Positions 1 through 64,000 of a DNA stretch of 64,000 nucleotides are shown here, piece after piece. The stretch spans positions 71,710 through 135,709 of the forward strand of contig JASHOK010000006.1 in assembly GCA_030041175.1 (NCBI GenBank), given 5' to 3'. The notes under the pieces are model-generated. The model did no database searches and was not told the DNA's origin. It was given only the letters and a program-made list of their open reading frames with translations. A program made the position numbers and the translations under genes. Source of the DNA: Thermoplasmata archaeon (GTDB lineage Archaea; Thermoplasmatota; Thermoplasmata; Lutacidiplasmatales; UBA184). How positions within the stretch are numbered: position 1 is the stretch's first letter; the number at the start of each line of letters is the position of its first letter.

Positions 1-683
1 GATTCGCCGGACCCCACGCCAAGGAGTCCGACGGCCGCTCCGGCCACGGCGAACTGTATGGAGAGCGTCCAGAACGTAGTCGCCGCGCTCGAGGTCCGGC
101 GCAACAAGACCGAACCCGATGCGAACGCCATCACCGCCGCGAACACGAATAGCGGGCCGACGAGACCGCGACCGGCGGGGCTTGCGGCGCCCGGTAACGC
201 GAGTACGGCCACGCCGGCAAAGCCGATCAGCAGACCTGCAACGCCAGGGCCCCCGAACCGTTCGGACGGAAGCAACCGGTACCCGATCAGTGCGCTGGCC
301 AGAGGCGCCGAAGCGGTCAGGACGGCGGCAAACCCGCCGGACACCGACGATTCGCCGACGTAGAGGAGAGCGCCATAGCCGGCGATCATGAGCAGCCCGC
401 CGAAGGCCACCGCCGGTAGCAACTCCGCCCTCGTCGGCCGCGGAGCTTTGAGCAGAATCGCGATCGGTACGAGCGCGAGGGCGGTCAGGAGATACCGGAC
501 CGAGGCAAACAGCAGCGGGGGTGCGCCGGCGACAATTCCGGCACGGATCACCGGAAACGCTGACCCCCAGAAGACTCCCAGGAGAACCACGAGCAGGAGA
601 TCGGCCGTGCCCGGATCGATGGGGGCTGAGCTCCGACCGGTCGGCGCGGGTGGTGCGGCCGGCGCGGCGCTCGAGTCAGACAC
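1..683 (-). CDS. DMT/EamA-family membrane transporter (3' end cut by window edge)
   Basis: Not in the ORF track because it runs off the edge. My minus-strand translation from GTG at 683 reads VSDSS..IDPGTADLLLVVLLGVFWGSAFPVIRAGIVAG..LLFASVRYLLTALALVPIAILL..GLLMIAGYGALLYVGE. It shows successive hydrophobic helices and an EamA-like WGS.F..IR motif. The GTG overlaps the stop of the upstream gene (GTGTCTGA). The start choice is uncertain. Confidence 0.6.
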   Translation of the reverse strand, partial: MSDSSAAPAAPPAPTGRSSAPIDPGTADLLLVVLLGVFWGSAFPVIRAGIVAGAPPLLFASVRYLLTALALVPIAILLKAPRPTRAELLPAVAFGGLLMIAGYGALLYVGESSVSGGFAAVLTASAPLASALIGYRLLPSERFGGPGVAGLLIGFAGVAVLALPGAASPAGRGLVGPLFVFAAVMAFASGSVLLRRTSSAATTFWTLSIQFAVAGAAVGLLGVGSGE

Positions 684-1926
684 GCTTGCCTCGGTCCTTG
701 GAAGTGGGAGTGGGCGCAGAGGCCGCCGCACGTTCTGTCTCGAGTAGCCGACGCTTGGTTTCGGGACCTCCCTCGGCCGAGTACTGCCCGATCCCGCCCC
801 GGGATGGGACGACCCGGTGGCAGGGAATGACAACGACCGCGGGGTTGTGGGCGCAGGCATTCCCGACGGCGCGTGCCGCCGTAGGTTCTCCAAGGCGGCG
901 GGCGATGTCGGCATAGGTGCGGGTTTGACCGGGAGGGATTCGGCGGAGTTCCTCCAGGACTCTCCGCTCGAAGGGGGAGACGTCCAGGTCCACGGGAAGA
1001 TCTCGCAGATCGCCGGTCCCGGTCCGGATATGCTCAATGATTCGGTGGAGAAGTGGGTGGCTTCGGTCGTCGCTGCGCGCGGGCATGCGGCGAAGGAGGC
1101 GGACCGCCGCGATCCGATCTCCGCGCATGGCGAGCTCTACGTAGAGGTCCAGTTCGGTGGAGAACTCGGCGAAGTGCTCCGTCGCCGGGTGGCTCTGACT
1201 CGGACCCTCGGGCGGGTTCGGTAGGCTGATCTCGTGCACCGCCGACCGGATCACGGCGGATTCGGCCGCCCGAAGGTGCTCTTCGGCCGTGCTGCGGCCC
1301 AGGGACAATCGCCGAGCCACCTCCCGAACGTCGGCACGGCGTGGTACCTCGTAGTATCCAGCGCGGACCGCCTCGAGCAGCACTTCCGACTGGCGCGGAG
1401 TCAGGCGCGGGCCGCTCGGGATCTGTCGGTCAAGTTCCGTCCGGAGCTTGGTCGGAGAGAGCCGGCGCTTCGAGACCAGCGCCGCTCGAGCGGACCATGC
1501 GGCCGGGGGTGCAGCCCCGGCCTCGGAGGTCGATAGGAAACGGACGCGCAATCGCCCGTCCCGCATCTGGAGCGGAGGGAGGATGAAGCCGCCTCCGGCG
1601 GCGATCCGCTGGAGAACACTGGTCTCTGAGGCCGCCGGCGCGTATGCGAAGGTCAGCGGTACCTCGCCGGATGCGCTCAGCAGGACCGTTGACGGATCCC
1701 ACCGCGTGTCGTCCCGGATCTCGGCGACGGCGGCTACGGGACCGGAGCACCGAACAGCCCACCGAAAGCCCAGGGGTCGGATCGCCCACGACAGCGTGGG
1801 ATGCCGTCTCGCAAGGTCCGCCAGCGGAGACTGTGTGGAACAGTCCCATTCCACGACGAACGGGTCCAGCCTACCCGTTCCCACGCCGGGTGGAGCGTCA
1901 TCCTGGGCCGCAAGTGTCGCGCGCAC
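676..1926 (-). CDS. HTH_10 (Bat-type) regulator domain fused to methylated-DNA-protein-cysteine methyltransferase (MGMT/Ogt)
   Basis: The C-terminus carries SPFERRVLEELRRIPPGQTRTYADIARRLG..ARAVGNACAHNPAVVVIPCHRVV, which is the MGMT active site PCHRV plus its HTH. The middle carries LTPRQSEVLLEAVRAGYYEVPRRADVREVARRLSLGRSTAEEHLRAAESAV, a typical archaeal HTH_10 motif. Confidence 0.85.
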   Translation of the reverse strand: MRATLAAQDDAPPGVGTGRLDPFVVEWDCSTQSPLADLARRHPTLSWAIRPLGFRWAVRCSGPVAAVAEIRDDTRWDPSTVLLSASGEVPLTFAYAPAASETSVLQRIAAGGGFILPPLQMRDGRLRVRFLSTSEAGAAPPAAWSARAALVSKRRLSPTKLRTELDRQIPSGPRLTPRQSEVLLEAVRAGYYEVPRRADVREVARRLSLGRSTAEEHLRAAESAVIRSAVHEISLPNPPEGPSQSHPATEHFAEFSTELDLYVELAMRGDRIAAVRLLRRMPARSDDRSHPLLHRIIEHIRTGTGDLRDLPVDLDVSPFERRVLEELRRIPPGQTRTYADIARRLGEPTAARAVGNACAHNPAVVVIPCHRVVPSRGGIGQYSAEGGPETKRRLLETERAAASAPTPTSKDRGKRV

Positions 1927-2055
1927 GCGAACCCAAAGGCGCGTCCGTAGATGAGGCTGAACCCGTCATATGTCGGGTTCAGAGCACCCACCGTCTTCGG
2001 AGCCGCCGGGAGGGCATCGACTCATGCCGGGCGCACGACCCGCGGGAGCGGAAGA

Positions 2056-2157
2056 TGCTCCCGCCGGGATTTGAACCCGGGTTGGAGGGTGTCCTTGGCA
2101 GGGGGGTATCCCCACCTCGAAGGCCCTCTATCCTTGACCGGACTAGACTACGGGAGC
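2056..2157 (-). tRNA. tRNA-Glu (anticodon UUC) with a 27-nt intron at 37/38
   Basis: The minus strand reads GCTCCCG-TA-GTCT..GGAT-A-GAGGG-CCTTCG[intron]A-CCCTC-CAAC-CCGGG-TTCAAAT-CCCGG-CGGGAGC-A. The intron forms a canonical bulge-helix-bulge: a CCUU/AAGG helix flanked by 3-nt bulges CGA and ACA. The D-loop AGTCCGGTCAA is typical of archaeal tRNA-Glu. No CCA is encoded. The mature loop would be CCUUCGA, so position 33 is C, which is unusual. Confidence 0.8.
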
Positions 2158-2208
2158 TCGTCGGGCAGTGGAGCACCGGGGCTTATCCAACTTCGGGCGG
2201 TCGGCCGG

Positions 2209-3513
2209 CTAGCCCACGCGTTCCCATCGCTCGAGCTTCTGGACCTGCCCGAGCGTGCTTCCGCGCTGGATCTCCTCGCGGACCCGGTTCTCGTGCTCCA
2301 GAACGTCGAGCGCCCGATTGGCGATCTCCTGAGCTCGTTCCCGGGGTACGACCACCAGCCCCGAAGCGTCTCCCACGACCCAGTCACCGGGTCGTACCCG
2401 CTGGCCCCCGACCACGACCTCAACCCCGATCTCTCCGTGGCCTTTCGGCTCCCCGGCATTTGGGGAGATGGAACGGCTGAAGACCGGGAAGCCGAGGGCC
2501 ATGATCGCGTCGATGTCCCGAGCCGCACCGTCGATGACCACGCCCGACACCTTGCGCACATGCGCGCTCCAGGAGGCAAGCTCTCCCCAGATTGCGGTCG
2601 TCCCGCCGCCGGCATCGACCACGATCACGTCGCCGGGACCGGCGCGGTCAATCGCCTCGACCGGCTTGGCCCAGTCCCCGTCGCGCGTCACCACGGTCAC
2701 CGCCGGCCCGGCCATTCGGAAGTTGGGGTCCTGGTGGTGAGGGAGCAGTCCGTGCAGCGCACCCTTCCGTTGGAGGGCGTCGCTGATGTTCGGGGTTGAG
2801 ACCTTCAGAAAGGCCTGTCGGATATCGGCCTCGCTGACGCGACGGAAGAGGTCGGTCGCGACCTCGGACTGGGTCGTGATCGCCTGACGAATGCGGCGGG
2901 TGGCTTCGGCAACGTCCGGGCTCTTCGTGATCGCGCCGCCGACGATCAGGATCTGGGCACCGGCTCGAGTCGCCTGAGCGACCGTCTCCGAATTGAGACC
3001 CCCCGCCACCGCGACCGGGATCGGGGAGGCGTGGGCGAGGGCCTCCAGCGCCGCGAACGGGGTCTTGCCCGCCATCTGCATGTCGATCCCAATGTGCCAG
3101 CAGACGGCGGCCGCACCCAGCTCTGCGGCCCGTTTCGCGCGCGCCACAGGGTCCGCCACGTTCAGGAGGTCGACCATCACCTCCGCGCCGTACTTCTCGC
3201 CCCCGCGAACCGCGTCCGCAATCGTGTCGTCGTCCGCGGCGCCGAGCACCGTCACGAGGTCCGCGCCGGCCTTGGCGGCAATCTCGACCTCGAAAGCCCC
3301 GGTATCCATCACCTTGAGGTCGGCGACGATCCGCTGATTCGGGAACGCCCGTTTGAGCTCCCGAACGGCGTCGAGTCCCTCGCTCTTGATCAGGGGAGTC
3401 CCCGCCTCGACCCAGTCCGCTCCGCCCTCCACGGCCTCCTTGGCGGCCTGGAGGGCTCGAGACAGATTCTCGAAGTCGAGCGCGACCTGGAGAATCGGAT
3501 GGTCCAGCTTCAC
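2209..3513 (-). CDS. Bifunctional 3-hexulose-6-phosphate synthase (OMPdecase/HUMPS family) / RraA-like domain protein
   Basis: The N-terminal half reads LQVALDF..AGADWVEAGTPLIK..IVADLKVMD..GGLN..ILIVGGAITK, an HPS/KGPDC TIM-barrel pattern. The C-terminal half reads ISDALQRKGAL..AGPAVTV..GDVIVVDAGG..AIWGELAS..GVVIDGAARD, an RraA / demethylmenaquinone-MTase-like fold. Confidence 0.85.
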   Translation of the reverse strand: MKLDHPILQVALDFENLSRALQAAKEAVEGGADWVEAGTPLIKSEGLDAVRELKRAFPNQRIVADLKVMDTGAFEVEIAAKAGADLVTVLGAADDDTIADAVRGGEKYGAEVMVDLLNVADPVARAKRAAELGAAAVCWHIGIDMQMAGKTPFAALEALAHASPIPVAVAGGLNSETVAQATRAGAQILIVGGAITKSPDVAEATRRIRQAITTQSEVATDLFRRVSEADIRQAFLKVSTPNISDALQRKGALHGLLPHHQDPNFRMAGPAVTVVTRDGDWAKPVEAIDRAGPGDVIVVDAGGGTTAIWGELASWSAHVRKVSGVVIDGAARDIDAIMALGFPVFSRSISPNAGEPKGHGEIGVEVVVGGQRVRPGDWVVGDASGLVVVPRERAQEIANRALDVLEHENRVREEIQRGSTLGQVQKLERWERVG

Positions 3514-3565
3514 GACGCTTCGAGGCGTTGCGGACTATAAACGATGAGCCGCGTACCCCGGCCTC

Positions 3566-4369
3566 GTGGTTTCCCGAGGGTCGGTCCGAGTGGTCGCTGG
3601 CGATGCGCGCTCGATGGGGAGCGTGGCGTCGGGCTCGGTGGCCCTCGTGGTGACCTCGCCGCCCTATCCCATGATTCCGCAATGGGATCCCCTGTTCGCG
3701 AGCTGGGGGGCGACCGAATTCGAAGAGATGCACCGGGAGCTGGACCGCGTGTGGGCCGAGTGTGCACGAGCGCTGGTTCCCGGCGGTCTCCTGGCCGTCA
3801 ACATCGGGGATGCCCTGCGCAGCCAGGACGGCGAGTTTCAGCTCTGGCCGAACCACGCGCGGGTGATGCAGGCTGCAACCGGACTCGGGCTACGGGCACT
3901 GCCCTACGTCCTGTGGAAAAAGCCGACCAACAAGCCCAACGCCTTCCTCGGTTCCGGCTTTCTGCCCCCCAACGCCTACGTGACGCTGGACTGCGAGTTC
4001 ATTCTGCTGTTCCGGAAAGGGGGACTGCGCCGGTTCCCCTCCGGCTCGGCGGTCCGACGACAGAGCCAGTATCGCAAGGATGAGCGAGATCGCTGGTTCT
4101 CCCAGGTGTGGGAGGGGGTTCGTGGCCGCGCCCAGTCGGCGCACGACGGACGCACGGCCGCCTTCCCCGCGGAGATTCCGTGGAGGCTCATCCGGATGTT
4201 CTCGGTCATCGGCGACACCGTTCTCGACCCGTTCGCGGGCACTGGTACGACGCTCTGGGAAGCGGCCCGCCTGGGTCGGAATGCCATCGGGGTCGAGCTG
4301 GACCCGACCCGGGTCCGAGAGCTTCGCCGGACCAGTGTGCGACTCGCCGGACGCGGTAGCCCATCCTAG
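3566..4369 (+). CDS. Site-specific DNA methyltransferase, beta-class N4-C/N6-A (orphan; no nuclease seen)
   Basis: Catalytic motif IV reads VALVVTSPPYP near the N-terminus. AdoMet motif I reads TVLDPFAGTGTTLWEAARLGRNAIGVELD near the C-terminus. This motif order is typical of the N4/N6 (D12/ParB-less) MTase family. GTG start. Confidence 0.85.
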   Translation: MVSRGSVRVVAGDARSMGSVASGSVALVVTSPPYPMIPQWDPLFASWGATEFEEMHRELDRVWAECARALVPGGLLAVNIGDALRSQDGEFQLWPNHARVMQAATGLGLRALPYVLWKKPTNKPNAFLGSGFLPPNAYVTLDCEFILLFRKGGLRRFPSGSAVRRQSQYRKDERDRWFSQVWEGVRGRAQSAHDGRTAAFPAEIPWRLIRMFSVIGDTVLDPFAGTGTTLWEAARLGRNAIGVELDPTRVRELRRTSVRLAGRGSPS

Positions 4370-4881
4370 AGCTGACGGTGCTGGACCTCTTCCTCGACGG
4401 CACGCAGGAGGTACTTGAGCGACGCGTCCGACAACCGGTCCATGTGCAAGAGGAGATAGTGCAGGTAGATCCGCTCGGGACGGCGGGAAGGGCCGGGCGT
4501 ATGGGGCCGCGTCCCCGGCGTCGGCGGTTCTGGACTGGCGGTCATTTCGTCGAGCGTCGGCTGATGATGCTCGTGGCCGGCCCCGTGGAAGCTTCGGCCG
4601 GTCTCCCCCACCAGGGGTGGATGGATGCGAGCCACCGGGTCCTCCGCGGTCTCGGAGTCTTCCTCCGTCTCCGACATCGTCGCGGCGGACGCGGACAGCC
4701 GCGGAGTTCCCGGACCGGGAGGCGGTGGCACCGCCTTCAGAAAAGGGTGGGCCGGCCGGCTCGGGTCCTGCATCTCCTCGATGGAGCGTCCGGTGACGTC
4801 CTCCACGATATGCCGCAGGTTCCAGGAGTCACGTCGACGGCGTGCCGGTCCCTCCTGGGTCGCGGGAGCGATCTCCGCCAT
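4366..4881 (-). CDS. Hypothetical acidic/Pro-rich protein with C-terminal helix, last gene of the T4SS-like operon
   Basis: 171-aa ORF with high GC3 in the C-terminal helix ERIYLHYLLLHMDRLSDASLKYLLRAVEEEV. It overlaps the tail of the upstream ATPase gene by 53 nt and the stop codon of the convergent MTase by 4 nt. No recognisable domain. Confidence 0.45.
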   Translation of the reverse strand: MAEIAPATQEGPARRRRDSWNLRHIVEDVTGRSIEEMQDPSRPAHPFLKAVPPPPGPGTPRLSASAATMSETEEDSETAEDPVARIHPPLVGETGRSFHGAGHEHHQPTLDEMTASPEPPTPGTRPHTPGPSRRPERIYLHYLLLHMDRLSDASLKYLLRAVEEEVQHRQL

Positions 4882-6592
4882 CGTGAGGAGCCTCCCGAAC
4901 CGGCGGACTTAAACGTGCCGTTCGAGCCGAACTCGAGCCGGGTTCTCGAGTATCGAGGGATCCCTCCGGTAGCCCTTCCAGCCACTCGTACTCGGGGGTC
5001 GTGGCCACGATGGCAAGGGGCAGGTGCTGGGGCCCGAAGCGTAGGAGGCCCTCCGAATAGCCCGCCTCCGCCGGAAGTCGGGCCCGAGGCAGCCACTCGG
5101 CTTCTGCTTCGGTGAGCCGAAAGAAGTCCCGGGTCTCCGGGGAGACCTCGTTCAGGCGGAGCAGGAAGGTGGCGCGCAGGTTGCGCAGCAGGGACCGGCC
5201 CGGTGCGGTGACGAGGAAGTCGTCGGGGCTTTGGCTGAGTACGACCAGTCCCGCGTGGTAGTGACGGACGTGACGAACCAGCTGATCCAGAAACTCCAGG
5301 GTCGCAGGGTGCCGGGCGAGGTAGTGCGCCTCGTCGACCACCACGAGCTTGGGTCGATCGTCGGCCCGGAGCCGCGCCGTGAGCGCATCCAGCGCATAGG
5401 TCAGGTGGAACGGCAGTTGCTCAACCGGCACGTTGTGGAAATCTAGGTCCAACGGGGTTCCCTCGAGCGACACGGTCGTCGGGCCATCGAGATACCGCAG
5501 GGAGCCGGCCGCGAATACGGCGAGAAGGTCCCTCAGACGATCGGCGCCGGCCCGGCCGGCGAGATCCGCCAGGAGGTCCGACCACTGGGGGACCCGCGTT
5601 CCCTCCCGATACAGCCGGCTGACCGCGGTGTCCAGGAAGGAGCTCTCCGCATCGGAGAGGCTCGGGAACAATGCTCGCAGCATGGTGCCCACGCGGGCGG
5701 CCTTTCCCTCCCGGTCGCCCGCCGTCGACGCGGGATCGAGCGGATTCAGGCGACCCGGGCCCTGGGGCCCGAGCTCCACGACCTCCCCGCCGAGCTGCCG
5801 GGTCAGCCGGGCCAGCTCGCCCAAGGGGTCGAGGAAGAAGAGCTGCGTGTCGGGCTCGCACCAGCGGGACCGGAGAGCCCATAGCGCCGCTGCAAACGAC
5901 TTGCCGGAGCCGGTGCCGCCGAAGATCCCCCAGGAGTGACTGCTGTGAGACCACCGGTCGAGGAAGATCGGGTTGGCATCCGCGAGGAGGAGCCCGACGA
6001 GGATTCCGTGTGGTTCGTGGACGCCCTCGTCCACGAATGGAAACAGGGCGGTGACGGCATCCGTGGCCAGCGTGTGCCAGTACCCCGCCGGCCGAGGTCC
6101 CCGGTCCGGCAGTGTCAGATCCCGAGGTAGCAAGCCGACCTCGAACGTTGGGACGCGGCATCGGAAGCCGAGTCCGTTCAGCCGATGGACCAGTTTCTTG
6201 CGGGCCTGCTCAGCCGGCTCTCGCTGCTTTCCAAAGGCGTGAAAGCTCAGACCGAGATTCCAGAGGTCCTGGTCCCGGGCCGCCACCCGGGCGGCTAGGT
6301 CGCGGGCCGTCTCAGCGTCACGGGCGAGTTCGGAAGGACGGGCCCCTGCGCGGTTCACCCTCGTTTCCAGGTCGGCCTCCGCAGTCGCGGCGGCTCTTTC
6401 GGCGAGGCTGAGCGCTTCCGATCGCGGCAGCCGGTCGAGCGTCAATCGGAGCCCTGCCGCCTCTGATGTCGGCAGCACAGTACCGAGGAATCCGAAGGGT
6501 ACTGTGGGGGGCAGTTCGGTCACCAAGAGGGGTGCATCCACCCGGTTTCGAGCGGACGACCAGCTACGTCCCTCTCCGAGCCTCGCCGGCAT
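4829..6592 (-). CDS. VirB4/TrbE/CedB-like secretion ATPase (HerA-FtsK superfamily)
   Basis: Walker A reads WGIFGGTGSGKSF and Walker B reads KLVVVDEAHYL. The layout (N-terminal non-ATPase domain followed by the P-loop domain, ..FFLDPLGE.., ..LVVLSQSPDDF..) matches conjugative VirB4-type ATPases. It sits immediately downstream of the small membrane-protein genes. Confidence 0.8.
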   Translation of the reverse strand: MPARLGEGRSWSSARNRVDAPLLVTELPPTVPFGFLGTVLPTSEAAGLRLTLDRLPRSEALSLAERAAATAEADLETRVNRAGARPSELARDAETARDLAARVAARDQDLWNLGLSFHAFGKQREPAEQARKKLVHRLNGLGFRCRVPTFEVGLLPRDLTLPDRGPRPAGYWHTLATDAVTALFPFVDEGVHEPHGILVGLLLADANPIFLDRWSHSSHSWGIFGGTGSGKSFAAALWALRSRWCEPDTQLFFLDPLGELARLTRQLGGEVVELGPQGPGRLNPLDPASTAGDREGKAARVGTMLRALFPSLSDAESSFLDTAVSRLYREGTRVPQWSDLLADLAGRAGADRLRDLLAVFAAGSLRYLDGPTTVSLEGTPLDLDFHNVPVEQLPFHLTYALDALTARLRADDRPKLVVVDEAHYLARHPATLEFLDQLVRHVRHYHAGLVVLSQSPDDFLVTAPGRSLLRNLRATFLLRLNEVSPETRDFFRLTEAEAEWLPRARLPAEAGYSEGLLRFGPQHLPLAIVATTPEYEWLEGLPEGSLDTREPGSSSARTARLSPPVREAPHDGGDRSRDPGGTGTPST

Positions 6593-6593
6593 G

Positions 6594-6959
6594 TCAGGGG
6601 AGTACTCCTGCCAGGCGCGACGCTGGCCAAAGACTGGCTGCGACCACCATCAGGGCCCAGACGGTACCTGACGGCGCGAAGACGCCAACCGCAGCGATGC
6701 CCGACCACCCGGCCACGCCGGTCGCCCCTAGCGGTGCGAGGCGCCGGAGGCAGTATCCTGTCTTATGTCGGTTCCGAACCGTGTTCACGGTTCGAATCCA
6801 GACGATCCAAGATACAAGGACCGAGAGACAGAGTACGGCGGGCTGAAGCGCCGGCCACGCGACGGCCCCCGCCGCAGCGAGCACCGTACCCGCGACCGCG
6901 AGCGGCAAGGGATCGAGCTCGCGGGCCGACGCGATGCGGCTTCCGCCCGTCACGGACAT
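6594..6959 (-). CDS. Small integral membrane protein (3-4 predicted helices)
   Basis: 121 aa, with hydrophobic segments LAVAGTVLAAAGAVAWPAL, VLCLSVLVSWIVWI, GWSGIAAVGVFA and WALMVVAASLW. Its stop lies directly adjacent to the ATPase start (6594 vs 6592). Confidence 0.6.
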   Translation of the reverse strand: MSVTGGSRIASARELDPLPLAVAGTVLAAAGAVAWPALQPAVLCLSVLVSWIVWIRTVNTVRNRHKTGYCLRRLAPLGATGVAGWSGIAAVGVFAPSGTVWALMVVAASLWPASRLAGVLP

Positions 6960-6976
6960 GCAGCGCCTCCGGTCCG

Positions 6977-7684
6977 TCAGGGCAGCCAGTCTCGTTGCAC
7001 GGGCTCCGCCGGCACGCCGAGCCGCTGGAGGGCCTCGAGAAGGCCGAGCGTCGCGGACTCACTGTCCCCGCCGTCCCCGCCTATTCTCAAGTCTACCCTC
7101 CGCCGGAGGCGAGAGCCCACTAGCAACCGTACGAGCTCGCAGTACGAACGCAGGGCTGCATGGTCAGGGTCGCTCGTTCGGCCGGGCGCCGGCAGGTAGG
7201 GGACCGGCGAGAATCGCTCGGTCGTTACCTCGATCGCCACCGGAGCGTCGAGGGCCACCAGCGCCGCCCGCCAGCCTTCGAAGAGCCGTTGCAGTTCCTC
7301 CGGGGGCAGATACGCGACCGGGACGCCCCGCGCCCGGATGCCTCCGCCGGAGCGCCGGGTCAGCCCGCGGCGCGGGGATTTCCGTCCCGGGTCTCCACCC
7401 AGCATCGTGCGGAGCCCGTACCGGCAGTAGCCGAGGGCATACTCGTCCAAGGGCTGTCCTTCCACTCGAACGAAGGCCAAGAGGGCTCCGGCGCCCAGGA
7501 ACGGAAGCCAGACCACGGCCGAACTGGCCGAGGCCACAATGGCACCGACAATGGCGGCGCAGAGGAAGGTGGCAAGATTCCGCCCCGAGTCGAAGGGCCC
7601 CAGGTGGAGCCGTCGTTCCGCGAGCGGAAAGAACGGGATGTCCGCCAGAGGAGGCTCCCGGTCGACCACGGCGGTTCCCCTCAC
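6977..7684 (-). CDS. Membrane-hairpin protein, possibly VirB3/PrgI-like, with a soluble C-terminal domain
   Basis: 235 aa. The N-terminus reads FFPLAERRLHLGPFDSGRNLATFLCAAIVGAIVASASSAVVWLPFLGAGALLAFVRVEGQPLDEYALGY, two adjacent hydrophobic helices as in PrgI/VirB3-type proteins. There is a 4-nt overlap with the upstream gene. The family assignment is an inference. Confidence 0.55.
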   Translation of the reverse strand: MRGTAVVDREPPLADIPFFPLAERRLHLGPFDSGRNLATFLCAAIVGAIVASASSAVVWLPFLGAGALLAFVRVEGQPLDEYALGYCRYGLRTMLGGDPGRKSPRRGLTRRSGGGIRARGVPVAYLPPEELQRLFEGWRAALVALDAPVAIEVTTERFSPVPYLPAPGRTSDPDHAALRSYCELVRLLVGSRLRRRVDLRIGGDGGDSESATLGLLEALQRLGVPAEPVQRDWLP

Positions 7685-8847
7685 CCTCTCCGCGGTCCGG
7701 AGGTTGGCGGTGTGGCCCCGACCCGGGAGGAGTGCCCCGGAACCGGCGGCGTGGGGGCCGGGACAGTTCGTAGATGCCGGGCGAGGTGGCGACTGCCTTC
7801 GATCACCGCGTGTCCGGCGGCGAGGGCTACGCCTCCCGGCAGGGGTGCCTTCCCAAACTGGTTCGCGATGGACCGGACCGAGGAACCGACTTGCGCGGCT
7901 CGTCCCGACGAGGGGACGGCGGACGCCAGTGAATTTGCAGCCCCTTGAGAGGTCAGTGAGGCGACCTCCAGGCCCCGCTGCAGTCCGCCGGTGAGAGTGG
8001 CGCCCGCGGAGGGGAAACCCATGCCTCCAAGTTGCGTCCGCGAGATCGAGATCAGGTAGGGGGTCCCCACTGCGATCGAGAGATAGGCCAACAGAAGGAT
8101 GATCGAAGAGGAGCCCACGGCGAGCTCCAAAGGGACCAGCATCGCCGCCGGGACGAAGGCCAGCTCGACGAGCAGCGTCCAGCCGCGTCGTGCCAGCCCG
8201 GAGAGCGGCGGAAGCGCCCAGAGGAGCGTGAACAGCGGTAGCAGTACGACCAGAACGGCGATCATCGCGTCCCGGAGAGCGACCACCATCGCGAGCGCGA
8301 GGACCATCGAGAACAGGGCGAAACTGACCACGAAGGCGAGGACTCCGTTATCCCAGGAGAACGCGGCACCGCCCGCGGGAAAGAGATTCGTCCACTGACG
8401 CCAAGCCCCCCCGTCGAAGCCCGACAGAAGCCGGAACGTGTCGCCCGAGAGACTGAGAAGGGCGGCCACGAGGGGGATGGTGAAGTTCGCTCCCAGTACC
8501 GCGATGACCAGTCGCGGGAGCAAGGGCTCCAGCCGGGTCCCGACGGTGTACGAGAACGACCGGAGCAAGTAGAGCCCGGCCAGGGCCACGAGCACCAGCG
8601 CGATGCTCGGATCTACGAGATTCGTGACCAGAAAGTCGCTGAAGCGAACCGCAACGGCCAGGAAACCGTTTCCTGCACCCGGGTGGGCCAGTGAAGGGTA
8701 GAGCGAAGGTGCCGACAGCTCCGGAACAACGAGGTTGTCGTACGTCGGCTGAATGATCAGTTCCAGAACTGCGGTACCCGCCGTGAACAGCCCGAACAGG
8801 ATGGCCTGTGCCACGGCATTCCAGTCGATGGAGTTCCAGTCCACCAT
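7681..8847 (-). CDS. Polytopic membrane protein, VirB6/CedA-like candidate
   Basis: 388 aa with about 7-8 long hydrophobic segments (e.g. AQAILFGLFTAGTAVLELII, LVLVALAGLYLL, VIAVLGANFTIPLVAALLSL, AFVVSFALFSMVLALAMVVAL, LVVLLPLFTLLWALPPL, LLVELAFVPAAMLVPLELAV, ILLLAYLSIAVG) followed by a Gly/Ser/Ala-rich soluble tail. The assignment is by position and topology only. Confidence 0.6.
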   Translation of the reverse strand: MVDWNSIDWNAVAQAILFGLFTAGTAVLELIIQPTYDNLVVPELSAPSLYPSLAHPGAGNGFLAVAVRFSDFLVTNLVDPSIALVLVALAGLYLLRSFSYTVGTRLEPLLPRLVIAVLGANFTIPLVAALLSLSGDTFRLLSGFDGGAWRQWTNLFPAGGAAFSWDNGVLAFVVSFALFSMVLALAMVVALRDAMIAVLVVLLPLFTLLWALPPLSGLARRGWTLLVELAFVPAAMLVPLELAVGSSSIILLLAYLSIAVGTPYLISISRTQLGGMGFPSAGATLTGGLQRGLEVASLTSQGAANSLASAVPSSGRAAQVGSSVRSIANQFGKAPLPGGVALAAGHAVIEGSRHLARHLRTVPAPTPPVPGHSSRVGATPPTSGPRRG

Positions 8848-8864
8848 GGGGTCCTACTGCCCCG

Positions 8865-9245
8865 TCAGGTGCCGGTCACGACCCAGTTCGCCAGGGCCCA
8901 GATGAGGCCGCTGATCGCGCCGACGAACAGCAGGGTGCCAATCAGCGCGTCTCGGGCCCGTTCCTTCGCCAGGACTTTCTTCATGGAATCGTGAGAGAAC
9001 CAACTGAGCGCGACCCGCGCCCAGACCAACGAGAGCAGCCCTCCTCCCGCGACTGCGGCGAGCGTCACGAGCCGGTTGACGGCGGCGCTGAAGTTCGAGA
9101 CGGCTGGGTTCGTACTCGAGGCCCCACGAAGATCGCTCGGGACGGAGAGCACGTGCACCGGCGCCGCCACCGGCGTCGAAGCCACGGAAAGGACGATCGA
9201 GACCGCAGCGATGGCGAGGAGGGCCACGGAGACGGGAGGCTTCAT
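8865..9245 (-). CDS. Candidate VirB2/TrbC-like (CedA1/TedC-like) pilin
   Basis: I used the internal ATG at 9245, which forms an ATGA overlap with the upstream stop, giving a 126-aa product. It has a signal peptide MKPPVSVALLAIAAVSIVLSVAST. Two hydrophobic helices follow, AVNRLVTLAAVAGGGLLSLVWARVALSWF and ALIGTLLFVGAISGLIWALANWV, joined by the charged loop SHDSMKKVLAKERARD. This is the VirB2 topology. The longer 213-aa ORF in the track is Arg/Gly-rich upstream and overlaps the previous gene. Confidence 0.55.
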   Translation of the reverse strand: MKPPVSVALLAIAAVSIVLSVASTPVAAPVHVLSVPSDLRGASSTNPAVSNFSAAVNRLVTLAAVAGGGLLSLVWARVALSWFSHDSMKKVLAKERARDALIGTLLFVGAISGLIWALANWVVTGT

Positions 9246-10828
9246 CGGCTCGCCCCCGGGGGCTCCGCGCCCTGCCATCGAAGGATCTCGTCGGACCCGG
9301 GCCCAGCCTCCGAGACGACCGAGCCGGCTCGGAGCAGGGCCCGGAGCGCCACCGAAACCGACTCGGCAGACTCGCCCGCTTCCTCGCAGAGCAACAATAG
9401 GGTCTCCCGGTCGATTACGTGCTCCCTCTCGAGGATCGAGCGGACGGTCGGCAGGCCGGAGTGACCCGGGGCCGATTCGAGGGGAGGCTTCCCCCGTCGG
9501 CGCCACTTCAGCAGAAACAGGCCCGCGCCAATGGCGAGCAATAGGGTGAGGGCTCCCACACCAACGGCCGCGGAGGAAACGGTAGCGGATGCTGGAGGAT
9601 CCGGCGCCGGTTCGATGAGGACCTGACGGCTCAGTGTGACAGTGACCCCGAGAGCATCCGTTACCTCGACGTGTTCGACGTAGAGGCCGGGCTCCGGGGG
9701 GTCGAAAACCTGGACGAGAGCCCCCGGGCCGGAGAGAGAACCGTTGGTTTCCTCGCCATCGGACAACGTCGCGCGGTAGATGTAGGGAGGGAGCCCGCCA
9801 GAGACTCCAATCCGCACCTCGATCGCGTCACCCGACACCATCCCTCCGTCCGTGATGTTGACGCCGAGCGGCGGCAGGATCGTGAGCGTCGCGGAGGTGT
9901 TGTCCACAACTCCCAGGCCATCGAGGAGTGAGAGATTGAGCGTCAGCGTACCGGGCTGCAGGAAGGTCAGATTCCGAGCGAAGATTCCATCAGCCGGAAA
10001 GGCCCCAACGGAGGTAGTCCCGGGCGACAGCGGTAGAGAGCTCGACAGCGTCCAGCGGAACGGGGGCGTTCCGTAGGCGACGAGGACGTTCAGAAGGATC
10101 GGCGTACCAACCTCGCCGACCGACGAGGCCGGTAGCATCTGCACCGTCGTTCCCGGTACGACCGTGAACGTCGCCCCGACCGCGGTGGCGTTCACCCCTA
10201 ACGCGTCGCTCACCCGGACGACGATCGACGCGGGACCCGTGCTCGCGAACTCGACGCGTTCCGAGTACTCTCCGTCCTGATAGGCCGTAAAGTTCCCCGA
10301 TACCCCCTCCCCGGAGGCGTTCCAGGTTCCAACAAAGGGCGAAACTCCGCCTTGGAGATCCAGATAGAATGGCACTGGGACGTCGAGCTCGACCTGGCCG
10401 TACGGGAAGGCCACGGAGACCGACGGCGGCGGAACGACCCTGACCGACGCAGTCGCCGTGCCTACGGTCCCCTCGGACGTCTCGACTTGGAGGGTGACTC
10501 CCAGGAGGCCGGGAAGCTGGGCTACTAAGGTCCAGGTAGGTCCCGAGCCGGTAGCCCCCTCGCTATCGATCCACCGAAAGACGTACGGAACCACGGACGG
10601 GACTTGGAGGATCGCGGAGACCTCGAACGGGTGCCCCACATCGGCCGGGTCCGCCGACGCGTGGATGACGACATCGAGGGTTTCGGAAGCCGTCGGGGCC
10701 GTTGCAACCGCGGTCGGTGCCCAAAACAGCAGCAGAAAGACCGGGAGCACCGGGATCAGGACCCACGTCGTCCAGGTCCGCTGAGATCTCCGTCGGTCCC
10801 GAATCCCCGGTCCATGACTCGCCCGCAT
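9242..10828 (-). CDS. Surface protein with about 4 PKD-like repeats, C-terminal TM anchor and a small cytoplasmic helical (wHTH-like) domain
   Basis: The N-terminal TM/signal segment reads WTTWVLIPVLPVFLLLFWAP. Repeated PKD-type motifs are VVPYVFRWI, GGVSPFVGTW, GTPPFRWTL and GGLPPYIYRATL. A TM segment follows (AAVGVGALTLLLAIGAGLFLLKWRRRG), then LPTVRSILEREHVIDRETLLLLCEEAGESAESVSVALRALLRAGSV. Confidence 0.7.
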   Translation of the reverse strand: MRASHGPGIRDRRRSQRTWTTWVLIPVLPVFLLLFWAPTAVATAPTASETLDVVIHASADPADVGHPFEVSAILQVPSVVPYVFRWIDSEGATGSGPTWTLVAQLPGLLGVTLQVETSEGTVGTATASVRVVPPPSVSVAFPYGQVELDVPVPFYLDLQGGVSPFVGTWNASGEGVSGNFTAYQDGEYSERVEFASTGPASIVVRVSDALGVNATAVGATFTVVPGTTVQMLPASSVGEVGTPILLNVLVAYGTPPFRWTLSSSLPLSPGTTSVGAFPADGIFARNLTFLQPGTLTLNLSLLDGLGVVDNTSATLTILPPLGVNITDGGMVSGDAIEVRIGVSGGLPPYIYRATLSDGEETNGSLSGPGALVQVFDPPEPGLYVEHVEVTDALGVTVTLSRQVLIEPAPDPPASATVSSAAVGVGALTLLLAIGAGLFLLKWRRRGKPPLESAPGHSGLPTVRSILEREHVIDRETLLLLCEEAGESAESVSVALRALLRAGSVVSEAGPGSDEILRWQGAEPPGASR

Positions 10829-10899
10829 CGAACCGCCCCGGTGTTCGACCGGGGGCAGGGTATTTTCGCGAAACCGGCCCGATGAACGGTGGAGGGTGC

Positions 10900-11559
10900 C
10901 TAGGCTCTGGCCAGGAGAAGCGCGACGTGGTCCCGCGAGAACGGCGTGAGGGCTCGCTGGTCAACGACCCTCCACCCCTGCTGTCCGAGGGCCTCCCGCG
11001 TTTCGGACACTACGGCGTTCGTCGATTTCCGTTGGGTGACGGACCGGACCTTGAGCATCAGCAGACCGGTTCCCGCGGTGGCCAGACAGCTCCGAGCATT
11101 CTCGAGAAAGACCTCGGCCTGGTTGCGCTGGGCAATGTCCTGGTACAGGAAGTCGACCCTACCGACGTCTGCCGCATAACGCTCCGGAAGCTGGGCGTCT
11201 GCGAGGATCGGAAAGAGATTCGGCCGGCGTCGGGAAAGGCCCAGGAGTGTGCCGAAGGTGGTCGCGCTCTTCTCGATCGCGAAGAGCTGACTATCGGGGA
11301 GCAGATCCGAGAGATGGCTCAGGGTCGTGCCGTGAGCTGCCCCCAGGTAGAGCACCCGATGCGGATGCTCGAAGGGCAGCCGAGTCGCCCCGTTCACGAG
11401 GTAGGCCGCGAGTTTCGAGCGCCAGGGATCCCATCGTCGGTACTCGTCGCTGCCCTCGCGGACGACCTCCTCCCCGTACACCCGTTCCCCCGGCCGCAAG
11501 TTCCGGGTGTAGAGCTCGCGACCGCGTCGCAGAATTCCGGGCCAGTCGCTCGCGGGCAC
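10900..11559 (-). CDS. flpA: Fibrillarin-like rRNA/tRNA 2'-O-methyltransferase
   Basis: The sequence reads YRRWDPWRSKLAAYL..VLYLGAAHGTTLSHLSDL..LFAIEKS..NLFPILADA..P..Y...V..VDFLYQDIAQRNQAEVFLENA...L...G.GLLMLKVRS. The start is set at the in-frame GTG at 11559, 9 nt after the RidA stop. The 494-aa ORF in the track is an artefactual upstream extension. Confidence 0.85.
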   Translation of the reverse strand: MPASDWPGILRRGRELYTRNLRPGERVYGEEVVREGSDEYRRWDPWRSKLAAYLVNGATRLPFEHPHRVLYLGAAHGTTLSHLSDLLPDSQLFAIEKSATTFGTLLGLSRRRPNLFPILADAQLPERYAADVGRVDFLYQDIAQRNQAEVFLENARSCLATAGTGLLMLKVRSVTQRKSTNAVVSETREALGQQGWRVVDQRALTPFSRDHVALLLARA

Positions 11560-11567
11560 GGTCCTTG

Positions 11568-12038
11568 TCAGCCCTCGGTGATCGCGACCTGAACTTCCAG
11601 TTCCACCGGGGCGTTCAGCGGGAGGGCCGCCACGCCGATGGTGGCGCGGGCCGGGCGTCCGCGATCCCCGAACACGGCGACCAGGACTTCGGTCGCCCCG
11701 TTCGCGACCTCGTGCTGGCGGTCGAAGGAAGCGGCCGAGGCCACGTAGACCACCACGCGCACTACCTGCCGGATCCGATCGAGCGAGCCGAGCGCTGCCT
11801 GCAAGGCGCTGAGCGCCTGGAGCATCGCGTCGCGGGCGACGTCCCGGGCTACCTCGGGTGGCACCGTACCGCCCACGAGCCCGGGATGCACGATTCGCCC
11901 GTCCTTCCGGACAATCTGGCCGGAGACCCATGCGTAGGCGCCGTGTACCACGACGGAAGAGTAGGTGCCGGCCGGCTCCGGGGGGGCCGGAAGAACCACC
12001 CCTAGCTCTCGTAACCGCTGCGTTGCGCTGCCCGCCAC
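11568..12038 (-). CDS. RidA/YjgF/L-PSP family reactive-intermediate deaminase
   Basis: 156 aa with Y..VVVHGAYAWVSGQ.., ..VRVVVYVA.. and ARATIGVAALPLNAPVELEV, the typical RidA C-terminal signature. Confidence 0.85.
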   Translation of the reverse strand: MAGSATQRLRELGVVLPAPPEPAGTYSSVVVHGAYAWVSGQIVRKDGRIVHPGLVGGTVPPEVARDVARDAMLQALSALQAALGSLDRIRQVVRVVVYVASAASFDRQHEVANGATEVLVAVFGDRGRPARATIGVAALPLNAPVELEVQVAITEG

Positions 12039-12139
12039 GTCCTCCGAACTTCCGGTACTCCCAAAAGACTATGCCGGCGACACACCGGTGAGACCGTCGC
12101 CGCGAAGGGTAAAGTCTCGCACGGCGTCGAGGGGTTGGA

Positions 12140-12469
12140 ATGGTCTTCCTATTCCGTCGCTTCCGCAAGGAGAAGAAAGAAGAGCCGCCCAGCCCGGAGT
12201 CTACCCCCGAAGCCGCAGAGCCGCCGTCCCCGGAAGCCATTGCGCCAACACCCGCCCCCGAGCCGACGATCCCGGCCGCCCCGGAGCCGACGCCCGAGCC
12301 GGCGCCGGAGCCGGAACCGTTGCCGCCAGGCCCCCCTCCCCCTTTGCCAACGGCCAGTCCGGCCGTGAGCGGGGGGGCCCCCACGCCGCCGGGGTCGGAG
12401 TGCTTTCTCTGCGGGACGCCCCTCCAGGACCACTATTGCCCGAAGTGCCAGATGACCTGGGCCGAGTGA
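12140..12469 (+). CDS. Small Pro-rich protein with C-terminal zinc ribbon
   Basis: 109 aa. The basic N-terminus reads MVFLFRRFRKEKKEE, followed by a PEPxP-rich linker, and the protein ends in CFLCGTPLQDHYCPKCQ (CxxC-x8-CxxC). GC3 is high throughout. No homology recognised. Confidence 0.45.
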   Translation: MVFLFRRFRKEKKEEPPSPESTPEAAEPPSPEAIAPTPAPEPTIPAAPEPTPEPAPEPEPLPPGPPPPLPTASPAVSGGAPTPPGSECFLCGTPLQDHYCPKCQMTWAE

Positions 12470-12558
12470 AGTGCGCGGTCGAACGATGAGCGACGATCGG
12501 GTCTGCAGTCCGGCCGCCAGTCTTTTGACGAAGCAGCCCGTCGTTCTAGTCCCGGGGG

Positions 12559-14229
12559 ATGGTACGTGCCCCCTACAGAGCCGGTGGTAGACTGGGAGCT
12601 TCGGACGCTGCGTCGGAACTAGGGACCCTCGAACACAAGGTTGTTGACCACCTCTTCGTCCTCTCGCCGGCCTCCGCCGTGAGCTCGGGGATTCACGAGT
12701 ACGACGGCCGGCTCCCGGACCTTCGACGCGAGGCTACCGACCTGTGGGCCTCGGCGGCGGACAAACTACTCCGGCAAGTGCGGGACCTACCCCTGGAGTC
12801 GCTCTCCGCGGGCAGTCGGTACGACCGGATGCTACTCGAGATGGGTCTCGAAAGCGCGCTGTTCGACCTGCGCGATTCCCGAGACTTCGACGTCAATCCG
12901 ATGGTGCACGTGGGGGGGCTCTCCCTCACGCCCTACACGGTTCGGCCATACGCCACTCTGGAGATCCGAATCGAGGCCATGCATCGCCAACTCGGCGGGG
13001 TGCCCCTGGCGCTTAGCCGCGGATTAGACCGGCTCGAGCCCGCGGTGCCCGCCCCGTTCGTCCGGCTCGCCATCGGCATCGCTCGCGGCCTCGAAGCGAA
13101 CTACCGCGGCGTGGAGCCTCTCGTTCGGTCCTTTAGCGACGCCTCCTTCGAGCGGATTCGAGAGGTCCGAGACCCGGCGATCGACGCCGTACGATCGTTC
13201 GCCGAGCGGCTGGAGCAGGAGTGGCTGCCCCGGGCGACGCAGGACTATGCGTTGGGGGAAGAGAAGTTCCAGCGGCTGCTCTGGGTCCGCGAACGGGTCC
13301 GGGTTCCGATCGAGGACATTCTGAAAGCCGGTCGGGCCGACCTGGTGCACAATCAGAGCCGTCTCCAAGCGATCGCCAAGGCGGCCAACCCTCCGACGGA
13401 CGGACCGGGCCTGCTCCAGCGAGCCGCGGCGACCCACCCGACCGCCGCCGAGCTCATCGACCGGGCGCGGGTGTTCGTCGAGGAGATGAAGCTCTTCGTC
13501 CGGGAGAAGGAACTTGCGTCCATCCCGGAGCCGGCGGTCTGCCGAGTCGAAGAAACTCCCCCGGACCATCGGGGCCTCTCGACGGCGAGCATGAACGGTC
13601 CCGGCCCGTTCGAAACCGCCGGGCAAGAGGGGATGTACTTCGTCACCCCGGCCGACCCCACCTGGTCGGCGGAAACGCAGGACCAGTGGCTGCGCTCCTT
13701 CAACGACAGCGTCCTACGAAACGTAACCGCGCACGAGGTCTATCCCGGCCACTTCCTGCAGTTCCTCCACCTGCGTCGCTCCACGGGCGGCTTGGCCCGG
13801 AAGGTGATTCTCTCCGGGGCGTTCATCGAGGGATGGGCCCATTACGCGGAGCAGGTCGTCGTCGAGCAGGGCCTCGGAGCCGGGGCCCCCGAGGCCGAAG
13901 CGGCCCAGCTGTATGACGCGCTCCTCCGCGACTGCCGGCTGATTTCGGCGATCGGCCTGCACACCCAGGGAATGACCGTTGCCCAGTCGACCGAACTGTT
14001 CGAGCGGGAGGGGCTCTGCGAGCCCATCGTCGCGCAGCGAGAGGCCGGCCGCGGAACGTACGATCCGGTCTACTTCGGGTACACGCTCGGAAAGCTCGCG
14101 ATCCTAGACGCCCGCCATCGTCACTTGCAATCGCAATTCGGAGGGTCTCTCCGGGCGTTCCATGACCGGCTGCTGAGCTACGGGGCGCCCCCCGTCGGCT
14201 TCCTGGACGAGTTGCTGCGGGCCTCGTAA
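12559..14229 (+). CDS. DUF885-family (metallopeptidase-like) protein
   Basis: 556 aa. The motif AHEVYPGHFLQF followed by ..EGWAHYAE.. matches the conserved HE..PGH/EGWA.Y core of DUF885 proteins. Confidence 0.8.
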   Translation: MVRAPYRAGGRLGASDAASELGTLEHKVVDHLFVLSPASAVSSGIHEYDGRLPDLRREATDLWASAADKLLRQVRDLPLESLSAGSRYDRMLLEMGLESALFDLRDSRDFDVNPMVHVGGLSLTPYTVRPYATLEIRIEAMHRQLGGVPLALSRGLDRLEPAVPAPFVRLAIGIARGLEANYRGVEPLVRSFSDASFERIREVRDPAIDAVRSFAERLEQEWLPRATQDYALGEEKFQRLLWVRERVRVPIEDILKAGRADLVHNQSRLQAIAKAANPPTDGPGLLQRAAATHPTAAELIDRARVFVEEMKLFVREKELASIPEPAVCRVEETPPDHRGLSTASMNGPGPFETAGQEGMYFVTPADPTWSAETQDQWLRSFNDSVLRNVTAHEVYPGHFLQFLHLRRSTGGLARKVILSGAFIEGWAHYAEQVVVEQGLGAGAPEAEAAQLYDALLRDCRLISAIGLHTQGMTVAQSTELFEREGLCEPIVAQREAGRGTYDPVYFGYTLGKLAILDARHRHLQSQFGGSLRAFHDRLLSYGAPPVGFLDELLRAS

Positions 14230-14252
14230 CCCCCGGCGCGGCGGGGCCCGGC

Positions 14253-14741
14253 CTACGACGTGGCGCCGCAGTTCGGGCAACGCCCCCGGCTCTCGTCGTA
14301 CGTCGAGCGGCAGTACGGGCACCGCATCAGTACCGTCGTGGCCGCCGGCGCGGGTGGGACATGCACCTGCACCGTGATGGGCGCCGGACCTCCCCCGAGA
14401 ACCGGCGGTGGGGCGTCCTGCTTTGCCTCGGCAAAGAACTGGCGCCAGATTTCCGGATGGTCGACCACGAAGTCGACCTCTCCCCGATGCGTCTGGAAGC
14501 GCAAACGGGAAGAGTCGAAGAACCGGATCCGGAGTCTCGGCCGATTCACGTGCGCGTCGCTCACCAAGTCGAGCGGGAGGTCGAGCAGTGTGGAGGTCGA
14601 GCCGGCGCGGATCAAACCGGGGCGCGTCACTTCGAAGACGAGTCGATAGTTCGTGAGGAAGAGGAGCCCCGCGGCCTTCTGGTGGGTGAGAGACGTCGCC
14701 GGCCCCTGGGTCAGGACTTTCTCTCCACGATGGAGGATCAT
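14253..14741 (-). CDS. Hypothetical protein: PH/GRAM-like N-terminal domain plus C-terminal zinc ribbon
   Basis: 162 aa. GEKVLTQGPATSLTHQKAAGLLFLTNYRLVFEV resembles bacterial PH/GRAM folds. The C-terminus reads RCPYCRSTYDESRGRCPNCG. Confidence 0.6.
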   Translation of the reverse strand: MILHRGEKVLTQGPATSLTHQKAAGLLFLTNYRLVFEVTRPGLIRAGSTSTLLDLPLDLVSDAHVNRPRLRIRFFDSSRLRFQTHRGEVDFVVDHPEIWRQFFAEAKQDAPPPVLGGGPAPITVQVHVPPAPAATTVLMRCPYCRSTYDESRGRCPNCGATS

Positions 14742-14784
14742 GGCTGGTAGGGCCCCGACGGTGTGACCCGACCCGGGCTCGGGG

Positions 14785-15102
14785 TCACTGTCCTTTCTTG
14801 CCCTTCTGCAGGTCCTTCCCGAGGTTTTCCAACTCCTTGCCTACCTCGTGGACCGCCTTCCGGGTCAGATCGCTCACGTCGCGGACCGCCAGCTTGGCCT
14901 CTCCGAGGGCAGCCTTGCCCGTTCGCTTGGCCTCCGAGACGACCGCCTTGGTCGCCTCCACCGTATCCGCGGCGGCCTTGCGCACCGAGCCCGAGGCCCG
15001 GGGGGAACCGGGCGGGGGCGGGGCGAGGACCGCCGGTCGGCCACACGCCGGGCAGGCATTCGCTCCTGGGGGTAGGGGGGCTCCGCATCCATCGCAGTTC
15101 AT
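14785..15102 (-). CDS. Small zinc-ribbon protein with a helical Lys/Ala-rich tail
   Basis: The start is taken at the internal ATG, giving MNCDGCGAPLPPGANACPACG, followed by a Pro-rich linker and a repetitive helical segment (AADTVEATKAVVSEAKRTGKAALGEAKLAVRDV..). Confidence 0.5.
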   Translation of the reverse strand: MNCDGCGAPLPPGANACPACGRPAVLAPPPPGSPRASGSVRKAAADTVEATKAVVSEAKRTGKAALGEAKLAVRDVSDLTRKAVHEVGKELENLGKDLQKGKKGQ

Positions 15103-15231
15103 GGTCTTCGCTCCGAGGAATACAGTATCCGTCGCGGTCAGATATGGAGGTTGCCTCGGGGAGATCGGTCGTGCCGGCCCCCCGGCGGAGCTCATCTAGC
15201 GTCCGGAGTTTCGACCCTCGGGCAGGGACGC

Positions 15232-16131
15232 ATGGAAGACCAGGAAGGGTTCGTCTCCGTTCTCGGCTACAAGCAGTACTATCGGGTCGCGGGGCCGTCC
15301 GACGCGCCGGCGACGATCCTCACGCTGCACGGCGGACCGGGGAGCAGCCACCACTACCTGCTGTCGCTCCGGGACCTGACCCGCTGGGGGTATCGGGTCA
15401 TCTTCTTCGACCAACTCGGCTGCGGGGCTTCGGAGGTTCCGCCGACCACCGACCACTTCAGCCTCGAGCACAACGTCGAGGAAACGGAGGTCCTTCGACA
15501 GCAGCTCGGACACGGGAAGGTGCACCTGATCGGGTCCAGTTACGGGGGACTACTCGCGCTCGCGTACGCGATCAAATACCAACAGCACCTGCGCAGTCTC
15601 GTAACCGTCGGGGGCCTCGCCGACGTGCCGTTCGCCACCGCCGAAATGGCCCGCCTCATCGACGAGCTGCCGGCGGAAGATGCCCAGGCCATCCACGTAC
15701 ACGGAGACCGCGGCGAGCTCCAGCACCCGGACTATGTCCGGGCGACCCAGCGCTTCTACCACAGTTATCTCTGCCGCCTCCCCACCTGGCCTCCGGAGCT
15801 CACCCGGTCGCTCCAGCTCGGGGACGAGCGGCCGGTCTACCGATACATGAACGGCCCGAACGAGTTCACGATCACCGGGACCATCCGGGACATTGACCTA
15901 CGTCGCCAGCTGCCCACGATCCGCGTGCCGACCTTGGTGCTCGGCGGGAAGTATGACGAGGTCACGCCCGCGGTGGCGGAGCAGATCCACGCCGGCATCG
16001 TCGGCGCGCGGCGCGTCACCTTCGACCAGAGTTCCCATACACCCTTCTGGGAGGAACGCGAGGCGTTCATGTCGACGGTCGCATCGTTCCTGGCGGACGT
16101 GGACCGGGGCTCGGGCCCGACCCGAACCTAG
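15232..16131 (+). CDS. pip: Proline iminopeptidase (alpha/beta hydrolase; tricorn-interacting factor F1-like)
   Basis: The sequence reads TLHGGPGSSHHYLLSL..FFDQLGCG.S, with the nucleophile elbow LIGSSYGGLLALAYAIKYQ, then MNGPNEFTITGTIRD and PTLVLGGKYDEVTP. It is collinear with my recollection of Thermoplasma F1. Start at the internal ATG (MEDQEG..). Confidence 0.9.
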   Translation: MEDQEGFVSVLGYKQYYRVAGPSDAPATILTLHGGPGSSHHYLLSLRDLTRWGYRVIFFDQLGCGASEVPPTTDHFSLEHNVEETEVLRQQLGHGKVHLIGSSYGGLLALAYAIKYQQHLRSLVTVGGLADVPFATAEMARLIDELPAEDAQAIHVHGDRGELQHPDYVRATQRFYHSYLCRLPTWPPELTRSLQLGDERPVYRYMNGPNEFTITGTIRDIDLRRQLPTIRVPTLVLGGKYDEVTPAVAEQIHAGIVGARRVTFDQSSHTPFWEEREAFMSTVASFLADVDRGSGPTRT

Positions 16132-16157
16132 AAACGGTCGGACCCGGATTCCGGGAC

Positions 16158-16829
16158 GTGGCGGAGGATCACCGACCCCCCGCGTGGGACCTGTACTGGT
16201 CGACGGTCGAGGGGCAGCTCGGGGCCGGTCCGAGCGGGTTCGTTCGCTGGGCGCTCCCCTTTCTGCAGTCGGCCCCGGGCACCGAGCTGGTCGAGATCGG
16301 ATCCGGTGCCGGACGCGACCTCGGGTACCTCCTGGAGAACGGATTCTCGGTCCGCGGGGTCGACTTCTCCTCGGAGGCGGTCCGTATCACGCGGCAGCTC
16401 CTCGCGACCCTCCCGCCGGAGGTTTCCGCCCGGGGCCACGTCGAACTCGGTGAGGCCACCGCATTCCTCGGGCGGCTACCCGAGGGAGGTCTGTCCGGGG
16501 TCGTCGGCCTGGTGCTCTACGAAACGTTCACCGACCCGGAATTGGACGCGCTCTTCCGCGGCATCCTCCGGACGCTCCGACCGGGCGGCGTCCACCTGTG
16601 GTGCGTCCGGGACGACGCCCATCCGCTCCGCGAGAAGGTGACGATGGTACCGCCGAACCAGGGAGGGCCCCCGGGTCGGACGGTCGGGCACACCTTCTTC
16701 TCCCGGTCGAGGTGCGATATCCTCACCGGGCTTGGCTTCGAACGAATTGCGCTCGAGCCCCGACCCGAGACCCACTACTTCTTCGTCGCCGACCGAAAAC
16801 CGGTCGCCGGGGCGCCCGGCGCTCAGTGA
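16158..16829 (+). CDS. Class I SAM-dependent methyltransferase
   Basis: Motif I reads LVEIGSGAGRDLGYLLENGFSVRGVDFS and post-I/II reads LRPGGVHLW. GTG start. Confidence 0.75.
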   Translation: MAEDHRPPAWDLYWSTVEGQLGAGPSGFVRWALPFLQSAPGTELVEIGSGAGRDLGYLLENGFSVRGVDFSSEAVRITRQLLATLPPEVSARGHVELGEATAFLGRLPEGGLSGVVGLVLYETFTDPELDALFRGILRTLRPGGVHLWCVRDDAHPLREKVTMVPPNQGGPPGRTVGHTFFSRSRCDILTGLGFERIALEPRPETHYFFVADRKPVAGAPGAQ

Positions 16830-17200
16830 CGTCGCTTGGGGTGCACGACCTCGATCCAGATCCCGTCGGGGTCCGCGACATACCCGAGGTCATACTCGTC
16901 CGCGTGCTCAACCTCGCGGACGACCCGGCCTCCGAGTTCTACCAGCCGCGAGGCCGTCGTCTCTACATCGTCGACTTCGAAGGCGAGATGGTCGAGCTCG
17001 CTGCCCGGGGTATACCGGGCCCCGGGATACCAGTTGAGCTCGAGAAGCTGATGCCCGCCCGGTGTCCGGAGGGTCGCAGTCTCCCCGCCGGTCGCAGCGA
17101 CCAGGTCCCGTCCGACGACCTCCATGCCCAGGCCTTCCCGGTAGAACCGGAGCGACCGCTCGAGGTCGGTCACCTCGATACCGGTGTACAGGAACTTCAT
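16823..17200 (-). CDS. VOC-family protein (glyoxalase I / lactoylglutathione lyase-like)
   Basis: 125 aa: MKFLYTGIEVTDLERSLRFYREGLGMEVV.. ..LDHLAFEVDDVE.. ..DPDGIWIEVV. Confidence 0.85.
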   Translation of the reverse strand: MKFLYTGIEVTDLERSLRFYREGLGMEVVGRDLVAATGGETATLRTPGGHQLLELNWYPGARYTPGSELDHLAFEVDDVETTASRLVELGGRVVREVEHADEYDLGYVADPDGIWIEVVHPKRRH

Positions 17201-17275
17201 TCCCGGGCATCAACGCCCGGGAGTCCTTCAACCTGCCGGGACCGGACGGGCCGGCGAATGCGCTCCGTCCACCGT

Positions 17276-17680
17276 TCAGCGAACGGCCTTGGCACCGGCT
17301 TCCGCAACGGCATGGTCGTGCTCGACCGTGCTGCCGCTGACCCCGATGGCACCGATGACTTCGCCCTGCGCGTTCTTGATCGGGACGCCGCCCGGGAAGG
17401 TGATGAGACCCTCGTTGGAGTGCTCGATCGCGTACAGGGGACCACCCGGCTGGGAAAGTTTGCCGAGTTCTCCGGTGTTCATGTTGAAGTACCGGGCTGT
17501 CCGGGCCTTCTTGTGCGCGATATCGATGCTTCCGAGCCACGCCTCGTCCATGCGGATGAAGCCCTTGAGATTCGCTCCGGCGTCGACGATGGCAATGTCC
17601 ATTTTGGTCTTGAGTTCCTGCGCCTTCTTCATCGCGGCTTCGAGCGCAGCCCAGGCCTGAGCGTGTGTGATATCCGACAT
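17276..17680 (-). CDS. GlcG/HbpS-like heme-binding protein (DUF336)
   Basis: 134 aa: [41 protein letters not shown]...[24 protein letters not shown]. Confidence 0.85.
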
Positions 17681-17778
17681 GTGGGGTCTCCCCGCGCCGG
17701 GGAGCGGGACGGGCTACTTACTACTTCCGGAGCCGGCCCGCTGACGGACGGGCGGGACGGCCGGCCCGGTCCACTGCC

Positions 17779-18924
17779 CTACGGCTTCAGGACGACCTTG
17801 ATGATGCCCCCGACCCGCTTGTCGAACTGCTCGTAGAGCTTCGGGGCATTCTCGAGCGGCTCCCGGTGCGTCACCACGACCGAAGGGTCCACGCGACCGT
17901 TCTCGATCGCGCGCATGAGGTACCGGTTGTAGTTCTTCACATTGCACTGGCCCATCCGGAAGCCGAGTTCCCGGGTGAAGGCGGCTCCGAGCGGAAAACT
18001 CACCCGGCCCTCCTTGTCCTGGGGGGTGGGCGCGAACAAACCGGGCATGCCGATGACGGCGCCCTTCTTGGCGACCTTCATCAGCGTCTCGAGCACGACG
18101 AGCGGTTTGGCCTCCACCTTGGGTCCGGGTGCCACCACGCCCTTGCCCGTCGCCTCGTAGCCCACGGCCTCAACGCAGGCATCCGCGCCGGCCCCGTCGG
18201 TATCATCCAGGACCCGCTGGACCGGATCCTCCTTGTCGACGTTGACCGCCGTGGCGCCGATCTTCTTTGCCATCGCCAGCCGCTCGGGTACCCGATCGAA
18301 GGCGTAGACCTTGGCCGCGCCGCGCAGCAGCGCGGCCATCTGGGCCATCAGGCCCACAGGGCCGCAGCCCCCGACCGCGACGATCTGGCCGGGCCTTACG
18401 CCCGCGATGTCACACCCGAAGTACCCGGTGGGAAAGATGTCGGCGAGCAGTACGGCCTGGTCGTCGCGGACACCGTCCGGTATCTGGAGACACATCGTGT
18501 CGGCGTACGGCACTCGAAGGTACTCGGCCTGCCCGCCGTCGAATCCGCCCAACAGCTTGGCATAGCCGAATGCGGCGCCGGGCCCCTTCGGGTAGAACGG
18601 ATTCGCGTTGTCGCACATCGACCAGAGGCCGCTGTTGCAGAACTCGCACGCCCCGCAGCTGATGTTGAAGGGGACCACGACCCGGTCGCCCTTCTTGACC
18701 CAGTGAACGGCACCCCCGACCTCTTCGACGACGCCCACGTTCTCGTGGCCGAGGATTTGCCCGGGGAGATCGGGTGCAATGAGGCCGTGGTACAGGTGGA
18801 GGTCCGAGCCACAGATGCACGTCGCCGTGATCTTGAGGACAACGTCGGTAGGGTCCTTGACCTTCGGCTTGGGCTTGTCCTCGATTGCCAGCTGGTAAGG
18901 CCCCTTGTAGACGTTCGCCTTCAG
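17779..18924 (-). CDS. Zn-dependent alcohol dehydrogenase family, glutathione-independent formaldehyde dehydrogenase-like
   Basis: The track ORF (17779..18738) starts at a GTG inside the protein. My in-frame upstream translation gives (L)KANVYKGPYQLAIEDKPKPKVKDPTDVVLKITATCICGSDLHLYHGLIAPDLPGQILGHENVGVVEEV, which carries the catalytic-zinc Cys and His ligands. The structural-zinc CGACEFC and the Rossmann motif VGGCGPVG follow. The only start-like codon after the upstream TAG (18955-18957) is CTG at 18924. Confidence 0.8.
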   Translation of the reverse strand: MKANVYKGPYQLAIEDKPKPKVKDPTDVVLKITATCICGSDLHLYHGLIAPDLPGQILGHENVGVVEEVGGAVHWVKKGDRVVVPFNISCGACEFCNSGLWSMCDNANPFYPKGPGAAFGYAKLLGGFDGGQAEYLRVPYADTMCLQIPDGVRDDQAVLLADIFPTGYFGCDIAGVRPGQIVAVGGCGPVGLMAQMAALLRGAAKVYAFDRVPERLAMAKKIGATAVNVDKEDPVQRVLDDTDGAGADACVEAVGYEATGKGVVAPGPKVEAKPLVVLETLMKVAKKGAVIGMPGLFAPTPQDKEGRVSFPLGAAFTRELGFRMGQCNVKNYNRYLMRAIENGRVDPSVVVTHREPLENAPKLYEQFDKRVGGIIKVVLKP

Positions 18925-18989
18925 AAAATCACCCGGCCCGGAGTCGGGACCTCCCTACTTAATCGTTCGGTCCGCGGTTTCGGACTCCC

Positions 18990-20252
18990 TCACGGACGAG
19001 ACGCCGGTCGGACCGCTCGATTCGGGACGATGGCCCGCAGGGCGGGGAGTGTCGCAATGGCAAGGAGTCCGAACAGGACCCATCCCCACGTGAAATTCGT
19101 ATGAACGACGACGACCGCGAACAGAACGGCCGCGCCCCCTTGCGCCACTACCTGGGCCGTCTCCAGGAAGCCGATCGCGACGGCGGATCCGCCCTGTTGG
19201 ACCTCCGGAAAGTGCGAGGTCATCACGAAGAAGATCGGGAGAGTCGCCCCGGCCAGCAAGCCGAGGAACGCGAACTCCACGACGAGCTCCAGAGCGTCGA
19301 GGAACGGGATGGCTACGGCCGCCGCGCCGAATGCCGCCGTCAGGAGCGCCGCGACCCATCGCCGGTCCATCCCCCGCTCACCCACCCAGGTCCCGAGGAG
19401 GCTCCCCGGAATGGTGGTGGCGAGACCCACGGCCCCTAGCAGCCCGGCGAGGCCGATCCCCCACCCCGGGTGGACATCGTGGAGGTACGACGAGATGAAG
19501 TCCAGACCGACCGCGATCGCCATGGAAATGCCGGCGAATCCGATCGAGAGGCCCCAGACCGACGGGGAGCGGAGCACTCGACGGGCCGTGTCGGCTCTGG
19601 CGACCGGCGCTGGCGGTGCCTCTGGGTGGTGCAGGGCGGGAAGGGTCAACGCGCATACCACGGCCGCCGCGATGGAGAGGGAGGCGGCGATGCCGAACAC
19701 GTACTGCCACCCGTAGGTGGGTCCCCACAGCGCGCCGAGGACAAACCCGAGGGCACCGCCAAATCCGAGCCCGGTGCTGACGAAGAGTCCGAGGACGAGT
19801 GACCGCAGCCGCTCGGGGAGCAATTCCGCCTGGAAGGCAAGTGACGGCGCAAAGAACAGTCCGCCCCCCGCCCCGACCGCGACCCGGAGACTCGCCAGCT
19901 CGAGCGGAGTGGTCGCCCCGAGACAGAGGAGGCCGGCCAGTCCCATGAGGGAGAGACCCGCTACGAGGGTCGTGCGATGTCCCCATCGCAGGACGGCCAG
20001 GCCGGACGGCAGGGAGGTCGCCGCGTAGCCGATCGGGAATCCGGCTACGACCAGGCCGAGCTGTCCGACCCCCACCCGAAACGACTCGCCGATGATCGGC
20101 AGCAGAATCTCGGCGGCGGTCCAGGTGATCTCGAGGACGAAGACTCCGGCAAAGAGGGCGACGATTGCCGGCAGTCGTACCCCCACGGGATCGGGGGTCC
20201 CGGAGGAAGCGCCTTTCACAGGATCCGGGAAGACCACTCGGCGGGGGTACAA
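18990..20252 (-). CDS. MFS transporter
   Basis: 420 aa with about 12 hydrophobic helices and a short charged central loop (..LHHPEAPPAPVARADTARRVLRS..). The exact start is uncertain. Confidence 0.75.
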   Translation of the reverse strand: MYPRRVVFPDPVKGASSGTPDPVGVRLPAIVALFAGVFVLEITWTAAEILLPIIGESFRVGVGQLGLVVAGFPIGYAATSLPSGLAVLRWGHRTTLVAGLSLMGLAGLLCLGATTPLELASLRVAVGAGGGLFFAPSLAFQAELLPERLRSLVLGLFVSTGLGFGGALGFVLGALWGPTYGWQYVFGIAASLSIAAAVVCALTLPALHHPEAPPAPVARADTARRVLRSPSVWGLSIGFAGISMAIAVGLDFISSYLHDVHPGWGIGLAGLLGAVGLATTIPGSLLGTWVGERGMDRRWVAALLTAAFGAAAVAIPFLDALELVVEFAFLGLLAGATLPIFFVMTSHFPEVQQGGSAVAIGFLETAQVVAQGGAAVLFAVVVVHTNFTWGWVLFGLLAIATLPALRAIVPNRAVRPASRP

Positions 20253-20645
20253 GCCACTCTCGGCGGACTCACCGACCGGCCAACAGAACCATCAACCCCC
20301 ACGAACTGCCGGGCTCCGAGCGGATCCGAGTGGCTGGACCGTCCTCCTCCCCCGTTCCCGGCAGCGTCAGCACCCAGCCTTCCTGGGGGCGTCTCGGTCT
20401 CGAGTTCGTCACCGACCTCGTCGGCTGGCTCATCGTTCTGGGGGTGCTGGACGCCGTGGGCTCCGCGACGCTCGACAAGATCACCAAGAACCTCTTCGGA
20501 GAACTGGTCCTGATCCTGGTCCTGTTCTTCGCGGTAACGGTCATCGTCCGCATCGGGTTCATCGTGCTGGCGCGCCGGGCACTCGCGTAGGAGTCCGGGT
20601 GTCCCGCCGATCGTCCTCCGCGGGACCGTCGGGACGGGTTTACGA

Positions 20646-20664
20646 TTTCGATACGTAATCGAAA
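20646..20664. promoter_or_regulatory. Perfect inverted repeat TTTCGAT-ACGTA-ATCGAAA in an AT-rich patch upstream of padR (candidate operator/promoter)
   Basis: Read directly from the sequence. It lies about 45 nt upstream of the PadR ATG (20708) and is the only AT-rich stretch in this intergenic region. GGGAGGTG precedes the ATG. Confidence 0.5.
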
Positions 20665-20707
20665 ATTGACCCGTCGAGTTAAGTACCCGCCCGGAGTGGG
20701 AGGTGCG

Positions 20708-21232
20708 ATGACCGCTCGCACTTCGGGCCGAACGCCTCCCTGGCAGCGGGGATTCCTCGGACACTACGCGCTCTCCGTACTCGGCCAAGGGCCAGTGTAC
20801 GCGCATCAGCTGTCGGCCCAGATCGCGGCTCGTACGCAGGGCGCCTGGTCGCCGAGTCCCGGGGCGATCTATCCCGCCTTCCGATCCCTCGAAGCCCGGG
20901 GCTTGGTCCGAGCCGAGCGCCGCGACGGCCGGCGGATCTACTTCATTACGGCGGCCGGCCGGCGGCATCTGGCGCAGGTCCGGGAGGCCCGAGGGCGATG
21001 GGGGGAGCGCTTCGGCGGCTCCTGGCGCCTGATGCTCGATATCATCGGGCCCGAACGTCGGGCGGAGACGGGGCTCCGCCGGCTTCGACAGGCCCTGGAG
21101 ATGAGCGAAGCCTTGGTGGGCGGCGAGGAGGAACTCTTGACCGCCTCGGAACGGGCGGCCCTCCGCCGCTCCGTCATGGCCGAGCTCCGGGGCTCGCTCC
21201 GCCGTCTCGGTACCGGAGGTCGGAGGAGCTGA
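20708..21232 (+). CDS. PadR-family transcriptional regulator
   Basis: The winged-helix core reads HYALSVLGQGPVYAHQLSAQIAARTQGAWSPSPGAIYPAFRSLEARGLVRAE...GRRIYFITAAGR. Start at the ATG preceded by GGAGGTG. The stop overlaps the ABC ATPase start (ATGA). Confidence 0.85.
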   Translation: MTARTSGRTPPWQRGFLGHYALSVLGQGPVYAHQLSAQIAARTQGAWSPSPGAIYPAFRSLEARGLVRAERRDGRRIYFITAAGRRHLAQVREARGRWGERFGGSWRLMLDIIGPERRAETGLRRLRQALEMSEALVGGEEELLTASERAALRRSVMAELRGSLRRLGTGGRRS

Positions 21233-22227
21233 TGCTCGCGGACCATTCTGCCGACGCCATCTGGGCGCACGACCTCACGAAGGTCTACGGCAAGCTCACC
21301 GCGGTCGATCACGTCGAGATGGAGGTCCCCTCGGGCGGAGTGTTCGGCCTGCTCGGGCCGAATGGGGCCGGCAAGACGACGATCATCAAGCTCCTCACCG
21401 GGCTCACCGACCTGTCGGCCGGGGAGGCCCAGGTCGCCGGGTACGATGTGCGTCGGCAGCCGATGCAGGTGAAGCAGCGCATCGGCTGGGTCGCCGCCGA
21501 GGTGATCCTGGACGACGATTTCAGCGCCATCGAGAACCTCTGGCTCCAGGCGAAGCTGCAACGCCTGACCGATTGGCGGCCTCGGGCCGAGCAACTCCTC
21601 CGCTACTTCGATCTCACGGCCCGGGAGAAGGACAAGGTCAGCACGTTCTCCACGGGGATGCGGAAGAAGCTCGAGATCGCCCTGGCACTCCTGCATCAGC
21701 CATCGGTCATTTTCATGGACGAACCCACGATCGGGCTCGACCCGGGAACCCGGCGGATGCTCTGGGAACTCATCACGGGCGTGAACAAGGAGTTCGGCAT
21801 CACGGTCCTCCTGACGAGCCACTATATCGAGGAGGCCGACGCCTTGTGCAACCAGATCGCGATCATCGACCACGGCAAGTTCGTCGCGACCGGTGCGCCC
21901 TCCGAGCTCAAATCGAAGGTCCGGGGCGACTTCATCGAGCTCGACACGACCGAACAGGTCACGGAAGCCATGCTGCGGGCGATCCCGGGCATCTCCGAGG
22001 TCCGCACTCAGGGGAAGACCTGGGTTCTCCGCACCTCGTCCGCGGAGGAGGTCCTGCCGAGGCTGCTGACGCATGTGGACCCCCGGGACGTCCGCCGAAT
22101 CAATGTGGAGCGGCCGAGCCTCGAGACCGTCTTCCTGGACCTTACGGGTCGGAAGATCGATGAGGACAGCGGAGACGTCCACGATTACCGGAAGTTCTAC
22201 GCCACCGTACGGAGGGCCCGGCAGTGA
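21232..22227 (+). CDS. ABC transporter ATP-binding protein (ABC-2/DrrA-like)
   Basis: Walker A is GLLGPNGAGKTT, the signature is FSTGMRKKLEIA, and Walker B is VIFMDEPTIGLD followed by the H-loop LLTSHY. Confidence 0.92.
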   Translation: MLADHSADAIWAHDLTKVYGKLTAVDHVEMEVPSGGVFGLLGPNGAGKTTIIKLLTGLTDLSAGEAQVAGYDVRRQPMQVKQRIGWVAAEVILDDDFSAIENLWLQAKLQRLTDWRPRAEQLLRYFDLTAREKDKVSTFSTGMRKKLEIALALLHQPSVIFMDEPTIGLDPGTRRMLWELITGVNKEFGITVLLTSHYIEEADALCNQIAIIDHGKFVATGAPSELKSKVRGDFIELDTTEQVTEAMLRAIPGISEVRTQGKTWVLRTSSAEEVLPRLLTHVDPRDVRRINVERPSLETVFLDLTGRKIDEDSGDVHDYRKFYATVRRARQ

Positions 22228-23066
22228 GCGGAGAGACCCGGTTCGCCACGATCACTCGGCCCGCCGATGCGACGACCTCCCCCGCGATCGGTCAGGGAAG
22301 CCAGTTCGTGGGCCTCTATGCGCGGGAGCTGCTCCGGACCTTCCGGAATCCGTGGGTACTCGTCATCACGATCGTGCAACCGTTCATGTGGCTCGCCTTC
22401 TTCGGGAACAGCTTTGCCGCCGTTCCGCTCACCGAGCTCGAGGAGCTCCTACACATCCAGATCCAGAGCTACGTCCAGTTCCTGCTGCCCGGCGTCCTCG
22501 CCACCTCGATGCTCACGGTAGGCATGTTCGGCTCGATGAGCACCATCCAGGACAAGCGGTTTGGGTACATGAAGCGGATTTTGCTGACCCCGACCCGACG
22601 CGCGACCATCTACCTCGCCAAGGCACTGGGCTCGGCCAGCCGTGGACTGGTCCAGATCCCGGTCATGATCGCCGCCGCGCTGGTGTTCGGGGTCCGGTTC
22701 AACGGGGACCCGTTGCTGTGGGCCGCCTGGATCCTGTCGCTGGCCCTGCTCGGGTTCGGCTTCTCCTGCATGTTTCTCGCGGTCACGGCCTCGAGTACGG
22801 ACTGGCAGACCCCGGGGGTCATCTCGAACTTCATCACGATGCCCCTGATGTTCGCGAGCGGCGCGCTGTTCCCCTCCGTCAACTTTCCCGAGTGGATGCG
22901 GGTGATCGCGAACTGGAACCCGGTCGGGTACACCGCCCTCTTCGGACGGGCGGTCGTGGTACAGGGGGTGGCCCACTGGAACTATCTGGGCTACGTGGCC
23001 ATCTTCGCGGCCATCATGGTCACGATCGGAACGTTCGTGGCGTCGCGCTACCTCAAGGCGGAGTGA
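22224..23066 (+). CDS. ABC-2 type transporter permease
   Basis: 280 aa with 6 hydrophobic helices. The GTG start overlaps the ATPase stop (GTGA). The N-terminus is typical of ABC-2 permeases: LRTFRNPWVLVITIVQPFMWLAFFG. Confidence 0.85.
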   Translation: MSGETRFATITRPADATTSPAIGQGSQFVGLYARELLRTFRNPWVLVITIVQPFMWLAFFGNSFAAVPLTELEELLHIQIQSYVQFLLPGVLATSMLTVGMFGSMSTIQDKRFGYMKRILLTPTRRATIYLAKALGSASRGLVQIPVMIAAALVFGVRFNGDPLLWAAWILSLALLGFGFSCMFLAVTASSTDWQTPGVISNFITMPLMFASGALFPSVNFPEWMRVIANWNPVGYTALFGRAVVVQGVAHWNYLGYVAIFAAIMVTIGTFVASRYLKAE

Positions 23067-23251
23067 CGCATCGGCCCTGGACCCCCCCGTCGTCGGCGAC
23101 CGAGCGCGTCGTTCCTCTTCGGGCGCCCCGCCGTTGGCCACGCTCGGTGACGGAGGGTCCGGTGGGCCGATTCGCTCCCGTCCCCCGACGCGGGTCTGCC
23201 GGCTTCGAGGGGAACCAAGCGATTATGTGACCTGGCCCGAGATGGTCGGGC

Positions 23252-23530
23252 ATGGGCCTCGCGCTGCTGTTCGTAACTGCCCTCATTGCCGGCCTCTCCC
23301 TGGTCAACGTCACGGTCGCGGGGGCCGCCTGGTCGCGGGCCCGGGACCCACGGCTCCTCCTGGTGGCCGGAGCGAATACGGGACTGTTCCTGGTCGGGCT
23401 CCTGTGGGCGTGGGGGCAGGTCCCGAGCGGACCCAGCGAGTTCGCAACTCCGTCCTGGCCGATCGTGCTGCTGGTCCTCCTGGTCACAGTGCTCCTGCTC
23501 GGGACCGCCCTGATCCCCCGTCGCGCGTGA
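23252..23530 (+). CDS. Small membrane protein (3 helices)
   Basis: 92 aa: LALLFVTALIAGLSLVNVTVAGA, LLLVAGANTGLFLVGLLWAW and WPIVLLVLLVTVLLLGTALI. It ends 3 nt before the next gene. Confidence 0.6.
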   Translation: MGLALLFVTALIAGLSLVNVTVAGAAWSRARDPRLLLVAGANTGLFLVGLLWAWGQVPSGPSEFATPSWPIVLLVLLVTVLLLGTALIPRRA

Positions 23531-23533
23531 CCG

Positions 23534-24061
23534 ATGGAGGACGACCTCCTCGCGCTCGAAAGCCGACGCCGGATTTACACCATCGTCGTCGGATCGCCAG
23601 GGCTCGGCAGCCGGGAGATCCAGCGGCAGGCGGAGATGGCGTGGGGGGAAACCACCTACCATCTGGACCGGCTGGTGTCCGCGGGCCTGGTCCACCGGGA
23701 GACCGGGGGGCATCAGGACTTCTACTTCGCGTCGACCGTGCCGCTCGGCGATCGCACGTTGCTGCGTCTGGCCCGGGCCGAGGCCTCTCGACGTCTCCTC
23801 GGGGCGTTGCTGACCGAATCCGACCTCACCGTGCCCGAGCTCGAGCAGCGCACCCAGCTCAGCGCGGGACGGTTGTCCATCCACCTGCGTCGGTTTCTCG
23901 AGACCGGCTTGGTGATGGCCGGACGACGTGAACGGTTCCGAACCTTCCACATTGCGGACCGCGAGCGGGTGATCCGCCTCCTCGTCGCGTATCGCCAGAG
24001 TTACGCCGATGGCTGGGTCGACCGCCTGCTCGAGACGTGGTCCGAGGTGTTCCGTCCGTGA
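23534..24061 (+). CDS. Winged-helix (ArsR-like, apparently tandem wHTH) transcriptional regulator
   Basis: 175 aa: RRRIYTIVVGSPGLGSREIQRQAEMAWGETTYHLDRLVSAGLV and a second unit LTVPELEQRTQLSAGRLSIHLRRFLETGLV. Confidence 0.7.
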   Translation: MEDDLLALESRRRIYTIVVGSPGLGSREIQRQAEMAWGETTYHLDRLVSAGLVHRETGGHQDFYFASTVPLGDRTLLRLARAEASRRLLGALLTESDLTVPELEQRTQLSAGRLSIHLRRFLETGLVMAGRRERFRTFHIADRERVIRLLVAYRQSYADGWVDRLLETWSEVFRP

Positions 24062-24138
24062 AGGTTTCGGGATTGGACCATCGGTTTTCGTGGCCGCACC
24101 AAAAACGAGGTGATGGCTCCCTGCCGTCCTCACGTCCG

Positions 24139-25107
24139 ATGAGGAGCGGGCCGGCCCACGGGTCCCCACGTGTCTGCCTCTCCCGGACGCGTCTCCCCGC
24201 CGGTTCGTTCCTCGTCCTGGGCGCGGTAGCCCTGCTGCTGGCGCTGTCGACCGTCCGGGCAGATTCCAGCGGCTACGGAGGCGAGGAGTACGAGTGGACG
24301 AACGGCTCCGTGCTGTGTGTCTTCAACGACAGCGTTCCGTCCGTCACGGTATCGGCCGATGACCTCAACGCGTCCGGCATGGACGGCGGCCTCGGAGCGG
24401 TCGAGGAAGTCTCCACGGCGACGGGTGCGGTCGTCAGCCAGGCGTTGATGAGTTCGCTCTCCTGGGAGCCCGAGAACGTGAGTTCCGCGTCCGCCTATGC
24501 GATGAGCTACTCGGAGGACGTCACCGTCTCCACGGTCGGCTCGACGCCGACGGCCCTCGGCGCCGCCGGGATCTCCGTGACCTTCACCCTCGACCGAACC
24601 GCGACGGCGCCCAACCTCTCGGACCGGGTGACGTTCCAGGTCGCCGTCGACAATTGGCCATGGCAGTCGACGCAAGACACGCTCGCGCTGATCGTGCCGA
24701 TCTGGTCGGCCGATGCGTCGACGGAGCATGTCGTCGTGTCCTCGTCGTCGAGCGCCCGGGTCGAGAGCGTCTCGTCGTCGACCGGTCAGATGCGGGAGTA
24801 CTTCGAAGCCGGCACTACGGCCGAGACCGCCACCGGGACGTCGGTGCCGGTGGGCGTGAAGACCGTCGAGGCCGACGGGGTGGCCACCGCCACGCTGACC
24901 CTGGGGAGCCCGGCCACCGGTGCGACGGGCCTGACGTACTCAGCGACCTTCGGGGTCGCGCCGACGACGCGGGTCCTTGGCATTCCGCTCTACGACTACG
25001 CGGTGGTGGCCGGCGGAGCCGGGCTGGTGGCGCTCGTGGTGGGCGTCGGAACGGGCCGGATCCGTCGGACCCCGTCGGATCTGACCTATGTGGAGGAGTC
25101 GGAATGA
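24139..25107 (+). CDS. Secreted Ser/Thr/Val-rich protein with C-terminal TM anchor
   Basis: The signal-like N-terminus reads LPAGSFLVLGAVALLLALSTVRA. Several N-x-S/T sequons are present. The C-terminus reads YAVVAGGAGLVALVVGVGTGRIRR. Start set at the internal ATG at 24139, after the upstream gene ends. Confidence 0.6.
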   Translation: MRSGPAHGSPRVCLSRTRLPAGSFLVLGAVALLLALSTVRADSSGYGGEEYEWTNGSVLCVFNDSVPSVTVSADDLNASGMDGGLGAVEEVSTATGAVVSQALMSSLSWEPENVSSASAYAMSYSEDVTVSTVGSTPTALGAAGISVTFTLDRTATAPNLSDRVTFQVAVDNWPWQSTQDTLALIVPIWSADASTEHVVVSSSSSARVESVSSSTGQMREYFEAGTTAETATGTSVPVGVKTVEADGVATATLTLGSPATGATGLTYSATFGVAPTTRVLGIPLYDYAVVAGGAGLVALVVGVGTGRIRRTPSDLTYVEESE

Positions 25108-25370
25108 ACGAACCCCCGGAGCCGGTGGAGGGACCTACCCAACCGCAGCGCGTCGTGACGCTTCCGTGCGGCCACCTCGTAGAGGTCGACCGGGAAGCGT
25201 CGTGGATCGCCCTCTCGGGCCCGGTACTGAATCATCAGGCCGAATGTCGCCCTCCGTCTCGCGTCGTATCGGCGTGGTTCCTCGATGACGGCCTGGATGC
25301 CCCGATACCTCTGGAGCGTTCTCCATCGCTGCCGGAGCTCCGGCCGGCCTTGCCCATCGCTTGGATCTAG
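25104..25370 (+). CDS. Small hypothetical protein translationally coupled to the upstream gene
   Basis: 88 aa beginning MNEPPEPVEG. There is an ATGA start/stop overlap at 25104-25107. No domain recognised. Confidence 0.4.
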   Translation: MNEPPEPVEGPTQPQRVVTLPCGHLVEVDREASWIALSGPVLNHQAECRPPSRVVSAWFLDDGLDAPIPLERSPSLPELRPALPIAWI

Positions 25371-25451
25371 TCGGCAACCCGGGAACCCGACCGGGCGGTT
25401 CGGGGTTCGCACCCCATCGACCGCTCGGTCGGGCCCGGGGAACGGGTTCTC

Positions 25452-25979
25452 CTACCGGATTCGGATCCGGTGCTCTTCCCCCGGCTCGAGCTTCGGCACC
25501 GTCACGGTGAGGATGCCGCTGTCCAGGTTCGCCTCGGCCTTCGTGGGGACGATCGGGGTGGGGAACGTCACCCGGCGCCGGTAGTGGGCTCCGCTCCGCT
25601 CGCGGTAGACGTAGTTCTTGGTCTCCGTCTCCTTGACGGCTTCCGTCGTCGCCTTCAGGTCCAGGTTCTGGCCCCAGAACCGGATCTCCACCTTGTCCTT
25701 CGGTACGCCCGGGAGGTTCGTCCGGACGAGGTAGCTGGTCGGGGTCTCCTCGAGGTCGACGGGGGGGGTCAGGCCGATCTCCAGTTCGCTCGGGAGCATG
25801 CGGACCGTCGGGGTACGCATCAGGTTGCGGATCCGGTTCTCGAAGAACTCGAGGTCGAGTCCGACATCCCGTACGTCCTGGCGGAAGTGCTCCAGCATCT
25901 GGTCTCCCGCGATCTCGATCTGGCGGGGGCTCAGGGGTTCGTCATAGGTCTTGACACGGCGTTCGGTGCTCACGGCCAT
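25452..25979 (-). CDS. Hsp20/alpha-crystallin small heat-shock protein
   Basis: The ACD core reads VDLEETPTSYLVRTNLPGVPKDKVEIRFWGQNLDLKA......E.....YVYRERSGAHYRRRVTFP..V....A.A.LDSGILTVTVPK. Start at the internal ATG (MAVSTE..). Confidence 0.88.
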   Translation of the reverse strand: MAVSTERRVKTYDEPLSPRQIEIAGDQMLEHFRQDVRDVGLDLEFFENRIRNLMRTPTVRMLPSELEIGLTPPVDLEETPTSYLVRTNLPGVPKDKVEIRFWGQNLDLKATTEAVKETETKNYVYRERSGAHYRRRVTFPTPIVPTKAEANLDSGILTVTVPKLEPGEEHRIRIR

Positions 25980-26120
25980 GCGTGTCTGCCTCCGCAGCGA
26001 GCACCGAGCGCGTTCGGAAAGAGCGTCCGTCGATGCGTGTTCACGAGAGAGCTTCTTAGGCACCGGGGCATCTAGGATGCCCTCGTATCCGGGGCGGGAG
26101 CCGCCGCCGCGCCCCGTCGC

Positions 26121-27089
26121 TCAGCCCTTCGTGAACAGGTAGTCGCGGATCGCCCCCTTGTCGAGCGTCAGCAGAACGCCCCGCAGCACGCCCGCGTTGT
26201 ACTCGCTCCCCGGGTTGAACACCGGGACGGGCCGGCCGCCCGTCGCGCCCACCAGGTCCCGGCCCGAGGATTCATGGATGTGTCCGTGGAGGCCGGCGAT
26301 CGGCCGGAACTCCTCGAGAACGGTCCGGACCGCCGGACTGCCGACCGAGGACATCACGAGCTGTCCGGCCTGCATCACGGGTCGGAGGTCGGGGGTGAGC
26401 TGGGGCGCCTTGTCGATCACGGTGTCCCGGGGCGGGGCGTGGGCGACCAGCAGGGTTCGACTCGGGTCGGCGGTCCGGACGAGCCGACGCAGGCCCTCCA
26501 GCAGCTGGGCGTCGGGGATCTCGCGCGGGGTGTTCCATGGCGTCGGGTTCGAGTATCCGTATCCGGCGATCTGGTAGCCCTCCCGGAACTCCACCACCTG
26601 TTCGTCGTAGGCGACGACCACGTCGCTGGGGGTCGTGCGGATGAACTCCGCCACTTCGGGATAGTCGTCGTTGCCGGCCAGCAGGTAGATCCGGGTACCG
26701 AGGGAGCGGAGCTTCTCCTCGGCCTTCGCGTAGAATCGTCGGAGGTCGGCGAGCATTTCCCGGAGAAAGACCGCGCGCTGCCGCGACTTGTCGGCCGCGA
26801 GCTCGGCGTATTCGCCCGGGGAGACGACCGTGTAGTAGAACCCCGCGTTCCGGATCTGCTTCTGGACGTCCGGCAGCTCGGCCCGGGAGAACTCCCGGTT
26901 GACGCCGAACAACTCGCCGGCGAGCGACCCGTCGGGCCGCTCGAGGATCGGCACGAGTACCTTCCCCGTGATGTCGCCCGCAACGACCAGGTCCCGAACG
27001 CCGTAGAACTTCGCCGAGTTCACGGCCTTGTTCATCACGACCTCCGAGCCGTGGAGGTCGGCGACCAGCAGGAACTTGACCGCGGCCAT
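26121..27089 (-). CDS. Metallophosphoesterase (calcineurin-like)
   Basis: Motifs present: VKFLLVADLHGS, LVVAGDITGK, LLAGNDDYPE, LLVAHAPP and GLHGHIHES. Confidence 0.85.
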   Translation of the reverse strand: MAAVKFLLVADLHGSEVVMNKAVNSAKFYGVRDLVVAGDITGKVLVPILERPDGSLAGELFGVNREFSRAELPDVQKQIRNAGFYYTVVSPGEYAELAADKSRQRAVFLREMLADLRRFYAKAEEKLRSLGTRIYLLAGNDDYPEVAEFIRTTPSDVVVAYDEQVVEFREGYQIAGYGYSNPTPWNTPREIPDAQLLEGLRRLVRTADPSRTLLVAHAPPRDTVIDKAPQLTPDLRPVMQAGQLVMSSVGSPAVRTVLEEFRPIAGLHGHIHESSGRDLVGATGGRPVPVFNPGSEYNAGVLRGVLLTLDKGAIRDYLFTKG

Positions 27090-27154
27090 CGCGTCCCAAA
27101 CGCCCGAATCCACCGTACGGGACTACAAGAGCGACCCGGCACCGGCCGGGTCGG

Positions 27155-28774
27155 TCACTCCGGCGGGATCTCCTTGAGCGCCAGCTCGAGGTCGATGCCG
27201 CGCGCCCTTCGGGCGGCCTTCGAGATGTAGTAGACGACGAATCCTCCGATGAACAGGGAGACCGCCACGAACGAGCCGATGATCGTATCCGTCGTGTTGC
27301 CCGGCACGTAGATCAGGAAACCGGGCTGGGTGAAGAAGCCGTACAGCAGCACCCCGATGAACACGGTCGCGATCGCCCCGACGAGCGAGATGACCGGTAT
27401 CGGCCCGATCCGCTTGGACTGGATCCCGGAGTTCGTGTAGAGCGTCTTGCGGAGCGGGAAGAAGATCGCCGCGATCGACACGATGAAGAAGTCGATCACG
27501 AGCCCGGCCGTGCTCGCCGCGAAGAACTGCACGAACTGCGCGACGTACGTGTAGGGGATCAGGAACGCTTCGGAGAGGATGAACGCGAACAGGATCGCGT
27601 AGGTGGGCGAGTGGAACCGGGGACTCACCCGGGAGAGCCGCTCGGGCAGGATCCGGTCGAACGACCAGGCCATCACATTCCGGCTCATGGTCAGGTACAG
27701 GAACGGGACGATCGCGAGCGACCAGGCCGTGATCCCGAGGCCGATCAGGTTCAGGACGAACTGGTTCTTCCCGGCCAGGATTCCCGCGAAGAAGACCAAG
27801 GACGGCGGGACCGACAGCGGATAGTTCGCCGGTGCCGCATAGTAGAGGGCGTACAGGGAGCCCAGGAACTGGTTCCCGATGGTGTGCGTCAGTCCCCAGG
27901 CCATCAGCAGGACGAGGCCTGTCAGGATGAGCAGCGAGCCGATCAGGGCCACCGGTGCCGCCCGCCGGGCGTTCCGGATCTCCCCGCCGACGTACGACGA
28001 GTACTGGAAGAAGATCAGGGTCTCGGCCGCAAAGCCGATTCCGAGGAGCGACGGGGCGAGCTGGTTCCAGTTGGCGACCGTGGGGAAGACCCCGGTCGTG
28101 TTGGCGGTGGTGATGACGGCCTGGTAGTTCGCGTAGGCGTTGAACGCGGTGACGAACTGGGCGTGGGTGCTCGCAGCGATCACGATGATCGCCGTCACCG
28201 TTCCGACGATCGCCACCGCGAACAGGACCCGGAGGACGTTGAGGGTGAGCCGCAGGCCGGTGAGGACGAGACCGGCCATCACGATGTTGACGATCGTGGC
28301 CGTGATGAATTCGCCATTCTGGGTCCCGAAGTAGTTGCCCAGACTCACCAGGCCCGAGCTCCCGTTGATCGTGCCGAGCGTGGTGAGCCAGCCCGACAGC
28401 CCAAGCGACGCGACAAAGGATGCGTAGGCTGCGATGTAGAAGATCGTCCAGATCGTCAGGGAGAAGTTGGCGGCGAAGCCGATCGACGGAAAGAGCGAGC
28501 GCGTGTTGTAGACGTAATCGCCACCGGACCGGGGCATGGCGACGTTGAACAGCCAGTAGACGATCGACAGCGAGAAGCTGGCCACGGCGGCGAACAGAAC
28601 GGCCTCGAGAAGGTTGACCCCGGGGAGCGTGTACGGCAGGACCAGGAGTCCGACGCTCCCGATCACCAAGTTCGCGATGACCAGGTTGATGATCACCGCG
28701 TCCGCGGTCGTTATCTGACGAACGAGGCCGGTCGCCTCCCGGACGAACGCCTGGGGGACTTGTTTGACGTCCAA
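27155..28774 (-). CDS. APC-superfamily amino acid/polyamine permease
   Basis: 539 aa with about 12-14 helices. The N-terminus (REATGLVRQITTADAVIINLVIANLVIGSVG..) and the early SGGDYVY motif are typical of APC permeases. Confidence 0.8.
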   Translation of the reverse strand: MDVKQVPQAFVREATGLVRQITTADAVIINLVIANLVIGSVGLLVLPYTLPGVNLLEAVLFAAVASFSLSIVYWLFNVAMPRSGGDYVYNTRSLFPSIGFAANFSLTIWTIFYIAAYASFVASLGLSGWLTTLGTINGSSGLVSLGNYFGTQNGEFITATIVNIVMAGLVLTGLRLTLNVLRVLFAVAIVGTVTAIIVIAASTHAQFVTAFNAYANYQAVITTANTTGVFPTVANWNQLAPSLLGIGFAAETLIFFQYSSYVGGEIRNARRAAPVALIGSLLILTGLVLLMAWGLTHTIGNQFLGSLYALYYAAPANYPLSVPPSLVFFAGILAGKNQFVLNLIGLGITAWSLAIVPFLYLTMSRNVMAWSFDRILPERLSRVSPRFHSPTYAILFAFILSEAFLIPYTYVAQFVQFFAASTAGLVIDFFIVSIAAIFFPLRKTLYTNSGIQSKRIGPIPVISLVGAIATVFIGVLLYGFFTQPGFLIYVPGNTTDTIIGSFVAVSLFIGGFVVYYISKAARRARGIDLELALKEIPPE

Positions 28775-29009
28775 GCTATCGCTTTCCCGTACGGCTGGGG
28801 CGGGGAGTCGCCTCCGGCTATTTCAATCTTCAGAAACGCATCGAGCGCGGTCCGGCCCGGCCGTCCGCGCGCCGGACGCACGCACCGGCTCGGCACCGGT
28901 CGACATCTGCCGCACCCTGCCGCATCCCCGCCGGCGCGCTGGACTGGGCGTCCATTCGGCTCGACGGGGCCTCCATATGCCGGCCCTCGGGTCGCTGCGC
29001 GAGGGAACG

Positions 29010-29585
29010 ATGCCGCGAACCCACGCGACCCCGGTGCTATCGCATCTGCTGAGAGAACAAGCGAACGCCGTCCAGCTGTACCTGCAGTACAAGGGCTACC
29101 ACTGGAACGTCGCCGGCCCGCTGTTCCGGGAGCTGCACCTGCTCTTCGACGAGCACGCAGCCACCGTGTTCGGGACGATCGACGCCCTGGCCGAACGTCA
29201 GCGGATGCTGGGAGCCCCCGCGGCCTACACGCTCGAGGAACTCCGGAGCGCGTCCACGCTGCCGGCGGAGGGCACGCTTCCCGGATCGACCCGGGAGATG
29301 CTCGCACGTCTGCTGGCCGCGCACCGGACGATCATCGAGGGAATGCACGCGGGGTTCAAGGCGGCCGACGTGGAGGGAGACCCGGGCACGGCGGACCTGT
29401 TCGCCCGGTTCGTCCAGTCGCACCAGAAGATGGAATGGTTCCTCCGGGAACTGGCGAGCGAGCCGCCGGTCGTTGCCGAGGAGCAAAGCCGTTCGGCGTA
29501 CGTCGGAGAGAAGGCGACCTACGGCTCCACGATCCCGACATCGCACGGTACCCCCTCGTTCCCGGGGCACCCGATGACCTCGTGA
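29010..29585 (+). CDS. dps: Dps-family ferritin-like DNA-protecting protein
   Basis: The sequence reads LLREQANAVQLYLQYKGYHWNVAGPLFRELHLLFDEHA..IDALAERQRMLG, which includes the ferroxidase ligand pattern. Start at the ATG at 29010, preceded by GAGGGA. The protein carries an unusual C-terminal tail of about 35 aa. Confidence 0.88.
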   Translation: MPRTHATPVLSHLLREQANAVQLYLQYKGYHWNVAGPLFRELHLLFDEHAATVFGTIDALAERQRMLGAPAAYTLEELRSASTLPAEGTLPGSTREMLARLLAAHRTIIEGMHAGFKAADVEGDPGTADLFARFVQSHQKMEWFLRELASEPPVVAEEQSRSAYVGEKATYGSTIPTSHGTPSFPGHPMTS

Positions 29586-29640
29586 ACGGTCCGGGTTCGC
29601 CCCCCGGCCCCGGGACCCTGGTCCCGGGGCCGGCCGTCAC

Positions 29641-32600
29641 TCACTGCGACGGCGGCGGACTCGCGGGGGGCTGGCTCTCGTCCCACTCTTTCGGCGGGGG
29701 CGCCGACTTCCATTCCTGCGCCGGCGGCGGTGAGGGCGCGCCGGGTCGGGAGCTCGCTCGGCGAGCGTAGTAGATCATGCCCACCAGGAACACGACGGCG
29801 AGGATGCCCAGGAGCACGACCAGTCCCTCGAAGAGCAGTCCCGGTCCGGAGCTCGTCGTCGGTGTCGACGTGAGGGTGACGTTGAGGTAGCCCGTGCCTT
29901 GGGACGGGACGGAGACGTTGTTGAAGTAGGTCTCGTACCCGGTCGCAGAGACCTCCACGGCGGCGACGCCCGCGGCGACGCTGGCCGTGACCGCACCGTT
30001 CGCGAGCACGACGGGGGTCCCGTCCACCCACGCATGGGCCGCCACGGGGAGGACGGCCAGCTTGAGCGAGCCGGGCAGGAGCGTGAAGGCCACCGACGCC
30101 GTGGCCCCGGAGCTTCCGACCTGTACGGGTTCGGATGCGGGGGACGGCGTGTAGCCCGTCGCAACGAAGGAGGCGGTATAGCTGCCCGCCGCGACGTCGA
30201 ACGTGACCGTCGGGGTGTCGCTCGAGGAGCTCTGGGGGAGGTTGTCCGTGCCGGCACCGGTGATGGTGGCCGTCCACTCTGCGCCGATGCTGAGGCCCGT
30301 CGCCGTGATCGTGAGAGGCACTCCGACCGCAAACGTGACGTCGAAGCTCGTCGGCGCCCCGTCGACCGTGACGGTCGGCGACGCGATGACCACGTATCCA
30401 CTCGGCCCGGACACCGCGACCGCGTACGTTCCATCCGCGAGAGGAATCTCGATCGTGGAGGTCGTCGAGCCCTGCGTCATGCCGGCGACCGACACGCTCC
30501 AGTTGTCCCCCGCCGGGAGACCGCTGGCGCTGAACGTCACCACAAAGGTCACCTCGGGTACGAGCGGGACGTAGTCCCCTCCGGTCAGGATCAGCCCGTT
30601 GTCGGTGAACGGAAGCGGTCCTCCGCTGTAGCTGGTCCAGTAGTTGCCGCCCTGATAGTTCGTGTCCACGATGCTGCCCGTCAGGATGAAGCCGTTGACG
30701 ACCCGCTGGTCGGTGAGAGGCTGCCGGGAAACGTTCCAGGCATCGGCGTAGGGAACGAAGCCACACTCGCCGAACTGCGCGCACAGGAACGGGTCGAACG
30801 GGTCCGTGAGCGCCGAGAGCGGTACCTCGAAGGCGTTGTCGTAGATCAGGTCTCCCGACTCGGACTCGTTAACGCCCGTCACGTTGGCGCCGCTGTCGTC
30901 GATCGAGCCCAGGCTGGTGGTGTCGATCGTTCCCGATACGAAGGTGTTCCCCCAGATCGTGTTGCCGGAACCGCCGTAGAGCAGGATGGCACCGCCCTGG
31001 TCTTCGAACGTGTTCGAGGCGATGAGCACGTTCTCGCAGCCCCACACGAGCACCGCGCTCTCCGGGTACTCCGTCTGGAAGAGGCTCATCCACCCCGAGA
31101 TCCCCGTTCCGTCAACGAGGGAGATGTCGGACGCGTCGTAGAAGTTGATGCCGAGGTCGTTCGAGGTCGGAAGACCCAGGCCGGCCGTGAACCCCGGAAC
31201 GTACGGCGCGGTGAACTCGAACGCCGGGATGTTGATGAGGAACGACGGCGGGGTGACGTCGACGAAGGCGGTCGTGTTCGCCAGGAGCAGTCCGGGGAAG
31301 ACCGGGAAGAGATAATCGTCCCACTGCGCGAACACGGCGTCCAAGGGGCCGACCTGGTTGTTGTCCAAGACGTAGGGGTCCGCCGCCGTTCCGGTGCCGC
31401 TCGAGGAGATCGCCCCGAGCTCACTGTTGTTGAGCGCAAAGAGGGGCGTATAGATCCCCTGCGACCTGTCGAGCGCCAGGTCTTCGGTCAGGGTTCGCGG
31501 GCTCCCGTCGAGCGTTAGGCTCCGGGCCACGGGGTCGTGGTCACTCAGCAGGAAGTCGAGATAGAACGTGCCGTGCGACGGCAGGTAAAACGTGGTCGGC
31601 GAGACCGCCGGGCTCGGGACCCACTGCGCCTGCTTCGTCTTCTCGGTGCCGCCGGGGTTGACGAAGATGAACGAATTGGTCGGGTGCAGATGCACCGTGA
31701 CCGCTACGGCGCCGGAGGCCCCGGAGTAGTTCCAAAGCCCGCCGACGAACGCCGGGCCGCTTCGGACCTCCGCGATGGGGTGAGTGCCGCCACTGGAATA
31801 GACGAGCAGGCCGACGGAGGTCTCGCCGGTCTCCTCCCCGGCGTTGTACGCCGAGGGCACAGTTTCCATCTGATCGGCGGTCTCATTCCAGAACTGAAGG
31901 TTGACGGTGGCGTTCGCCTCGTAGAAGGCGGTCGTGTCGCCGTCGTCGTTGCCCAGGAGGTCGATCTCCATGTCGTTGATGAGGCCGATCGGGTCGTACT
32001 GGTAGCCGTCCGACTGGTACTGCGGAGTAAGGGCGGGCGCCGTCGGCGTCCCGACCGTGGAGTTGAAGATGAGCCAGTCGAACGAGGCGGCCTGGTGGAA
32101 CGTCGCGTTGGTCACGCTGTAGTTGAAGTAGAAGGCCGGCCGGTCGTCGATGACGGTCGTATTCAGGTACATCGTGAGCGAGAACGGGTACCCGACCGTG
32201 ATGGCGGGCCCATACCCCTGGTAGAGGTACGGGAAGTCGGCCGTGGTTCCGTTGGGGCTGAACTCGTACACGCTGTTGGCGGGGAAGTACCCGGAGGCGT
32301 TCGAGAAGTTCCAGACTTCGTCCCCGAAGACCAGTTGCTGCGTGCTCGGCGTGTAGTCGACGTAGTTCTGGCTCCAGTACTGGTACGTGTCATTCCCGAA
32401 GACCGTGACGTTCGCGGCGACCGAGTTGAGCTGGATGCCGTAGGTGTTCGGTCCGTCGCCGTCCACGTAGAGCGACTGCAGGTTCGTGATGTTGACCGTC
32501 CCCGCCACGCTCGTCGTGTTGAGCTCGTAGGGCGTGAGCGTGCCGGAGTCGTTGCGGAGGCCGATGTCGGCCACCCCCATCGGAGCCGGAGCGTCGACGT

Positions 32601-32910
32601 AGCTGGGAGCTACCTGCTGATGGATCTGCGTGACGGCATTGAGGAAGTTGGGGAGGTGGATATGGGTCGGGTCGATCCCTTTCGCCCGGAGGCCCTCTTC
32701 GATGGCTTGGACCTTCTGGACCGCCGCCGGGGTCGTCGATCCGGCGGCGGAAGCGGTCGTCGCTTCCGCGGAGAGGGAGGCGGAGGCGGGAGCGGCGCGC
32801 GGCGAACTGGCCGTTGGAACCGCAACGGTCAAGGCGACCCCCAGGCCGCTCACGGACACCACGACCGCAAGGGCCAGTACGCACGCCGTGCGGCTCGCAG
32901 AGCGCCTCAT
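29641..32910 (-). CDS. Large membrane-anchored surface protein: thermopsin-like (peptidase A5) N-terminal region, beta-helix repeats, Ig/PEGA-like domains, TM anchor, Pro-rich tail
   Basis: The signal peptide reads MRRSASRTACVLALAVVVSVSGLGVAL. PAPMGVADIGL...G...PY...T.S..G..NI..L and many N-x-S/T sequons resemble thermopsin family proteins. CENVLIASNTFEDQGGAILLYGGSGNTIWGNTF is a right-handed beta-helix repeat. The C-terminal anchor reads LLFEGLVVLLGILAVVFLVGMIYYARR. Confidence 0.75.
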   Translation of the reverse strand: MRRSASRTACVLALAVVVSVSGLGVALTVAVPTASSPRAAPASASLSAEATTASAAGSTTPAAVQKVQAIEEGLRAKGIDPTHIHLPNFLNAVTQIHQQVAPSYVDAPAPMGVADIGLRNDSGTLTPYELNTTSVAGTVNITNLQSLYVDGDGPNTYGIQLNSVAANVTVFGNDTYQYWSQNYVDYTPSTQQLVFGDEVWNFSNASGYFPANSVYEFSPNGTTADFPYLYQGYGPAITVGYPFSLTMYLNTTVIDDRPAFYFNYSVTNATFHQAASFDWLIFNSTVGTPTAPALTPQYQSDGYQYDPIGLINDMEIDLLGNDDGDTTAFYEANATVNLQFWNETADQMETVPSAYNAGEETGETSVGLLVYSSGGTHPIAEVRSGPAFVGGLWNYSGASGAVAVTVHLHPTNSFIFVNPGGTEKTKQAQWVPSPAVSPTTFYLPSHGTFYLDFLLSDHDPVARSLTLDGSPRTLTEDLALDRSQGIYTPLFALNNSELGAISSSGTGTAADPYVLDNNQVGPLDAVFAQWDDYLFPVFPGLLLANTTAFVDVTPPSFLINIPAFEFTAPYVPGFTAGLGLPTSNDLGINFYDASDISLVDGTGISGWMSLFQTEYPESAVLVWGCENVLIASNTFEDQGGAILLYGGSGNTIWGNTFVSGTIDTTSLGSIDDSGANVTGVNESESGDLIYDNAFEVPLSALTDPFDPFLCAQFGECGFVPYADAWNVSRQPLTDQRVVNGFILTGSIVDTNYQGGNYWTSYSGGPLPFTDNGLILTGGDYVPLVPEVTFVVTFSASGLPAGDNWSVSVAGMTQGSTTSTIEIPLADGTYAVAVSGPSGYVVIASPTVTVDGAPTSFDVTFAVGVPLTITATGLSIGAEWTATITGAGTDNLPQSSSSDTPTVTFDVAAGSYTASFVATGYTPSPASEPVQVGSSGATASVAFTLLPGSLKLAVLPVAAHAWVDGTPVVLANGAVTASVAAGVAAVEVSATGYETYFNNVSVPSQGTGYLNVTLTSTPTTSSGPGLLFEGLVVLLGILAVVFLVGMIYYARRASSRPGAPSPPPAQEWKSAPPPKEWDESQPPASPPPSQ

Positions 32911-33018
32911 GGCACGCGACCGGAGAGGGCACCTAAGATAGCCTTTTCCTCGGAGAGACTCGGCGGTGGACGACCCATCGACGGGCCGCGCCGCGGGACC
33001 GACTGGGACCGAGGGCGC

Positions 33019-33987
33019 CTACGCCTTCGCGGGTGCCCGCAGGGAGCGGGCGTCGCCGGGAGGATTTCCCGGACCCAGGATGCGCGCCGCGAGCGCCTCG
33101 ACCACTTCTTCCGCATCGTTCGGCATCGGGACCCGACGGTATCCGATCCCGTGCGCCTCCGCAAATTCCCGCACTACCACGTCCAGGTCGTACAGCGTCT
33201 CGAGGTGGTCGAAGACGAAGCCGAAGGACGCGATCAGCTGGTTCCGTGCGCCTCGCCGCTGCCATTCCACCATGACGTCATTGATGTCGGGACCCAGCCA
33301 CGGTTCGGTGGTGTTGCCAGGGCTCTGGTACGTGAACGACCAGCGGTCGAGCCGGGCCTCGTGCGCGATCGCCGAGTAGGTGTCCTGAAGGATCTCGGGG
33401 TAAGGGTCGCCCCGGTCTCGCATCTGCTGGGGAAGGCTGTGGGCCGACAGGAGGACGGCCCCATCGGGGTCCGGATGCGCGGCGAGCTCCGCGCGGATCG
33501 CCCGGCTCCAGTACGCGATCCAGTTCGGGTCGAGATGCCAGTCGAGCCGCACGTCCACGGTGATGGGAGTACTCGACGCGCGGATTCCGTCCGCCACACC
33601 CTGCTGGTACGGTTCGCTGATCCAGAGGGAAGCATACGGAGTCAGCGGCACGGCGACGAGGTGCTGGAAGCCCGCATGGGCCGCCTCGGGGATGACGTCC
33701 CGGAGCGCGGGATGGCCGTGCTTGACTCCGAGGAAAACGCGGGTGCCCGGCCAGTCCCGGCCGACCCGACGCTCCAGCTTTTCTCGCACCGACGCCAGCG
33801 TCCGGTTCTGCGGAGAGCCGCCGATGCGCTGGTAGCGCCCGACGTACTCGTTGACCATCTCGGCAGAGGGCCGATGGCCGTGGAGGACATCGGTCAGATA
33901 GGCCGCTAGGTCGTCCGCGCCGTTCGGGCTCCCGTACCCCATCAGGAGTACGGCCGTGGTCTCGGAGGGTCCGTCCGCTGGCGTCAT
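33019..33987 (-). CDS. hemH: Ferrochelatase (coproporphyrin ferrochelatase type likely)
   Basis: The sequence reads VLLMGYGSPNG..DLAAYL..V......P...V.EY..RY..IGG.SP, then LLSAHSLP and FTYQS.G.....WLGPD. Confidence 0.88.
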   Translation of the reverse strand: MTPADGPSETTAVLLMGYGSPNGADDLAAYLTDVLHGHRPSAEMVNEYVGRYQRIGGSPQNRTLASVREKLERRVGRDWPGTRVFLGVKHGHPALRDVIPEAAHAGFQHLVAVPLTPYASLWISEPYQQGVADGIRASSTPITVDVRLDWHLDPNWIAYWSRAIRAELAAHPDPDGAVLLSAHSLPQQMRDRGDPYPEILQDTYSAIAHEARLDRWSFTYQSPGNTTEPWLGPDINDVMVEWQRRGARNQLIASFGFVFDHLETLYDLDVVVREFAEAHGIGYRRVPMPNDAEEVVEALAARILGPGNPPGDARSLRAPAKA

Positions 33988-35033
33988 CGCTTCCTCTGCT
34001 GCCGGCCGGCGGCGTGCACGTAGTCGACGAGCTCGCGCACACGCTCGGGGTCGGTTTCGGGAAGGACGCCGTGCCCTAAATTGAAGACGTGTGCACGGCC
34101 GTCCGGAATCTCGTCCAGGACCCGCTGCGCCTCTTGGCGGACGGCCTCCGGTGAAGCCAGCAGCACTCCGGGGTCCAGGTTCCCCTGCAACGCCAGATCG
34201 GGGCCGACCCGGGACCGTACCCGGCCCAGCGGCTCGCGCCAGTCGACGCCGAGCGCGTCCGCGCCGGTCCGGCGGAGCAGGTCGAGAAGATGCGCCGATC
34301 CCGTGGAGAAGTAGATCGTCGGGCGGTGGAGCGGCCGCAGCGCAGCGAAAATCCGCTGCAGGGCCGGTAGCAGATGCCGCTCGAAGACCGCCGGCGACAC
34401 GGCGCCGACCCAGGTGTCGAACAGCTGGAGCGCGGCGGCGCCGCTGTCGGACTGCATCCGCAGATAGTCGACGGTCATTCGCTCCAGCCGCTCGATCAGC
34501 CGGTCGAACGTGCCGGGGTCGGCGTAGAGTAGGCGTTTCGTCTCGGCGTACTCCCGCGAAGGCCCTCCTTCGATCAGGTAGGAGGCCAGGGTGAAGGGGC
34601 CGCCGGCGAAGCCGATGATCGGCCGCTCGGACTCGCGCTCCAGGAATCGTTCGATGGCGTGGCCGACGAATGGGACGGAGGCCCGGGCGTCGAACTCGGT
34701 GAGCGCCTCGACGTCCGCGCGGGATCGGAGGGGATGAGGGATCACCGGACCCCGGCCGGGGTCGATCGAGAACGGAACACCCAGACCCGCGAACGGAAGG
34801 GAGATGTCCGCAAACACGACGCCCGCATCGACGTCGTACCGCTGGAGCGGTTCGAGGGTCACCTCGGCCGCCATCTCGGGGTCCCGGGCAATCTCCAGGA
34901 TCGGATGGGCGGCTCGCATCGCCCGGTACCGGGGCAGGTGTCGGCCGGCCTGGCGCATCAGCCAGATGGGCGTGGTGTCGGTCTCTTCTCCGCGCAGCGC
35001 GCGGATCAGACGGTCTCGGCGCATCTCAGGCAC
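33984..35033 (-). CDS. hemE: Uroporphyrinogen decarboxylase
   Basis: TPIWLMRQAGRHLPRYRAMR is the UroD N-terminal signature. Further motifs are FDTW and NLGHG. Confidence 0.92.
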   Translation of the reverse strand: MPEMRRDRLIRALRGEETDTTPIWLMRQAGRHLPRYRAMRAAHPILEIARDPEMAAEVTLEPLQRYDVDAGVVFADISLPFAGLGVPFSIDPGRGPVIPHPLRSRADVEALTEFDARASVPFVGHAIERFLERESERPIIGFAGGPFTLASYLIEGGPSREYAETKRLLYADPGTFDRLIERLERMTVDYLRMQSDSGAAALQLFDTWVGAVSPAVFERHLLPALQRIFAALRPLHRPTIYFSTGSAHLLDLLRRTGADALGVDWREPLGRVRSRVGPDLALQGNLDPGVLLASPEAVRQEAQRVLDEIPDGRAHVFNLGHGVLPETDPERVRELVDYVHAAGRQQRKR

Positions 35034-36330
35034 TCCGAGCGGCCCGGAATCCGGCCCGAAGAGCGGATTCGGCGAGCTGGAGGTCCCGGGGACGGATGGC
35101 CGCCGAAAGGAAGGTGGTCTCTAACGCGGACGGCGGGAGGTAGACCCCGCGGTCCAGCACCGCGTGGAAGAATCGCGCGTAGCGGTTCCGGTCCGACCGT
35201 TCCGCATCCTGGCGGTCCCGAATCGGGCCGCCGGCGAAGAAGAGGCCGAGCATCGACCCTGCGCGCGTCAGCGTTACCGGAGCTCCACCGACCTCGTCCG
35301 ACAGGCGGTGGAGGAGCGCTTCGAGCTGGGCGCCGAGGCGCTCCAGGGTCGAGTAGGTGGACGCCGTCAGACGGTCGAGCATCGCCCGGCCGGCCGCCAT
35401 GGCGACCGGGTTCCCCGAGAGGGTGCCGGCCTGGTAGACGGGTCCGAGCGGTGCGACAACCTCCATCACGTCTCGCCGCCCGCCGTAGGCGCCCACCGGC
35501 ATCCCGCCACCGATGACCTTGCCCAGCGTCACGAGGTCGGCGTGCAGGCCCAGGGATTCGTGAACGGTTCCCCGACGCAGCCGGAAACCGGTGATCACCT
35601 CATCCGCGATGACCAAGGCGCCGTGGTCGTGAGCGAGCCGGGAAACGGCCGATAGGAATCCGGGTTGGGGAAGTACGACCCCCATGTTCCCGGCCACCGG
35701 CTCCACGACGACGGCCGCCACCGCCGATCCCTGCCGTTCGAACAGATCGGCGAGGCTGTCGGGGTCGTTGTACCGGCTCACCAGCGTCTCGCCCACGACG
35801 GCCGACGGCACGCCGGCCGAGTCCGGCAGAGAAGCCGTGGCCACGCCGGAGCCCGCCCGGGCCAGCAGACCATCGGAGTGCCCGTGGTAGCCCCCGTCGA
35901 ACTTCACCACCTTCGAGCGGCCGGTGAAGCCGCGAGCCGCTCGAACCGCACTCATCACCGCCTCGGTGCCGGAGCTCACGAAGCGCAACCGTTCGGCTAC
36001 CGGAACGGCACGGCGAATCTCTTCCGCCAGTTCGTGTTCGAGCGGCGATGGGGCGCCGAACGTGAGTCCGCGCACGGCGGCGGCTCGGACGGCGGCCACG
36101 ACGCCCGGGGGCGCGTTCCCGAGGATGTTGGCGCCCCACGAACTCACCAGGTCGAGATAGCGTCGGCCATCCACGTCGATGAGATACGCGCCGGTCCCCC
36201 GGGCGAAGAAGACCGGGGAACCACCGACCGATCGGAAGGCCCGGACCGGACTGTCCACCCCCCCGACCAGCACCCGGGCGGCCCGTCGGCCCAGTGCACG
36301 GGAACGGCGGCCGGGCGCCGCAGGGCTCAC
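35026..36330 (-). CDS. hemL: Glutamate-1-semialdehyde 2,1-aminomutase
   Basis: The sequence reads GGVDSPVRAF..VGG.P.F..RG.GAYL.DVDG..YLD.V.SWG, then FVSSGTEA, then ALVIADEVITGFR and VTLGKVIGGG (PLP lysine). Confidence 0.93.
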   Translation of the reverse strand: MSPAAPGRRSRALGRRAARVLVGGVDSPVRAFRSVGGSPVFFARGTGAYLIDVDGRRYLDLVSSWGANILGNAPPGVVAAVRAAAVRGLTFGAPSPLEHELAEEIRRAVPVAERLRFVSSGTEAVMSAVRAARGFTGRSKVVKFDGGYHGHSDGLLARAGSGVATASLPDSAGVPSAVVGETLVSRYNDPDSLADLFERQGSAVAAVVVEPVAGNMGVVLPQPGFLSAVSRLAHDHGALVIADEVITGFRLRRGTVHESLGLHADLVTLGKVIGGGMPVGAYGGRRDVMEVVAPLGPVYQAGTLSGNPVAMAAGRAMLDRLTASTYSTLERLGAQLEALLHRLSDEVGGAPVTLTRAGSMLGLFFAGGPIRDRQDAERSDRNRYARFFHAVLDRGVYLPPSALETTFLSAAIRPRDLQLAESALRAGFRAARSA

Positions 36331-37067
36331 AGGAGCCCTTCCGCCAGGTCGATCATGCGCCGGGCCGGGGTGAGGACGCAGGTGAAGATTGGAGTCTCGA
36401 GTGCGGTGTACCGGCTGGCTTCGGTCGGCCGGAGGTCGTTCACGAGGTCGAGAAACTCGGCCGGGGACTCGGACTCGAACGACAGGATGAACTCCGCGTC
36501 ATCGATTCCGAACGAATACCCGGTGTGGATCCGAACCCGCGGATACTTGTGACCGATCCGGAAGTGCTCCCCCATGATCCGTCGCCGCTCCTCGAACGGA
36601 AGCGCGTACCATTCCCGCTTCTTCACGAACGGATACACGAAGAGATAGGGCATATCGAAGGGGCGTCGCTGGACGTCCGACCCCTCCCCGCCATGGGCGT
36701 GCTCGCCGAGATACTCCGAACGGCGGGCCATCCCGAGGTAGGAGTACGGTGTGTCCAGGTAGCCCCCGAGCGGCGTGCCAAAGAGCCGGGAGTGGAACTC
36801 CTGGAGCGGCCCCAACTCCGAGCCGACGCTCCAGACCAGCATTTCCGCCGCGGCCTTGAGCCCCATGAGCGAGTACGTACGGGCGAGGACTCCGTCCGGC
36901 GGGTGGTCGAGCACCCGAACGAGCTCCTGCTTGCCGTCCTCGCGCTCCCCGCGCGGAAGGCGTCGCCACTCCGGCCGAAGGTGAAAGAAGGCGTACCGGA
37001 CGAAGTCGCGGGGGCCCTCGACCTCCTCGGCCGGCGGGGAGCCGGAGGTCGACGCGGGGCCGGTCAC
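36327..37067 (-). CDS. hemQ: Chlorite-dismutase-family protein, coproheme decarboxylase-like (HemQ/ChdC)
   Basis: 246 aa: YAFFHLRPEWRRLP..ER..GKQEL....., ..YSLMGLKAAAEMLVW.., PYLFVYPFVKKREWY.LPFEERRRIM.EH. and SFGIDD.EF.L.FE. It sits inside the heme operon. Confidence 0.8.
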   Translation of the reverse strand: MTGPASTSGSPPAEEVEGPRDFVRYAFFHLRPEWRRLPRGEREDGKQELVRVLDHPPDGVLARTYSLMGLKAAAEMLVWSVGSELGPLQEFHSRLFGTPLGGYLDTPYSYLGMARRSEYLGEHAHGGEGSDVQRRPFDMPYLFVYPFVKKREWYALPFEERRRIMGEHFRIGHKYPRVRIHTGYSFGIDDAEFILSFESESPAEFLDLVNDLRPTEASRYTALETPIFTCVLTPARRMIDLAEGLL

Positions 37068-38083
37068 GGCCCACCCCGAGACCAGTGCGCCACGTCTCGG
37101 GCGAAGTAGGTCACGATGAGGTCGGCTCCGGCCCGTCGGATCGCCGTCAGGGTTTCTTCCACGGCGGCCCGTTCGTCGACGACCCCCGCCGCTGCGGCCG
37201 CCCGCAGCATGGCGTACTCGCCACTCACCTGATACGCCGCGAGTGGTAACAGGAATCGCTGACGGGCCCGGGCCAAGAGGTCCAGGCTCGTCAACGCCGG
37301 CTTGACCATGAGGACATCGGCGCCCTCGGCGACGTCCTGCTCCATTTCCCGGAGCGCCTCTCGGGCGTTCCGGAAGTCCATCTGATATCCCCGACGGTCG
37401 CCGAACTCCGGCGTGGACTGCTCCGCCTCCCGGAACGGACCGTAGAACGACGAGGCGTGTTTGGAGGTGTAGGCCAGAACGCCGGCATCCTCGTGGCCGG
37501 CGCCGTCCAGCGCCGCGCGGATCGCCGCGACCTGTCCGTCCATCATGGCGCTCGGGGCCACCACGTCGGCGCCGGCCTCAGCATGCGCCACCGCTACCCG
37601 GGCGAGACGCTCGCAGGTCGCATCGTTCACCACGGTGCCGTGAGCGACGACACCGCAGTGTCCGTGCGTGGTGTAGGCGCAGAGGCAGACATCCGTGGAG
37701 ATGACCATCTCGGGAGCAGCCCGACGGATCGCCCGAACCGCCTCCGGAACGACTCCGTCCGCCGCCCAGGCATCGCGGCCCTCCGGGTCTTTGCGGCGTC
37801 CTACTCCAAAGAGCAGTACCGAGTGGATGCCCTCGGACGAGAGTTCCCGGGCTAATGCCGAGACCCCACGGACGGAGTACCGGAACACGCCCGGAAAGGA
37901 CGGGATCGGTTCCGGCCTTCCGGTTCCGGGGCGAACGAAGACCGGATAGATGAGCCGCCGCAGCTCGACGGTCGTTTCCGCCACCCACTCCCGCAGGGAG
38001 GGAGAGCGTCGGAGACGCCGGAGCCGGACCCGGGGCACGGTATCACGGCCGACGGCACGAGCGGACCGTCTACGGACTGGCAT
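37064..38083 (-). CDS. hemB: Porphobilinogen synthase (delta-aminolevulinate dehydratase)
   Basis: The sequence reads RLRRLR.SP.LREWV.ET.....LIYP.FV, then ..DVCLC.YT.HGHCG.. and ..APSAMMDG... The active-site Lys context is VLMVKPA and Y.VSGEYAM. Start at the ATG at 38083 (14-nt overlap with the hemD end). The 437-aa track ORF is an upstream extension. Confidence 0.9.
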   Translation of the reverse strand: MPVRRRSARAVGRDTVPRVRLRRLRRSPSLREWVAETTVELRRLIYPVFVRPGTGRPEPIPSFPGVFRYSVRGVSALARELSSEGIHSVLLFGVGRRKDPEGRDAWAADGVVPEAVRAIRRAAPEMVISTDVCLCAYTTHGHCGVVAHGTVVNDATCERLARVAVAHAEAGADVVAPSAMMDGQVAAIRAALDGAGHEDAGVLAYTSKHASSFYGPFREAEQSTPEFGDRRGYQMDFRNAREALREMEQDVAEGADVLMVKPALTSLDLLARARQRFLLPLAAYQVSGEYAMLRAAAAAGVVDERAAVEETLTAIRRAGADLIVTYFARDVAHWSRGGP

Positions 38084-38840
38084 GACGGAGCTCCTGCAAG
38101 AGGCGCTGGGTAAATCGCTGTGCGGTGGTCGGGGCAGCGACGGAGGTCCGCCGGAATCCGAGGTCGGCCGCCGCCCGACGTGAGCGAGACCCCAGCACCA
38201 CGAGCCGGGCGGTGCGGGCCAGCCGGCGGAAGGCAGCGCGACCGAGCTGTCGTCGGGCCTGCACCAGTCCGGACGGGCTTGTAATGACCAGCAGGTCGGC
38301 CCGGGCCAGTCGTTCTTTTTCGCGCGCCGTCCAGCTTCGGCCGGCCCGGAGTCGGTAGACCACGCGTTCGGTAACACGGTGGCCTCGGCGCCGGAGCTTC
38401 CGGGCGAGCTCGACGCCGGCCCGATCCGAGCGGAGGTAGAGAATCCTGCGTCGCGATCTTGCCCCGAGGGCGGAGACCACTGCCACGGAGCCGAGCCCGG
38501 CAGGTCGCCGAACTCGGCGAACGCCGGCCGTCCTCAGCGCGTCCACCGTGCCCGGACCGGCTGCCCAGAATTCGGTGTCCACCAGGGAGGATGGAATGGC
38601 CCGGCTCCAGGGGACTACGCCTGCGGTAACTCCAGCGCGGCTGGTGACCACGACGGTGTCCGGTGGGGCCCTCCGCAGGCTGGGCCCCAGCCAAACCCGG
38701 GGCGAGACCGGTTGGGCCTCGACCGACCGAAGCCGTACGACGTTAACGCCGGCTCGCCGGAGGCGGGCGTCAATTCCGGTCAGGGTTCCCCGGGCCGAGA
38801 CCAGCGCGATCAACGGTCGCGGGGTCCGCTGCGCTCGCAT
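38070..38840 (-). CDS. hemD: Uroporphyrinogen-III synthase
   Basis: 256 aa. It sits between hemC and hemB. It is weakly conserved but shows the two-lobed repeat layout (..LVITSPSGL.., ..VVVTSRAGV..) typical of HemD. Confidence 0.7.
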   Translation of the reverse strand: MRAQRTPRPLIALVSARGTLTGIDARLRRAGVNVVRLRSVEAQPVSPRVWLGPSLRRAPPDTVVVTSRAGVTAGVVPWSRAIPSSLVDTEFWAAGPGTVDALRTAGVRRVRRPAGLGSVAVVSALGARSRRRILYLRSDRAGVELARKLRRRGHRVTERVVYRLRAGRSWTAREKERLARADLLVITSPSGLVQARRQLGRAAFRRLARTARLVVLGSRSRRAAADLGFRRTSVAAPTTAQRFTQRLLQELRHASP

Positions 38841-38843
38841 GCG

Positions 38844-39749
38844 TCACCGAGTCGCGGAGAGCAGCTCATTCGCGCCGGCCTCCAGGAAGTCGCGTCCGAG
38901 CTCCTGACCCAGCGAGTGCGCGGACGCCGCGGGCCCTCTCCGGGACTTCCGGAGCCGGAGCCGTCCGTCCGGCGCTAGCACCTCTCCGACCAGCCCAAGC
39001 GTTCGGCCCCGGGCGACGGCCAGGGCCCCCAGGGGCAGGTTGCAATCCCCACCGAGCTCGGCAGCGAACGCCCGTTCGGCCGTGACTGACGCATGAGTTG
39101 GCGGGTCGTCCAGAGCGCGGGCCAGTGCCGCTACGGGGCCGTCACCCGTTCGTGCGACGACCGCCAGCGCGCCCTGCGCCGGAGCGGGGAGAAAGTCGCG
39201 GAGAGGGAGCCGTCGGCCGATCTCGCTCTCCCGCGCGAGCCGGAGGAGTCCTGCAACGGCGAGGATCGCGGCGTTGACAGCGCCCGAGCGAACCACGCCG
39301 ATCCGGGTGTCCACGTTGCCTCGAATCTCCACGACGTTGAGGTCGGGTCGCCACCGGAGCAGCTGGGCCCGTCGCCGAAGACTGCTCGACCCCACCCGTG
39401 CGCCCGCGGGCAGCGAGCCGACGCGGTGGGGACGACTCGTTACGAGACAGTCGCGGGGATCGGCGCGCACCGGGCAAGCGACAAGGTCGATGCCCGGGTC
39501 CAGCTCGAGGGGAAGATCCTTGGCACTGTGGACCGCCAGATCGATCTCCCCCCGAAGCAACGCGCGGTCGAGCGCGTCGGTAAAATCGGGGGAGCCTCCC
39601 GGGGTCCGGTCCGTATCGCCACTCGCATCGATCGGGACCGCTTCCAACTGGACCCGGGGGTTCCGCCGGTGAAGCCGTGCCAGTACCGAGTCCGTCTGGG
39701 CCCGGGCGAGCGCACTCCTCCGGGTGCCGACCCGGAGTCTATCGGTCAC
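38844..39749 (-). CDS. hemC: Hydroxymethylbilane synthase (porphobilinogen deaminase)
   Basis: Motifs present: LRVGTRRSALARAQT, ..GEIDLAVHSAKDLP.., RGNVDTR, ..PAPAQGALAV.. and the cofactor Cys context GGDCNLPLGA. Confidence 0.92.
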   Translation of the reverse strand: MTDRLRVGTRRSALARAQTDSVLARLHRRNPRVQLEAVPIDASGDTDRTPGGSPDFTDALDRALLRGEIDLAVHSAKDLPLELDPGIDLVACPVRADPRDCLVTSRPHRVGSLPAGARVGSSSLRRRAQLLRWRPDLNVVEIRGNVDTRIGVVRSGAVNAAILAVAGLLRLARESEIGRRLPLRDFLPAPAQGALAVVARTGDGPVAALARALDDPPTHASVTAERAFAAELGGDCNLPLGALAVARGRTLGLVGEVLAPDGRLRLRKSRRGPAASAHSLGQELGRDFLEAGANELLSATR

Positions 39750-41170
39750 GGCTCCGACGGGGCCGGGCGGAGAAGCTCCACCGCCAGCCGTCGCTCGAGG
39801 TCGCCGGCGGGTCCTGCCGGCAGAGAGCGGATTCGCTCCGTGGAGGGAGCGAGCAGCTGAGCCACTAATCTTCGGGTGAGCCGGTCGATGGCGGCCTCCT
39901 GATCCGCATCAAGGGGGCCCAAGAACTTTCGCGCCCGCTCGACCTCGGCCCGCCGGGTCGCCTCCGCGGTGCGATACAACGCATCGATCCAGGGCTCCAG
40001 CAGGAGCCGCTCGATTCGACCCGAGAACCGGTCCGCGAGCTCCTGTACCCGGGCATCCGGCCGCGAGGGGGCCCGAGGGTCTCGGGACCAGGCATGGAGT
40101 TCCTCCAGATCGACGAGCCGGATGCCCGGTCGTTGACGGACGGCGGGATCGATGTTGCGAGGCATGCCTAGATCCACCAAGATCATCGGCCGATCGGGCG
40201 GAAGATCCGCGGCGCGGATTCCGTGGTGGCCGAACTTGGCCGCGGTCACGATCGCGTCCGCGTTCGCCGCTAGGCTCCCCAACCGATCCATGGGCGCCGC
40301 ATCGACGCCGATGTTCCGAAGGAACTCATCGCTCGGAGGCCGGGTGTGGTACACGAGAGTGGCCCGAATATCAGGAGAAAGGCAGCGGGCGACCTGCCGG
40401 CCGACCGTCCCCGACCCCACAACCAGCACCCGCGCCGACGGCGCTGCCAGGAGTGTTCGAAGGTAGGTCACCGCCATCGACGCGATCGACTGCGGGGGAG
40501 CCTCCCCGGAGGCCAGTTCCTGGGCCGTGGATGCGGCTCCCTGCAACACCTCCCGAAGTACGGGCCGCGGATGCCGGCTGAGAACCCGGAAACCGGCGGC
40601 TCGTACCTGCTGGCTGACCTCGAGTTCTCCCCGAGCGAGAGACTCCCGACCGGTCGCGACCCGGAAGAGGTGCCGGACGAGTTCTCGACCGTCGCGGAGC
40701 CGCCAGACACTCTGGGGGCCCGGCAGATCCGCGAGCCAGCGGTCGACACCGGCGGGGTCGCGCAAGAGCAGGACGAGTTCGACCCGGTGGCAGGTGGTTA
40801 GGAGCCCAACCTCCTCGGTGCCGGAGTGGCGCTCAAAGAGCGGGGGGAGTACCTCCAGAGGGAACGACCGAACGATGGATTCTAGCTGGTCCAGCGTGGC
40901 CGTGTCGAAGCTGCACTCGAGTCCGACGAGCGATAGCGGCTGGGTCGGACCCTCGCGTTCGGCCGAGCCGTCCGGCCGGGGGAGGACAAGGCGGTACGCG
41001 GAGAGACGGTTCGCGGGGGTAGATGACACACTCAACCCAGGGCCACGGTTCGAACCGCGGCCGACCTTTATGAGTCGAGGTACGAACCCGGAGCCGGTCC
41101 AGTCCTCCGCCGGAGAAGGTCTCTTCGGCCCCGCGGGGTCGTGGGGTGACTCGGGCCCGGAACGGCTCAA
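39746..41170 (-). CDS. hemA: Glutamyl-tRNA reductase (start uncertain)
   Basis: The sequence reads LLTTCHRVELVLL (catalytic Cys), then ..FRVATGRESL..GE.EV..QVR.., with the NADPH site VLVVGSGTVGRQVA. Alternative in-frame starts are TTG at 41035 and GTG at 41029. The ATG at 41170 adds a Pro/Gly-rich leader of about 45 aa. Confidence 0.85.
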   Translation of the reverse strand: MSRSGPESPHDPAGPKRPSPAEDWTGSGFVPRLIKVGRGSNRGPGLSVSSTPANRLSAYRLVLPRPDGSAEREGPTQPLSLVGLECSFDTATLDQLESIVRSFPLEVLPPLFERHSGTEEVGLLTTCHRVELVLLLRDPAGVDRWLADLPGPQSVWRLRDGRELVRHLFRVATGRESLARGELEVSQQVRAAGFRVLSRHPRPVLREVLQGAASTAQELASGEAPPQSIASMAVTYLRTLLAAPSARVLVVGSGTVGRQVARCLSPDIRATLVYHTRPPSDEFLRNIGVDAAPMDRLGSLAANADAIVTAAKFGHHGIRAADLPPDRPMILVDLGMPRNIDPAVRQRPGIRLVDLEELHAWSRDPRAPSRPDARVQELADRFSGRIERLLLEPWIDALYRTAEATRRAEVERARKFLGPLDADQEAAIDRLTRRLVAQLLAPSTERIRSLPAGPAGDLERRLAVELLRPAPSEP

Positions 41171-41239
41171 GGCCCCCGTCGTCGCCCGAGGGCCGCGAAG
41201 CGTTCATTAGACGGCCCCCGGTCCCGGTCGTCGAGGGGC

Positions 41240-43891
41240 GTGTCGATGCAACCGGTCGTTCCCTTGCTCAGCGACCTCGCCCCCGACGGATTCGATTTCT
41301 CGGGCCAATACATGGTCGAATTCGATGCGGATTCCTTGTGGTACGAAACGTCCCTGACGATCGCCGCACGGGCGCTCGAGGGAGGATTCAAGACCGAATA
41401 CCACGTCTTCGAACATTTTCCGCGCGAGGCCCGTCAGGCGCTCACCCGCCTCGGCGTCGACGCGGCCCGGCTGGAGGCCGACGGCCTCCTGAACATCTGG
41501 GATAGCTACACCGAAACCACCGAGTTCGAGAAGGCGCGGACCACGGGACCCGGCTGGGAAATGGCGGGTCCAAAACCCCTGGACATCGTCCAGGGCGCGG
41601 CCCGGTGGGTAGAACGCACCAAGAAGGGGTTCGATCCGAGGGAAATGCGGTGGCTGCACCTCGACGACAACACGGGCATCTTTCTCCAGTACAACGACGA
41701 GCAGACCGTAGTGGATCGCTGGCGGACGGCGCTCCTTCCGGCCATACGAGCCCGGGAGTGTCCCCACTTTCTCGCCTTTCCCAAGGGCATCGCCTCGGAG
41801 GCGTTCTACACGAAGTTCGAGGCGCTCTGCGATGGAATCATTGACCTGAAGACGGAGGAGGTCGAGGGTCAGGTCGAGCGATTCCTGCGGATCCGACGGT
41901 TGAAGGGTCGGGTCGCCGATTCGCACTGGCATCGACTGGAAATGCAGGCCGACGGAGCGGTCCGACTCGGCCACCCCCCGTCGCTCGGTCCTGCCCGGCG
42001 GCTCGCGGCTATCATGTTCACCGACATGGTGGGGAGCACCCGCGCGGCGCAGGAAGACGAGGCGAGCGCGCTGGAGCTGATCCGGGCCCAGGAAGAGCTG
42101 CTACGGCCCCGATTCTCGGCGCATCAGGGCCGGGTGATCAAGTCGCTGGGAGACGGGTTTCTCGTCGTGTTCGATAGCGCGCTGCGCGCGGTCCAATGCG
42201 CCGTAGACATCCAGCAGGCGATTCGAAGCCGGAATGCCGGCAGCGGGACTCGGCCGATCCAACTCCGGATCGGGGTGCACCTCGGTGACATCGAGGAACG
42301 CGGAAGTGACGTCTTCGGAGATTCGGTCAACATTGCCGCCCGGATCGAACCGTTGGCCGATCCCGAGGGGATTTGCATCACGGAACCCGTGTTCGGACAG
42401 GTCCAGAACAAGATCACGAACCGTTTCGAGAAGCTGGAGCCTCAGACGCTGAAGGATGTACGGTTTCCGGTCGACGTGTACCGGATGCGCATGTCCTGGG
42501 ACCCGGGACCGGCCCTCGCGGCGACCTGGGACCCCCGCCGGGTCGCTGTCATGCCGCTGGTCAACATGATCCCCGACCCCAGTGAGGCGTACTTCGCGGA
42601 TGGCATGACCGAGGAGATCATCTCCGCGATTTCCAAGGTCCGGGACCTTGCCGTTATCTCGAGAACGTCGGTAACACAGTACAAGAACACCACGAAGAAG
42701 GTTGCCGAAATTGCCCGGGACCTGAACGTGGGCACCCTGTTGGAGGGTAGCGTCCGCAAGGCGGGAAACCGGGTCCGGATCGCGGTCCAACTGATCGACG
42801 CCAATAGCGACAAGCACCTGTGGTCCGAGAACTACGACCGTACGCTCGATGACGTGTTCTCCATCCAGAGCGAGATCGCTCAAGGCGTGGCCTCCCGTCT
42901 GCAGGTCACCCTGCTGGACAGTGACCGAAAGCGGCTCGAAAGGGCACCGACGAGGGACCCGGAAGCCCACGCCTTTTTCCTCAAGGGGCGAGCGGCGCAC
43001 GGGCCCGTGAACGCGATCGAGTTCTACCGGAAGGCCGTCGAGAAGGACCCGCGGTATGCGCTGGCCCACGCGTGGCTGGCGATTGCAACTCTCAACCGAG
43101 GGTTCTCGGACATCGTCCCGGCGCTCGACGCCGCCCGGGAGGCGGAGTCGAGCCTCCAGCAGGCGTTGGTCCTGGATCCGGCCCTGCCAGAAGCGCACGC
43201 GGCGCGGGCCTTCGCGCTGTACCTCCGATGGGACTTCGAAGGCGCCCAGACGGAAGCAAACCGAGCGCTCGAGCTGGACCCGAACTCCCACGAGGCCCTC
43301 GCCTATGGCGCGTTCCTGTTGCGGCTCCCGCGACGATTCGAGGAATCAGAGAAGCTGGTCCGGAGGGCGTTGGAGCTGGACCCCCTGTCGCCGGCAACAC
43401 TCCGCGACGCCGGGACGGATCTACTCTACCTGGGTCGGCCGGAGGAGGCCGCCGCTCTCTTCAAGACGGTCCTCGAGATCGAACCCGAGGAAGCGACCGC
43501 GCGCGGTAACCTCGGACTCGCCTGCGTGCAGCAGGGGCTCTTGGACCAAGGGGTCGCGATGATTCGCGACGGGATCCGGATGTCCGGAGGGATCGAGGTG
43601 GCGACGGCCTGCGACCTGTCCTACGCCCTGCGGAAAGCCGACCGGCTCGGCGAGTTGCGCGAGTTTCTCACCGAGGTTCTCGCGTGGTACACGCAGAGGG
43701 GGTACGGCGCCACTGCGCTCGTCGCCGTCTACGCGAACCTCGGGGAGCTCGACCCGGCGTTCGAGTGGTTCGGACGCGCGTTGGACGAGCATTCCGCCTA
43801 CCTGCCCACCGCCGTCTTCGATTTCGCTTTCGAGAATCTGTGGCCCGACCCTCGGTTTGAGTCCCTCAAGGAACGTCTGGGCCTCCGGTGA
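41240..43891 (+). CDS. Multidomain signalling protein: N-terminal RecA/KaiC-like domain lacking a P-loop, class III adenylate/guanylate cyclase domain, TolB-N-like domain, TPR repeats
   Basis: The cyclase core reads RRLAAIMFTDMVGSTRAAQ..GRVIKSLGDGFLVVF......V.CA..IQ......IQLRIGVHLGDIE..G.DVFGDSVNIAARIE. The next domain reads RVAVMPLVNMIPDPSEAYFADGMTEEIISAISKVRDLAVISRTS..., then LLEGSVRKAGNRVRIAVQLIDA. The C-terminal third has TPR-type A..A...A/L..P repeats. The call for the N-terminal 250 aa is a low-confidence inference. Confidence 0.85.
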   Translation: MSMQPVVPLLSDLAPDGFDFSGQYMVEFDADSLWYETSLTIAARALEGGFKTEYHVFEHFPREARQALTRLGVDAARLEADGLLNIWDSYTETTEFEKARTTGPGWEMAGPKPLDIVQGAARWVERTKKGFDPREMRWLHLDDNTGIFLQYNDEQTVVDRWRTALLPAIRARECPHFLAFPKGIASEAFYTKFEALCDGIIDLKTEEVEGQVERFLRIRRLKGRVADSHWHRLEMQADGAVRLGHPPSLGPARRLAAIMFTDMVGSTRAAQEDEASALELIRAQEELLRPRFSAHQGRVIKSLGDGFLVVFDSALRAVQCAVDIQQAIRSRNAGSGTRPIQLRIGVHLGDIEERGSDVFGDSVNIAARIEPLADPEGICITEPVFGQVQNKITNRFEKLEPQTLKDVRFPVDVYRMRMSWDPGPALAATWDPRRVAVMPLVNMIPDPSEAYFADGMTEEIISAISKVRDLAVISRTSVTQYKNTTKKVAEIARDLNVGTLLEGSVRKAGNRVRIAVQLIDANSDKHLWSENYDRTLDDVFSIQSEIAQGVASRLQVTLLDSDRKRLERAPTRDPEAHAFFLKGRAAHGPVNAIEFYRKAVEKDPRYALAHAWLAIATLNRGFSDIVPALDAAREAESSLQQALVLDPALPEAHAARAFALYLRWDFEGAQTEANRALELDPNSHEALAYGAFLLRLPRRFEESEKLVRRALELDPLSPATLRDAGTDLLYLGRPEEAAALFKTVLEIEPEEATARGNLGLACVQQGLLDQGVAMIRDGIRMSGGIEVATACDLSYALRKADRLGELREFLTEVLAWYTQRGYGATALVAVYANLGELDPAFEWFGRALDEHSAYLPTAVFDFAFENLWPDPRFESLKERLGLR

Positions 43892-44036
43892 CCGGAATCC
43901 GGTCCGCCCTCCGGTTCGGGTGAGGGGCCATCGTCCCGGACGAGAAATTTCTGAGTCGCCCGATGTATCGGGCGGAAGAATTTCGATGGCGAGGGTAATG
44001 GCACCCCAGGAGTCGGAGGGGGTCTTCGCACCCCCA

Positions 44037-44051
44037 GGGGTTCAGATCCGG
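44037..44051. repeat. tRNA T-arm-like motif GGGGTTCAGATCCGG (left copy of direct repeat set)
   Basis: Read directly from the sequence. It is nearly identical to GAGGGTTCAAATCCGGG at 44704-44720, and the two copies bracket the toxin-antitoxin pair. Confidence 0.5.
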
Positions 44052-44073
44052 TGAAGAACCGGTCCGGCAAGGT

Positions 44074-44331
44074 CTAGCGCTGGTAGACCCTGCGGCGGTG
44101 GTCGACCCTTTCCACCGTGATCACCCGCTCCGAGGGCGAGAGTGCCGCGAGCAAGCGATAGTCGCCCACGCGGAGTTTGCGTTCGTCGGAGCCCACCAAC
44201 TTCTCGAAATAGTGGTCCGGATCGGTGGAAGCCCTCTCCAAGCGGCCGACGATCCGGCGCGCGACGGTTCGGTCCAGGGACTGCAGGTCACGAATCGCCG
44301 TGTCGGTCCACTGGATCTTCCAAGGCCTCAG
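44074..44331 (-). CDS. RelE/ParE-family toxin (start apparently CTG)
   Basis: Not in the ORF track. My translation gives (L)RPWKIQWTDTAIRDLQSLDRTVARRIVGRLERASTDPDHYFEKLVGSDERKLRVGDYRLLAALSPSERVITVERVDHRRRVYQR*, a classic RelE/ParE pattern (A..DL..L.......I...I..L...P; RlRvGdYRl.y.......i.i..v.hR...Y). The CTG overlaps the antitoxin stop (CTGA). Confidence 0.7.
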   Translation of the reverse strand: MRPWKIQWTDTAIRDLQSLDRTVARRIVGRLERASTDPDHYFEKLVGSDERKLRVGDYRLLAALSPSERVITVERVDHRRRVYQR

Positions 44332-44564
44332 AGACCCAACCGCTGCTTGACGAGATCGTGGTCGGTCACCTGTCGCGCGCGGATGTCGAGTCGGGCACTG
44401 AGGAGCCCGATACGGAACGAGTCGGTGTACACTCCCTCGTCGTCGCCCTCCGGAACCAGGGCGATGAGCTTGTTCACCAATTCGTCATAGGTCTCTCGCG
44501 GAGTCGCCTTGAGCGCTGCCAGCCTTTCCCGAGTGGAGGAGGACAGCTGGATGGTCGTAATCAT
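44328..44564 (-). CDS. Antitoxin (archaeal putative-antitoxin / ribbon-type N-terminus)
   Basis: 78 aa. MITTIQLSSSTRERLAALKATPRETYDELVNKLIALV resembles the small archaeal antitoxin family (TI.lsdet...L..lK...eSfsdvI..Ll). It lies directly upstream of, and overlaps, the RelE-like ORF. Confidence 0.7.
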   Translation of the reverse strand: MITTIQLSSSTRERLAALKATPRETYDELVNKLIALVPEGDDEGVYTDSFRIGLLSARLDIRARQVTDHDLVKQRLGL

Positions 44565-44565
44565 C

Positions 44566-44587
44566 AGCTATGTGATGCCACATAGCT
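44566..44587. promoter_or_regulatory. Perfect palindrome AGCTATGTG-ATGC-CACATAGCT abutting the antitoxin start codon (candidate TA operator)
   Basis: Read directly from the sequence. It begins 2 nt upstream of the antitoxin ATG (44564) on the minus strand. A TATA-like ACTATATG (complement of 44589-44596) follows just upstream. Confidence 0.55.
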
Positions 44588-44703
44588 CCCATATAGTTTT
44601 GGACATTCCAGGTCGGTGAGGGAGGTCCGGCGAACTGAATCGCGCCCCGCATCAGAATCCCATCTCTCCCGCCACACTTCAGTAGTGAGATGGTCACACC
44701 CAC

Positions 44704-44740
44704 GAGGGTTCAAATCCGGGTACCTGAGGGTTCAAATCCA
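44704..44740. repeat. Tandem direct repeat 2 x GAGGGTTCAAATCC (22-nt period), plus a degenerate third copy CGTTCAAATTCC at 44768-44779
   Basis: Read directly from the sequence. The copies resemble the GGGTTCAAATCC core of the T-arm of the tRNA genes in this window, but the flanks do not form T-stems. Confidence 0.6.
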
Positions 44741-44899
44741 AAATGTCGGAGGGGGGAACTGCTGAATCGTTCAAATTCCCTACGTGGCGGGTGTATGGCG
44801 ATTGGCCTCTTCAGGGACCCAGGAACACCAGGTGCCCTGGGCGGCGCACGTTTTCGCGGGTGGACCGGGGCTTAATCTAACAAAGACCGTTCTCAGGTC

Positions 44900-46828
44900 G
44901 TGCCGACGACCCGACGGCTGGCGGCCATCATGTTCACCGACATGGTGGGGTACACTGCGGCCGCCCAGGTCGACGAAAGGGCCACGCTAGCGCTACGCAA
45001 CGAGCAGGAGGCTATCGTCCGTCCGATGCTCACCAAGCATCAAGGCCGGGTGGTCAAGTCCACCGGCGACGGGCTCCTCGTCGAGTTCGACAGTTCTCTC
45101 AAAGCGACCGAGTGCGCGATCAGCATCCAGCGGAAGCTTCACGAACGCAGCGAGAGGACCACTGCTACCCCTATCAACCTACGGATCGGCATTCACCTAG
45201 GGGATGTAGAACAGCAAGGGGCTGACATTTTCGGTGACGCGGTAAACATCGCCTCTCGAATTCAGCCGGTGGCGGAGCCGGGCGGAATCTGCGTCTCGAA
45301 CGCTGTCCATGAGCAGGTCTGGAACAAGATCTCCGACAAGCTCGAAGAGCTCCCTCCGACGGCACTCAAGGGACTACGGGTTCAGATGGACCTCTACCGG
45401 GTCATCTTGCCGTGGACCGATGAGGCATCCCGATCCGCGACCCCCGGTCCAACCGGAATCGCGGTCCTCCCCTTCACCAACATTAGCCCGGACCCGAAGG
45501 ACGAGTACTTTGCGGACGGACTTACTGAGGAGCTGATCTCCGTACTCTCCCGGCTGCGGGACCTTCGGATTATCGCGCGAACGTCGATAACACCCTACAA
45601 ATCGACCTCGAAGGGTGTCTCCCAGATCGGAGCGGAGCTGGGCGTCTCGTCCATTTTGGAGGGGAGCGTGCGGAAATCCGGGAGCCGTTTGCGGATCACG
45701 GTCCAACTAATCGACGTCGGTTCCCAGGGGCATGTCTGGGCGCACACATACGACCGGGAGCTCGACGACATCTTCGCGGTCCAAACCGACATCGCCATGC
45801 AAGTAATGGATGCCCTAAAGCTCGAATTGGCAGGAATTGAGAGGACCCGCCTTCACGCTAGACGTCCGGCGCGGAAGGACTCCTACCTGGCCTACTTGAA
45901 AGGGCGAACTCTGGCTCACGACAGATCCGAAGCGGGCCTGAAGGCGGCGAAGGAACAGTTCGAAATTGCGATCCGCCTAGACCCCGAAAACGCGTCGGCC
46001 TATTCGGGGCTCTCCGATACACTTTACCATCTGGTGACCTACGGCTACACGGGCCCGAATCGGGCCGAGGACATCGCCCTCGGCCGCACCTACGCCGCCC
46101 GGGCGGTCGAACTAGACGCGGACCTCGCGGAAGCCCATGCGTCCCTCGGGAGTGTCTATTGGTACGATTTCCGACACGCTGACGCAGAAAGGGAGTTCTT
46201 GCTTGCGCTATCGCTCAACCCGAGCTATCCCCAGGCCCACACGTGGTACGCACTCCTACTGGAAGAGCTCGGACGACCTGAGGAGGCTCTTCAGGAATTC
46301 GCGCTGGCCGAGCAGGCGGATCCGCTCTCACTGCCTCTCCTCGTGTCGACCGCCCAGCTGCTCAGATGGCTCGGTCGGCTAGACGAAGCTCAAACGAGGA
46401 TCGAAAAGCTCTGGAATGCGAAGACGACACTTTGGGCGGGCCGGACGCAGATGTTCGAGTACTACATGGCCCGATCCGACCCCGAGCGAGCACTGAAGGT
46501 GCTGGATCAGACTAAGGAGGCCAGGCCGGGAGATCCGCGATTGCTGGCCAGTTACGCGGACTACTACGCGCGGACCGGGCAAACGAATCGAGCGATCGAA
46601 CTGCTTCGGGAGTTCGAGACGCAGACCGAAGGCCTCCCGTACCGAGAAGTGACCCTAGCGGACGTGTACACATCTCTAGGTAAGCTCGATGAGGTCTTCC
46701 GCTGGCTCGAAAAGGCGCTCGAGGCCCACTGGCTCGATGTCCGGAACTGGCGACTAAATCCGAACGCCGCCCGCGTGCGGGCTGACCCGAGATTCCAAGC
46801 CCTCCTGAAAAGGATGAAGCTCGCCTGA
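44900..46828 (+). CDS. Class III adenylate/guanylate cyclase, TolB-N-like domain, TPR protein (paralog of 41240..43891 without the N-terminal domain)
   Basis: The sequence reads RRLAAIMFTDMVGYTAAAQ..GRVVKSTGDGLLVEF......ECA..IQ.....INLRIGIHLGDVE..G.DIFGDAVNIASRIQ, then IAVLPFTNISPDPKDEYFADGLTEELISVLSRLRDLRIIARTS, then LEGSVRKSGSRLRITVQLIDV, followed by TPR repeats. GTG start. Confidence 0.88.
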   Translation: MPTTRRLAAIMFTDMVGYTAAAQVDERATLALRNEQEAIVRPMLTKHQGRVVKSTGDGLLVEFDSSLKATECAISIQRKLHERSERTTATPINLRIGIHLGDVEQQGADIFGDAVNIASRIQPVAEPGGICVSNAVHEQVWNKISDKLEELPPTALKGLRVQMDLYRVILPWTDEASRSATPGPTGIAVLPFTNISPDPKDEYFADGLTEELISVLSRLRDLRIIARTSITPYKSTSKGVSQIGAELGVSSILEGSVRKSGSRLRITVQLIDVGSQGHVWAHTYDRELDDIFAVQTDIAMQVMDALKLELAGIERTRLHARRPARKDSYLAYLKGRTLAHDRSEAGLKAAKEQFEIAIRLDPENASAYSGLSDTLYHLVTYGYTGPNRAEDIALGRTYAARAVELDADLAEAHASLGSVYWYDFRHADAEREFLLALSLNPSYPQAHTWYALLLEELGRPEEALQEFALAEQADPLSLPLLVSTAQLLRWLGRLDEAQTRIEKLWNAKTTLWAGRTQMFEYYMARSDPERALKVLDQTKEARPGDPRLLASYADYYARTGQTNRAIELLREFETQTEGLPYREVTLADVYTSLGKLDEVFRWLEKALEAHWLDVRNWRLNPNAARVRADPRFQALLKRMKLA

Positions 46829-46847
46829 CGTCCGCACGCTCGCGAAG

Positions 46848-46955
46848 TGTCGGAGGGGGGATTTGAACCCCCGACCCCAGGATCTCTCCAGCGGCTCGGT
46901 CCGTGGCCGAAGCGCTCTATGAGTCCCGTGCTCTGCCAGGCTGAGCCACTCCGAC
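46848..46955 (-). tRNA. tRNA with CAU anticodon (elongator Met, or Ile2 if modified) with a 34-nt intron at 37/38
   Basis: The minus strand reads GTCGGAG-TG-GCTC-AGCCTGGCA-GAGC-A-CGGGA-CTCATA[34 nt]A-TCCTG-GGGTC-GGGGG-TTCAAAT-CCCCC-CTCCGAC-A. The G1-C72 pair argues against an initiator. The intron can form an AGCG/CGCT helix plus a partial BHB. Confidence 0.85.
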
Positions 46956-46998
46956 GGTGCCCCCGCGCGGCCGCGCCCTCCTCGCGATCGGGACGGGC

Positions 46999-47727
46999 TC
47001 AGGCCGCCGACCCGGCGCTCTCCTCAGCGGCTGGCGCCTCGGGAGCGGAAGGCCCGGACGGCCCGGCGTCGGCGGTCGGCGCCTCGGCACCGGCCGGCGT
47101 CGGCTCGTCGGCGATCGGCCCGAGGATCTCGGACCGGCGGATCTCGATCTTCTTGAGCGGGTAGAGCGTCCGAAGCCCCTGGGATAGGGTCTTTCCGAGA
47201 TCGCCCTGCAGCATCTCGCGGACGAAGTCGGCGGCGGTTCGCTTGCCCGCCTCGTCCACCAGCAGCTGGCGGAGGGTGTTCCGGAGCTCGCTGCGGAGCC
47301 GGGACTGCAGTCGGTGCTCGCCGACGGCGACCGGCTTGAGCCGCATCTGGACCCCGTCCTTCGTCGTGACAAGCAGCGAGGCATCGATCTTGGAGCGCTT
47401 GCGTCGGGCCAGTCGACGGACGTAGTCCGACGTCAGGTCGTGGCCCACGAAGCGGGTCTCGGCCACGCCCTCGCCGCTGATCCGCTCGATCTGAAATCGT
47501 AGCTTGATGTGGGCCTTGGAAATGTCCGCCCCACCGCCCAGCTCGGAGAGCGTAATGTCGATGGTCCGTCCCGTGAGCTGCTCCGGCTCCGTCGAGACGG
47601 TCTCACCGAGGTCGACATGCTGGAAGATGCCGGGGGCCTTGAGCTTGTACCAGCGCTTGGCCCGCCACTTGTCCTTGACGGTACGGGCCAGCGCGGGCTT
47701 CTTCGCAGAGGTCTCCTTTTCGGCCAT
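46999..47727 (-). CDS. rps3ae: 30S ribosomal protein S3Ae (eS1)
   Basis: The sequence reads DKWRAKRWYKLKAPGIFQ...LGET.......L.GR.I...L.EL.G......HIKL.F.I......A.T.F.GH.LT.DY.R.L.RR. Start at the internal ATG (MAEKE..). There is an Ala/Pro/Glu-rich C-terminal tail. Confidence 0.92.
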   Translation of the reverse strand: MAEKETSAKKPALARTVKDKWRAKRWYKLKAPGIFQHVDLGETVSTEPEQLTGRTIDITLSELGGGADISKAHIKLRFQIERISGEGVAETRFVGHDLTSDYVRRLARRKRSKIDASLLVTTKDGVQMRLKPVAVGEHRLQSRLRSELRNTLRQLLVDEAGKRTAADFVREMLQGDLGKTLSQGLRTLYPLKKIEIRRSEILGPIADEPTPAGAEAPTADAGPSGPSAPEAPAAEESAGSAA

Positions 47728-47859
47728 CGGGGTGGGGCCGCCCACTGGGGATTCCTACTTAAATTTGCCGGCTGCGCCGGCGGCGCACCGGCGGCCGGAG
47801 CCGTTTCCCGACTCGTGCCGCCCCAAAGCTAATTAGAGCCGCCCGGGCTCGGCCGCGTC

Positions 47860-49410
47860 GTGGCCGACGTGCCTGCTGCCGGCGCCCGGCCCGCTCCGTC
47901 CGTCGGTGCCCGTTCCACGGCCGCCCAACTCCGGGCGCAGGGCGTTCCCCCTCAGACCCCGGGCGAGCTGTTCCGCGCGGAGATCCTCCGGCGGGTCGAC
48001 GAGACCCGCCGGCACGGCTTCTCTCACTCCGAATCCGTTGCCGCGTTGTTTCCCCACACGGTCCTCCCCAGCGAAACCTACGAAGACTTGGTCGCCGCCC
48101 TGGTCTCCGGGGCGCATCTGCTCTTCTTCGGTCCTTCCGGAGCCGGAAAGACCTCCCTCGCGAAGGAGCTGTGGGACCTGTTCCCGAAGGACCTCTGGGT
48201 CGTGGAGGGCTGCCCGGTCGGCGACGACCCGCTGAGCCTCGTGACCAAGGAGGCGGCCGAACGGCTGCCGCCGTGTCCGATCTGCCGCCGCCGGTTCTCG
48301 CCGGGCGGTGAGGTCGCGGCCTTCGACCCCGCGCTCATCGACGCGAGCAAAGTGCCGGCAGTCCGGGTCCGTCGCCGGGAGGGGTACGGCTTCGCCCGCC
48401 TTCAGGGATCGAGCGAGGTCTTCCCGGATCACCTCACGGGCAACGTCAATCTCCGGAAACTCGAGGAGATTGGCGACCCGATGAGTCCGCTCGTGCTGGA
48501 GCCCGGAAAGCTCCTTCAGGCGAACCGGGGCCTGCTGCTGGTCGACGAGATCGGGAAGCTGCCGCTTGGAACACAGAACGTGCTGTTGCAGTCGCTCCAG
48601 GAGGGCACGGTCACTCCCTCGAAGTCCCGGGAGAGCTTTCCGGCCCTCTTCGTGGCCATCTGCACGTCGAACCTGTCGGACCTGGACAACATCAACGACC
48701 CGCTCTCCGACCGGCTGACGAGCTTGCACGTCGGCTTCAACAAGCGACACTCCGCGAACCGCCAGATCGTGGACCGGGCCCGGCGCGACGCCCCCAGTGG
48801 ATACGTGCCCGAGATCCTCCTCGACGCGGGCGTCCGCATGATCGAGGCCTGGCGGCTTCGGATGTCGGACGAGGACCCCGACATGGGAGAGGTCGGATCC
48901 AACCGCACGCTGCTCGATGTGATCGCCCGGGCGGAGGCCTACGGGACGCTCGGTACTCGGGCGGTCCCCACGCTGGACGACCTCAAGGCCGGCATCCTCC
49001 ACGCCATGCGGGGCCGGATCCGGGCGCGGAGCGGGGATTCGTTCCAACAGAACTCGAAGCGGGTGCAGGACTTCCTGGACCAGCACCTCGACGACTCGCT
49101 CAAGGACAGCGCGAAGGTCTACTGGTGCCGGTACTTCCGGGACGTGCTCAAGTCGAAGAATGACGACGCCCAGGCGCTGATCGGTGAGGGCCGTCGGCTG
49201 CTACCGGACGCGGCGCTGCAGAACGAGGCGAAAGGGAAGGCCGAGATGTTCCCGCGCTTCCACGCGTTCGTGACCTACGTGCAGGAGCGAGAGCACCCGT
49301 CCGCGTCCGCGGGCCCATGGCCCGCGGCGGTGGCCGAGTTCGGCCTCGTCGAGAAGTACTCGCTCTTCAGCTGCGCCGAGGAGCCGACGGATGACGTCGC
49401 CGCCGGCTGA
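47860..49410 (+). CDS. AAA+ ATPase, Mg-chelatase ChlI/BchI-like, with a Cys4 zinc-ribbon-like insert
   Basis: Walker A is LLFFGPSGAGKTSLAKEL and Walker B is RGLLLVDEIGKLP. QNVLLQSLQEGTVT......FPA.F.AICTSN......I.DPL.DRL parallels the ChlI sensor/arginine-finger region. An insert, EGCPVGDD...(20 aa)..PPCPICRRRF, lies between Walker A and Walker B. Confidence 0.75.
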   Translation: MADVPAAGARPAPSVGARSTAAQLRAQGVPPQTPGELFRAEILRRVDETRRHGFSHSESVAALFPHTVLPSETYEDLVAALVSGAHLLFFGPSGAGKTSLAKELWDLFPKDLWVVEGCPVGDDPLSLVTKEAAERLPPCPICRRRFSPGGEVAAFDPALIDASKVPAVRVRRREGYGFARLQGSSEVFPDHLTGNVNLRKLEEIGDPMSPLVLEPGKLLQANRGLLLVDEIGKLPLGTQNVLLQSLQEGTVTPSKSRESFPALFVAICTSNLSDLDNINDPLSDRLTSLHVGFNKRHSANRQIVDRARRDAPSGYVPEILLDAGVRMIEAWRLRMSDEDPDMGEVGSNRTLLDVIARAEAYGTLGTRAVPTLDDLKAGILHAMRGRIRARSGDSFQQNSKRVQDFLDQHLDDSLKDSAKVYWCRYFRDVLKSKNDDAQALIGEGRRLLPDAALQNEAKGKAEMFPRFHAFVTYVQEREHPSASAGPWPAAVAEFGLVEKYSLFSCAEEPTDDVAAG

Positions 49411-51202
49411 AGCCCTTCCGCTCCCCGATTGTTCGCAGGTCGTCGAGGACGTCGAGAGCGACGACCTTCTCTCGACCATCGACAGCGCGGCGGTCATCCA
49501 GGTCCTCGCGGAGCAGGGAGAGGCCGGGGTTCACTCCCTCGTCGAGCAGCTGGCCGCTGAGAACTCCGAACTCGCGCGACGGATCGCCCGCCTCCGGGAG
49601 CTCCTGAAGCGCCAGGCCTCGTCGCGCGTCTCCCGCGTCCTCGAGGAGTACGACCGGCGGAGCCATGAGGTCGAGCTGGACCGCCGCGCCCGAGCCGACG
49701 AACTCCAGCACGAAATGGATGCCCTGGAAGCCCGGCTGGCCGAGGCCCGGAGGCTCCATCTCGGGGAGCTCCCCGATACGTCCCTCTTTGCGGACGTCCA
49801 GCAGGCGCTGCTCCTGCCGACGGCTTCGTGGATGCAACCCCCTCCGCCTCCCACCCTCTGGGAGCGGATCCGCGCCTTCTTCGCGCGGATCGGGGCCTTC
49901 TTCCGCCGCCTCTTTGGCGGCCGGAAGACCCCGGCCGACGCTCCCCGCGAGGAACGGACCGTCCCGATCGCCACGCTCCTTCCGGTCGGTCGGGGCCTCA
50001 CCCCCTCCGAACTTTCCGAGGCGCTCGCCCGGCTGACCCCCCGACAGCAGGAGGAGCTCGAGACGAGCGTCACGCGGGATATTTCGGAACGAGAGCGGGC
50101 TCTCGCGCGCGAGGCCGAGGCCAAGCGCAAGGAGGCCGAAGCCCAGCGCCGCCGTCTCGAGGAGGAGCGGAAGGAGGCCGAGCGACGTGCGCAACGGGAG
50201 GCGGACCAGTGGGCCCGTCAGGCGGAGGAACAGCGCCTTCGACGGGAGCTGACCGAACGCGGACTCGCGACCGAGCGCGGAGGGCAACTCGCCATCACCT
50301 ACTCACTCGTCGAGCGATTCGCCAAGCTCGTCCTAGAGGCGGAAAGCCGGTCGCTGCCCGGGGACGTCCGGATGAGCCTGAAGGGCGGCGCGGCGACCGG
50401 GGTCTACGAGAAGGCCCGATTGCGGATTCCCGACGAGGTCGCCCATCTGGACATTCCCTCCTCCGTGCTGGCGGCCCGCCAAGCCGGCTCCCGGCACATT
50501 GACGAGTCGACGAGCTACGTGTTTCGGGAGATCCTCGCCGAGCGGGTCCATGTGGTCCTTGCGCTCGACAAGTCCGGCAGCATGGGGGAGGGCGAGAAGC
50601 TCCCGGCGGCGAAGAAGGCCCTCCTGGCGCTCTACGTGGCCGTCCGCCGCCGGTACCCGGACGCCACGATCGACGTCCTCGCGTTCGACAACGAGGTACG
50701 ACTGCTCGACCTGGTGTCGCTCTGGGAAACTCCACCCGGGTCGTTCACCAACACCGGAGAGGCGCTCCGCACCGCGTTCCTCCTGCTCCGATCGTCTCGG
50801 GCGAACCGAAAGGAGCTCTACCTTGTGACCGACGGCCTCCCGGAGGCGTACACCGACGCCGATGGGACGACCAAGAGTGGCAACCTGGACCGGGCGATGG
50901 AATACGCGCTCGCCCGGTCGCAGGAGCTCAGCTCGGTGAAGCCGTTCCGGGCCACCATGGTCCTCATCAAGTCCGAGCATCCGGACTACGAGAAGGCCGC
51001 CCGACTGCTGACCCACCAGCTGGGTGGGGAGCTCGTCGTGACCGAACCGCAGCGCCTCGGGATCGAGCTCTTGGTTCGATGGGCCAGCGGCAAGGAACAG
51101 ATCCGGCAGGTCTCTCCCGAGACGAGGACCCCGGTGGCACCGCCGGCCGCCGCAGGTCCGAAGGGACGCCGTCGCAAACGCGACCGCCGGATGGGCGGCT
51201 GA
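49391..51202 (+). CDS. vWA-domain protein with a long Glu/Arg-rich coiled coil (ChlD/BchD-like partner)
   Basis: The C-terminal vWA domain has the MIDAS motif VVLALDKSGSMG ...TNTGEAL... LYLVTDGLP. The middle is REAEAKRKEAEAQRRRLEEERKEAERRAQREADQWARQAEEQRLRRE. The start overlaps the AAA+ gene by 20 nt. Confidence 0.75.
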   Translation: MTSPPAEALPLPDCSQVVEDVESDDLLSTIDSAAVIQVLAEQGEAGVHSLVEQLAAENSELARRIARLRELLKRQASSRVSRVLEEYDRRSHEVELDRRARADELQHEMDALEARLAEARRLHLGELPDTSLFADVQQALLLPTASWMQPPPPPTLWERIRAFFARIGAFFRRLFGGRKTPADAPREERTVPIATLLPVGRGLTPSELSEALARLTPRQQEELETSVTRDISERERALAREAEAKRKEAEAQRRRLEEERKEAERRAQREADQWARQAEEQRLRRELTERGLATERGGQLAITYSLVERFAKLVLEAESRSLPGDVRMSLKGGAATGVYEKARLRIPDEVAHLDIPSSVLAARQAGSRHIDESTSYVFREILAERVHVVLALDKSGSMGEGEKLPAAKKALLALYVAVRRRYPDATIDVLAFDNEVRLLDLVSLWETPPGSFTNTGEALRTAFLLLRSSRANRKELYLVTDGLPEAYTDADGTTKSGNLDRAMEYALARSQELSSVKPFRATMVLIKSEHPDYEKAARLLTHQLGGELVVTEPQRLGIELLVRWASGKEQIRQVSPETRTPVAPPAAAGPKGRRRKRDRRMGG

Positions 51203-51285
51203 GCGACCGACGCGCCGGCGGCTTGCCACTGGAGACCTGTACATTTATCCGAGGGTGCCGTACGAACGACCGACCGGAGCGGCCT

Positions 51286-51717
51286 ATGGATACTCCCCAG
51301 CAAGCCCAACTGCGCGAACACATGGCGGAACTTCGACGGGCGACTCGGGGGCTCGGCCGGGACTTCGCGATCGAGTTCGACAACCTCGACGAGAAGATCG
51401 CCCGCCTCGGGACCCTGACGGCGAAGGAGGCCAAGTATGCCATGGAGGATATCGAAGACGACTTGACGGCCCTCGGTCATTCGATCGGCACCGAGATGCG
51501 CCGCCTGCCGGGCCAGGTCGCCGGCGGGCTCACCAGCGCTGGGAACGCCATCGCCTCGGGCGCGGCCCGGGCCGGTGCCGCCACCGCCGATGCGCTGACG
51601 GCCGCGGGCCACGCGACGAAGGAAGGCACGAAGAACGCGTTCGCGTCGATGGCCGGCGTTCGGCGCACTCCGATGAAGGAGTGGACCGCGCCGGGGTCCG
51701 GCGAGACTGAGCAGTAG
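51286..51717 (+). CDS. Hypothetical all-helical Ala-rich protein
   Basis: 143 aa starting at the internal ATG (MDTPQQAQLREHMAELRR..). The composition is amphipathic and repetitive (phasin/apolipoprotein-like). No domain recognised. Confidence 0.5.
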   Translation: MDTPQQAQLREHMAELRRATRGLGRDFAIEFDNLDEKIARLGTLTAKEAKYAMEDIEDDLTALGHSIGTEMRRLPGQVAGGLTSAGNAIASGAARAGAATADALTAAGHATKEGTKNAFASMAGVRRTPMKEWTAPGSGETEQ

Positions 51718-51848
51718 ACCGACCTCCCTCCGCGTCCTTTATCCGCCCGCGGGACGGCTCCCCCTCCTTCTGGAGGGGAGGAAAGATCCCAGCCCGGGCG
51801 CTCGCGGAATGGCATCCGCTGCGCCGCGTCGTCGTCCGGCCTCCGCGC

Positions 51849-53069
51849 ATGGAGGCCTTCTTCGGCCTTCTCGAACCGTATTCTAGTCTCTACGAGCGCG
51901 TCTTCAGCCTCTCCCGCGCACGGCACGAGCATGAGGAGCTGGTCGAAACGCTCCGGTCAGGCTTCGGGGTCCACGTAGAGGACCTCGACCAGCGGCTGCT
52001 CCAGGCCGCGGGCCGGAGCCCCTCGGTAGCGGCGGACCTTCGGGACCGGGTGGTCGAGACGATGGCCTTCGCCGGGCCGGGGGCTCAGGCGGCCAAGTCC
52101 CGCTTCCAGGACACGGTCGCGCGGCTCGACGGCGAGCAGCTGATCCAGGTCCTGACCCTGGCCCCGGCGATCCGTTTCGAGCGGGGCCGGGGCTCGCGAT
52201 CGCTTGCATCGTTCACGACGCTGCGCGTGCCGCTCACGAACCTGTTCTTCATGAGGGATCAGCAGGCCGTCACGGACCGCGGGATCGTGATCGGTCGGCT
52301 CGCGAAGCCCCAGCGGAGACGCGAGACCGAGATCACCTCCTTCGTCTGGCGGTCCTCCGGCGAACCGCCGATCGCGGAGGTCGAACGGGGCACCTTCGAG
52401 GGCGGGGACTTCCTGCCGGCCGACAACTTCGCGCTCGTCGGCACCGGGGACCGGTCGAACCCGACCGGCGTGCGGGAGTTCCTGGAGCGCGGCCTCGGCT
52501 TCCCCGAGGTCGGCGTCGTGCACCAGCCCCGGCACCCGCTGCTCGACCGGCCGGACCCGATGGTGAACATGCACCTCGATACGTACCTCAACTTCCCCGC
52601 CGAAGGCGTCGCGGTCGGGTACCCGGAGATGCTCGCGACCGCCCGGGTGGAGGTCTACGTTCGGGATTCGCAGAGCTATCACCGACTCCGGGAAACGACC
52701 CTGCTCTCGTATCTCCAGTCGGACCACGGATTCCGCGTGGTTCCGATCTCGACGCTCGAGCAGTTGTGCTACGCCACGAATTTTCTCACGATCCGGGACC
52801 GGGTGATCGTCGTCCCGGACGTCTCCCGGAACGCCGAGCGGGTGCTGACGAACCTGCGCCAGGTCGCCGAACGCGACCCGCGCCGGTATCATCGCCTGTA
52901 TCTACGGGCCGCCCGGGAGTTCACGGAGCTACGGGCCGAGGACCGGTTCTTCCCCCGGACGCCCGAGGCACGGGAGGTCGGCCTTCAGTCGGTCCGAGTC
53001 CCTCTCGAGAACCTCACCGGGGCCTTCGGCGGCGCCCACTGTCTCACGGCCACGCTCGAGCGGGGCTGA
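51849..53069 (+). CDS. Arginine deiminase-family (guanidino-group modifying) enzyme
   Basis: Motifs present: NLFFMRDQ, FEGGDFLP, VGTGDRSN, VNMHLDTYLN and C-terminal GGAHCLT (catalytic Cys). This motif order matches ADI/amidinotransferase-fold enzymes. Confidence 0.8.
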   Translation: MEAFFGLLEPYSSLYERVFSLSRARHEHEELVETLRSGFGVHVEDLDQRLLQAAGRSPSVAADLRDRVVETMAFAGPGAQAAKSRFQDTVARLDGEQLIQVLTLAPAIRFERGRGSRSLASFTTLRVPLTNLFFMRDQQAVTDRGIVIGRLAKPQRRRETEITSFVWRSSGEPPIAEVERGTFEGGDFLPADNFALVGTGDRSNPTGVREFLERGLGFPEVGVVHQPRHPLLDRPDPMVNMHLDTYLNFPAEGVAVGYPEMLATARVEVYVRDSQSYHRLRETTLLSYLQSDHGFRVVPISTLEQLCYATNFLTIRDRVIVVPDVSRNAERVLTNLRQVAERDPRRYHRLYLRAAREFTELRAEDRFFPRTPEAREVGLQSVRVPLENLTGAFGGAHCLTATLERG

Positions 53070-53074
53070 CGCCG

Positions 53075-53440
53075 TCAGCGCGCCGGTCGGGCGGCGGCGA
53101 CCACCACGAGGTCCTGCGCCGCCGGCGTCGCCGAGATCACGGTGGTCAGTCGGACAAGGACGGCGGGCGTGGCGCGTCGCCGGGACGCGGACAGCTGCTC
53201 GATCAGCACGAGGAGCTCGTGGCGGCTGCGGCCGGTGAGCCGTTCCAGGGCGTCGAGCCGGCGGTCCCGGATCGCCCGCCGAAGGGCGTCCCGGACCCCT
53301 CGAGAGGCGCGGTCCCCCAGCGCCGGCACCACGACGGCGGCGAGGTACGCGAGCGCCTCCCGGTCGGCGGGGTCGGGCGGCGCGTCGGCGCTCGAGACGG
53401 GCCCGGACCAGCCGGCGGACCCCGAGGACGGAGTTTCCAT
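53075..53440 (-). CDS. Hypothetical protein downstream of the DNA methyltransferase
   Basis: 121-aa ORF starting 6 nt after the MTase stop. It is Arg/Ala-rich and helical (..LTGRSRHELLVLIEQLSASRRR..). No domain recognised. Confidence 0.4.
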   Translation of the reverse strand: METPSSGSAGWSGPVSSADAPPDPADREALAYLAAVVVPALGDRASRGVRDALRRAIRDRRLDALERLTGRSRHELLVLIEQLSASRRRATPAVLVRLTTVISATPAAQDLVVVAAARPAR

Positions 53441-53446
53441 CGGGGA

Positions 53447-54316
53447 TTACTGGCGTCGGTCCGGGGGATGAGTCTTGCGCCGGAGTTGCCGCGGCCCAAT
53501 GGGAACTCGGGCCAGCTCGGTCTCGACCCGGCGCCGGGCTACGGCCAGATACTGCTCGTCCACGTCAAACCCGACGAAGGGCAGGCCGAGTCTCGCCGCC
53601 GCGATCGCCGAGGCGCCGAGGCCGAGGAAGGGGTCGACGGCCTGGCGGATCCGGTCCACTCCGTGCAGCCGGAAGCAGCGCTCGGGAAGCTCCGGGGGGA
53701 AGGTCGCCGGATGCGGCCGGTCCGTCGCCCGCCGCCGGATGGTGGCATAGGGCAGGAACCAGGTGTTCCCCCGGCACCGCAGGTCCCGACGAGCGCCTCC
53801 CCAGCGGGCGACGTTGCTCTTGTCCTGGTACGGGACCCCGACCGCCAGTCGGTCGAGTCGGACGTCGCCCCGGTGGCTGAAGTGGAAGATGTACTCCTGA
53901 GCGCCGTGCAGGAACCGGGACGACGGAACGGGCTTGTAGTGCCCGACCGCGATGTCCCCGGTGAGGTGCGATGTGGCGCCCGCCAGCGATCGCTCGATCG
54001 CGATCGACTTCACCCAGTGGATCACGTTCTGTAGGACGAACCGGGACCGTACCTCCTGGGCCACGTCGAGCGGCAGCCACGGGTCGGTCGGCGAGCCGCC
54101 GACGTTCAGGAAGAACGAGCCATCGGGCGCGAGAGCGGTGCGCACGGCATCGGCGACCCGCCCGATCCACGCGAGATACTCCGCCCTCGGGCGCCGGTCC
54201 GCGTACCGGTGGTACGCCATGCCCCGGTTGTAGGGCGGCGAGGTGACGACCACGTCGACGCTGCCGGCCGGCAGCCGCCGCGGCAGGCCCGGGAGGCAGT
54301 CCTCCTGCCAGAGCAC
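53447..54316 (-). CDS. Site-specific DNA methyltransferase, beta-class N4-C/N6-A (orphan)
   Basis: The sequence reads VLWQEDCLPGLPRRLPAGSVDVVVTSPPYN (motif IV), then ..FFLNVG.., ..HPATFPPELPERCFRLHG and AVDPFLGLGASAIAAARLGLPFVGFDVD (motif I). The start is set at the in-frame GTG at 54316. The 760-aa track ORF is this gene fused to an alternate frame of the ATPase gene. Confidence 0.85.
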   Translation of the reverse strand: MLWQEDCLPGLPRRLPAGSVDVVVTSPPYNRGMAYHRYADRRPRAEYLAWIGRVADAVRTALAPDGSFFLNVGGSPTDPWLPLDVAQEVRSRFVLQNVIHWVKSIAIERSLAGATSHLTGDIAVGHYKPVPSSRFLHGAQEYIFHFSHRGDVRLDRLAVGVPYQDKSNVARWGGARRDLRCRGNTWFLPYATIRRRATDRPHPATFPPELPERCFRLHGVDRIRQAVDPFLGLGASAIAAARLGLPFVGFDVDEQYLAVARRRVETELARVPIGPRQLRRKTHPPDRRQ

Positions 54317-54417
54317 GAGGGAGCCCCCGGACCGTTCCGTCAGACGGGCGAACGGTGGATCTGCAGAACGGGACGTGCCAAGCCCTCCGGTGCCGGAGGG
54401 CGAGACGGACCGGAACT

Positions 54418-56214
54418 TTACGCCGCCGCTGCCGCCGGTGCCTTCGCGGCCGCCGCCTTGGATCGCTCCAGGTCGGCGCGCGCCTCGGCCGCGGCGTTCG
54501 CGGGGTCCTTGTAGTACGATGCGACGACCCGGCCCACGTCCCGGTGGGTGAACGGCTGCGCGCGCGTGGCGAGCGAGTCCTTCCACTTGAGATACTCGAG
54601 CATGTCGGCGCGTCGGCGGACCTCCCGCTCCATCTCCTTCATCGTCCAGTTCTTGGAGACCGCCACTCGCTCGTAGATGTAGGAGTGGCCGCTGTAGAGG
54701 AAGGTGTCGTCCGCCGGGTTCCACGAGTAGACCGAGTTCGTGATGAGCTCGTTCGTCTCGGGGTCGAGACCGACGATCTCCGTCAGCGACTGCACCCGGC
54801 GGGTCATCTTCGTGCCGACCTTCACCTGACGCTGGAGCAGGACCAGGTTGAGCGCGCTCACGAGCGACCGCGGGAGCGAGATCGGGGGATTCTCCATCCG
54901 GTGGACCATCGCCGCCACGGACTCCGCGTGGAACGTCGTGTAGCAGGTCTTGCCGGTCGCCATCGCCTGGAAGACGATGAACGCCTCGGCGCCTCGGACC
55001 TCTCCGACCATCAGGTACTGGGGCCGCTGCCGGAGGGCGGCGGCCAGCAGGTCGAACATGTCGATCTCCCCCGGGGCCTTGCCGGTCAGCTGGTTCTTCG
55101 CCCCGAAGCCGCTCCGCGTCAGCGCCGGGATCCAGTTCTCGTGCGGCAGGTTGAGCTCCCGCGTGTCCTCGATGCTGACGATCTTCATCTGCGGCGGAAT
55201 GAACAGGAGCGTGGCGTTCAGCGTGGTCGTCTTGCCCGAGGCCGTGCCTCCGCAGACCATCATCGACTGGCCGTTCTCGATGGCGATCCAGAGATACGCC
55301 ATCATCTCGGGGCTCATCGTGCGGAATTTGATCAGGTCGACCGGCGTGAAGGGATTGTCCCGGAACCGACGGATCGTGAACGTGCTGCCGCGCTTGGTGA
55401 CGTGGGTTCCGAGCGTCGCTTGCAGCCGGGAGCCGTCCGGCACGGTCGCGTCCAGCACCGGGCTTGCGACCGAGATCGACTTGCCGGACCGCTGGGCCAG
55501 CCAGACCACGTACTCGTCGAGCTCCTTCGACGACGTGAACTTGAGATTCGACCGGATCGAGCCGTAGACCCGGTGGTAGATGTAGAGGGGAATGCCGACG
55601 CCATCGCAGGAAATGTCCTCGACCTGGCTGTCGGTCATCGGCACGTCGACAACGCCGTAACCGAGGAAATCCCGTTCCAGGTAGTAGACGAGCCGGCCCT
55701 TGGTGGCCGGACTGGGGGAGAGCTGCCACTTCAGGAGCTGGTCGTCGACCATCCGGCGGAGCTCCCGGCGCCGGGCATCGTTCTCGGCCTCGGGCAGCGG
55801 CTGGAACTCCTCGATCAGCCCGACCCGGAGCTTGTCGAGCAGGTCTCGCTCGAGCGCCGCCAGCGGCGGCTCGATGACCTCGTACAGGTGCTCGTTGTAC
55901 AGGTTGTTGAACGTGATCCGGACGTACGAGAAACCCTCCCGGATCGGGGCGATATCGAGTTCCGTGAGGTTCGCGTCATCCAGCGGAGGAATCGGCGTCA
56001 CATCGCCGACCGCGCCCTGGCCGGAGATGCCGAGCCGGGCCAGCTTGACCGACCGGGGTTCCTCGCGGCCCCGTCGCATGCGGGCGCCGATCCGGAGGAA
56101 CGGGGAGAAGCTGCTCTTCGGCTGCGACGACCCCGCGCCCTTGGCGGCCTTCCGAGGACGCGAGGGCGTCCCGGTTCCGCCCGAGTCCGTATCCGCTACG
56201 CCGGCATCGGCCAT
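54418..56214 (-). CDS. Type IV filament assembly ATPase, FlaI/ArlI/PilB (GspE) family, copy 1
   Basis: Walker A is MMVCGGTASGKTTTLNA. Other boxes are KIVSIEDTRELNLPHENWIP and LMVGEVRGAEAF, with TFHA as the His box. The archaeal-type N-terminal domain reads Y.EVIEPPL...E..LL. An Ala-rich C-terminal tail is present. Confidence 0.92.
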   Translation of the reverse strand: MADAGVADTDSGGTGTPSRPRKAAKGAGSSQPKSSFSPFLRIGARMRRGREEPRSVKLARLGISGQGAVGDVTPIPPLDDANLTELDIAPIREGFSYVRITFNNLYNEHLYEVIEPPLAALERDLLDKLRVGLIEEFQPLPEAENDARRRELRRMVDDQLLKWQLSPSPATKGRLVYYLERDFLGYGVVDVPMTDSQVEDISCDGVGIPLYIYHRVYGSIRSNLKFTSSKELDEYVVWLAQRSGKSISVASPVLDATVPDGSRLQATLGTHVTKRGSTFTIRRFRDNPFTPVDLIKFRTMSPEMMAYLWIAIENGQSMMVCGGTASGKTTTLNATLLFIPPQMKIVSIEDTRELNLPHENWIPALTRSGFGAKNQLTGKAPGEIDMFDLLAAALRQRPQYLMVGEVRGAEAFIVFQAMATGKTCYTTFHAESVAAMVHRMENPPISLPRSLVSALNLVLLQRQVKVGTKMTRRVQSLTEIVGLDPETNELITNSVYSWNPADDTFLYSGHSYIYERVAVSKNWTMKEMEREVRRRADMLEYLKWKDSLATRAQPFTHRDVGRVVASYYKDPANAAAEARADLERSKAAAAKAPAAAAA

Positions 56215-56224
56215 GGAGACCCTC

Positions 56225-57244
56225 TTACGAGGTCACCCCCGGGACGACCAGGTTGGGCACGAAGTATCGCATGAAGAGCCACCCGGAGGCCAGCATGATG
56301 GTGGCGTGCTGGAGTCCCTCGGAGATTCGGCCGTTGATGATGACGCCCGACATGATCCCGTCCCCGATCGCGTGCACGATGACGGCCACCATGAACGCGA
56401 GGAAGAGCTCCGGGATGGCACTGAAGTTGAGGGAGATGGCGGACGCTCCCCCGGCACTGGTGCCGGAGTTCGCGATGCTGCTGCCCGCGGTGATCATCTG
56501 CGGCAGGAAGACTGCCGCCATGATGTAGATCGTGACGAGGAACACGTAGAACGAGATGTAGATGACCGTGAGATAGGTCAGCATCGTGATCTGGCGCTCC
56601 TGGGTCGTGATCTGCACGTCCCGGGTGTCGCGCGCGACCATCGACAGAACATCGGCCACGTTGCCGCCGGCCTCGTTGGCCTTGATGATGATCGAGACGG
56701 TCCGAGCGACGAGCGGTGTCTGCACCCGGTCCTTGAACAGGGAGAGCGCCGTGGAGACCGGGACCCCCCATTCGAGCTGGCTCGCCATCTTCTTGATCTC
56801 GCCCGTCAGAAGGTCGTAGCGGCCCTTGCTCGCCACGATGATGGCGTCCGGCAGCGTCATGCCGAACCGGCCGGCTTCGGCCACATCGCGGAGGAAGTCC
56901 GGGAGGCGGCTCTCGATCCGGCTGATGCGTCGGTACTGCGCGCTCGCGAGGAATCCGTATGGGCCGATGATGACCAGCGTGCCCATCACGGCGAAGTCGA
57001 TGGCGGGGTTCGCCCCCACGGGCTCACCGGGTCGGACAAGGATCGATAGGATCCCGAGGTAGTTGAGCGCCGCGATCGCGTACAGCACGAACCCGATCGG
57101 CAGGCAGACGTAGAGCGCGAGCCGCTCCGAGGCGATCGTCGGGCGCACCTTCTCGGTGCCGAGCGTGACCGAGGCGCCGAGGGTTCGAGGGGCGGTGACC
57201 GTTGTCGTTGCCGTCGCGGTTGCCATCTTAGACCTCCGAAGCAA
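56225..57244 (-). CDS. Type II secretion F-domain membrane protein (half-size FlaJ/TadC-like platform subunit)
   Basis: 339 aa: RLPDFLRDVAEAGRFGMTLPDAIIVASKGRYDLLTGEIKKMASQLEWGVPVSTALSLF, flanked by TM helices. It contains one T2SSF domain rather than the two found in full-length FlaJ. Confidence 0.85.
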   Translation of the reverse strand: MLRRSKMATATATTTVTAPRTLGASVTLGTEKVRPTIASERLALYVCLPIGFVLYAIAALNYLGILSILVRPGEPVGANPAIDFAVMGTLVIIGPYGFLASAQYRRISRIESRLPDFLRDVAEAGRFGMTLPDAIIVASKGRYDLLTGEIKKMASQLEWGVPVSTALSLFKDRVQTPLVARTVSIIIKANEAGGNVADVLSMVARDTRDVQITTQERQITMLTYLTVIYISFYVFLVTIYIMAAVFLPQMITAGSSIANSGTSAGGASAISLNFSAIPELFLAFMVAVIVHAIGDGIMSGVIINGRISEGLQHATIMLASGWLFMRYFVPNLVVPGVTS

Positions 57245-58238
57245 GACCCTGCATGTAGAGGATGAAGACGAACTGGAAGGCGGGGATCATCGCCCCGATG
57301 ATGCCCCAGAGGATCTCGAGGAGACTGCCGCCCCCGCTGCCGATGATCGCAAAGATGGCGATCACAATGACCAGGAACAGGGGAAACGCCACGACCACTG
57401 TCACGAACGTTTCGGCGAGGAGACCCATCGTCTCCGTCCGGCGCATCACATCCAGCTTGTTCTCCCGCTGGTACTGTTCGGCCTTGAGCAGGAAGTACGG
57501 CTTGAGCTGGCCGCCCGAAGTGGCGGTCGTCACGACGCCCTGAAGGAAGTCCTGGAACCGCTTCGAGGGCGTGCGGTTCGCTCCGATGCGGATCGCACTC
57601 AGGATATCGACACCGAGCAGTTCGGTGTCGCGAGTGATCCAGGCAGCCTCCTCGGCCACCGCGCCGTAGATCTTCTCCTGGGCCAGGTCCCGGAAGATCT
57701 GGTCGATGTTGACGTCCGCCGACGCCATGGCGCTGACGAAGCTCATCGCCGCGCCAATCCGCCGGTCGATCTCGACCCCCCGGCGCTTGGCATTCGAGGC
57801 CGGGGTCGACTTGAGCAGCAGGTTGGTGAGGCCGGTGCCTCCGACCGGGATCAGGACGCCGACGAGCACCGCGAAGACCAGGGTTGTGAGGCCCGTGCCC
57901 GAGAGATAGATCAGGACGCCGAGAACCACTCCCGCCACGGCCAGCGCCGCGGCGGTGACGAACGTCGCGGCCATGACCCACGCCAGGTACTCTTCCGCTC
58001 GCAGGCGCATGTGGGCCTTGAGGAGATTCTCCTCGAGGAGCGCTTCCGCCGGGCCCATCTGGACCCGGTCCTTGAACCGGGTCCAGGCCCATTGCTGGAA
58101 CGGCGTCAGCGGGGCGCGCGACGGTTGCTCGCCACGCTTGACGCGAACCGTCCGGACCTCGGTGATATCGTCCGGTCCCTGGGTCCGAGCCCGGGCGGCA
58201 CGTGCGGCGGTAGGACTGGCCACGTCCGTCGCCGGCAT
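57228..58238 (-). CDS. Type II secretion F-domain membrane protein (half-size FlaJ/TadB-like platform subunit)
   Basis: 336 aa: IDRRIGAAMSFVSAMASADVNIDQIFRDLAQEKIYGAVAEEAAWITRDTELLGVDILSAIRIGA, flanked by TM helices. It overlaps the next gene by 17 nt, and its start codon shares a single base (58238) with the upstream ATPase stop codon. Confidence 0.85.
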   Translation of the reverse strand: MPATDVASPTAARAARARTQGPDDITEVRTVRVKRGEQPSRAPLTPFQQWAWTRFKDRVQMGPAEALLEENLLKAHMRLRAEEYLAWVMAATFVTAAALAVAGVVLGVLIYLSGTGLTTLVFAVLVGVLIPVGGTGLTNLLLKSTPASNAKRRGVEIDRRIGAAMSFVSAMASADVNIDQIFRDLAQEKIYGAVAEEAAWITRDTELLGVDILSAIRIGANRTPSKRFQDFLQGVVTTATSGGQLKPYFLLKAEQYQRENKLDVMRRTETMGLLAETFVTVVVAFPLFLVIVIAIFAIIGSGGGSLLEILWGIIGAMIPAFQFVFILYMQGLASEV

Positions 58239-59884
58239 CAGCTGGCCGCCTCTCCCGCCGGCTGGACCTTCTCCATTACGGTCTTCGGGTCCTTGTAGTA
58301 GTCAGTGACCATCTTCCAGAGTGCCCGGTAGTCGTCCATCTTCTGGTGGACGAGGAAGCGCACGACGAGGACGCGCCGCTGGAACTCGGCTTCCATCTCC
58401 TCGTGGGTGTAATTCTTGAGTTCCATGATCTTGTCGAAGAGGAACGAGTGGCCCTTGAACACGAACTTGTCCGTGGCCGGGTCCCACTCGTAGACCGTGT
58501 TGGTGATGAGCTCGTTCGTTTCGGGCTCGAACCCGACGATCTCGAGCACCTGCTTCAGCCGCCGGACCACGCCCTTCTCGGTCCGGGCCTGGATCTGAAT
58601 CACGACGTTGTTGAGCGCCGAGAGGAGAATCCGGGGGGTATTGATCGGGGGATTCTCGAGCCGGTTGACCATCGACTTCACGCTGTCCGCGTGCATCGTC
58701 GAGTACGTCGTGTGGCCGGTGGCCATTGCCTGGAACATCGTGTACGTCTCTTTCCCACGGACCTCTCCGACGATGATGTAGTTCGGCCGCTGCCGCAGCG
58801 CCGCCCGGACCAGGTCGAACATATCGACCTCGCCCGCGGCCTTTCCGTCCGGGCCGCGGTCACCGGTACCGCTGCGTGTGGCGCCCGGGATCCAGTTCTC
58901 GTGCGGGAGGTTGACCTCGCGGGTATCCTCGATGCTGACGATCTTGGCGGTGGGGGGGATGAATAGCGCGATAGCGTTGAGCGTGCTGGTCTTGCCCGCG
59001 GCGGGGCCGCCGCAGATCATCATCGACTCCCCCTGTTCGGCCGCGAGCCAGAAGTAGGCCACCATCTCCTCGTTGGCGCTGCCGGCGTTGACCAGGTCCA
59101 CCGGGGTCCACGGCCGCTCCTTGAACCGGCGGATCGTGAACGTTCCACCGCGGGTCGTCACCTCGTGCGCGTAGCTCGCCTGCACCCGGTGTCCTTCGGG
59201 TGTCGTTCCGTCCAGGATCGGGTTCGAGACCGAGACCGACTTCGAGCACCGCTGGCCGAGCTGGACGATGAAGGAGTTCAGTTGATCCTCGTCCGGGAAG
59301 ACGATGTTCGTCTTGACCGACTCGAATCGACCGTGAAAGACGAAGAGCGGGACCTCGACTCCGTCGCAGGAGATGTCCTCGATGTTCGTGTCCAGGATCA
59401 GCGTGTCGACGGGGCCGTAGCCGATGAAGTCGCGCTGGATGTAGTAGATGATGCGCTCGGTCGACAGCGGACTCAGCTGGATGCCCCGGGTCTTGAGGAA
59501 CTCCTCGACGACGCCGCGGAGGTAGGCCTTCTTGTCGCCCGAGGTCATCGAGGCGACCTCGGCGCCGATAATCTTCCCCATCGTCTCTTTGAGATGGTTC
59601 AGGAGCTCTCGTTCGTGGGTCGACAACTGGGGCTCGATGGCCTCGTAGATGTACTCCTTCGTTCGGTCGTTGTAGGTGACCCGAGAGTAGGAGTACGGCG
59701 GATTGATCGGCCGGATCTCGATGACCTTCGCTCCCTCGGCGGGGAGCGCCGGCATGGCGGTGATGAAGGTGCCCGGCAGGTCCGTGGTCGGGAGGCCTTC
59801 CTGGTCGACCCCCGCAGGGGGCTCGGGCTTTTCGCCGCTGGCGTTGCGCGGGATCTTGACGCGATAGGAGGCGAGACTCGCCAC
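58238..59884 (-). CDS. Type IV filament ATPase, FlaI/ArlI/PilB (GspE) family, copy 2
   Basis: Walker A is MMICGGPAAGKTSTLNA. Other boxes are KIVSIEDTREVNLPHENWIP, IIVGEVRGKETY and TMHA. Start set at GTG 59884, 2 nt after the pilin gene stop. The 617-aa track ORF is an upstream extension into the pilin gene. Confidence 0.9.
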   Translation of the reverse strand: MASLASYRVKIPRNASGEKPEPPAGVDQEGLPTTDLPGTFITAMPALPAEGAKVIEIRPINPPYSYSRVTYNDRTKEYIYEAIEPQLSTHERELLNHLKETMGKIIGAEVASMTSGDKKAYLRGVVEEFLKTRGIQLSPLSTERIIYYIQRDFIGYGPVDTLILDTNIEDISCDGVEVPLFVFHGRFESVKTNIVFPDEDQLNSFIVQLGQRCSKSVSVSNPILDGTTPEGHRVQASYAHEVTTRGGTFTIRRFKERPWTPVDLVNAGSANEEMVAYFWLAAEQGESMMICGGPAAGKTSTLNAIALFIPPTAKIVSIEDTREVNLPHENWIPGATRSGTGDRGPDGKAAGEVDMFDLVRAALRQRPNYIIVGEVRGKETYTMFQAMATGHTTYSTMHADSVKSMVNRLENPPINTPRILLSALNNVVIQIQARTEKGVVRRLKQVLEIVGFEPETNELITNTVYEWDPATDKFVFKGHSFLFDKIMELKNYTHEEMEAEFQRRVLVVRFLVHQKMDDYRALWKMVTDYYKDPKTVMEKVQPAGEAAS

Positions 59885-59886
59885 GG

Positions 59887-60831
59887 TCAGACCACCCCGA
59901 TACCGGCGGACAGCTGGAAGTTCGCCAGGAGGAGGGTCACCGTGGCAATGTTCGTAATCTCTACGTCGACGGTCTTGGCCTCGCCCCCGACGGACACACA
60001 CCCGGAGGTATCGACCGACGTGACGCTCATCTGGCTCGCCGTGACGTTGGCGGCAGAGCGCGACGAGAGGAAGAAGTTGGTCCAGGCGCACGGATAGTGG
60101 GTCGTCACGTTGAGGAAGAAGGAGGAGACAGCCGCCGTGTTGTTGTTCCGGAGGGTTTGCGTGTCGCCGAGCAGGCTGGAATAGGCCTGGATCGTTCCGG
60201 GCGAGGTCAGCCGGGTCGCGTTGCCGTACATCTGGGTCAGCGAGAGGGTCAGGCTGAGCGACGTACCCATCTTCTGGAGAGCAAAGATCGGTGGGTAGAC
60301 GATCAGCTGGTTCGTGTCACTCTCGTATTGGATGACGGCTCCGTCCTCCATCTCAAAGGTGGTCGGAGTGTAGTATCGGTTCGGGAGCGTGAGCGTGAGG
60401 GTCCCGAGCGACCCCCCGAAGGTCTGGTGGTAGAGGGTATTGGCGGTAAGGAAGTTGGGGATCGTGAGGCTGACGGACGCTCCCGGCGTACGGGGAAGGA
60501 ACGCCAGCGTTCCGGTGGTAGGTACCGAGAGCAGGGGCACCGACTGCGAACTCATCGTGAAGGGCGTGGACAGGACGGGCGGGCCTCCCGTGGCGGCCTG
60601 GAGCTGCATGTTGGACTGGAGCTCGGCCATCGAGGTGGCGATTCCAGCGGTGAAATCCGACTCGTTGTCCGACATCCAGAGAGGCATGTAGAAGGTCAGG
60701 AACGTTCCGAACAACGACAGGAAGACAAGTAGGGAGAGCAGGGTTCCTACGACCGCCACCAGGCCCCGACGGCTCCTCCGGAGCCGTCGAATGCGAGCGC
60801 GGTGCGCCCGAGTACGAACGGAAACCCCCAT
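59887..60831 (-). CDS. Archaeal type IV pilin-like protein (class III signal peptide), large 314 aa
   Basis: The N-terminus reads RRLRRSRRG-LVAVVGTLLSLLVFLSLFGTFLTFYM: a basic leader, a G at -1 and a hydrophobic helix typical of prepilin-peptidase (PibD/EppA) substrates. The remainder is Ser/Thr-rich with several N-x-S/T sequons. Confidence 0.75.
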   Translation of the reverse strand: MGVSVRTRAHRARIRRLRRSRRGLVAVVGTLLSLLVFLSLFGTFLTFYMPLWMSDNESDFTAGIATSMAELQSNMQLQAATGGPPVLSTPFTMSSQSVPLLSVPTTGTLAFLPRTPGASVSLTIPNFLTANTLYHQTFGGSLGTLTLTLPNRYYTPTTFEMEDGAVIQYESDTNQLIVYPPIFALQKMGTSLSLTLSLTQMYGNATRLTSPGTIQAYSSLLGDTQTLRNNNTAAVSSFFLNVTTHYPCAWTNFFLSSRSAANVTASQMSVTSVDTSGCVSVGGEAKTVDVEITNIATVTLLLANFQLSAGIGVV

Positions 60832-60891
60832 TGGCCCTGGACTCGCCCCGACCCGACGGCCCGGGGCAAGCAGAATTTACCCTCCTCCCTG

Positions 60892-60899
60892 TATAAATA
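60892..60899. promoter_or_regulatory. TATAAATA element in the divergent intergenic region between the pilin operon (-) and the ACT gene (+)
   Basis: It is the only AT-rich octamer in 60832-60985. It lies about 60 nt upstream of the pilin ATG and about 90 nt upstream of the ACT ATG. It could act as a TATA box in either direction. Confidence 0.35.
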
Positions 60900-60985
60900 C
60901 GCGCGGCCTCGGAATCGGCTCCGGAGCGGTACGGCGGAGCTAGCCTTTAGCTCCGGGCTCCTTGGGAGGCCCGAGGACGACCGGC

Positions 60986-61474
60986 ATGCCGGTGCAGGAG
61001 TTGTCGCTCCAGTTGCCCAACCGGCCCGGGCAGATGGCCGAGATTCTCCGGCACCTGGCCCGTGAGCGAATCAACATCGCGGCGGTCTCGGTCGACTCGA
61101 CGCGTACCCGTGGACGGATCCGACTCGTTGTGAGCGATCCGGACCGGGTGCTCCAGATCATGCGCCAGGCGCGGATTCCCGTCGAAACGCGGGAGCTCAT
61201 CACCGTCGCCTTGGAGGACCGCCCCGGGAGCCTCCTGCAGGCTCTCGACCTCCTCGCGAAGCACGGGGTCAACATCCTGAGCATCACGCTGCTCGTGACC
61301 CGGGAACAGTCGCGCGCGCTCGTCGCGCTCTCGGTCGATAACCATCCCAAGGCGCGGAGGGTGCTCACCGAGGGTGGCTTTCTCTCCCAAGATCCCTCGC
61401 ACCACATCACCAACGCCGACCTGTTGGGTGTCAGCCCGGCCATTCCCTCGGAATCGGTCGGCATGCTGCTCTAG
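60986..61474 (+). CDS. Tandem ACT-domain protein
   Basis: There are two repeats of the ACT pattern: L.LQLPNRPGQMAEILRHLARERINIAAVSV and ITVALEDRPGSLLQALDLLAKHGVNILSITL. Start at the internal ATG (MPVQEL..). Confidence 0.8.
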   Translation: MPVQELSLQLPNRPGQMAEILRHLARERINIAAVSVDSTRTRGRIRLVVSDPDRVLQIMRQARIPVETRELITVALEDRPGSLLQALDLLAKHGVNILSITLLVTREQSRALVALSVDNHPKARRVLTEGGFLSQDPSHHITNADLLGVSPAIPSESVGMLL

Positions 61475-61537
61475 GCCCGAGATCCGCCGCTCTCGGCGGA
61501 AAAGGTGATAGAGGCTCACCCCTCAGCCGCGGACGGC

Positions 61538-61609
61538 GCGGTTGTGGTCTAGTGGTTAGGACGGTAGCTTCCCAAGCTACCTACCCGGGTTCGAATCCCG
61601 GCAACCGCA
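61538..61609 (+). tRNA. tRNA-Gly (anticodon CCC), no intron
   Basis: The sequence reads GCGGTTG-TG-GTCT-AGTGGTTA-GGAC-G-GTAGC-TTCCCAA-GCTAC-CTAC-CCGGG-TTCGAAT-CCCGG-CAACCGC-A. All stems pair. No CCA is encoded. Confidence 0.92.
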
Positions 61610-61628
61610 TCCCGGACGAGGTCAGGGC

Positions 61629-62408
61629 ATGTCGGAACGAGCCGACTCCGAGGGATTCGGGTACTGGTACGACGACAAGCAGGGCGAGGTCGGGGACAAC
61701 TGGCATCGGACCCTGATTGACCCCGGCCTGTTCGCCCGTATCGGAATCCTCCCCCCGGGGACCCGGGTCCTCGACCTGGGCTGCGGGAACGGGTATCTCT
61801 GTCGTCGGCTGGCCCGGGCCGGCGCCCGCGTCGTCGGGGTGGATCGGTCCCCGGAGCTCCTCGAGCGTGCACGGGCACGGGAGCGGACGGAACCCCTGGG
61901 CGTGGTCTACGTAGAGACGGACGCCGCGGACCTCCGCCCGCTGGGCGACGCCGAGTTCGACCTAGCCATCGCGAACATGTCCCTCCTCGACATCGAGGAT
62001 GCGGCGACCTCCCTCCGGGAACTCGGCCGCGTGATCCGGCCCGGGGGACGCCTGGTCGCGTCCATCAGTCACCCGTGCTTCGACATCGATACCCGGTCGC
62101 ACTATGAGCTGGACGACTCCTCGAGTCCTCCGACAGTCTACCGGGCGGTCACCGGCTATCGCACGCCCCACTCGGATCGGTATCCGTGGGTGCTGCCGGA
62201 CGGCCGTACCGTCTGGACCGTCGGATATCATCGACCCCTGAGCTGGTACGTGAAGGCCCTCCGGGAGGCCGCCTTCGTCCTGCTCGATGTGGAGGAGCCC
62301 TCCCCCGCCGCGGGCTTTTCGTCGCAACGAATTCCGGCGGACTGGGTCGCGCAGATCCCGTTGCACCTCGTGCTCGAGGCCCGCCGCGAGCCCCCGACCG
62401 TCGGATGA
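61629..62408 (+). CDS. Class I SAM-dependent methyltransferase
   Basis: Motif I reads RVLDLGCGNGYLCRRLARAGARVVGVDRS, followed by ..FDLAIANMSL.. and IRPGGRLV. Confidence 0.8.
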   Translation: MSERADSEGFGYWYDDKQGEVGDNWHRTLIDPGLFARIGILPPGTRVLDLGCGNGYLCRRLARAGARVVGVDRSPELLERARARERTEPLGVVYVETDAADLRPLGDAEFDLAIANMSLLDIEDAATSLRELGRVIRPGGRLVASISHPCFDIDTRSHYELDDSSSPPTVYRAVTGYRTPHSDRYPWVLPDGRTVWTVGYHRPLSWYVKALREAAFVLLDVEEPSPAAGFSSQRIPADWVAQIPLHLVLEARREPPTVG

Positions 62409-62429
62409 ACCGCCGGCCCCGGAGCTCGA

Positions 62430-63122
62430 TCAGGCCTTTCCGCAGCGGTGAAGAAGGCGACGCGGGGTCTCCTCGAGTACGCGCGCGAGATGCGACTCCG
62501 GGAGTCCCGCGCCCCGAGCGATCTGGCGCGCCATCTCCGTCGAGACCAGCTGCTCCGTCTTGTGGGCGTCGGAGTCGACCACGAGGTCGTTGCCGACCTC
62601 GAGGGCGGTTCGTACCACATGGCCGTTGGCCCGACCGTGGAGTGTCCGTGCACTGACCTCGAGCACCACATCGTGGGCTTTCGCGAGCTCCGCCTCCTCC
62701 ACGGTGATGAATCCCGGGTGCGCAAGGACATCCACCTCGTTGAGCTCCACAGCGGCTCGATTCGTTCCGGCGAACACCGGCTCGGCGACCGTCTCACCGT
62801 GAACGATCACGATCTCGGCGCCGGCCCGGCGTGCGGCGCGCACCGCCTCGGGGATGTACCGGGGTGGGACCATCGTCACTTCGACGCCGACGAGGGTGAG
62901 AAGGTCGGTGCCTTCCCAGGCCCGGGCCTCTGCGCGCAGCGTGTCGAGGATGGGACCAGGGTCCTGGAGCGCCACATGGTCCGTGATGGCCAGGGCCCGA
63001 TGGCCGATCCGGTCGGCAGCGTACCACATGCTGCTCGCCGACTCCTCGCCATCGGTCAGGTAGGTGTGAGAATGGAAATCGTAGCGATTCCGCGGGAGGG
63101 AGGTCCGGGGAGCGGCCGCCAT
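62430..63122 (-). CDS. PHP-domain metal-dependent phosphoesterase
   Basis: Motifs present: YDFHSHTYLTDGE, ALAITDH, VGVEV, IVIVHGE, VLAHPG and VVDSDAH. Start at the ATG at 63122, because the longer track ORF would run into the tRNA-Tyr gene. Confidence 0.8.
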   Translation of the reverse strand: MAAAPRTSLPRNRYDFHSHTYLTDGEESASSMWYAADRIGHRALAITDHVALQDPGPILDTLRAEARAWEGTDLLTLVGVEVTMVPPRYIPEAVRAARRAGAEIVIVHGETVAEPVFAGTNRAAVELNEVDVLAHPGFITVEEAELAKAHDVVLEVSARTLHGRANGHVVRTALEVGNDLVVDSDAHKTEQLVSTEMARQIARGAGLPESHLARVLEETPRRLLHRCGKA

Positions 63123-63188
63123 ACGAAGTGTCGGGACCCAGCCTTGGATACGAGGTTTGCTCCCCGATGCCGGCGCCACAGCCCGGAG

Positions 63189-63294
63189 TCCCGGCTGCCT
63201 GACTCGAACAGGCGACCTGAGGATGTCCATGGGGGCCGCCGGCGACCGGCGGTCTCGACTACAGTCCCCCGCTCTACCACTGAGCTAAGCCGGG
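63189..63294 (-). tRNA. tRNA-Tyr (anticodon GUA) with a 34-nt intron at 37/38
   Basis: The minus strand reads CCCGGCT-TA-GCTC-AGTGGTA-GAGC-G-GGGGA-CTGTAG[34 nt]A-TCCTC-AGGTC-GCCTG-TTCGAGT-CAGGC-AGCCGGG-A. The C1-G72 pair is the archaeal/eukaryal Tyr identity pair. The anticodon pairs with the intron 3' end (CUGU/AUGG) between the 3-nt bulges AGU and ACA. Confidence 0.9.
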
Positions 63295-63319
63295 CTCGTG
63301 AGGAGGACCTTCCTCGGGG

Positions 63320-63325
63320 TATAAA
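63320..63325 (-). promoter_or_regulatory. TATA box (TTTATA on the minus strand) about 26 nt upstream of the tRNA-Tyr 5' end
   Basis: The plus strand reads TATAAA at 63320-63325. The tRNA 5' end is at 63294. This spacing is the canonical archaeal box A position. Confidence 0.55.
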
Positions 63326-63333
63326 CTTCTGGG

Positions 63334-63963
63334 TTATGCTAGCGCCGCGCGCACCCGAGCGGCCACTTCGTCCACCGAGCCGGAGGCGCTGACCGTCCGG
63401 AGTCGGCCCTGACGACGATACTGGTCCAGCAGCGGAAGCGTGACCTCCCGGTACACCCTGAGCCGGGTACGGACCGCTTCCTCGGTGTCGTCCGACCGCT
63501 GTACCAGCGGCGTCCCATCTCGGTCACACCGACCCGGGACCTTCGGGGGCTGCGTGACCAGGTTGTACACCGTCCCGCAGGTAGGGCAGTTGCGCCGCTG
63601 AGAGAGCCGCTCGACCAGCACGCCTTCGGGGATCTCAAAGTAGAGCACGTGGTCGATGGGCGTGATCTCGACCAGGCTCTCGGCTTGCGCCACGTTCCGC
63701 GGATATCCGTCCAGGATGAACCCGCGGCGGGTATCGGAAGACTCCAGCCGGGCCCGCAGAATGCCCAGGACCAGCTCGTCGGGGACGAGCTTCCCCTGGC
63801 TCATGAAGGCCTCGGCGCGCCGTCCGAGTTCCGTGCCTTGCGCGGCCGCGGCGCGCAGCATTTCCCCCGTGGACAAGTGCGGGATCCCGAGTTCCTGGGA
63901 GAGGAGTTTCGCCTGCGTTCCCTTCCCGGCCCCGGGCGGGCCGAGGAGGATAATGCGGTTCAT
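63334..63963 (-). CDS. adk: Adenylate kinase (long bacterial-type with zinc lid)
   Basis: The P-loop reads MNRIILLGPPGAGKGTQAK. Further motifs are HLSTGEMLR and GFILDGYPRN, with the lid CPTCGTVYN....PP...G.CD.DG..L.QR.DD. Confidence 0.93.
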   Translation of the reverse strand: MNRIILLGPPGAGKGTQAKLLSQELGIPHLSTGEMLRAAAAQGTELGRRAEAFMSQGKLVPDELVLGILRARLESSDTRRGFILDGYPRNVAQAESLVEITPIDHVLYFEIPEGVLVERLSQRRNCPTCGTVYNLVTQPPKVPGRCDRDGTPLVQRSDDTEEAVRTRLRVYREVTLPLLDQYRRQGRLRTVSASGSVDEVAARVRAALA

Positions 63964-64000
63964 CCGAGGTCGGGACGGGGAGGACCGTATAGCGTTGGCC

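Follow-up and report, generated by a model that had tools for sequence, protein, structure and literature searches.

What does a conjugation-type machine do on an archaeal chromosome when no plasmid-mobilizing genes accompany it? The 64-kb stretch of DNA analysed here (the window) raises this question, as it contains an operon that was originally predicted to encode a Ced- or Ted-like apparatus; the host lineage is probably the high-GC soil/peat Thermoplasmata (Lutacidiplasmatales/TMEG). We consider it reasonably probable that this operon specifies a minimal machine for type IV secretion or mating-pair formation, of the monoderm (MPF-FATA) class, which is fixed, vertically inherited and likely exchanges or imports chromosomal DNA. 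The relevant features are:

4366-10828, minus strand: operon of seven tightly packed genes, g1-g7
9242..10828, minus strand: g1, 528-aa surface protein with Ig/PKD-like beta-sandwich repeats and an N-terminal signal/anchor
8865..9245, minus strand: g2, 126-aa pre-pilin of the VirB2/T4SS_pilin class (alignment, model and transitive family matches)
7681..8847, minus strand: g3, 388-aa polytopic membrane protein, tentatively VirB6-like (channel or platform; model and Aciduliprofundum boonei homology)
6977..7684, minus strand: g4, 235-aa predicted PrgI/VirB3-like protein with a membrane hairpin and a cytoplasmic domain of ~140 aa
6594..6959, minus strand: g5, 121-aa small polytopic membrane protein with three predicted transmembrane segments
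4829..6592, minus strand: g6, 587-aa VirB4-family ATPase of the MPF-FATA type, predicted to be soluble (family and structure matches)
4366..4881, minus strand: g7, 171-aa cytoplasmic, lineage-specific protein, soluble and conserved
10861..10866, minus strand: AAAATA, a TATA-box-like element 33-38 nt before the start codon (ATG) of g1, within the 71 nt that separate g1 from the fibrillarin stop
3566..4369, plus strand: orphan N6/N4 DNA methyltransferase (Pfam N6_N4_Mtase, 4.8e-35), convergent with g7

All seven minus-strand ORFs lie where the original prediction had placed them, and the cluster is kept and colinear in relatives, which bears out the proposed seven-gene operon. Based on junction lengths derived from the ORF coordinates, g1/g2 and g3/g4 overlap by 4 nt (with GTG as the start codon of g4), while g2-g3 and g4-g5 are separated by 17 nt each and g5-g6 by 1 nt. 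The packing initially described (4-nt overlaps or gaps of at most 18 nt) thus holds for the five junctions from g1 to g6, but not for g6/g7, whose 53-nt overlap places the g7 start within the 3' end of the ATPase gene; g7, in turn, overlaps the convergent methyltransferase gene by 4 nt. At the other end, fibrillarin does lie directly upstream, its stop codon being 71 nt from g1. The suggestion that AAAATA serves as a promoter is backed by the conservation of an RAADTA element in orthologous spacers (24 of 40 distinct ones, at a median of 37 nt past the fibrillarin stop, against 1.2% of random 90-nt windows), so that it may well be the operon's own promoter. As for the claim that the composition resembles that of the surrounding genes, overall GC content is indeed the same as in neighbouring genes, but GC3 (0.75-0.84 versus 0.851±0.043) is slightly lower, by ~1-1.5 SD relative to the window mean.

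Judging from its sequence, g6 is a VirB4 protein of the monoderm/archaeal (MPF-FATA) class and not a HerA homolog. Both motifs noted earlier, GGTGSGKS (Walker A) and VVVDEAH (Walker B), are present, and the assignment to VirB4 holds because VirB4 models and the VirB4 structure 4AG5 score far above HerA: NCBIfam returns VirB4-like CD1110 (9e-32), Mbov_0397 VirB4 (2e-24) and VirB4_CagE (2e-16), as opposed to 0.009 for HerA, and the g6 family profile matches 4AG5 at 4.5e-33 and 118 bits, whereas no HerA-like chain exceeds 32 bits. The closest plasmid homologs are VirB4 proteins from actinobacteria, haloarchaea and Firmicutes, with 24-35% identity. The sole Ced match in NCBIfam is local, covering 45 residues of CedD (1.5e-8; 34 bits, where the cutoff is 600).

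Transitive homology to the Pfam family T4SS_pilin identifies g2, at the level of sequence comparison, as a VirB2-class pilin. Although its longest ORF extends to 9506 (GTG), the ATG at 9245 is favoured by the 126-aa orthologs. A signal peptide and two transmembrane helices are predicted, and the ortholog alignment comprises a signal peptide, a variable linker and a nearly invariant two-helix hairpin with a basic loop, in agreement with the topology proposed at the outset. Of 45 close relatives, 15 match T4SS_pilin (PF18895), and of 28 distant ones 18 do so, the best at 3.4e-8; T4SS_CagC matches three relatives and the NCBIfam Mbov_0395 pilin-like model 10 of the 28 distant ones; moreover, g2 is 48% identical to an A. 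boonei gene bearing a confident T4SS_pilin match. The modelling suggested as a check yielded the expected helix hairpin (AlphaFold2, H47-87/H92-124), but Foldseek retrieved no conjugative pilin with this model, nor did the family profile by sequence among PDB chains, which reportedly include the archaeal conjugative pilin structures of Beltran et al.

Two of the membrane proteins encoded downstream resemble components of a transfer apparatus, with differing strength. For g3, with at least six predicted transmembrane helices, a VirB6-like identity is weakly suggested by its AlphaFold2 model (pLDDT 78), whose top three Foldseek matches among 350,542 PDB chains are TrwI/VirB6 of R388, albeit with weak scores (probability 0.94-0.95, E 0.12-0.14, TM 0.28-0.38), in line with the VirB6/CedA-like role first assigned to it. 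The protein has no Pfam match, PDB sequence match or sequence-profile support for VirB6, and shares 30% identity (1e-22) with a 422-aa protein encoded next to VirB4 in A. boonei. The PrgI/VirB3-like assignment of g4, which has a predicted hydrophobic segment at residues 40-58, draws on the agreement of the PrgI profile, hhalign comparisons and plasmid gene order. Pfam PrgI (0.011 for g4 itself) matches 4 of 22 orthologs, NCBIfam SCO6880_fam scores 0.0099, and hhalign aligns g4 with a protein that is annotated on an Embleya plasmid as 'PrgI family protein' (E 1.4e-4, 245 columns) and with a 246-aa A. boonei protein (probability 96%, E 8e-9). The small protein g5 has no family match in Pfam or NCBIfam; its three predicted transmembrane segments confirm it as a membrane protein, and a positional ortholog of low sequence identity (median 129 aa, 2-4 transmembrane segments) occurs in 63 of 70 loci.

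The operon opens with g1, a putative adhesin or recognition protein with predicted transmembrane segments at its N terminus and C-terminally at residues 422-440, followed by an 88-aa cytoplasmic tail. Its anchored topology fits the surface protein initially described, but the PKD label has little backing (Pfam 0.0039, below the cutoff). No other member of the operon varies as much as g1 (25-45% identity), which is missing from three loci, has a counterpart of identical architecture in A. boonei (a 744-aa Big_7/Ig-like protein) and weakly matches the CPR pilus protein PamR (0.0012). At the opposite end, g7 was found in all 72 loci reaching its position and has no Pfam or PDB match. It is acidic as described, if mildly so (26 D+E versus 19 K+R), and its alignment contains 36 invariant positions within the conserved, partly variable segments RRRxSWxL..IVEDV, DPV..YPPL..GR..HG..EHH and PERIYLHYLLLHxDRL. 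The N-terminal motif is retained in the distant locus L003; g7 is missing from the A. boonei cluster. The convergent methyltransferase gene is present in each of the 58 clade loci that extend far enough to include it. It is not beside the cluster in L003 and falls outside the block common to two Aciduliprofundum loci; it is a constant neighbour in the clade and a candidate member of the system.

The locus is chromosomal, vertically inherited and relaxase-less. Among related loci, 41 complete and 82 partial ones (ATPase identity 52-72%) keep the block in colinear form, which is far beyond chance. It occupies the same chromosomal spot in each related soil/peat Thermoplasmata genome examined, with fibrillarin upstream in every one of the 36 loci long enough to show it. 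In pairwise distances, the ATPase and the VirB6-like protein keep step with the housekeeping genes on the flanks (Spearman 0.91; Mantel 0 of 999), and 96-99% of the ATPase, pilin and g7 ORFs have lengths within 15% of the median. Pfam-annotated flanks in L001 and L002 consist of housekeeping genes only, as do those of L003, and no relative of the cluster was found among 2.9 million viral contigs. No coupling protein, relaxase, integrase, tRNA, replication gene or repeat boundary adjoins the block, and no tRNA lies within 36 kb. The other P-loop proteins of the window (an ABC ATPase, a PrkA-type AAA protein and two T2SSE ATPases) include no VirD4, an absence that covers the 64-kb window and ±10 kb around the relatives' loci. 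These results uphold the claim that VirD4, relaxase and integrase are lacking at the locus. We know of no archaeal relaxases, however, and their absence is therefore weak evidence. As in Cuniculiplasma (PMC5155288), the gene for a VirD4-type protein might reside at another genomic site. On each of the three points named beforehand as decisive, the outcome favoured the original prediction: the ATPase is a VirB4 by its profile and structure matches and not a HerA or FtsK, g2 and, more weakly, g3 show signals of the VirB2 and VirB6 families, and no locus of the related clade has the block inside an integrated plasmid, its place between fibrillarin and methyltransferase being constant.

Among known systems, Ced (CedA, A1, A2, B, CedD and CedE; Sulfolobales/Desulfurococcales) is likewise domesticated, conjugation-derived and devoid of coupling protein and relaxase, combining a two-helix pilin-like protein, a polytopic VirB6-like protein and an ATPase of the FtsK/HerA superfamily (PMC9905601, PMC11868833). 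However, CedB and CedD are HerA-clade proteins, often with transmembrane helices, whereas g6 is a VirB4 predicted to be soluble; the Ced genes are dispersed and UV-induced, as opposed to a single operon here; and Ced reportedly lacks VirB3 homologs, in contrast to the VirB3-like g4 (PMC11868833). Ted (TedA/TedB/TedC, Thermoproteales) shares the chromosomal, relaxase-less state, a true VirB4-clade ATPase, a VirB6-like membrane protein and a VirB2-like pilin (TedA and TedB by description) as well as a proposed role in cellular DNA movement (PMC9905601). It comes from another phylum, and the g2 family profile lacks detectable sequence similarity to any PDB chain; the present locus differs in its PrgI/VirB3-like protein, tailed Ig/PKD adhesin and novel g7, and has no Rad50/HerA neighbourhood. 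The notion of a set limited to VirB2, VirB6 and VirB4 thus has to be abandoned, since the PrgI/VirB3-like protein and three further conserved genes also belong. By sequence comparison, the machine is no Ced member and resembles MPF-FATA conjugation modules (Firmicutes, Actinobacteria, Tenericutes and archaeal plasmids), which give the best matches for ATPase and pilin, for example the CD1110-family VirB4, Mbov_0395/0397 of a mycoplasma ICE and a haloarchaeal 'transfer complex protein'. An actinobacterial (Embleya) conjugative plasmid even has PrgI, a small protein and VirB4 in the same order as g4-g5-g6. Yet these modules reside on plasmids or ICEs, in contrast to the fixed chromosomal locus, and identity is only 24-35%. 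In the two plasmids inspected, which carry relaxase, hydrolase or replication genes near VirB4, a VirD4-type coupling protein, joined in Embleya by a relaxase-like protein, directly follows VirB4, whereas g6 is followed by g7 and a chromosomal methyltransferase. Chromosomal T4SSs of Patescibacteria/CPR share a VirB4 nested in MPF-FATA, T4SS_pilin VirB2-like pilins, lineage-wide occurrence and the lack of a relaxase, but are bacterial, tied to an epibiotic lifestyle and equipped with other accessory genes, and the only sequence link is the weak g1-PamR match (PMC12102498).

Within the Thermoplasmatota, VirB4 clusters had already been catalogued around Aboo_1063 in A. boonei T469 and for Cuniculiplasma arCOG04034 (PMC5155288, PMC3158045). 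In the A. boonei cluster the set and its order are the same: an Ig-like anchored protein comes first, T4SS_pilin (48% identical to g2), the VirB6-like protein (30%) and the g4-like protein follow, and a small membrane protein precedes VirB4 (31%). This cluster also has four additional 'domain + pilin hairpin' paralogs and upstream small ORFs, and it lacks g7. It is island-like because it lies next to tRNA-Arg and its flanks differ in a related MAG; the distant relatives in island-like or integrase-bearing contexts are A. boonei and one MAG.

Could the block then be no host function but a conjugative element that has integrated here, or the remains of one in decay? Its components are of the MPF-FATA conjugation type, a DNA methyltransferase, frequent mobile-element cargo, always adjoins, and its GC3 is reduced; in addition, the A. 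boonei block begins ~0.6 kb past tRNA-Arg with flanks differing in the related MAG, a phage-type integrase gene is found ~7 kb away from another distant pilin relative on its contig, and an ICE has been reported from A. boonei (PMC3158045). However, position and order are the same across 82 clade loci, the block diverging together with its flanks, and integrase, tRNA, repeat boundary, replication gene and coupling protein are lacking. The operon starts 71 nt from fibrillarin and overlaps the methyltransferase gene, its ORFs are all intact and strongly conserved, and the viral collection gives no match and plasmids none above ~35% identity, which makes this explanation improbable. Even less credible is an origin outside the T4SSs, with a HerA/FtsK-type ATPase joined to unrelated membrane proteins in, for example, another envelope or secretion complex. 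Pfam alone does return only weak DUF87/HerA-central and AAA_10 matches for g6, and g3, g5 and g7 have no family matches, but VirB4-specific models and the VirB4 structure far outscore HerA, and independent pilin, PrgI and VirB6 signals coincide in one operon with conjugation-module order.

A more serious contender, though still rather unlikely, is a domesticated T4SS-type machine with a non-DNA role, such as an adhesive or biofilm pilus, protein/effector secretion or contact-dependent microbial interaction. VirB2, B3, B6 and B4 form the pilus-biogenesis core, whereas bacterial DNA transfer additionally requires the VirD4 coupling protein, which is absent from the locus, and the operon opens with a large, fast-evolving Ig/PKD-like surface protein. 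Likewise, the chromosomal relaxase-less T4SSs of Patescibacteria with T4SS_pilin are proposed to be non-conjugative (PMC12102498), and bacterial relaxase-less ('MOBless') T4SSs are often protein secretors (PMC3158045). On the other hand, Ced, the sole experimentally studied chromosomal T4SS derivative of archaea, moves DNA without VirD4 (PMC9905601, PMC11868833), and the operon and its conserved flanks contain no candidate effector, toxin or immunity genes.

Ced/Ted-like DNA exchange would thus be the most likely function, with pilus formation and DNA as the substrate both suggested by analogy. In the proposed mode of action, transcription of the operon would start at a TATA-like promoter of its own, just past fibrillarin, and the pre-pilin g2 would enter the membrane by means of its signal peptide and then be processed. 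VirB6-like g3, PrgI/VirB3-like g4 and the small g5 would form a membrane platform and channel, to which a VirB4 hexamer (g6) may bind in order to extract pilins in an ATP-driven manner and build a conjugative-type pilus, and g6 could also drive substrate translocation. The variable anchored Ig/PKD-like g1 might mediate cell-cell contact or partner recognition, and the cytoplasmic g7, translationally coupled to g6, could act as an adaptor or substrate-handling factor. The apparatus would thereby exchange or import chromosomal DNA among cells of the same lineage, similar to Ced and Ted of Crenarchaeota.

As the operon comes with neither a coupling protein or relaxase nor an integrase or origin-bearing element, plasmid transfer would not be the machine's task. 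A precedent is given by Ced and Ted, two DNA-importing systems of the VirB2+VirB6+VirB4 type that are likewise encoded on the chromosome (PMC9905601, PMC11868833). Given its presence at the same spot in all related genomes examined, the locus described here is likely a third, independent archaeal case of a plasmid-transfer machine kept for the cell's own use, an idea that the homologous cluster in cultured Aciduliprofundum boonei makes testable.

All seven ORFs predicted on the minus strand at 4366-10828 are present in the window, and together they very probably encode a domesticated T4SS-type machine. In transcription order, the operon reads as follows:

g1, minus strand: 528-aa surface protein, overlapping g2 by 4 nt
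g2, minus strand: 126-aa putative pilin, separated from g3 by a 17-nt gap
g3, minus strand: 388-aa polytopic VirB6-like protein, overlapping g4 by 4 nt
g4, minus strand: 235-aa PrgI/VirB3-like protein, with a 17-nt gap before g5
g5, minus strand: 121-aa small membrane protein, with a 1-nt gap before g6
g6, minus strand: 587-aa VirB4-family ATPase, overlapping g7 by 53 nt
g7, minus strand: 171-aa cytoplasmic protein, its stop overlapping that of a convergent DNA methyltransferase gene by 4 nt

The original prediction described neighbouring genes as overlapping by 4 nt or as separated by no more than 18 nt, which holds for all of them except g6/g7, whose 53-nt overlap is also present in a relative. 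The proposed membrane topologies agree with hydrophobicity-based topology predictions, and the Walker motifs attributed to the ATPase were found in g6. The composition of the cluster was said to resemble that of its surroundings; its overall GC content is indeed the same as that of its neighbours, but GC3 is somewhat lower (0.75-0.84, compared with 0.851±0.043 across 30 of the window's other genes). The fibrillarin-g1 spacer contains a single A/T-rich element, AAAATA (10861-10866), located 33-38 nt before the ATG. This element had been proposed as the promoter. Among 40 distinct orthologous spacers, 24 have a RAADTA motif at the matching position, compared with 1.2% of random windows, which is consistent with an archaeal TATA box whose transcript is leaderless or has a short leader. 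As one would expect in an archaeon, a scan for sigma-70 promoters gave no match.

The operon has the housekeeping surroundings that had been reported, with fibrillarin 71 nt upstream of g1, followed by RidA and DUF885, and, on the opposite flank, an orphan N6/N4 methyltransferase and an HPS/RraA fusion. The methyltransferase gene (3566-4369, plus strand) converges on g7 and is constant in the clade of related Thermoplasmata loci. Further out, 2.4 kb from the operon end, lies a gene for an HTH_10 domain fused to the DNA-binding domain of an O6-methylguanine-DNA methyltransferase (676-1926, minus strand); since the same position is occupied by an AlkZ-like repair glycosylase in one related locus (L001) and a DUF72 protein in another (L002), this gene is not conserved. 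The only tRNAs in the window are found at 46.8, 61.5 and 63.2 kb, none of them near the operon. Those at 46848-46955 and 63189-63294 (both minus strand), which are 106-108 nt long and recognised by Rfam but not by ARAGORN, probably contain introns. Elsewhere, the window encodes two adjoining large adenylate/guanylate-cyclase proteins fused to TPR repeats (41240-43891 and 44900-46828, both plus strand) and a 1089-aa thermopsin-family protease (29641-32910, minus strand), which fits an acidophilic Thermoplasmata host.

Comparison with related genomes identifies the locus as a fixed, vertically inherited and selectively maintained host trait. Homologues of g6 are numerous in MAGs designated 'Thermoplasmata archaeon'. 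Two NCBI MAG contigs carry DUF885, RidA, fibrillarin, the seven genes, the methyltransferase and HPS-RraA in the order seen in the window, with only housekeeping genes in their annotated flanks within ±10 kb, and a scan of metagenome contigs yielded 80 further loci, mostly from peat and soil; loci L006-L085 derive from JGI peatland and soil samples. As judged by tblastn with the window proteins, fibrillarin lies upstream in 36/36 loci and the convergent methyltransferase downstream in 58/58 loci with sufficient room, and the block is complete in 41 loci, every one of them colinear. There is one invariant site in the 82 loci, and ATPase identity across related loci ranges from 52 to 72%. The pairwise distances of the ATPase and g3 track those of the housekeeping proteins on either side (Spearman 0.91; Mantel test, 0 of 999 permutations), a correlation that exceeds the values for the housekeeping genes among themselves (0.67-0.72). 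Moreover, ORF lengths are preserved across orthologues and the mature pilin is near-invariant, so that fixed position and vertical inheritance are accompanied by purifying selection across the lineage.

The reading of the locus as an ICE is ruled out by its fixed site, its vertical inheritance and the absence of mobility genes beside the operon. In line with the original prediction, no VirD4/TraG-type coupling protein was found in the operon, in the 64-kb window or within ±10 kb of the annotated relatives; the window's remaining P-loop proteins, namely an ABC ATPase, a PrkA-type AAA protein and two T2SSE ATPases, do not include a VirD4. The operon and its flanks also lack relaxase and integrase domains, an att site and a nearby tRNA, although the absence of a relaxase has to be read with the caveat that archaeal relaxases are unknown (PMC9905601). 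In no locus of the clade does the block lie within an integrated plasmid, its place between fibrillarin and the methyltransferase being fixed. A search of a viral collection found no relative. In the mobile plasmid versions, by contrast, a homologous VirB4 is directly followed by a VirD4-type coupling protein, as seen in a haloarchaeal plasmid and in an actinobacterial plasmid, where it is also followed by a relaxase-like protein and a cell-wall hydrolase. The invariant site, the co-divergence, the preserved ORFs and this difference from the plasmid versions thus argue for a host trait. In a distant genome (L003), whose ATPase is 41% identical, the cluster is flanked by a gene for a class-I aminoacyl-tRNA synthetase on one side and cell-envelope polysaccharide genes on the other, with no mobile-element genes in its surroundings.

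VirB4-family ATPases are the sole ubiquitous marker of T4SSs, and the assignment of g6 to this family is well founded. Among NCBIfam models, it matches VirB4-like CD1110 (9e-32), Mbov_0397 VirB4 (2e-24), VirB4_CagE (2e-16) and TraC (4e-14), whereas HerA scores 0.009 and CedD gives a local match only (1.5e-8). Because every one of these matches falls under the equivalog cutoffs, g6 appears to be a divergent member. Its sole sequence match in the PDB is 4AG5, the C-terminal domain of a Thermoanaerobacter VirB4, which the g6 family profile recovers at 4.5e-33 (118 bits), compared with 2.8e-7 and at most 32 bits for HerA-like chains. On plasmids, its closest homologues are VirB4 proteins of Actinobacteria, haloarchaea and Firmicutes (24-35% identity). 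The VirB4 models and 4AG5 thus outscore HerA, as the predicted identity demands, and the NCBIfam, profile and plasmid matches together point to a divergent VirB4 of the MPF-FATA class, the monoderm/archaeal class of mating-pair-formation systems, unlike CedB and CedD, which are HerA-clade ATPases (PMC11868833).

The proposed placement of g2 in the VirB2 class agrees with its signal-peptide/hairpin topology and with the matches of its relatives. In an alignment of 45 homologues, the N-terminal signal and the linker vary freely, whereas the C-terminal 80 residues are nearly invariant, and the AlphaFold2 model consists of a signal helix followed by a two-helix hairpin (pLDDT 72). Because Pfam recognises nothing in the window protein directly, the link to VirB2, albeit consistent, is a transitive one. 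PF18895 (T4SS_pilin) is by far the commonest family among the close relatives (15/45, best 0.0056). A profile search of 1.84 billion representatives returned just 35 clusters, indicating a narrow family, and among its distant members T4SS_pilin is matched by 18/28 (best 3.4e-8), the NCBIfam pilin-like conjugal transfer protein Mbov_0395 by 10/28 and CagC, the H. pylori VirB2 homologue, by 3/28. Mbov_0395 belongs to the same mycoplasma ICE family as the Mbov_0397 VirB4 whose model matches g6. In the PDB, Foldseek returned only coiled coils and HtrII for the g2 model, none of them significant (E>3), a result that is uninformative rather than negative, because short helical hairpins are beyond its reach. 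The pilin family profile matched no PDB sequence at E≤10; the PDB holds the TedC and CedA1 pilus structures.

For g3, the predicted kinship with VirB6 finds structural echoes, but the scores are poor and sequence profiles are silent. The protein has at least six transmembrane helices and a confident all-helical model (pLDDT 78). When it was compared with 350,542 PDB chains using Foldseek, the best three matches were all TrwI/VirB6 of plasmid R388 (probability 0.94, 0.95 and 0.72), with E values of 0.12-0.28 and TM scores of 0.24-0.38. Sequence profiles gave no meaningful match in Pfam or the PDB, tblastn against 72,556 plasmids gave no match, and hhalign revealed no significant similarity between the g3 family and a 753-aa membrane protein of an Embleya module. 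Some orthologues carry precomputed flags for PF19590, a family that we take to be TrbL_3 and that was named in no paper found by our literature search; these flags, which hmmscan failed to recover even at E≤10, are not used as evidence. Based on the structural comparison, homology of g3 to VirB6 is likely but not established. As for g4, signals that are each weak nevertheless agree with a VirB3/PrgI-like protein: a Pfam PrgI match (0.011; PrgI is matched by 4/22 orthologues), an NCBIfam SCO6880 match and an hhalign alignment over the whole length with a 349-aa annotated PrgI family protein of an Embleya plasmid (E 1.4e-4, probability 53%). The operon and this plasmid share the gene order PrgI protein, small protein, VirB4. 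The g4 family profile retrieved nothing meaningful from PDB sequences. The small membrane protein g5 is poorly conserved in sequence yet constant in position, being present in 63/70 loci.

The membrane-anchored, Ig/PKD-like protein g1, whose PKD match is weak, is the fastest-evolving member of the operon and missing in three loci. In these clade loci (L035, L054 and L079), where fibrillarin and the pilin are ~1 kb apart, a short, different ORF takes its place. The C-terminal tail of g1 (9242-9505) comprises 88 cytoplasmic residues, begins with SILEREHVIDRETLLLLCEEAGES and is conserved in orthologues; it looks like a small helical, winged-helix-like domain, which would be unusual for an adhesin. 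In one database protein (P0371), the tail is joined to the pilin in what looks like a frameshift fusion. The soluble protein g7, in which 36 positions are invariant, matches nothing in Pfam or the PDB. In two loci, L060 and L064, ~1.1 kb of additional sequence separates the ATPase gene from g7. The distant genome L003 has kept the homologous adhesin, pilin, g3 and ATPase as well as the N-terminal motif of g7.

The pilin family reaches Aciduliprofundum boonei T469 (Aboo_1063), whose chromosome contains an expanded version of the cluster in the same order:

an Ig-like anchored protein
a 160-aa T4SS_pilin, 48% identical to g2
four paralogues composed of a globular domain, a Gly-rich linker and a pilin hairpin
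a VirB6-like protein, 30% identical (1e-22)
a g4 homologue (hhalign probability 96%)
a small membrane protein
a VirB4, 31% identical (6e-72)

The hairpin paralogues of the Aciduliprofundum clusters, three to four per locus and 308-406 aa long (L088, 10001-14132; L091, 8985-12203), may be minor or tip pilins with their own adhesin domain. An N6_N4 methyltransferase, 27% identical to that of the window, converges on VirB4 in A. boonei (L088, 18382-20927). The methyltransferase was rejected as a proven part of the system, being absent from L003 and located outside the block common to the two Aciduliprofundum loci. The A. boonei block starts ~0.6 kb after a tRNA-Arg gene; in a related MAG that also contains it, its borders are sharp and neither flank is the same. 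A phage-type integrase gene is found ~7 kb from another distant pilin relative, whose contig also has a MazE gene. The only archaeal ICE reported by Guglielmini et al. was in A. boonei (PMC3158045). The simplest history would be that the ancestor of the high-GC soil lineage captured an MPF-FATA element that was circulating in Thermoplasmatota, and that this element then lost its mobility functions. The host probably belongs to the Lutacidiplasmatales/TMEG, which have ~69% GC and live in acid soils (PMC9287336); pili, secretion and conjugation go unmentioned in that work.

Among known systems, MPF-FATA conjugation modules are closest by sequence, whereas Ted and Ced, the DNA-import systems of Crenarchaeota, would be closest in function and gene logic. 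Ted shares a true VirB4 with the operon. Ced, on the other hand, relies on HerA-clade CedB/CedD, and an NCBIfam scan of all seven proteins found no member of the CedA, CedA1, CedA2, CedB or CedD families, the sole match being the local CedD match in g6 (34 bits, compared with a cutoff of 600). A Caldivirga locus (L005) considered as a Ted comparator was discarded, since the proteins encoded there (a FlaI-like ATPase, ParA, a HerA-like ATPase of 380 aa and KaiC) are not those of a Ted cluster. No account of such a system in Thermoplasmatota turned up in the literature searches, as had been supposed, and a VirB4 cluster has been catalogued in Cuniculiplasma (PMC5155288) and 'E-plasma' (PMC10354927). 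According to Beltran et al., domestication of such machines is unreported outside hyperthermophilic Crenarchaeota (PMC9905601). The operon thus represents a known sort of host-owned, conjugation-derived machine, distinguished by the novel g7, by a pilin of the T4SS_pilin type, by a component resembling PrgI/VirB3 and by an Ig/PKD protein that is membrane-anchored and ends in a cytoplasmic tail.

If the operon works as solved T4SSs, Ced and Ted do (PMC9905601, PMC11868833), g3, g4 and g5 would form a membrane platform from which a g6 hexamer pulls processed g2 out of the membrane for pilus growth, while also powering translocation. Partner cells would be contacted or recognised by g1, and g7, translationally coupled to g6, could act as an adaptor. 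The likeliest substrate appears to be cellular DNA exchanged within the lineage, because the operon comes without accompanying plasmid functions. However, the main alternative is that the machine serves adhesion or the secretion of a non-DNA substrate, and a chromosomal relaxase-less T4SS of Patescibacteria makes such a role a real possibility (PMC12102498). That the machine moves DNA at all has, in our estimation, slightly less than an even chance; as a combined explanation, a domesticated T4SS-type machine exchanging DNA is the best available and, on balance, probable. The original interpretation therefore appears supported in structure and genomic status, and in function it is plausible but unproven. 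It is tempting, if rather doubtful, to go further and propose a third independent archaeal domestication, the first in Thermoplasmatota (Euryarchaeota), derived from Aciduliprofundum-type MPF-FATA elements and mediating pilus-dependent chromosomal DNA exchange among acid-soil/peat Thermoplasmata, with variable g1 providing partner specificity and g7 replacing coupling-protein and relaxase functions.

In Sulfolobales, Ced relies on aggregation brought about by type IV Ups pili. The window contains, ~45 kb away from the operon, two T2SSE (PilB/FlaI-type) ATPase genes (54418-56214 and 58238-60091, minus strand) separated by two ORFs; this locus (54418-60091), which resembles those for type IV pili or archaella, could be a functional partner of the operon.

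Experimental knowledge of host-owned conjugation machines comes only from the hyperthermophilic Crenarchaeota with their Ced and Ted systems. If our reading is true, the cellular capture of plasmid-transfer machinery occurred repeatedly, can begin from the monoderm MPF-FATA lineage and is not bound to extreme heat, given that mesophilic soil and peat Thermoplasmata have such a machine. The minimal seven-gene set with its VirB3-like component offers a lead for structural work on archaeal T4SSs, g7 is a candidate new accessory factor, and the machine may be a mechanism of gene flow in an abundant, uncultured order of soil archaea. The homologous cluster in the cultured A. boonei T469 provides an experimental entry point.

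What the first reader, a model, noticed from the sequence alone, without database searches (positions are those of the whole stretch)
8865..9245. Candidate VirB2-type pilin hidden inside a longer artefactual ORF
The ORF track offers a 213-aa ORF whose first 87 codons are Arg/Gly/Pro-rich and overlap the upstream gene. An internal ATG at 9245 forms an ATGA overlap with that gene's stop. It yields a 126-aa protein with a signal peptide ending ..SVAST, a TM helix, the loop SHDSMKKVLAKERARD, and a second TM helix. This size and helix-loop-helix design match conjugative pilins. It is easily missed by automated annotation.
Basis: partly seen in the sequence, partly recalled or inferred. Interest (0 to 1): 0.6.

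Follow-up and report, generated by a model that had tools for sequence, protein, structure and literature searches.

The report
Conjugative-type pilin gene, Thermoplasmata archaeon
A small, real and strongly conserved archaeal gene encodes a divergent relative of the pilins of bacterial conjugation machines. It sits in a chromosomal operon with the matching motor ATPase, so it gives a testable candidate for a cell-to-cell DNA-exchange apparatus not yet described in this group of archaea.

Summary
The 213-aa ORF (8865..9506, minus strand) is an artefact. Its first 87 codons have non-coding codon statistics and overlap the true frame of the upstream 528-aa surface protein.

The real gene starts at ATG 9245, which forms an ATGA overlap with the upstream stop. 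It encodes 126 aa: a signal peptide, a variable disordered linker and an 80-residue two-helix hairpin with a basic loop. The hairpin is very strongly conserved: 36 invariant columns in 38 orthologues, and dN/dS 0.06 against a syntenic orthologue.

The protein itself matches no Pfam or NCBIfam model. However, distant members of its family pass the gathering threshold of Pfam PF18895 (T4SS_pilin, the VirB2-like pilins). A profile-profile comparison links the two groups at 98.6% probability.

The operon also holds a clear VirB4 ATPase, a weak PrgI/VirB3-like protein and a polytopic membrane protein. No coupling protein, relaxase or integrase is present. Housekeeping genes flank it.

One copy is present in 34 of 38 genomes of the window's own family. 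One copy is also present in 75 of 81 genomes of a second Thermoplasmata family that appears to include cultured Ferroplasma.

Pilus formation and DNA transport remain untested.

The parts
8865..9245 (-). Gene for the 126-aa VirB2-like (T4SS_pilin-type) protein; the stop codon is 8865-8867
   Evidence: GC3 0.84; 637 homologues; link to PF18895
9180..9245 (-). Residues 1-22, signal-peptide-like segment (MK, hydrophobic core, S-V-A then S). Cleavage is inferred, not shown.
   Evidence: Hydropathy; helix 5-22 in the model; orthologues carry A-x-A-type sites such as ASA/Q and ASA/H at the same place
9108..9179 (-). Residues 23-46, variable Pro/Ser/Thr-rich linker predicted to be disordered
   Evidence: No conserved columns; pLDDT about 50 and no secondary structure
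9087..9095 (-). N51-F-S53, an N-x-S/T sequon just before helix 1
   Evidence: N51 and F52 are invariant and position 53 is S or T in all 38 orthologues; N-x-S/T sits in the same column in 9 of 9 distant members. Glycosylation is an inference.
8985..9107 (-). Residues 47-87, helix 1 (hydrophobic core about residues 59-84)
   Evidence: AlphaFold2 models; hydropathy
8949..8996 (-). Residues 84-99, basic connecting loop SHDSMKKVLAKERARD
   Evidence: S84, D86, K89, K90, A93, R96, A97, R98 and D99 are invariant in 38 orthologues
8874..8969 (-). Residues 93-124, helix 2 (hydrophobic core about residues 99-124)
9246..9506 (-). Artefactual 87-codon 5' extension of the ORF; this DNA really encodes the C-terminal tail of the 528-aa protein in another frame
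   Evidence: GC3 0.575 in this frame against 0.83 in the other frame; not conserved as protein in homologues
9276..9278 (-). Alternative in-frame ATG, 11 codons upstream, giving a 137-aa precursor
   Evidence: Sequence; a 137-aa orthologue call, P0002
9242..10828 (-). First operon gene: a 528-aa surface protein with weak PKD-like repeats, a C-terminal TM helix and a cytoplasmic tail
   Evidence: PKD E 0.004, below threshold; a large surface protein sits at this position in relatives and in the mobile-element versions
7681..8847 (-). 388-aa polytopic membrane protein in the position of VirB6/TrbL
   Evidence: precomputed faint PF19590 TrbL_3 in about 20 of 120 orthologues; my own hmmscan finds nothing, so the assignment is inconclusive
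6977..7684 (-). 235-aa membrane protein, weakly PrgI/VirB3-like
   Evidence: PF12666 E 0.011, 16.7 bits against a cut-off of 27
6594..6959 (-). 121-aa membrane protein, no family found
   Evidence: an orthologue is present in L001
4829..6592 (-). 587-aa VirB4-family ATPase
   Evidence: NCBIfam VirB4-like CD1110 family 9e-32 and TIGR00929 1.8e-16; PDB 4ag5 VirB4 3.3e-15
4366..4881 (-). Last operon gene: 171 aa, mostly low-complexity, conserved C-terminal helix, function unknown

Best explanation
The gene at 8865..9245 (-) encodes the pilin-type (VirB2-class) subunit of a chromosomal machine derived from a type IV secretion system.

Inferred steps:
1. The precursor is inserted through Sec, and its N-terminal signal peptide is removed near residue 22.
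2. This leaves a flexible, variable, probably glycosylated N-terminal tail outside the cell.
3. It also leaves an 80-residue helical hairpin in the membrane, with the basic loop (KK..K.R.R) on the cytoplasmic side.
4. The neighbouring VirB4 ATPase works with the PrgI/VirB3-like protein and the polytopic membrane protein. Together they would extract these subunits from the membrane and polymerise them into a short conduit or an extended pilus. In that structure the basic loop would line the lumen, with lipid bound, as in bacterial conjugative pili and in the archaeal CedA1 and TedC pili.
5. The PKD-repeat surface protein encoded just upstream would provide cell contact.
6. The operon has no relaxase, coupling protein or integrase and is inherited with the chromosome. 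Its most likely job is therefore exchange or uptake of chromosomal DNA between cells, in the manner of the Ced and Ted systems.

Shown here: the gene is real and under strong purifying selection. It belongs by transitive homology to the T4SS_pilin family. It is always next to a VirB4 gene.

Not shown here: cleavage, glycosylation, polymerisation and the nature of the substrate.
For: - Real gene and correct start: codon statistics; 637 homologues, mostly 126 aa; conserved 4-nt overlap and synteny in relatives.
- Conservation pattern typical of a secreted pilin. The leader and linker are unconserved. The 78 C-terminal residues have 36 invariant columns. dN/dS is 0.058 against the L001 orthologue. 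The mature domain is 93% identical to L001, against 44-74% for the other six operon proteins.
- Fold: helix 5-22, a disordered stretch, then a two-helix hairpin. Mean pLDDT is 72.7 for the full-length model and 84.8 for the mature domain alone.
- Family link. Eight of ten diverse family members hit PF18895 T4SS_pilin. Three exceed the gathering score, with 28.0, 28.0 and 32.8 bits against 26.6. One member also touches TrbC (E 0.056) and CagC (E 0.033). All 9 members of alignment A2 hit PF18895 at E<=0.01. hhalign of A1 against A2 gives probability 98.6, E 7e-16, over 74 columns.
- Context: a VirB4 ATPase and a weak PrgI match. The same gene order (large surface protein, pilin, polytopic protein, 209-251-aa protein, VirB4) recurs in relatives and in mobile-element-like contigs that carry an integrase and MazE.
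- Chromosomal fixation. One copy is present in 34 of 38 genomes of the window's family. One copy is present in 75 of 81 genomes, 44 of 46 high-quality genomes and 20 of 20 genera of a second family. The flanks are housekeeping genes. No VirD4-type match reaches the cut-off in this genome.
- Parallel with TedC, which has a cleavable signal peptide, about 15 disordered residues and then the ordered hairpin (PMC9905601).
Against: - The window protein itself matches no Pfam or NCBIfam model, even at E<=10.
- No solved pilin is found by sequence profile.
- Foldseek gives no significant structural match for either model. A two-helix hairpin is too simple a fold to be diagnostic.
- The VirB6 assignment of the neighbouring 388-aa protein rests only on faint precomputed hits and on position.
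- PF18895 is defined from bacteria with a single membrane, where no pilus has yet been seen, so family membership does not prove that a filament forms.
- No expression, proteomic or filament data could be obtained.
- Nothing in the operon touches DNA.
- The chromosomal site is conserved only among the closest genera. It is not conserved in loci L019 and L020 from two other genera of the family.
Confidence: 0.72

Rival explanations
1. It is a VirB2-family membrane subunit of the VirB4-driven translocon, but it forms no extended pilus. It would build only a short channel or stalk in the membrane, as is assumed for the T4SSs of single-membrane bacteria. The machine might secrete proteins or mediate contact rather than move DNA.
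For: The best VirB4 match is to the ICE type of Firmicutes (CD1110 family). PF18895 pilins come from single-membrane bacteria in which a pilus is only conjectured (PMC12857230). No DNA-processing gene lies in the operon.
Against: The two archaeal systems of the same layout that have been solved, Ced and Ted, do make pili (PMC9905601). A long exposed N-terminal linker with a conserved sequon fits a surface-exposed polymer. So do paralogues that fuse 250-aa ectodomains to the hairpin.
Confidence: 0.2
2. The hairpin is a generic two-helix membrane anchor or a small membrane protein of unrelated function, and its resemblance to T4SS pilins is compositional.
For: Hydrophobic hairpins attract spurious profile hits. 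Members also give weak hits to Colicin_V, ABC2_membrane and others. In locus L017 the same domain anchors large ectodomains. Foldseek finds nothing specific.
Against: PF18895 is the only family hit by all 9 distant members, and the only one above its curated threshold. In every locus examined, chromosomal or mobile, the gene lay in the same cluster as a VirB4 gene. Only 34 clusters in 1.84 billion representatives match the profile, so it is not a promiscuous hydrophobic profile.
Confidence: 0.06
3. The full 213-aa ORF, or the 137-aa form starting at ATG 9278, is the true product.
For: The frame is open to 9506. Some orthologues are called at 135-141 aa.
Against: GC3 of the extension is 0.575 against 0.83 for the overlapping frame. 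The extension is not conserved. Most orthologues are 126 aa with the ATGA overlap. The 137-aa form cannot be excluded, but it changes only the n-region of the leader.
Confidence: 0.02

Closest known systems
Pfam PF18895 T4SS_pilin, the VirB2-like pilins used alongside PF04956 to detect pilins in Patescibacteria T4SS loci (PMC12102498)
   Same: A helical hairpin of about 70 residues with a basic loop behind a leader, encoded next to VirB4, VirB3/PrgI-like and VirB6-like genes. Tandem paralogue arrays occur in both groups (locus L017 here, pilin arrays in Patescibacteria). Distant members of the present family pass the Pfam threshold, and hhalign links them to the window's subfamily.
   Different: The window protein and its close orthologues do not reach the model at all. 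The lineage is archaeal, the gene is single-copy and fixed in the chromosome, and the mature domain is unusually invariant.
TedC, pilin of the Ted system of Thermoproteales (Pyrobaculum calidifontis; Beltran et al. 2023, PMC9905601)
   Same: An archaeal, chromosomal, minimal set of pilin, polytopic membrane protein and VirB4-like ATPase. The pilin has a cleavable Sec-type signal peptide, a disordered N-terminal stretch and then a two-helix hairpin.
   Different: No sequence similarity was detected: no PDB pilin chain at E<=10. The phylum differs. The operon here has extra genes (PKD surface protein, PrgI-like, 121-aa and 171-aa proteins) and lacks the ParA, Rad50 and HerA neighbours. There is no structural or functional evidence.
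CedA1, pilin of the Ced DNA-import system of Sulfolobales and Desulfurococcales
   Same: A small two-helix membrane protein encoded with CedA (VirB6-like) and CedB (VirB4-like) in the chromosome. The homologue in locus L016 (apparently Ferroplasma) likewise has no signal peptide in its open frame, as reported for CedA1.
   Different: The window protein has a signal peptide. There is no NCBIfam or other sequence match. UV or DNA-damage regulation is unknown.
TrbC/VirB2 (PF04956) and TraA conjugative pilins of bacteria with two membranes
   Same: Long leader, two hydrophobic helices, basic loop, dependence on VirB4.
   Different: There is no direct HMM match; the only trace is one distant member at E 0.056. 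There is no sign of cyclisation or acetylation partners such as TraF or TraX. The envelope is archaeal, and bound lipids, if any, would be ether lipids.

Membership tests
Pfam PF18895 T4SS_pilin | The protein itself scores at or above the gathering threshold (26.6 bits) | tested here: not met
   P0001 gives no hit even at E<=10
Pfam PF18895 T4SS_pilin | Homology to bona fide members (transitive, profile-profile) | tested here: met
   Family members P0141, P0148 and P0149 score 28.0, 28.0 and 32.8 bits. 9 of 9 members of A2 hit at E<=0.01. hhalign A1 against A2 gives probability 98.6, E 7e-16, 74 columns. The A1 profile finds those members at 3e-9 to 5e-4 in 1.84e9 proteins.
VirB2-class conjugative pilins (general) | Leader followed by two hydrophobic helices joined by a short basic loop | tested here: met
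   loop residues K89, K90, R96 and R98 are invariant
VirB2-class conjugative pilins (general) | Encoded with a VirB4 ATPase and other T4SS membrane parts | tested here: met
   VirB4 is clear. PrgI/VirB3 is weak. VirB6 is inconclusive.
VirB2-class conjugative pilins (general) | Polymerises into a lipid-containing helical filament | not testable with these tools
   Needs filament preparation and cryo-EM, or multimer modelling
Pfam PF04956 TrbC/VirB2 | HMM match | tested here: not met
   No hit for P0001; only P0136 at E 0.056, 14.1 bits against a cut-off of 27.9
TedC (Ted system) | Sequence or structural similarity to the solved TedC pilin | tested here: not met
   Profiles A1, A2 and A3 find no pilin chain in the PDB at E<=10. 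Foldseek returns no significant hit. A direct pairwise superposition could not be run.
TedC (Ted system) | Signal peptidase I-type leader, disordered N-terminus, then hairpin | tested here: met
   compared with the description in PMC9905601. Cleavage itself is not shown.
CedA1 (Ced system) | Sequence match to Ced family models | tested here: not met
   No NCBIfam hit at E<=0.1. That library carries at least one Ced model, CedD, which the ATPase touched at 1.5e-8. I could not verify that a CedA1 model is in the library.
Archaeal type IV pilins (class III signal peptide) | Short basic leader cleaved by PibD/FlaK before a single N-terminal hydrophobic helix | tested here: not met
   By inspection: a Sec-type leader, two C-terminal helices and no prepilin-peptidase motif

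The most novel reading that the evidence does not exclude
This protein is the pilin of a third archaeal chromosomal machine derived from conjugation, after Ced and Ted, and the first outside the Thermoproteota.
- It would have been domesticated from archaeal integrative elements that still carry the same module (loci L021 and L023).
- It would be inherited vertically in several Thermoplasmata families, including the wall-less acidophiles.
- It would build a lipid-bound pilus through which chromosomal DNA is exchanged.
- This could explain the reported (from memory, not checked here) extensive recombination in natural Ferroplasma and Thermoplasmatales populations.
Probability: 0.35. Interest if true: 0.8.

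Novelty: new variant of a known kind. Interest (0 to 1): 0.62.

Why it matters
Pilin-bearing, chromosome-fixed relatives of conjugation machines are described in archaea only for Ced (Sulfolobales and relatives) and Ted (Thermoproteales). The papers I could search name no pilin for Thermoplasmata. [quoted passage not shown]

Recognising that small protein as a VirB2-class pilin does three things. It completes a minimal set of pilin, channel and motor. It extends such systems to a second archaeal phylum. It also points to cultured organisms that carry the homologue, apparently including Ferroplasma acidiphilum, where filaments and DNA exchange can be tested. For soil and peat Thermoplasmata it offers a concrete mechanism for gene flow.

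Tried and rejected
- Direct Pfam and NCBIfam scans of the 126-aa and 213-aa products gave nothing.
- Profile searches of PDB sequences with A1, A2 and A3 gave only chance hits to an ABC permease and a spike protein, at E about 0.4-0.9.
- I tested whether the 388-aa neighbour is VirB6/TrbL. My own hmmscan of 23 orthologues found no TrbL family, and PDB phmmer found nothing. Only faint precomputed PF19590 hits exist.
- I tested whether the pilin is homologous to part of the 388-aa protein, as reported for CedA1 and CedA. The result was not significant: hhalign probability 7.7%.
- I first guessed that the second family (f20) was Methanomethylophilaceae. No McrA is present, so I rejected that.
- The 171-aa protein as an OB-fold DNA binder: only a weak Pfam hit (E 0.033) and nothing in the PDB, so I dropped it.
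- The bacterial promoter and terminator scan was uninformative for an archaeon.

Full report
**1. The observation**

On the minus strand the ORF list gives a 213-aa ORF (8865..9506) and a 528-aa ORF (9242..10828). Translation from 9245 gives the 126-aa protein with the quoted ..SVAST.. and SHDSMKKVLAKERARD.

The 87 upstream codons are rich in Gly, Arg and Pro (18, 15 and 14 of 87). In this 67% GC genome real genes have GC3 of about 0.75-0.84. The 126-aa part has GC3 0.84. The 87-codon extension has GC3 0.575 and GC1 0.85 in its own frame, but 0.83 in the frame of the 528-aa gene. The extension is therefore an artefact of an open frame over another gene's coding region.

A few orthologues are called from there (137-141 aa). 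It would alter only the n-region of the leader.

**2. The gene is real and already called**

The 126-aa sequence finds 637 proteins at E<=0.01, nearly all 124-141 aa long and many labelled 'hypothetical protein [Thermoplasmata archaeon]'. The exact 126-aa sequence is itself in the collection. Gene callers do not miss it; it simply has no name.

An alignment of 38 orthologues shows an unconserved N-terminal 45-50 residues. A block from N51 to G125 follows, with 36 invariant and 10 nearly invariant columns.

Against the syntenic orthologue in L001 the mature domain is 93% identical. The other six operon proteins are 44-74% identical. dN/dS for the domain is 0.058 at dS 0.89. This is strong purifying selection on the C-terminal hairpin and none on the leader.

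**3. Anatomy**

- Hydropathy shows three hydrophobic segments, at residues 3-30, 59-84 and 99-124.
- AlphaFold2 with the alignment gives helix 5-22, no structure for residues 23-46, then helices 47-87 and 93-124 (pLDDT 72.7).
- The mature domain alone gives a clean antiparallel two-helix hairpin (pLDDT 84.8).
- Close orthologues carry canonical A-x-A-type sites (ASA/Q, ASA/H, ATA/H) after the first hydrophobic segment. In the window protein S-V-A then S near residue 22 is the likeliest site. This is an inference, because SignalP was not available.
- An N-F-S/T sequon just before helix 1 is present in all 38 orthologues. An N-x-S/T sequon sits in the same column of 9 distant members. This fits an outward-facing, possibly glycosylated N-terminus.
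- The loop carries invariant K89, K90, R96 and R98, and K94 in at least 90% of orthologues. By the positive-inside rule it would face the cytoplasm in the membrane-embedded form.

**4. What family it belongs to**

The window protein matches no Pfam or NCBIfam model, even at E<=10. A profile of the 38 orthologues searched against 1.84 billion representatives finds only 34 clusters. The family is therefore narrow, and the profile is not a promiscuous hydrophobic one.

Among ten diverse members, eight hit Pfam PF18895 (T4SS_pilin). Three are above the gathering score, at 28.0, 28.0 and 32.8 bits against 26.6. One also touches TrbC/VirB2 (E 0.056) and CagC (E 0.033). All nine sequences of an alignment of those distant members (A2) hit PF18895 at E<=0.01, and no other family is hit by all of them.

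hhalign between the window's subfamily (A1) and A2 gives probability 98.6%, E 7e-16, over 74 columns that span the whole hairpin. So the window protein is a divergent member of the T4SS_pilin superfamily by transitive homology. It does not pass the family's own threshold. PF18895 is the model used, together with PF04956, to find VirB2-like pilins in Patescibacteria (PMC12102498).

Structure searches were uninformative. Foldseek returned nothing for the full model and only non-significant, unrelated helical hairpins for the mature domain. PDB sequence profiles found no pilin.

**5. Context**

The gene is the second of seven tightly packed minus-strand genes. In transcription order they are:
- the 528-aa surface protein with weak PKD repeats;
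- the pilin;
- a 388-aa polytopic membrane protein;
- a 235-aa protein with a weak PrgI/VirB3 match (E 0.011);
- a 121-aa membrane protein;
- a 587-aa ATPase;
- a 171-aa low-complexity protein.

The ATPase is a clear VirB4. It matches the NCBIfam VirB4-like CD1110 family at 9e-32, TIGR00929 at 1.8e-16, and PDB 4ag5 VirB4 at 3.3e-15.

The VirB6 identity of the 388-aa protein is only suggested by position, by topology and by faint precomputed PF19590 (TrbL_3) hits in about 20 of 120 orthologues. My own scans found nothing, so I rate it inconclusive.

No integrase, relaxase or coupling protein lies in or next to the operon, and no VirD4-family match reaches the cut-off anywhere in this 89%-complete genome. 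The flanks are RidA and fibrillarin on one side. On the other side are a DNA methyltransferase and a gene with OMP-decarboxylase-family and RraA-like domains. The same arrangement is kept in a relative whose pilin is 67% identical. In two other genera of the same family the operon is kept but the flanks differ.

**6. Distribution**

- In a sample of 301 genomes of the class, the window-family profile finds one copy in 34 of 38 genomes of the window's own family. It finds none in 4 genomes of the other families of the order.
- A broader profile raises the total to 73 of 301 genomes and 24 of 89 genera, confined to four families. The gene is therefore not class-wide at this sensitivity.
- In the second large family (f20, GC about 37%), 75 of 81 genomes carry exactly one copy. 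That is 44 of 46 high-quality genomes and 20 of 20 genera.
- f20 has no McrA. One member's single contig is 1,826,943 bp, the size published for Ferroplasma acidiphilum Y (PMC5473848). One family member is labelled 'Thermoplasmataceae archaeon'. So f20 is very probably the wall-less acidophilic Thermoplasmatales.
- In f20 the module is reduced to an 85-103-aa pilin-like gene, a polytopic protein, an optional 244-aa protein and a VirB4. In L016 the VirB4 is fused to an N-terminal membrane part.
- In L016 the open frame leaves no room for a signal peptide, recalling unprocessed CedA1.
[quoted passage not shown] It does not call a pilin (PMC5155288). No other paper in the searchable library mentions these arCOGs.
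- The Ced/Ted paper does not mention Thermoplasmata or Euryarchaeota, and the archaeal section of the 2025 T4SS review covers only conjugative plasmids of Sulfolobus and Thermococcus.

**7. Mobile relatives**

The distant, PF18895-positive members lie on contigs with an integrase, MazE antitoxins, a DnaA-like ATPase and a PD-(D/E)XK nuclease. They have the same gene order: large surface protein, pilin, polytopic protein, 209-245-aa protein, VirB4.

In L023 the next gene (407 aa) ends in a second pilin-like hairpin. In genome G013 five tandem genes end in the hairpin. Four of them place a 250-340-aa ectodomain before the hairpin, and in three of these a Gly/Trp-rich linker lies between the two. 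These look like minor or tip pilins that display a domain on the N-terminal, outward-facing end. That fits a polymerising subunit better than an internal channel part.

**8. Mechanism and confidence**

I commit to a VirB2-class pilin-type subunit that the adjacent VirB4 machine extracts from the membrane and assembles. This would most likely be a surface filament or conduit used for cell-to-cell DNA exchange, as in Ced and Ted.

Homology and association with VirB4 are shown. Cleavage, glycosylation, polymerisation, lipid binding and the substrate are inferred. I put about 0.72 on 'T4SS pilin-family subunit working with this VirB4 machine' and about 0.35 on the full reading of a third domesticated DNA-exchange pilus.

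The main rival, at about 0.2, is the same family membership without an extended pilus and possibly without DNA as substrate.

**9. Novelty**

The kind is known: the VirB2-like pilin of a minimal, chromosome-fixed machine derived from a T4SS. This lineage-specific, highly constrained subfamily in Thermoplasmata is not described in the literature I could search.

Earlier notes of this scan on other genomes reached the same reading. They are not independent evidence. The PF18895 link, the distribution counts and the synteny were established here before I read them.

Noticed in passing
L017:6826-11685 (genome G013, single contig of 1,486,778 bp, GC 41%): Five tandem genes end in the pilin-like hairpin. 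One is short (160 aa). Four place a 250-340-aa ectodomain before the hairpin, and in three of these a Gly/Trp-rich linker (GGWWGGGGWSGGGG...) lies between the two. They look like minor or tip pilins that display a domain.
   Followed up: partly
L021:1214-13058 and L023:1033-13745: PF18895-positive relatives of the pilin sit in mobile-element-like contexts: an integrase, MazE, a DnaA-like ATPase and a PD-(D/E)XK nuclease. The gene order matches the chromosomal operon, and a 2183-aa or 784-aa surface protein precedes the pilin. These are probable source elements for the domesticated version.
   Followed up: partly
L023:9365-10588: The 407-aa protein directly after the pilin ends in a second pilin-like hairpin (BLASTP E 1.3e-4 to the window pilin, residues 340-413).
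   Followed up: no
L016:5753-7864 (genome G046, apparently Ferroplasma acidiphilum Y): The VirB4 homologue is a 703-aa protein. Its N-terminal 250 residues form a membrane part, a likely VirB3/PrgI-VirB4 fusion. The pilin-like gene there (85 aa) has no room for a signal peptide in its open frame.
   Followed up: partly
window 9276-9278: An in-frame ATG lies 11 codons upstream of the proposed start. Some orthologues are annotated from the equivalent position (135-141 aa).
   Followed up: partly
window 10860-10875 (minus strand): An A/T-rich element, cgcgAAAATAcc, lies about 30-35 nt upstream of the ATG of the 528-aa gene in an otherwise GC-rich 71-nt spacer. It may be the TATA box for the operon.
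   Followed up: no
window 4366-4881: The last operon gene encodes a 171-aa, largely low-complexity Pro/Glu-rich protein with a conserved C-terminal helix. It is 72% identical in a relative, and no family or PDB match was found.
   Followed up: partly
protein P0131 (226 aa, from the representative search): A relative's gene call fuses the cytoplasmic tail of the PKD surface protein to a degraded pilin sequence. This looks like a frameshift or assembly error, or a pseudogene, at the ATGA junction.
   Followed up: no
window 3566-4369: A DNA methyltransferase gene (N6_N4_Mtase in the relative) is convergent on the end of the operon. It is kept at the same place in a relative (76% identity).
   Followed up: no

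Follow-up and report, generated by a model that had tools for sequence, protein, structure and literature searches.

In Firmicutes and Actinobacteria, such as B. subtilis, L. monocytogenes, S. aureus and C. diphtheriae, heme is synthesized by the coproporphyrin-dependent (CPD) pathway, which consists of UroD, CgoX, CpfC and ChdC. A coproporphyrinogen III oxidase that works without oxygen, CgoN (YtpQ, DUF1444), has been described for Priestia megaterium, and about 98% of its known members are found in Bacillaceae (PMC10965808). The archaeon Haloferax volcanii uses the Ahb route with dual endings, PitA (a ChdC) and AhbD (PMC5746218). In Thermoplasma acidophilum, T. volcanium and Picrophilus torridus, hemE and hemH are present and a coproporphyrinogen/protoporphyrinogen oxidase is missing; the route of these archaea was called 'currently unclear' (Storbeck et al. 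2010, PMC3004389). According to a review from 2026, the heme synthesis of all heme-making organisms is covered by known enzymes (PMC13564367). The heme operon described here is a new and well-supported case of the known unsolved puzzle of Thermoplasma and Picrophilus.

Gene content and arrangement of the heme locus

The locus belongs to a Thermoplasmata archaeon (GCA_030041175.1) represented by an aerobic soil MAG (GTDB lineage Archaea; Thermoplasmatota; Thermoplasmata; Lutacidiplasmatales; UBA184), which comprises 98 contigs and is 89% complete. The window, i.e. the whole stretch of 64,000 nt that was analysed, corresponds to positions 71,710-135,709 of the forward strand of contig JASHOK010000006.1 (C14). 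Genes were identified by matches to Pfam and NCBIfam profiles. All eight co-directional heme genes of the original prediction were recovered on the minus strand at 33019-41170, in the order hemA-hemC-hemD-hemB-chdC-hemL-hemE-hemH. A thermopsin gene adjoins the operon, separated from hemH by a spacer of 108 nt, which agrees with the archaeal host that had been assumed.

The first gene, hemA (39746-41170, minus strand), encodes a glutamyl-tRNA reductase with matches to PF05201, PF01488 and PF00745. With 98 bits, HemA stays under the cut-off of TIGR01035 and is therefore regarded as a divergent member. The start of its 474-aa ORF at TTG 41170 appears doubtful: in homologues from other genera the alignment begins only at about residue 62-78, and the true start is probably TTG 41035 or GTG 41029. 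An ATAAAG box was read from the sequence at 41066-41071 (minus strand); it precedes TTG 41035 by about 33 nt and is possibly an archaeal TATA element. A 255-aa ORF upstream of hemA (41207-41974) is probably spurious, because it lacks a Pfam match and even the closest relative is without a homologue.

Beside hemA, the genes for the early and middle steps were matched to profiles (all minus strand). These are hemC for hydroxymethylbilane synthase (38844-39749, 301 aa; TIGR00212 270.6 bits, cut-off 164), hemD for uroporphyrinogen-III synthase (38070-38840, 256 aa; PF02602, E=1.4e-25), hemB for porphobilinogen synthase (37064-38083, 339 aa from ATG 38083; NF006762 449 bits, cut-off 297) and hemL for glutamate-1-semialdehyde 2,1-aminomutase (35026-36330, 434 aa; NF000818 556 bits, cut-off 398). 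The ORF of hemB extends up to 38377, and the ALAD domain starts at residue 117 of this long ORF. The uroporphyrinogen decarboxylase (UroD) required by the CPD pathway is encoded by hemE (33984-35033, minus strand, 349 aa) and reached 376 bits with TIGR01464 (cut-off 303).

The genes hemA and hemC overlap by 4 nt, hemC and hemD are separated by 3 nt, and hemD and hemB overlap by 14 nt, provided that hemB starts at ATG 38083. Further overlaps are found between hemB and chdC (4 nt), chdC and hemL (4 nt), hemL and hemE (8 nt), and hemE and hemH (4 nt). The original prediction had given the 3-nt gap and five of the six overlaps, a trivial slip. The six start/stop overlaps together with the single 3-nt gap argue for a coupling of all eight genes in one operon.

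The ferrochelatase HemH and the coproheme decarboxylase ChdC

The last gene of the operon, hemH (33019-33987, minus strand), encodes a ferrochelatase of 322 aa that scored 167 bits with TIGR00109 (cut-off 125). Its best solved relatives are the CpfC proteins of L. monocytogenes (Lm) and B. subtilis (166-170 bits), whereas human ferrochelatase (PpfC) reached only 65 bits. Residues Tyr18, Arg51, Tyr52 and Ser58 of HemH correspond to Lm Tyr12, Arg45, Tyr46 and Ser53, and Tyr127, His183 and Glu263 correspond to Lm Tyr124, His182 and Glu263. Hence, the proximal Tyr, which takes the place of a Met in PpfC, and the hydrogen bond partners of propionates 2 and 4 are kept, and Leu35 occupies the position of Lm Arg29, the ligand of propionate 7. 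The specificity residues, whose inspection had been proposed earlier, thus belong to the coproporphyrin type, with the equivalent of Lm Tyr12 and the ligands of propionates 2 and 4 conserved and 170 bits for CpfC versus 65 bits for PpfC. By its residues and scores, HemH can firmly be assigned to the coproporphyrin-type ferrochelatases of Listeria and Bacillus.

The second late enzyme is encoded by chdC (hemQ; 36327-37067, minus strand), whose product of 246 aa matched PF06778 (Chlor_dismutase) with 180 bits. The top NCBIfam model, NF042928 (HemQ_actino), gave 126.5 bits, which is under the equivalog cut-off of 235 bits; as judged from this score, the protein is a divergent archaeal branch outside this actinobacterial equivalog. 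Tyr145, Lys149 and the proximal His168 are invariant in all 79 family members, and in an alignment they fall on the catalytic Tyr and the proximal His known from C. diphtheriae. Of the 79 sequences, 72 have the distal His123, and the position of the distal Arg of Cld, placed by its spacing from the proximal His and not by an alignment with Cld, holds His or Asn. The catalytic Tyr, for which a check had been suggested, is therefore present as Tyr145 together with Lys149 and His168. The claim that late genes of the CPD type occur in an archaeon agrees with the CpfC-type HemH and with these residues of ChdC.

Search for the coproporphyrinogen oxidase

The original prediction had also stated that the oxidase is encoded neither in the operon nor elsewhere in the window, and none was found: the 64 kb contain no gene of the HemY type. 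The search was extended to the rest of the source genome, as had been proposed for hemY/cgoX, hemG, hemJ, hemN and AhbA/B, and yielded none of these. With TIGR00562 (HemY/CgoX), only matches to the FAD Rossmann motif of at most 19 bits were obtained on contigs C12, C3 and C89, and a tblastn search of the genome with two Thermoplasmata HemY proteins (1e-4) gave no match. CgoN (DUF1444) was absent from the source genome, and the B. subtilis control matched; controls matched in each of the HemY/CgoX and CgoN searches. Furthermore, no match to HemG (Flavodoxin_5) or HemJ (PF03653) and nothing over the cut-off for the HemN family (HemN_C) was detected in this genome.

AhbA/AhbB (PF17805) were likewise not found in the source genome, whereas matches were obtained in all three control archaea with an Ahb route, Haloferax, Sulfolobus and Methanosarcina. 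A tblastn search with a TIGR04053/AhbD-like query from a related locus revealed only a radical-SAM core match of 29% in this genome. A full ahb set combined with a ChdC lacking its catalytic residues had been named beforehand as evidence against the prediction; the genome shows the opposite, i.e. missing AhbA/B and a ChdC with these residues kept.

Several candidates for a substitute were considered and rejected. CrtO/CrtI-like FAD oxidoreductases, with six paralogues the sole members of the HemY superfamily in the source genome, occur in only 12 of 81 genomes and are unrelated to the presence of ChdC, which speaks against them as a general substitute. A scan of all ORFs of the source genome for a His...WxGG motif revealed no distant HemJ-like membrane protein, and small membrane ORFs beside the cytochrome oxidase were, by eye, unlike HemJ. 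When the ORFs of 80 related loci (about 3.6-21 kb) were clustered, no conserved extra gene resembling an oxidase was found beside the operon. The recurrent neighbours were genes for ABC transporters, TetR, EamA, seryl-tRNA synthetase and similar proteins, and a TIGR04053 radical SAM gene was present in 12 of the 80 loci.

Altogether, these sequence comparisons make it highly probable that the eight enzymes are correctly identified and intact, that HemH and ChdC are of the coproporphyrin type, and that HemY/CgoX, CgoN, HemG, HemJ and the Ahb route are truly absent.

Occurrence in related genomes

The survey of the lineage comprised 81 genomes of the order and 75 genomes of the family. A CpfC of the type found in the window was detected in 32 of the 81 genomes; all 32 possess ChdC, and 31 of them lack HemY. 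Ten HemY genes were found in the 81 genomes, all of them located at most 115 nt from a second type of ferrochelatase, which shares 31-40% identity with HemH of the window. Since HemY adjoins only this second type within the order, the eight-gene operon must either be self-sufficient or need an undiscovered enzyme. HemY is missing in 7 of the 17 genomes with the second type.

The distribution of HemY among the close aerobic relatives is patchy, an observation that would fit a step without an enzyme equally well.

The same operon order also occurs in Nitrososphaerota, where HemY adjoins the operon in three loci, and a shorter version was found in Bathyarchaeia. The arrangement of the genes is shared by three archaeal phyla. 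In Thermoplasma-type archaea the gap has been known since 2010, and in the source lineage it is the rule. It had been stated in advance that the prediction would be refuted if such operons were the documented norm of the lineage. This holds in half: hemE and hemH without an oxidase were documented for Thermoplasma and Picrophilus in 2010 (PMC3004389), and the operon is common in the lineage according to the present survey. This lowers the novelty of the finding and not its correctness.

Proposed pathway and alternative explanations

A cytochrome oxidase subunit, COX1, is encoded in the source genome and in 73 of the 75 family members, which implies a need for heme and the use of oxygen. The eight genes probably constitute a single working operon that leads from glutamyl-tRNA along the coproporphyrin-dependent route as far as heme b. 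HemA and HemL would form 5-aminolevulinate, which HemB, HemC and HemD would convert to uroporphyrinogen III, and HemE would yield coproporphyrinogen III. After oxidation to coproporphyrin III, in which six electrons are removed, the CpfC-type HemH would insert iron to give coproheme, and ChdC would remove two carboxyl groups with peroxide and Tyr145 as the radical site. The resulting heme b would be supplied to the respiratory chain with its heme-copper oxidase.

No oxidase was found elsewhere in the 89% complete genome or in 31 of the 32 relatives with the same type of ferrochelatase. This favours the second option of the original prediction, in which a non-orthologous enzyme fills the gap, or else a step that proceeds without any enzyme. 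Tentatively, and with chances that we put slightly below even, the oxidation of coproporphyrinogen III might be catalysed by an enzyme outside the four known oxidase families that is encoded away from the operon.

The main alternative, ranked first among the rival explanations, retains the operon and the route and dispenses with a dedicated oxidase. Coproporphyrinogen III would then be oxidized adventitiously, either by O2 or aided by peroxidase-like chemistry of heme-loaded ChdC or another hemoprotein, which would suffice in a cell that grows slowly and requires little heme. The absence of HemY from 31 of the 32 genomes that carry the window-type CpfC and from 7 of the 17 with the second type is consistent with this explanation, as are the aerobic nature of the family, the slow turnover of known CgoX (about 0.5-1.3 per min), the measurable autoxidation in air in CgoN assays (PMC10965808) and the fact that the searches yielded zero candidate enzymes. 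However, letting porphyrins form without control is wasteful and phototoxic, and the position of HemY beside the same operon in some Nitrososphaerota suggests that the step is worth catalysing. This alternative is probably not correct, yet it has to be taken seriously.

A role of the operon as an accessory that is dispensable or in decay, with heme mainly scavenged from soil as in many relatives without the operon, is very unlikely. Such a life style is conceivable with regard to 26 family genomes that possess COX1 and lack ChdC, ferrochelatase, HemY and AhbA/B, including those of the near-closed congeners G050 and G060. In G050, a weak ChdC-like match was rejected, as heme genes were absent around it. 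In the source genome, however, all eight ORFs are intact, the catalytic residues are invariant and the gene order is kept across three archaeal phyla. Moreover, purifying selection acts on all eight genes, with dN/dS values in comparison to one congener that range from 0.09 to 0.28 (dS 0.6-1.2).

Slightly less probable still is that HemY/CgoX is encoded in the approximately 11% of the MAG that were unassembled or unbinned, as a completeness of 89% and 98 contigs might suggest. A full HemY is found in none of the four congeners, two of which are assembled in 5 contigs, and it is missing in 31 of the 32 genomes with the same CpfC, most of these 31 being >90% complete. The absence of the oxidase is thus no assembly gap.

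A function of HemE and HemH in a protoporphyrin-dependent route with unrecognised oxidases, with ChdC fulfilling another task, was the default reading of hemE and hemH in Thermoplasma before 2015. It is hardly credible for a HemH that resembles CpfC, with Tyr for the Met of PpfC and with the ligands of propionates 2 and 4, in an operon that contains ChdC with its catalytic residues and in a genome from which the HemN family, HemG and HemJ are all missing. Least probable is that ChdC terminates a siroheme-derived Ahb route, with hemE and hemH as bystanders: this has a precedent in PitA of Haloferax (PMC5746218) and in two genomes of another genus of the family (G018 and G040) with AhbA/B next to ChdC and without ferrochelatase, but the source genome lacks AhbA/B and, as searched with the AhbD-like query, an AhbC/D-like radical SAM orthologue, and translational coupling links hemE and hemH with the other genes of the operon.

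The proposed pathway with an enzyme of a new kind might apply more widely. With a probability again somewhat under one half, the Thermoplasmata, and probably also the Nitrososphaerota and Bathyarchaeia that share the operon, might be independent of CgoX and possess a fifth, hitherto unrecognised kind of porphyrinogen oxidase, either encoded distant from the operon or represented by an activity of the lineage-specific CpfC or ChdC. If this is true, it would contradict the statement of the 2026 review, to which the source lineage is a clean counter-example (PMC13564367). The coproporphyrin operon of these abundant aerobic soil archaea is complete and under selection, and a known means of forming coproporphyrin is lacking.

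Comparison with known systems

CgoN provides a precedent for a non-homologous replacement of CgoX in the CPD route, although it is itself missing in the source genome. In contrast to Haloferax, which lacks uroD, cgoX and cpfC and forms coproheme from siroheme, the source genome possesses uroD and cpfC and lacks AhbA/B. In agreement with the CPD pathway of Firmicutes and Actinobacteria, it encodes UroD together with a ferrochelatase of the CpfC type, and the catalytic Tyr and Lys and the proximal His are retained in its ChdC, whose best solved relatives are of the actinobacterial type. It differs from this pathway in the archaeal host, in the location of the C5 and uroporphyrinogen steps in the same operon, in the missing CgoX and CgoN, and in the mixture of its parts, as a firmicute-like CpfC is combined with an actinobacterial-like ChdC with distal His.

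With Thermoplasma and Picrophilus, the source organism shares the class Thermoplasmata, the set of late genes and the missing oxidase. Unlike these, it is a soil-dwelling member of another order with one tight eight-gene operon, and its ChdC is only distantly related to ChdC of T. acidophilum (TA0507, PDB 3DTZ; 53 bits over a partial match). By the finding that HemY accompanies only the second type of ferrochelatase and never the type of the window, the old Thermoplasma puzzle is sharpened into a testable statement.

Operon structure and flanking genes

On the minus strand (33019-41170), eight consecutive ORFs were found in the window sequence, which Pfam and NCBIfam name as glutamyl-tRNA reductase (hemA), hydroxymethylbilane synthase (hemC), uroporphyrinogen-III synthase (hemD), porphobilinogen synthase (hemB), a chlorite-dismutase-family protein (chdC, or hemQ), glutamate-1-semialdehyde aminomutase (hemL), uroporphyrinogen decarboxylase (hemE) and ferrochelatase (hemH); the eight co-directional heme genes of the original prediction are thus present. 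The curated NCBIfam cut-off was exceeded for hemC, hemB, hemL, hemE and hemH. Neighbouring genes overlap by 4 nt (hemA/hemC, hemB/chdC, chdC/hemL and hemE/hemH), 8 nt (hemL/hemE) or 14 nt (hemD/hemB, given ATG 38083 as hemB start), and hemC and hemD are separated by 3 nt. The junctions listed in the prediction lacked one 4-nt overlap and were otherwise exact.

The hemA ORF starts with TTG 41170, but alignments with homologues from beyond the genus begin only at about residue 62-78. An ATAAAG box (41066-41071) is located 33 nt ahead of an in-frame TTG (41035); judged from these motifs, initiation there would give a short-leader transcript. Upstream of hemA, a 255-aa ORF (41207-41974) belongs to no family and has no homologue even in the nearest relative, and is therefore probably not a gene. 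Beyond it, two neighbouring proteins are encoded on the plus strand (41990-43891 and 44900-46828), in both of which long TPR arrays accompany an adenylate/guanylate cyclase catalytic domain; in the former, the initial 250 codons are unconserved even in the closest relative. The final gene of the operon is hemH. Directly downstream, across a spacer of 108 nt that contains an AT-rich box of its own, lies a thermopsin gene (29641-32910, minus strand), whose 1089-aa product has a thermopsin peptidase domain at the N-terminus, extends far beyond it on the C-terminal side, and is 79% identical in a congener.

Late enzymes and selection

HemH matched the solved coproporphyrin ferrochelatases (CpfC) of Listeria monocytogenes, Bacillus subtilis and B. 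anthracis with 166-170 bits, and the human protoporphyrin ferrochelatase with only about 65 bits. In the Listeria enzyme, coproheme is bound by Tyr12 (proximal), Tyr124 (propionate 2), Tyr46 and Ser53 (propionate 4) and Arg45 (propionate 6), and His182/Glu263 form the catalytic pair (PMC7340540). The equivalents in HemH are Tyr18, Tyr127, Tyr52, Ser58, Arg51, His183 and Glu263, and these positions are kept in 54-59 of 59 family members. The sole replaced ligand is Arg29 (propionate 7, in both substrates), which is Leu35 in HemH. The best alignments of ChdC were obtained with actinobacterial-type coproheme decarboxylases. Its catalytic Tyr145, like Lys149 and the proximal His168, is invariant in all 79 sequences, and the distal His123, typical of the actinobacterial type, is found in 72 of 79.

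Purifying selection acts on all eight genes (dN/dS 0.09-0.28 at dS 0.6-1.2 against the congener G066; 0.12-0.32 against the genome G057). These observations show a genuine, intact operon, maintained by selection, that encodes a coproporphyrin-type pathway; the assignment of hemE-hemH-hemQ to this type, for which the catalytic Tyr of HemQ and the ferrochelatase residues had been suggested as checks, is borne out.

Search for the missing oxidase

The source genome of the window (1.79 Mb, 98 contigs, 68% G+C, 89% completeness, <1% contamination; the window is C14:71710-135709) was searched for HemY/CgoX, CgoN, HemG, HemJ, HemN/HemW/HemZ, AhbA/B and the AhbD-like radical SAM protein TIGR04053. For HemY/CgoX (TIGR00562), four N-terminal FAD-fold matches of at most 19 bits each were obtained, and two bona fide HemY proteins from Thermoplasmata gave no tblastn match at 1e-4. 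CgoN/DUF1444, nearly limited to Bacillaceae (PMC10965808), was absent, with a positive B. subtilis control, as was HemG/Flavodoxin_5. HemJ had no match by Pfam or motif, the C-terminal domain of HemN/HemW/HemZ none above the cut-off, and TIGR04053 no orthologue. AhbA/B were absent as well, with positive controls from Haloferax, Sulfolobus and Methanosarcina. The lack of an oxidase, predicted for operon and window, thus extends to the whole-genome searches for HemY, CgoN, HemG and HemJ, and the proposed check for ahb genes likewise found none.

No conserved extra gene beside the operon was found among the related loci. A TIGR04053 radical SAM/SPASM gene adjoins the operon in 12 loci from Thermoplasmata, Nitrososphaerota and Bathyarchaeia (L032, L048, L052-54, L061, L063-66, L075 and L079); in L048 (13072-14280) the gene and hemE share 4 nt. 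The encoded protein is likely an oxygen-free coproheme decarboxylase retained in addition to ChdC. As the missing oxidase it was rejected, since it is expected to be an alternative to ChdC and is absent here.

The source genome also encodes six CrtO/CrtI-like FAD oxidoreductase paralogues of the HemY superfamily (NF045689, 294-321 bits, far under the cut-off; C12:9335-10909, C12:20889-22442, C12:22509-24056, C15:2723-4267, C35:6-1421 and C87:2339-3775), several of which adjoin class-III aminotransferase paralogues. Each genome of the genus holds 5-8 copies, but the family is present in just 12 of the 81 genomes sampled from the order; it is a genus-level expansion that does not track ChdC, and it was dismissed as a general substitute for the oxidase.

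Distribution in archaea

The order hemA-C-D-B-chdC-L-E-H was seen in about 45 Thermoplasmata loci and, with 25-57% protein identity, in Nitrososphaerota; Bathyarchaeia have a shorter form, in which hemA or hemL is often not in place. In three Nitrososphaerota loci a divergently oriented HemY gene lies right upstream of the same operon, so that a complete version of the pathway exists in archaea. In one low-G+C archaeon (L070), a 1-kb insert between chdC and hemL (8321-9284) encodes an 86-aa winged-helix-like protein, and a 311-aa gene downstream of hemE (12558-13493) resembles AsnC/AhbA by eye.

In the ChdC tree, which contains no named outgroup from Firmicutes or Actinobacteria, all 49 sequences of the Thermoplasmata clade group together (SH-aLRT 100), opposite other archaeal phyla and three bacterial sequences. 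From this grouping it follows that the operon is old and was vertically inherited within the lineage. The closest ChdC loci all stem from Thermoplasmata archaeon genomes of soil and peat MAG sets, and a 21-row subclade contains both the window ChdC and that of isolate AcS1-67 (L014), which Sheridan et al. 2022 (PMC9287336) list among their Lutacidiplasmatales genomes; the source genome of the window is therefore probably a member of this order.

In a sample of 81 genomes from the same order, of which 75 belong to the same family, ChdC was found in 46. The ferrochelatase type of the window (52-100% identity) occurs in 32, all with ChdC, and a second type (31-40% identity to that of the window) in 17; in the two sequences of the latter that were inspected (L032 and L048), the proximal Tyr is Leu or Val. 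HemY exceeded the cut-off in 10 genomes, each time at most 115 nt from a second-type ferrochelatase (L092-L101; e.g. G017:C2:3187-5507), and the two look like a separately inherited two-gene module. Together with the window's type, HemY was found only in G071, there within a separate HemY/second-type pair. The other 31 of the 32 genomes that carry this operon type, most of them >90% complete, have no HemY. The absence of all known porphyrinogen oxidases characterises the lineage and does not stem from the assembly, and the fact that HemY is strictly paired with the other ferrochelatase type shows that this operon type has long worked without HemY.

Four genomes of one genus carry the ferrochelatase-HemY pair without ChdC, and hemE adjoins the pair in both loci where it was seen. 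In two genomes of another genus, both without ferrochelatase, AhbA/B-like genes adjoin ChdC at about 2 kb (G018:C11:5403-8907; G040:C25:7979-11447); here, within Thermoplasmata, the siroheme route is combined with ChdC in a Haloferax-like hybrid.

Heme demand and the oxidation step

The source genome encodes COX1 (C95:3761-5122) beside genes for cytochrome b and for CtaA-like and CtaB-like proteins, and COX1 is present in 73 of 75 family genomes; hence, the cell requires heme and lives in the presence of oxygen. Complex IV and heme A/O synthases were described for Lutacidiplasmatales, and ferrochelatase or porphyrin synthesis was never mentioned (Sheridan et al. 2022, PMC9287336). COX1 without ChdC, ferrochelatase, HemY or AhbA/B was found in 26 genomes of the family, including the near-closed congeners G050 and G060 (5 contigs each); these organisms either scavenge heme or use an unknown heme route.

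For the step that oxidises coproporphyrinogen III and yields coproporphyrin III, we tentatively favour an unlinked, unrecognised enzyme, at not quite even chances. Adventitious oxidation in an aerobic, slow-growing cell is somewhat less likely; HemQ was reported to slightly raise non-enzymatic coproporphyrinogen oxidation, and CgoX itself turns over less than twice per minute (PMC5095920). Loss of the gene in assembly, an operon that is a relic, a protoporphyrin route and an Ahb hybrid are unlikely even when taken together.

Comparison with known systems

According to a 2026 review, the known enzymes account for all heme-making organisms (PMC13564367). A 2024 survey of 2,978 archaeal genomes regarded the coproporphyrin route as "complete" in no archaea other than some Halobacteria and a single Hydrothermarchaeota genome, and scored operons like the present one as incomplete (PMC11459464). 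In 59 archaeal genomes, Storbeck et al. 2010 found hemE plus hemH only in Picrophilus torridus, Thermoplasma acidophilum and T. volcanium, which had no hemF/N, hemG/Y or ahb and whose route was "currently unclear" (PMC3004389); the T. acidophilum ChdC (structure 3DTZ) is a coproheme decarboxylase according to reviews (PMC7611857). The oxidase-less archaeal gene set thus has a precedent, as the same gap has been known in Thermoplasma-type archaea since 2010. The host of the present operon belongs to a different, ecologically abundant order and provides a solid new example, to which the lineage-wide count, the linkage of HemY to the second ferrochelatase and the residue-level support are newly added.
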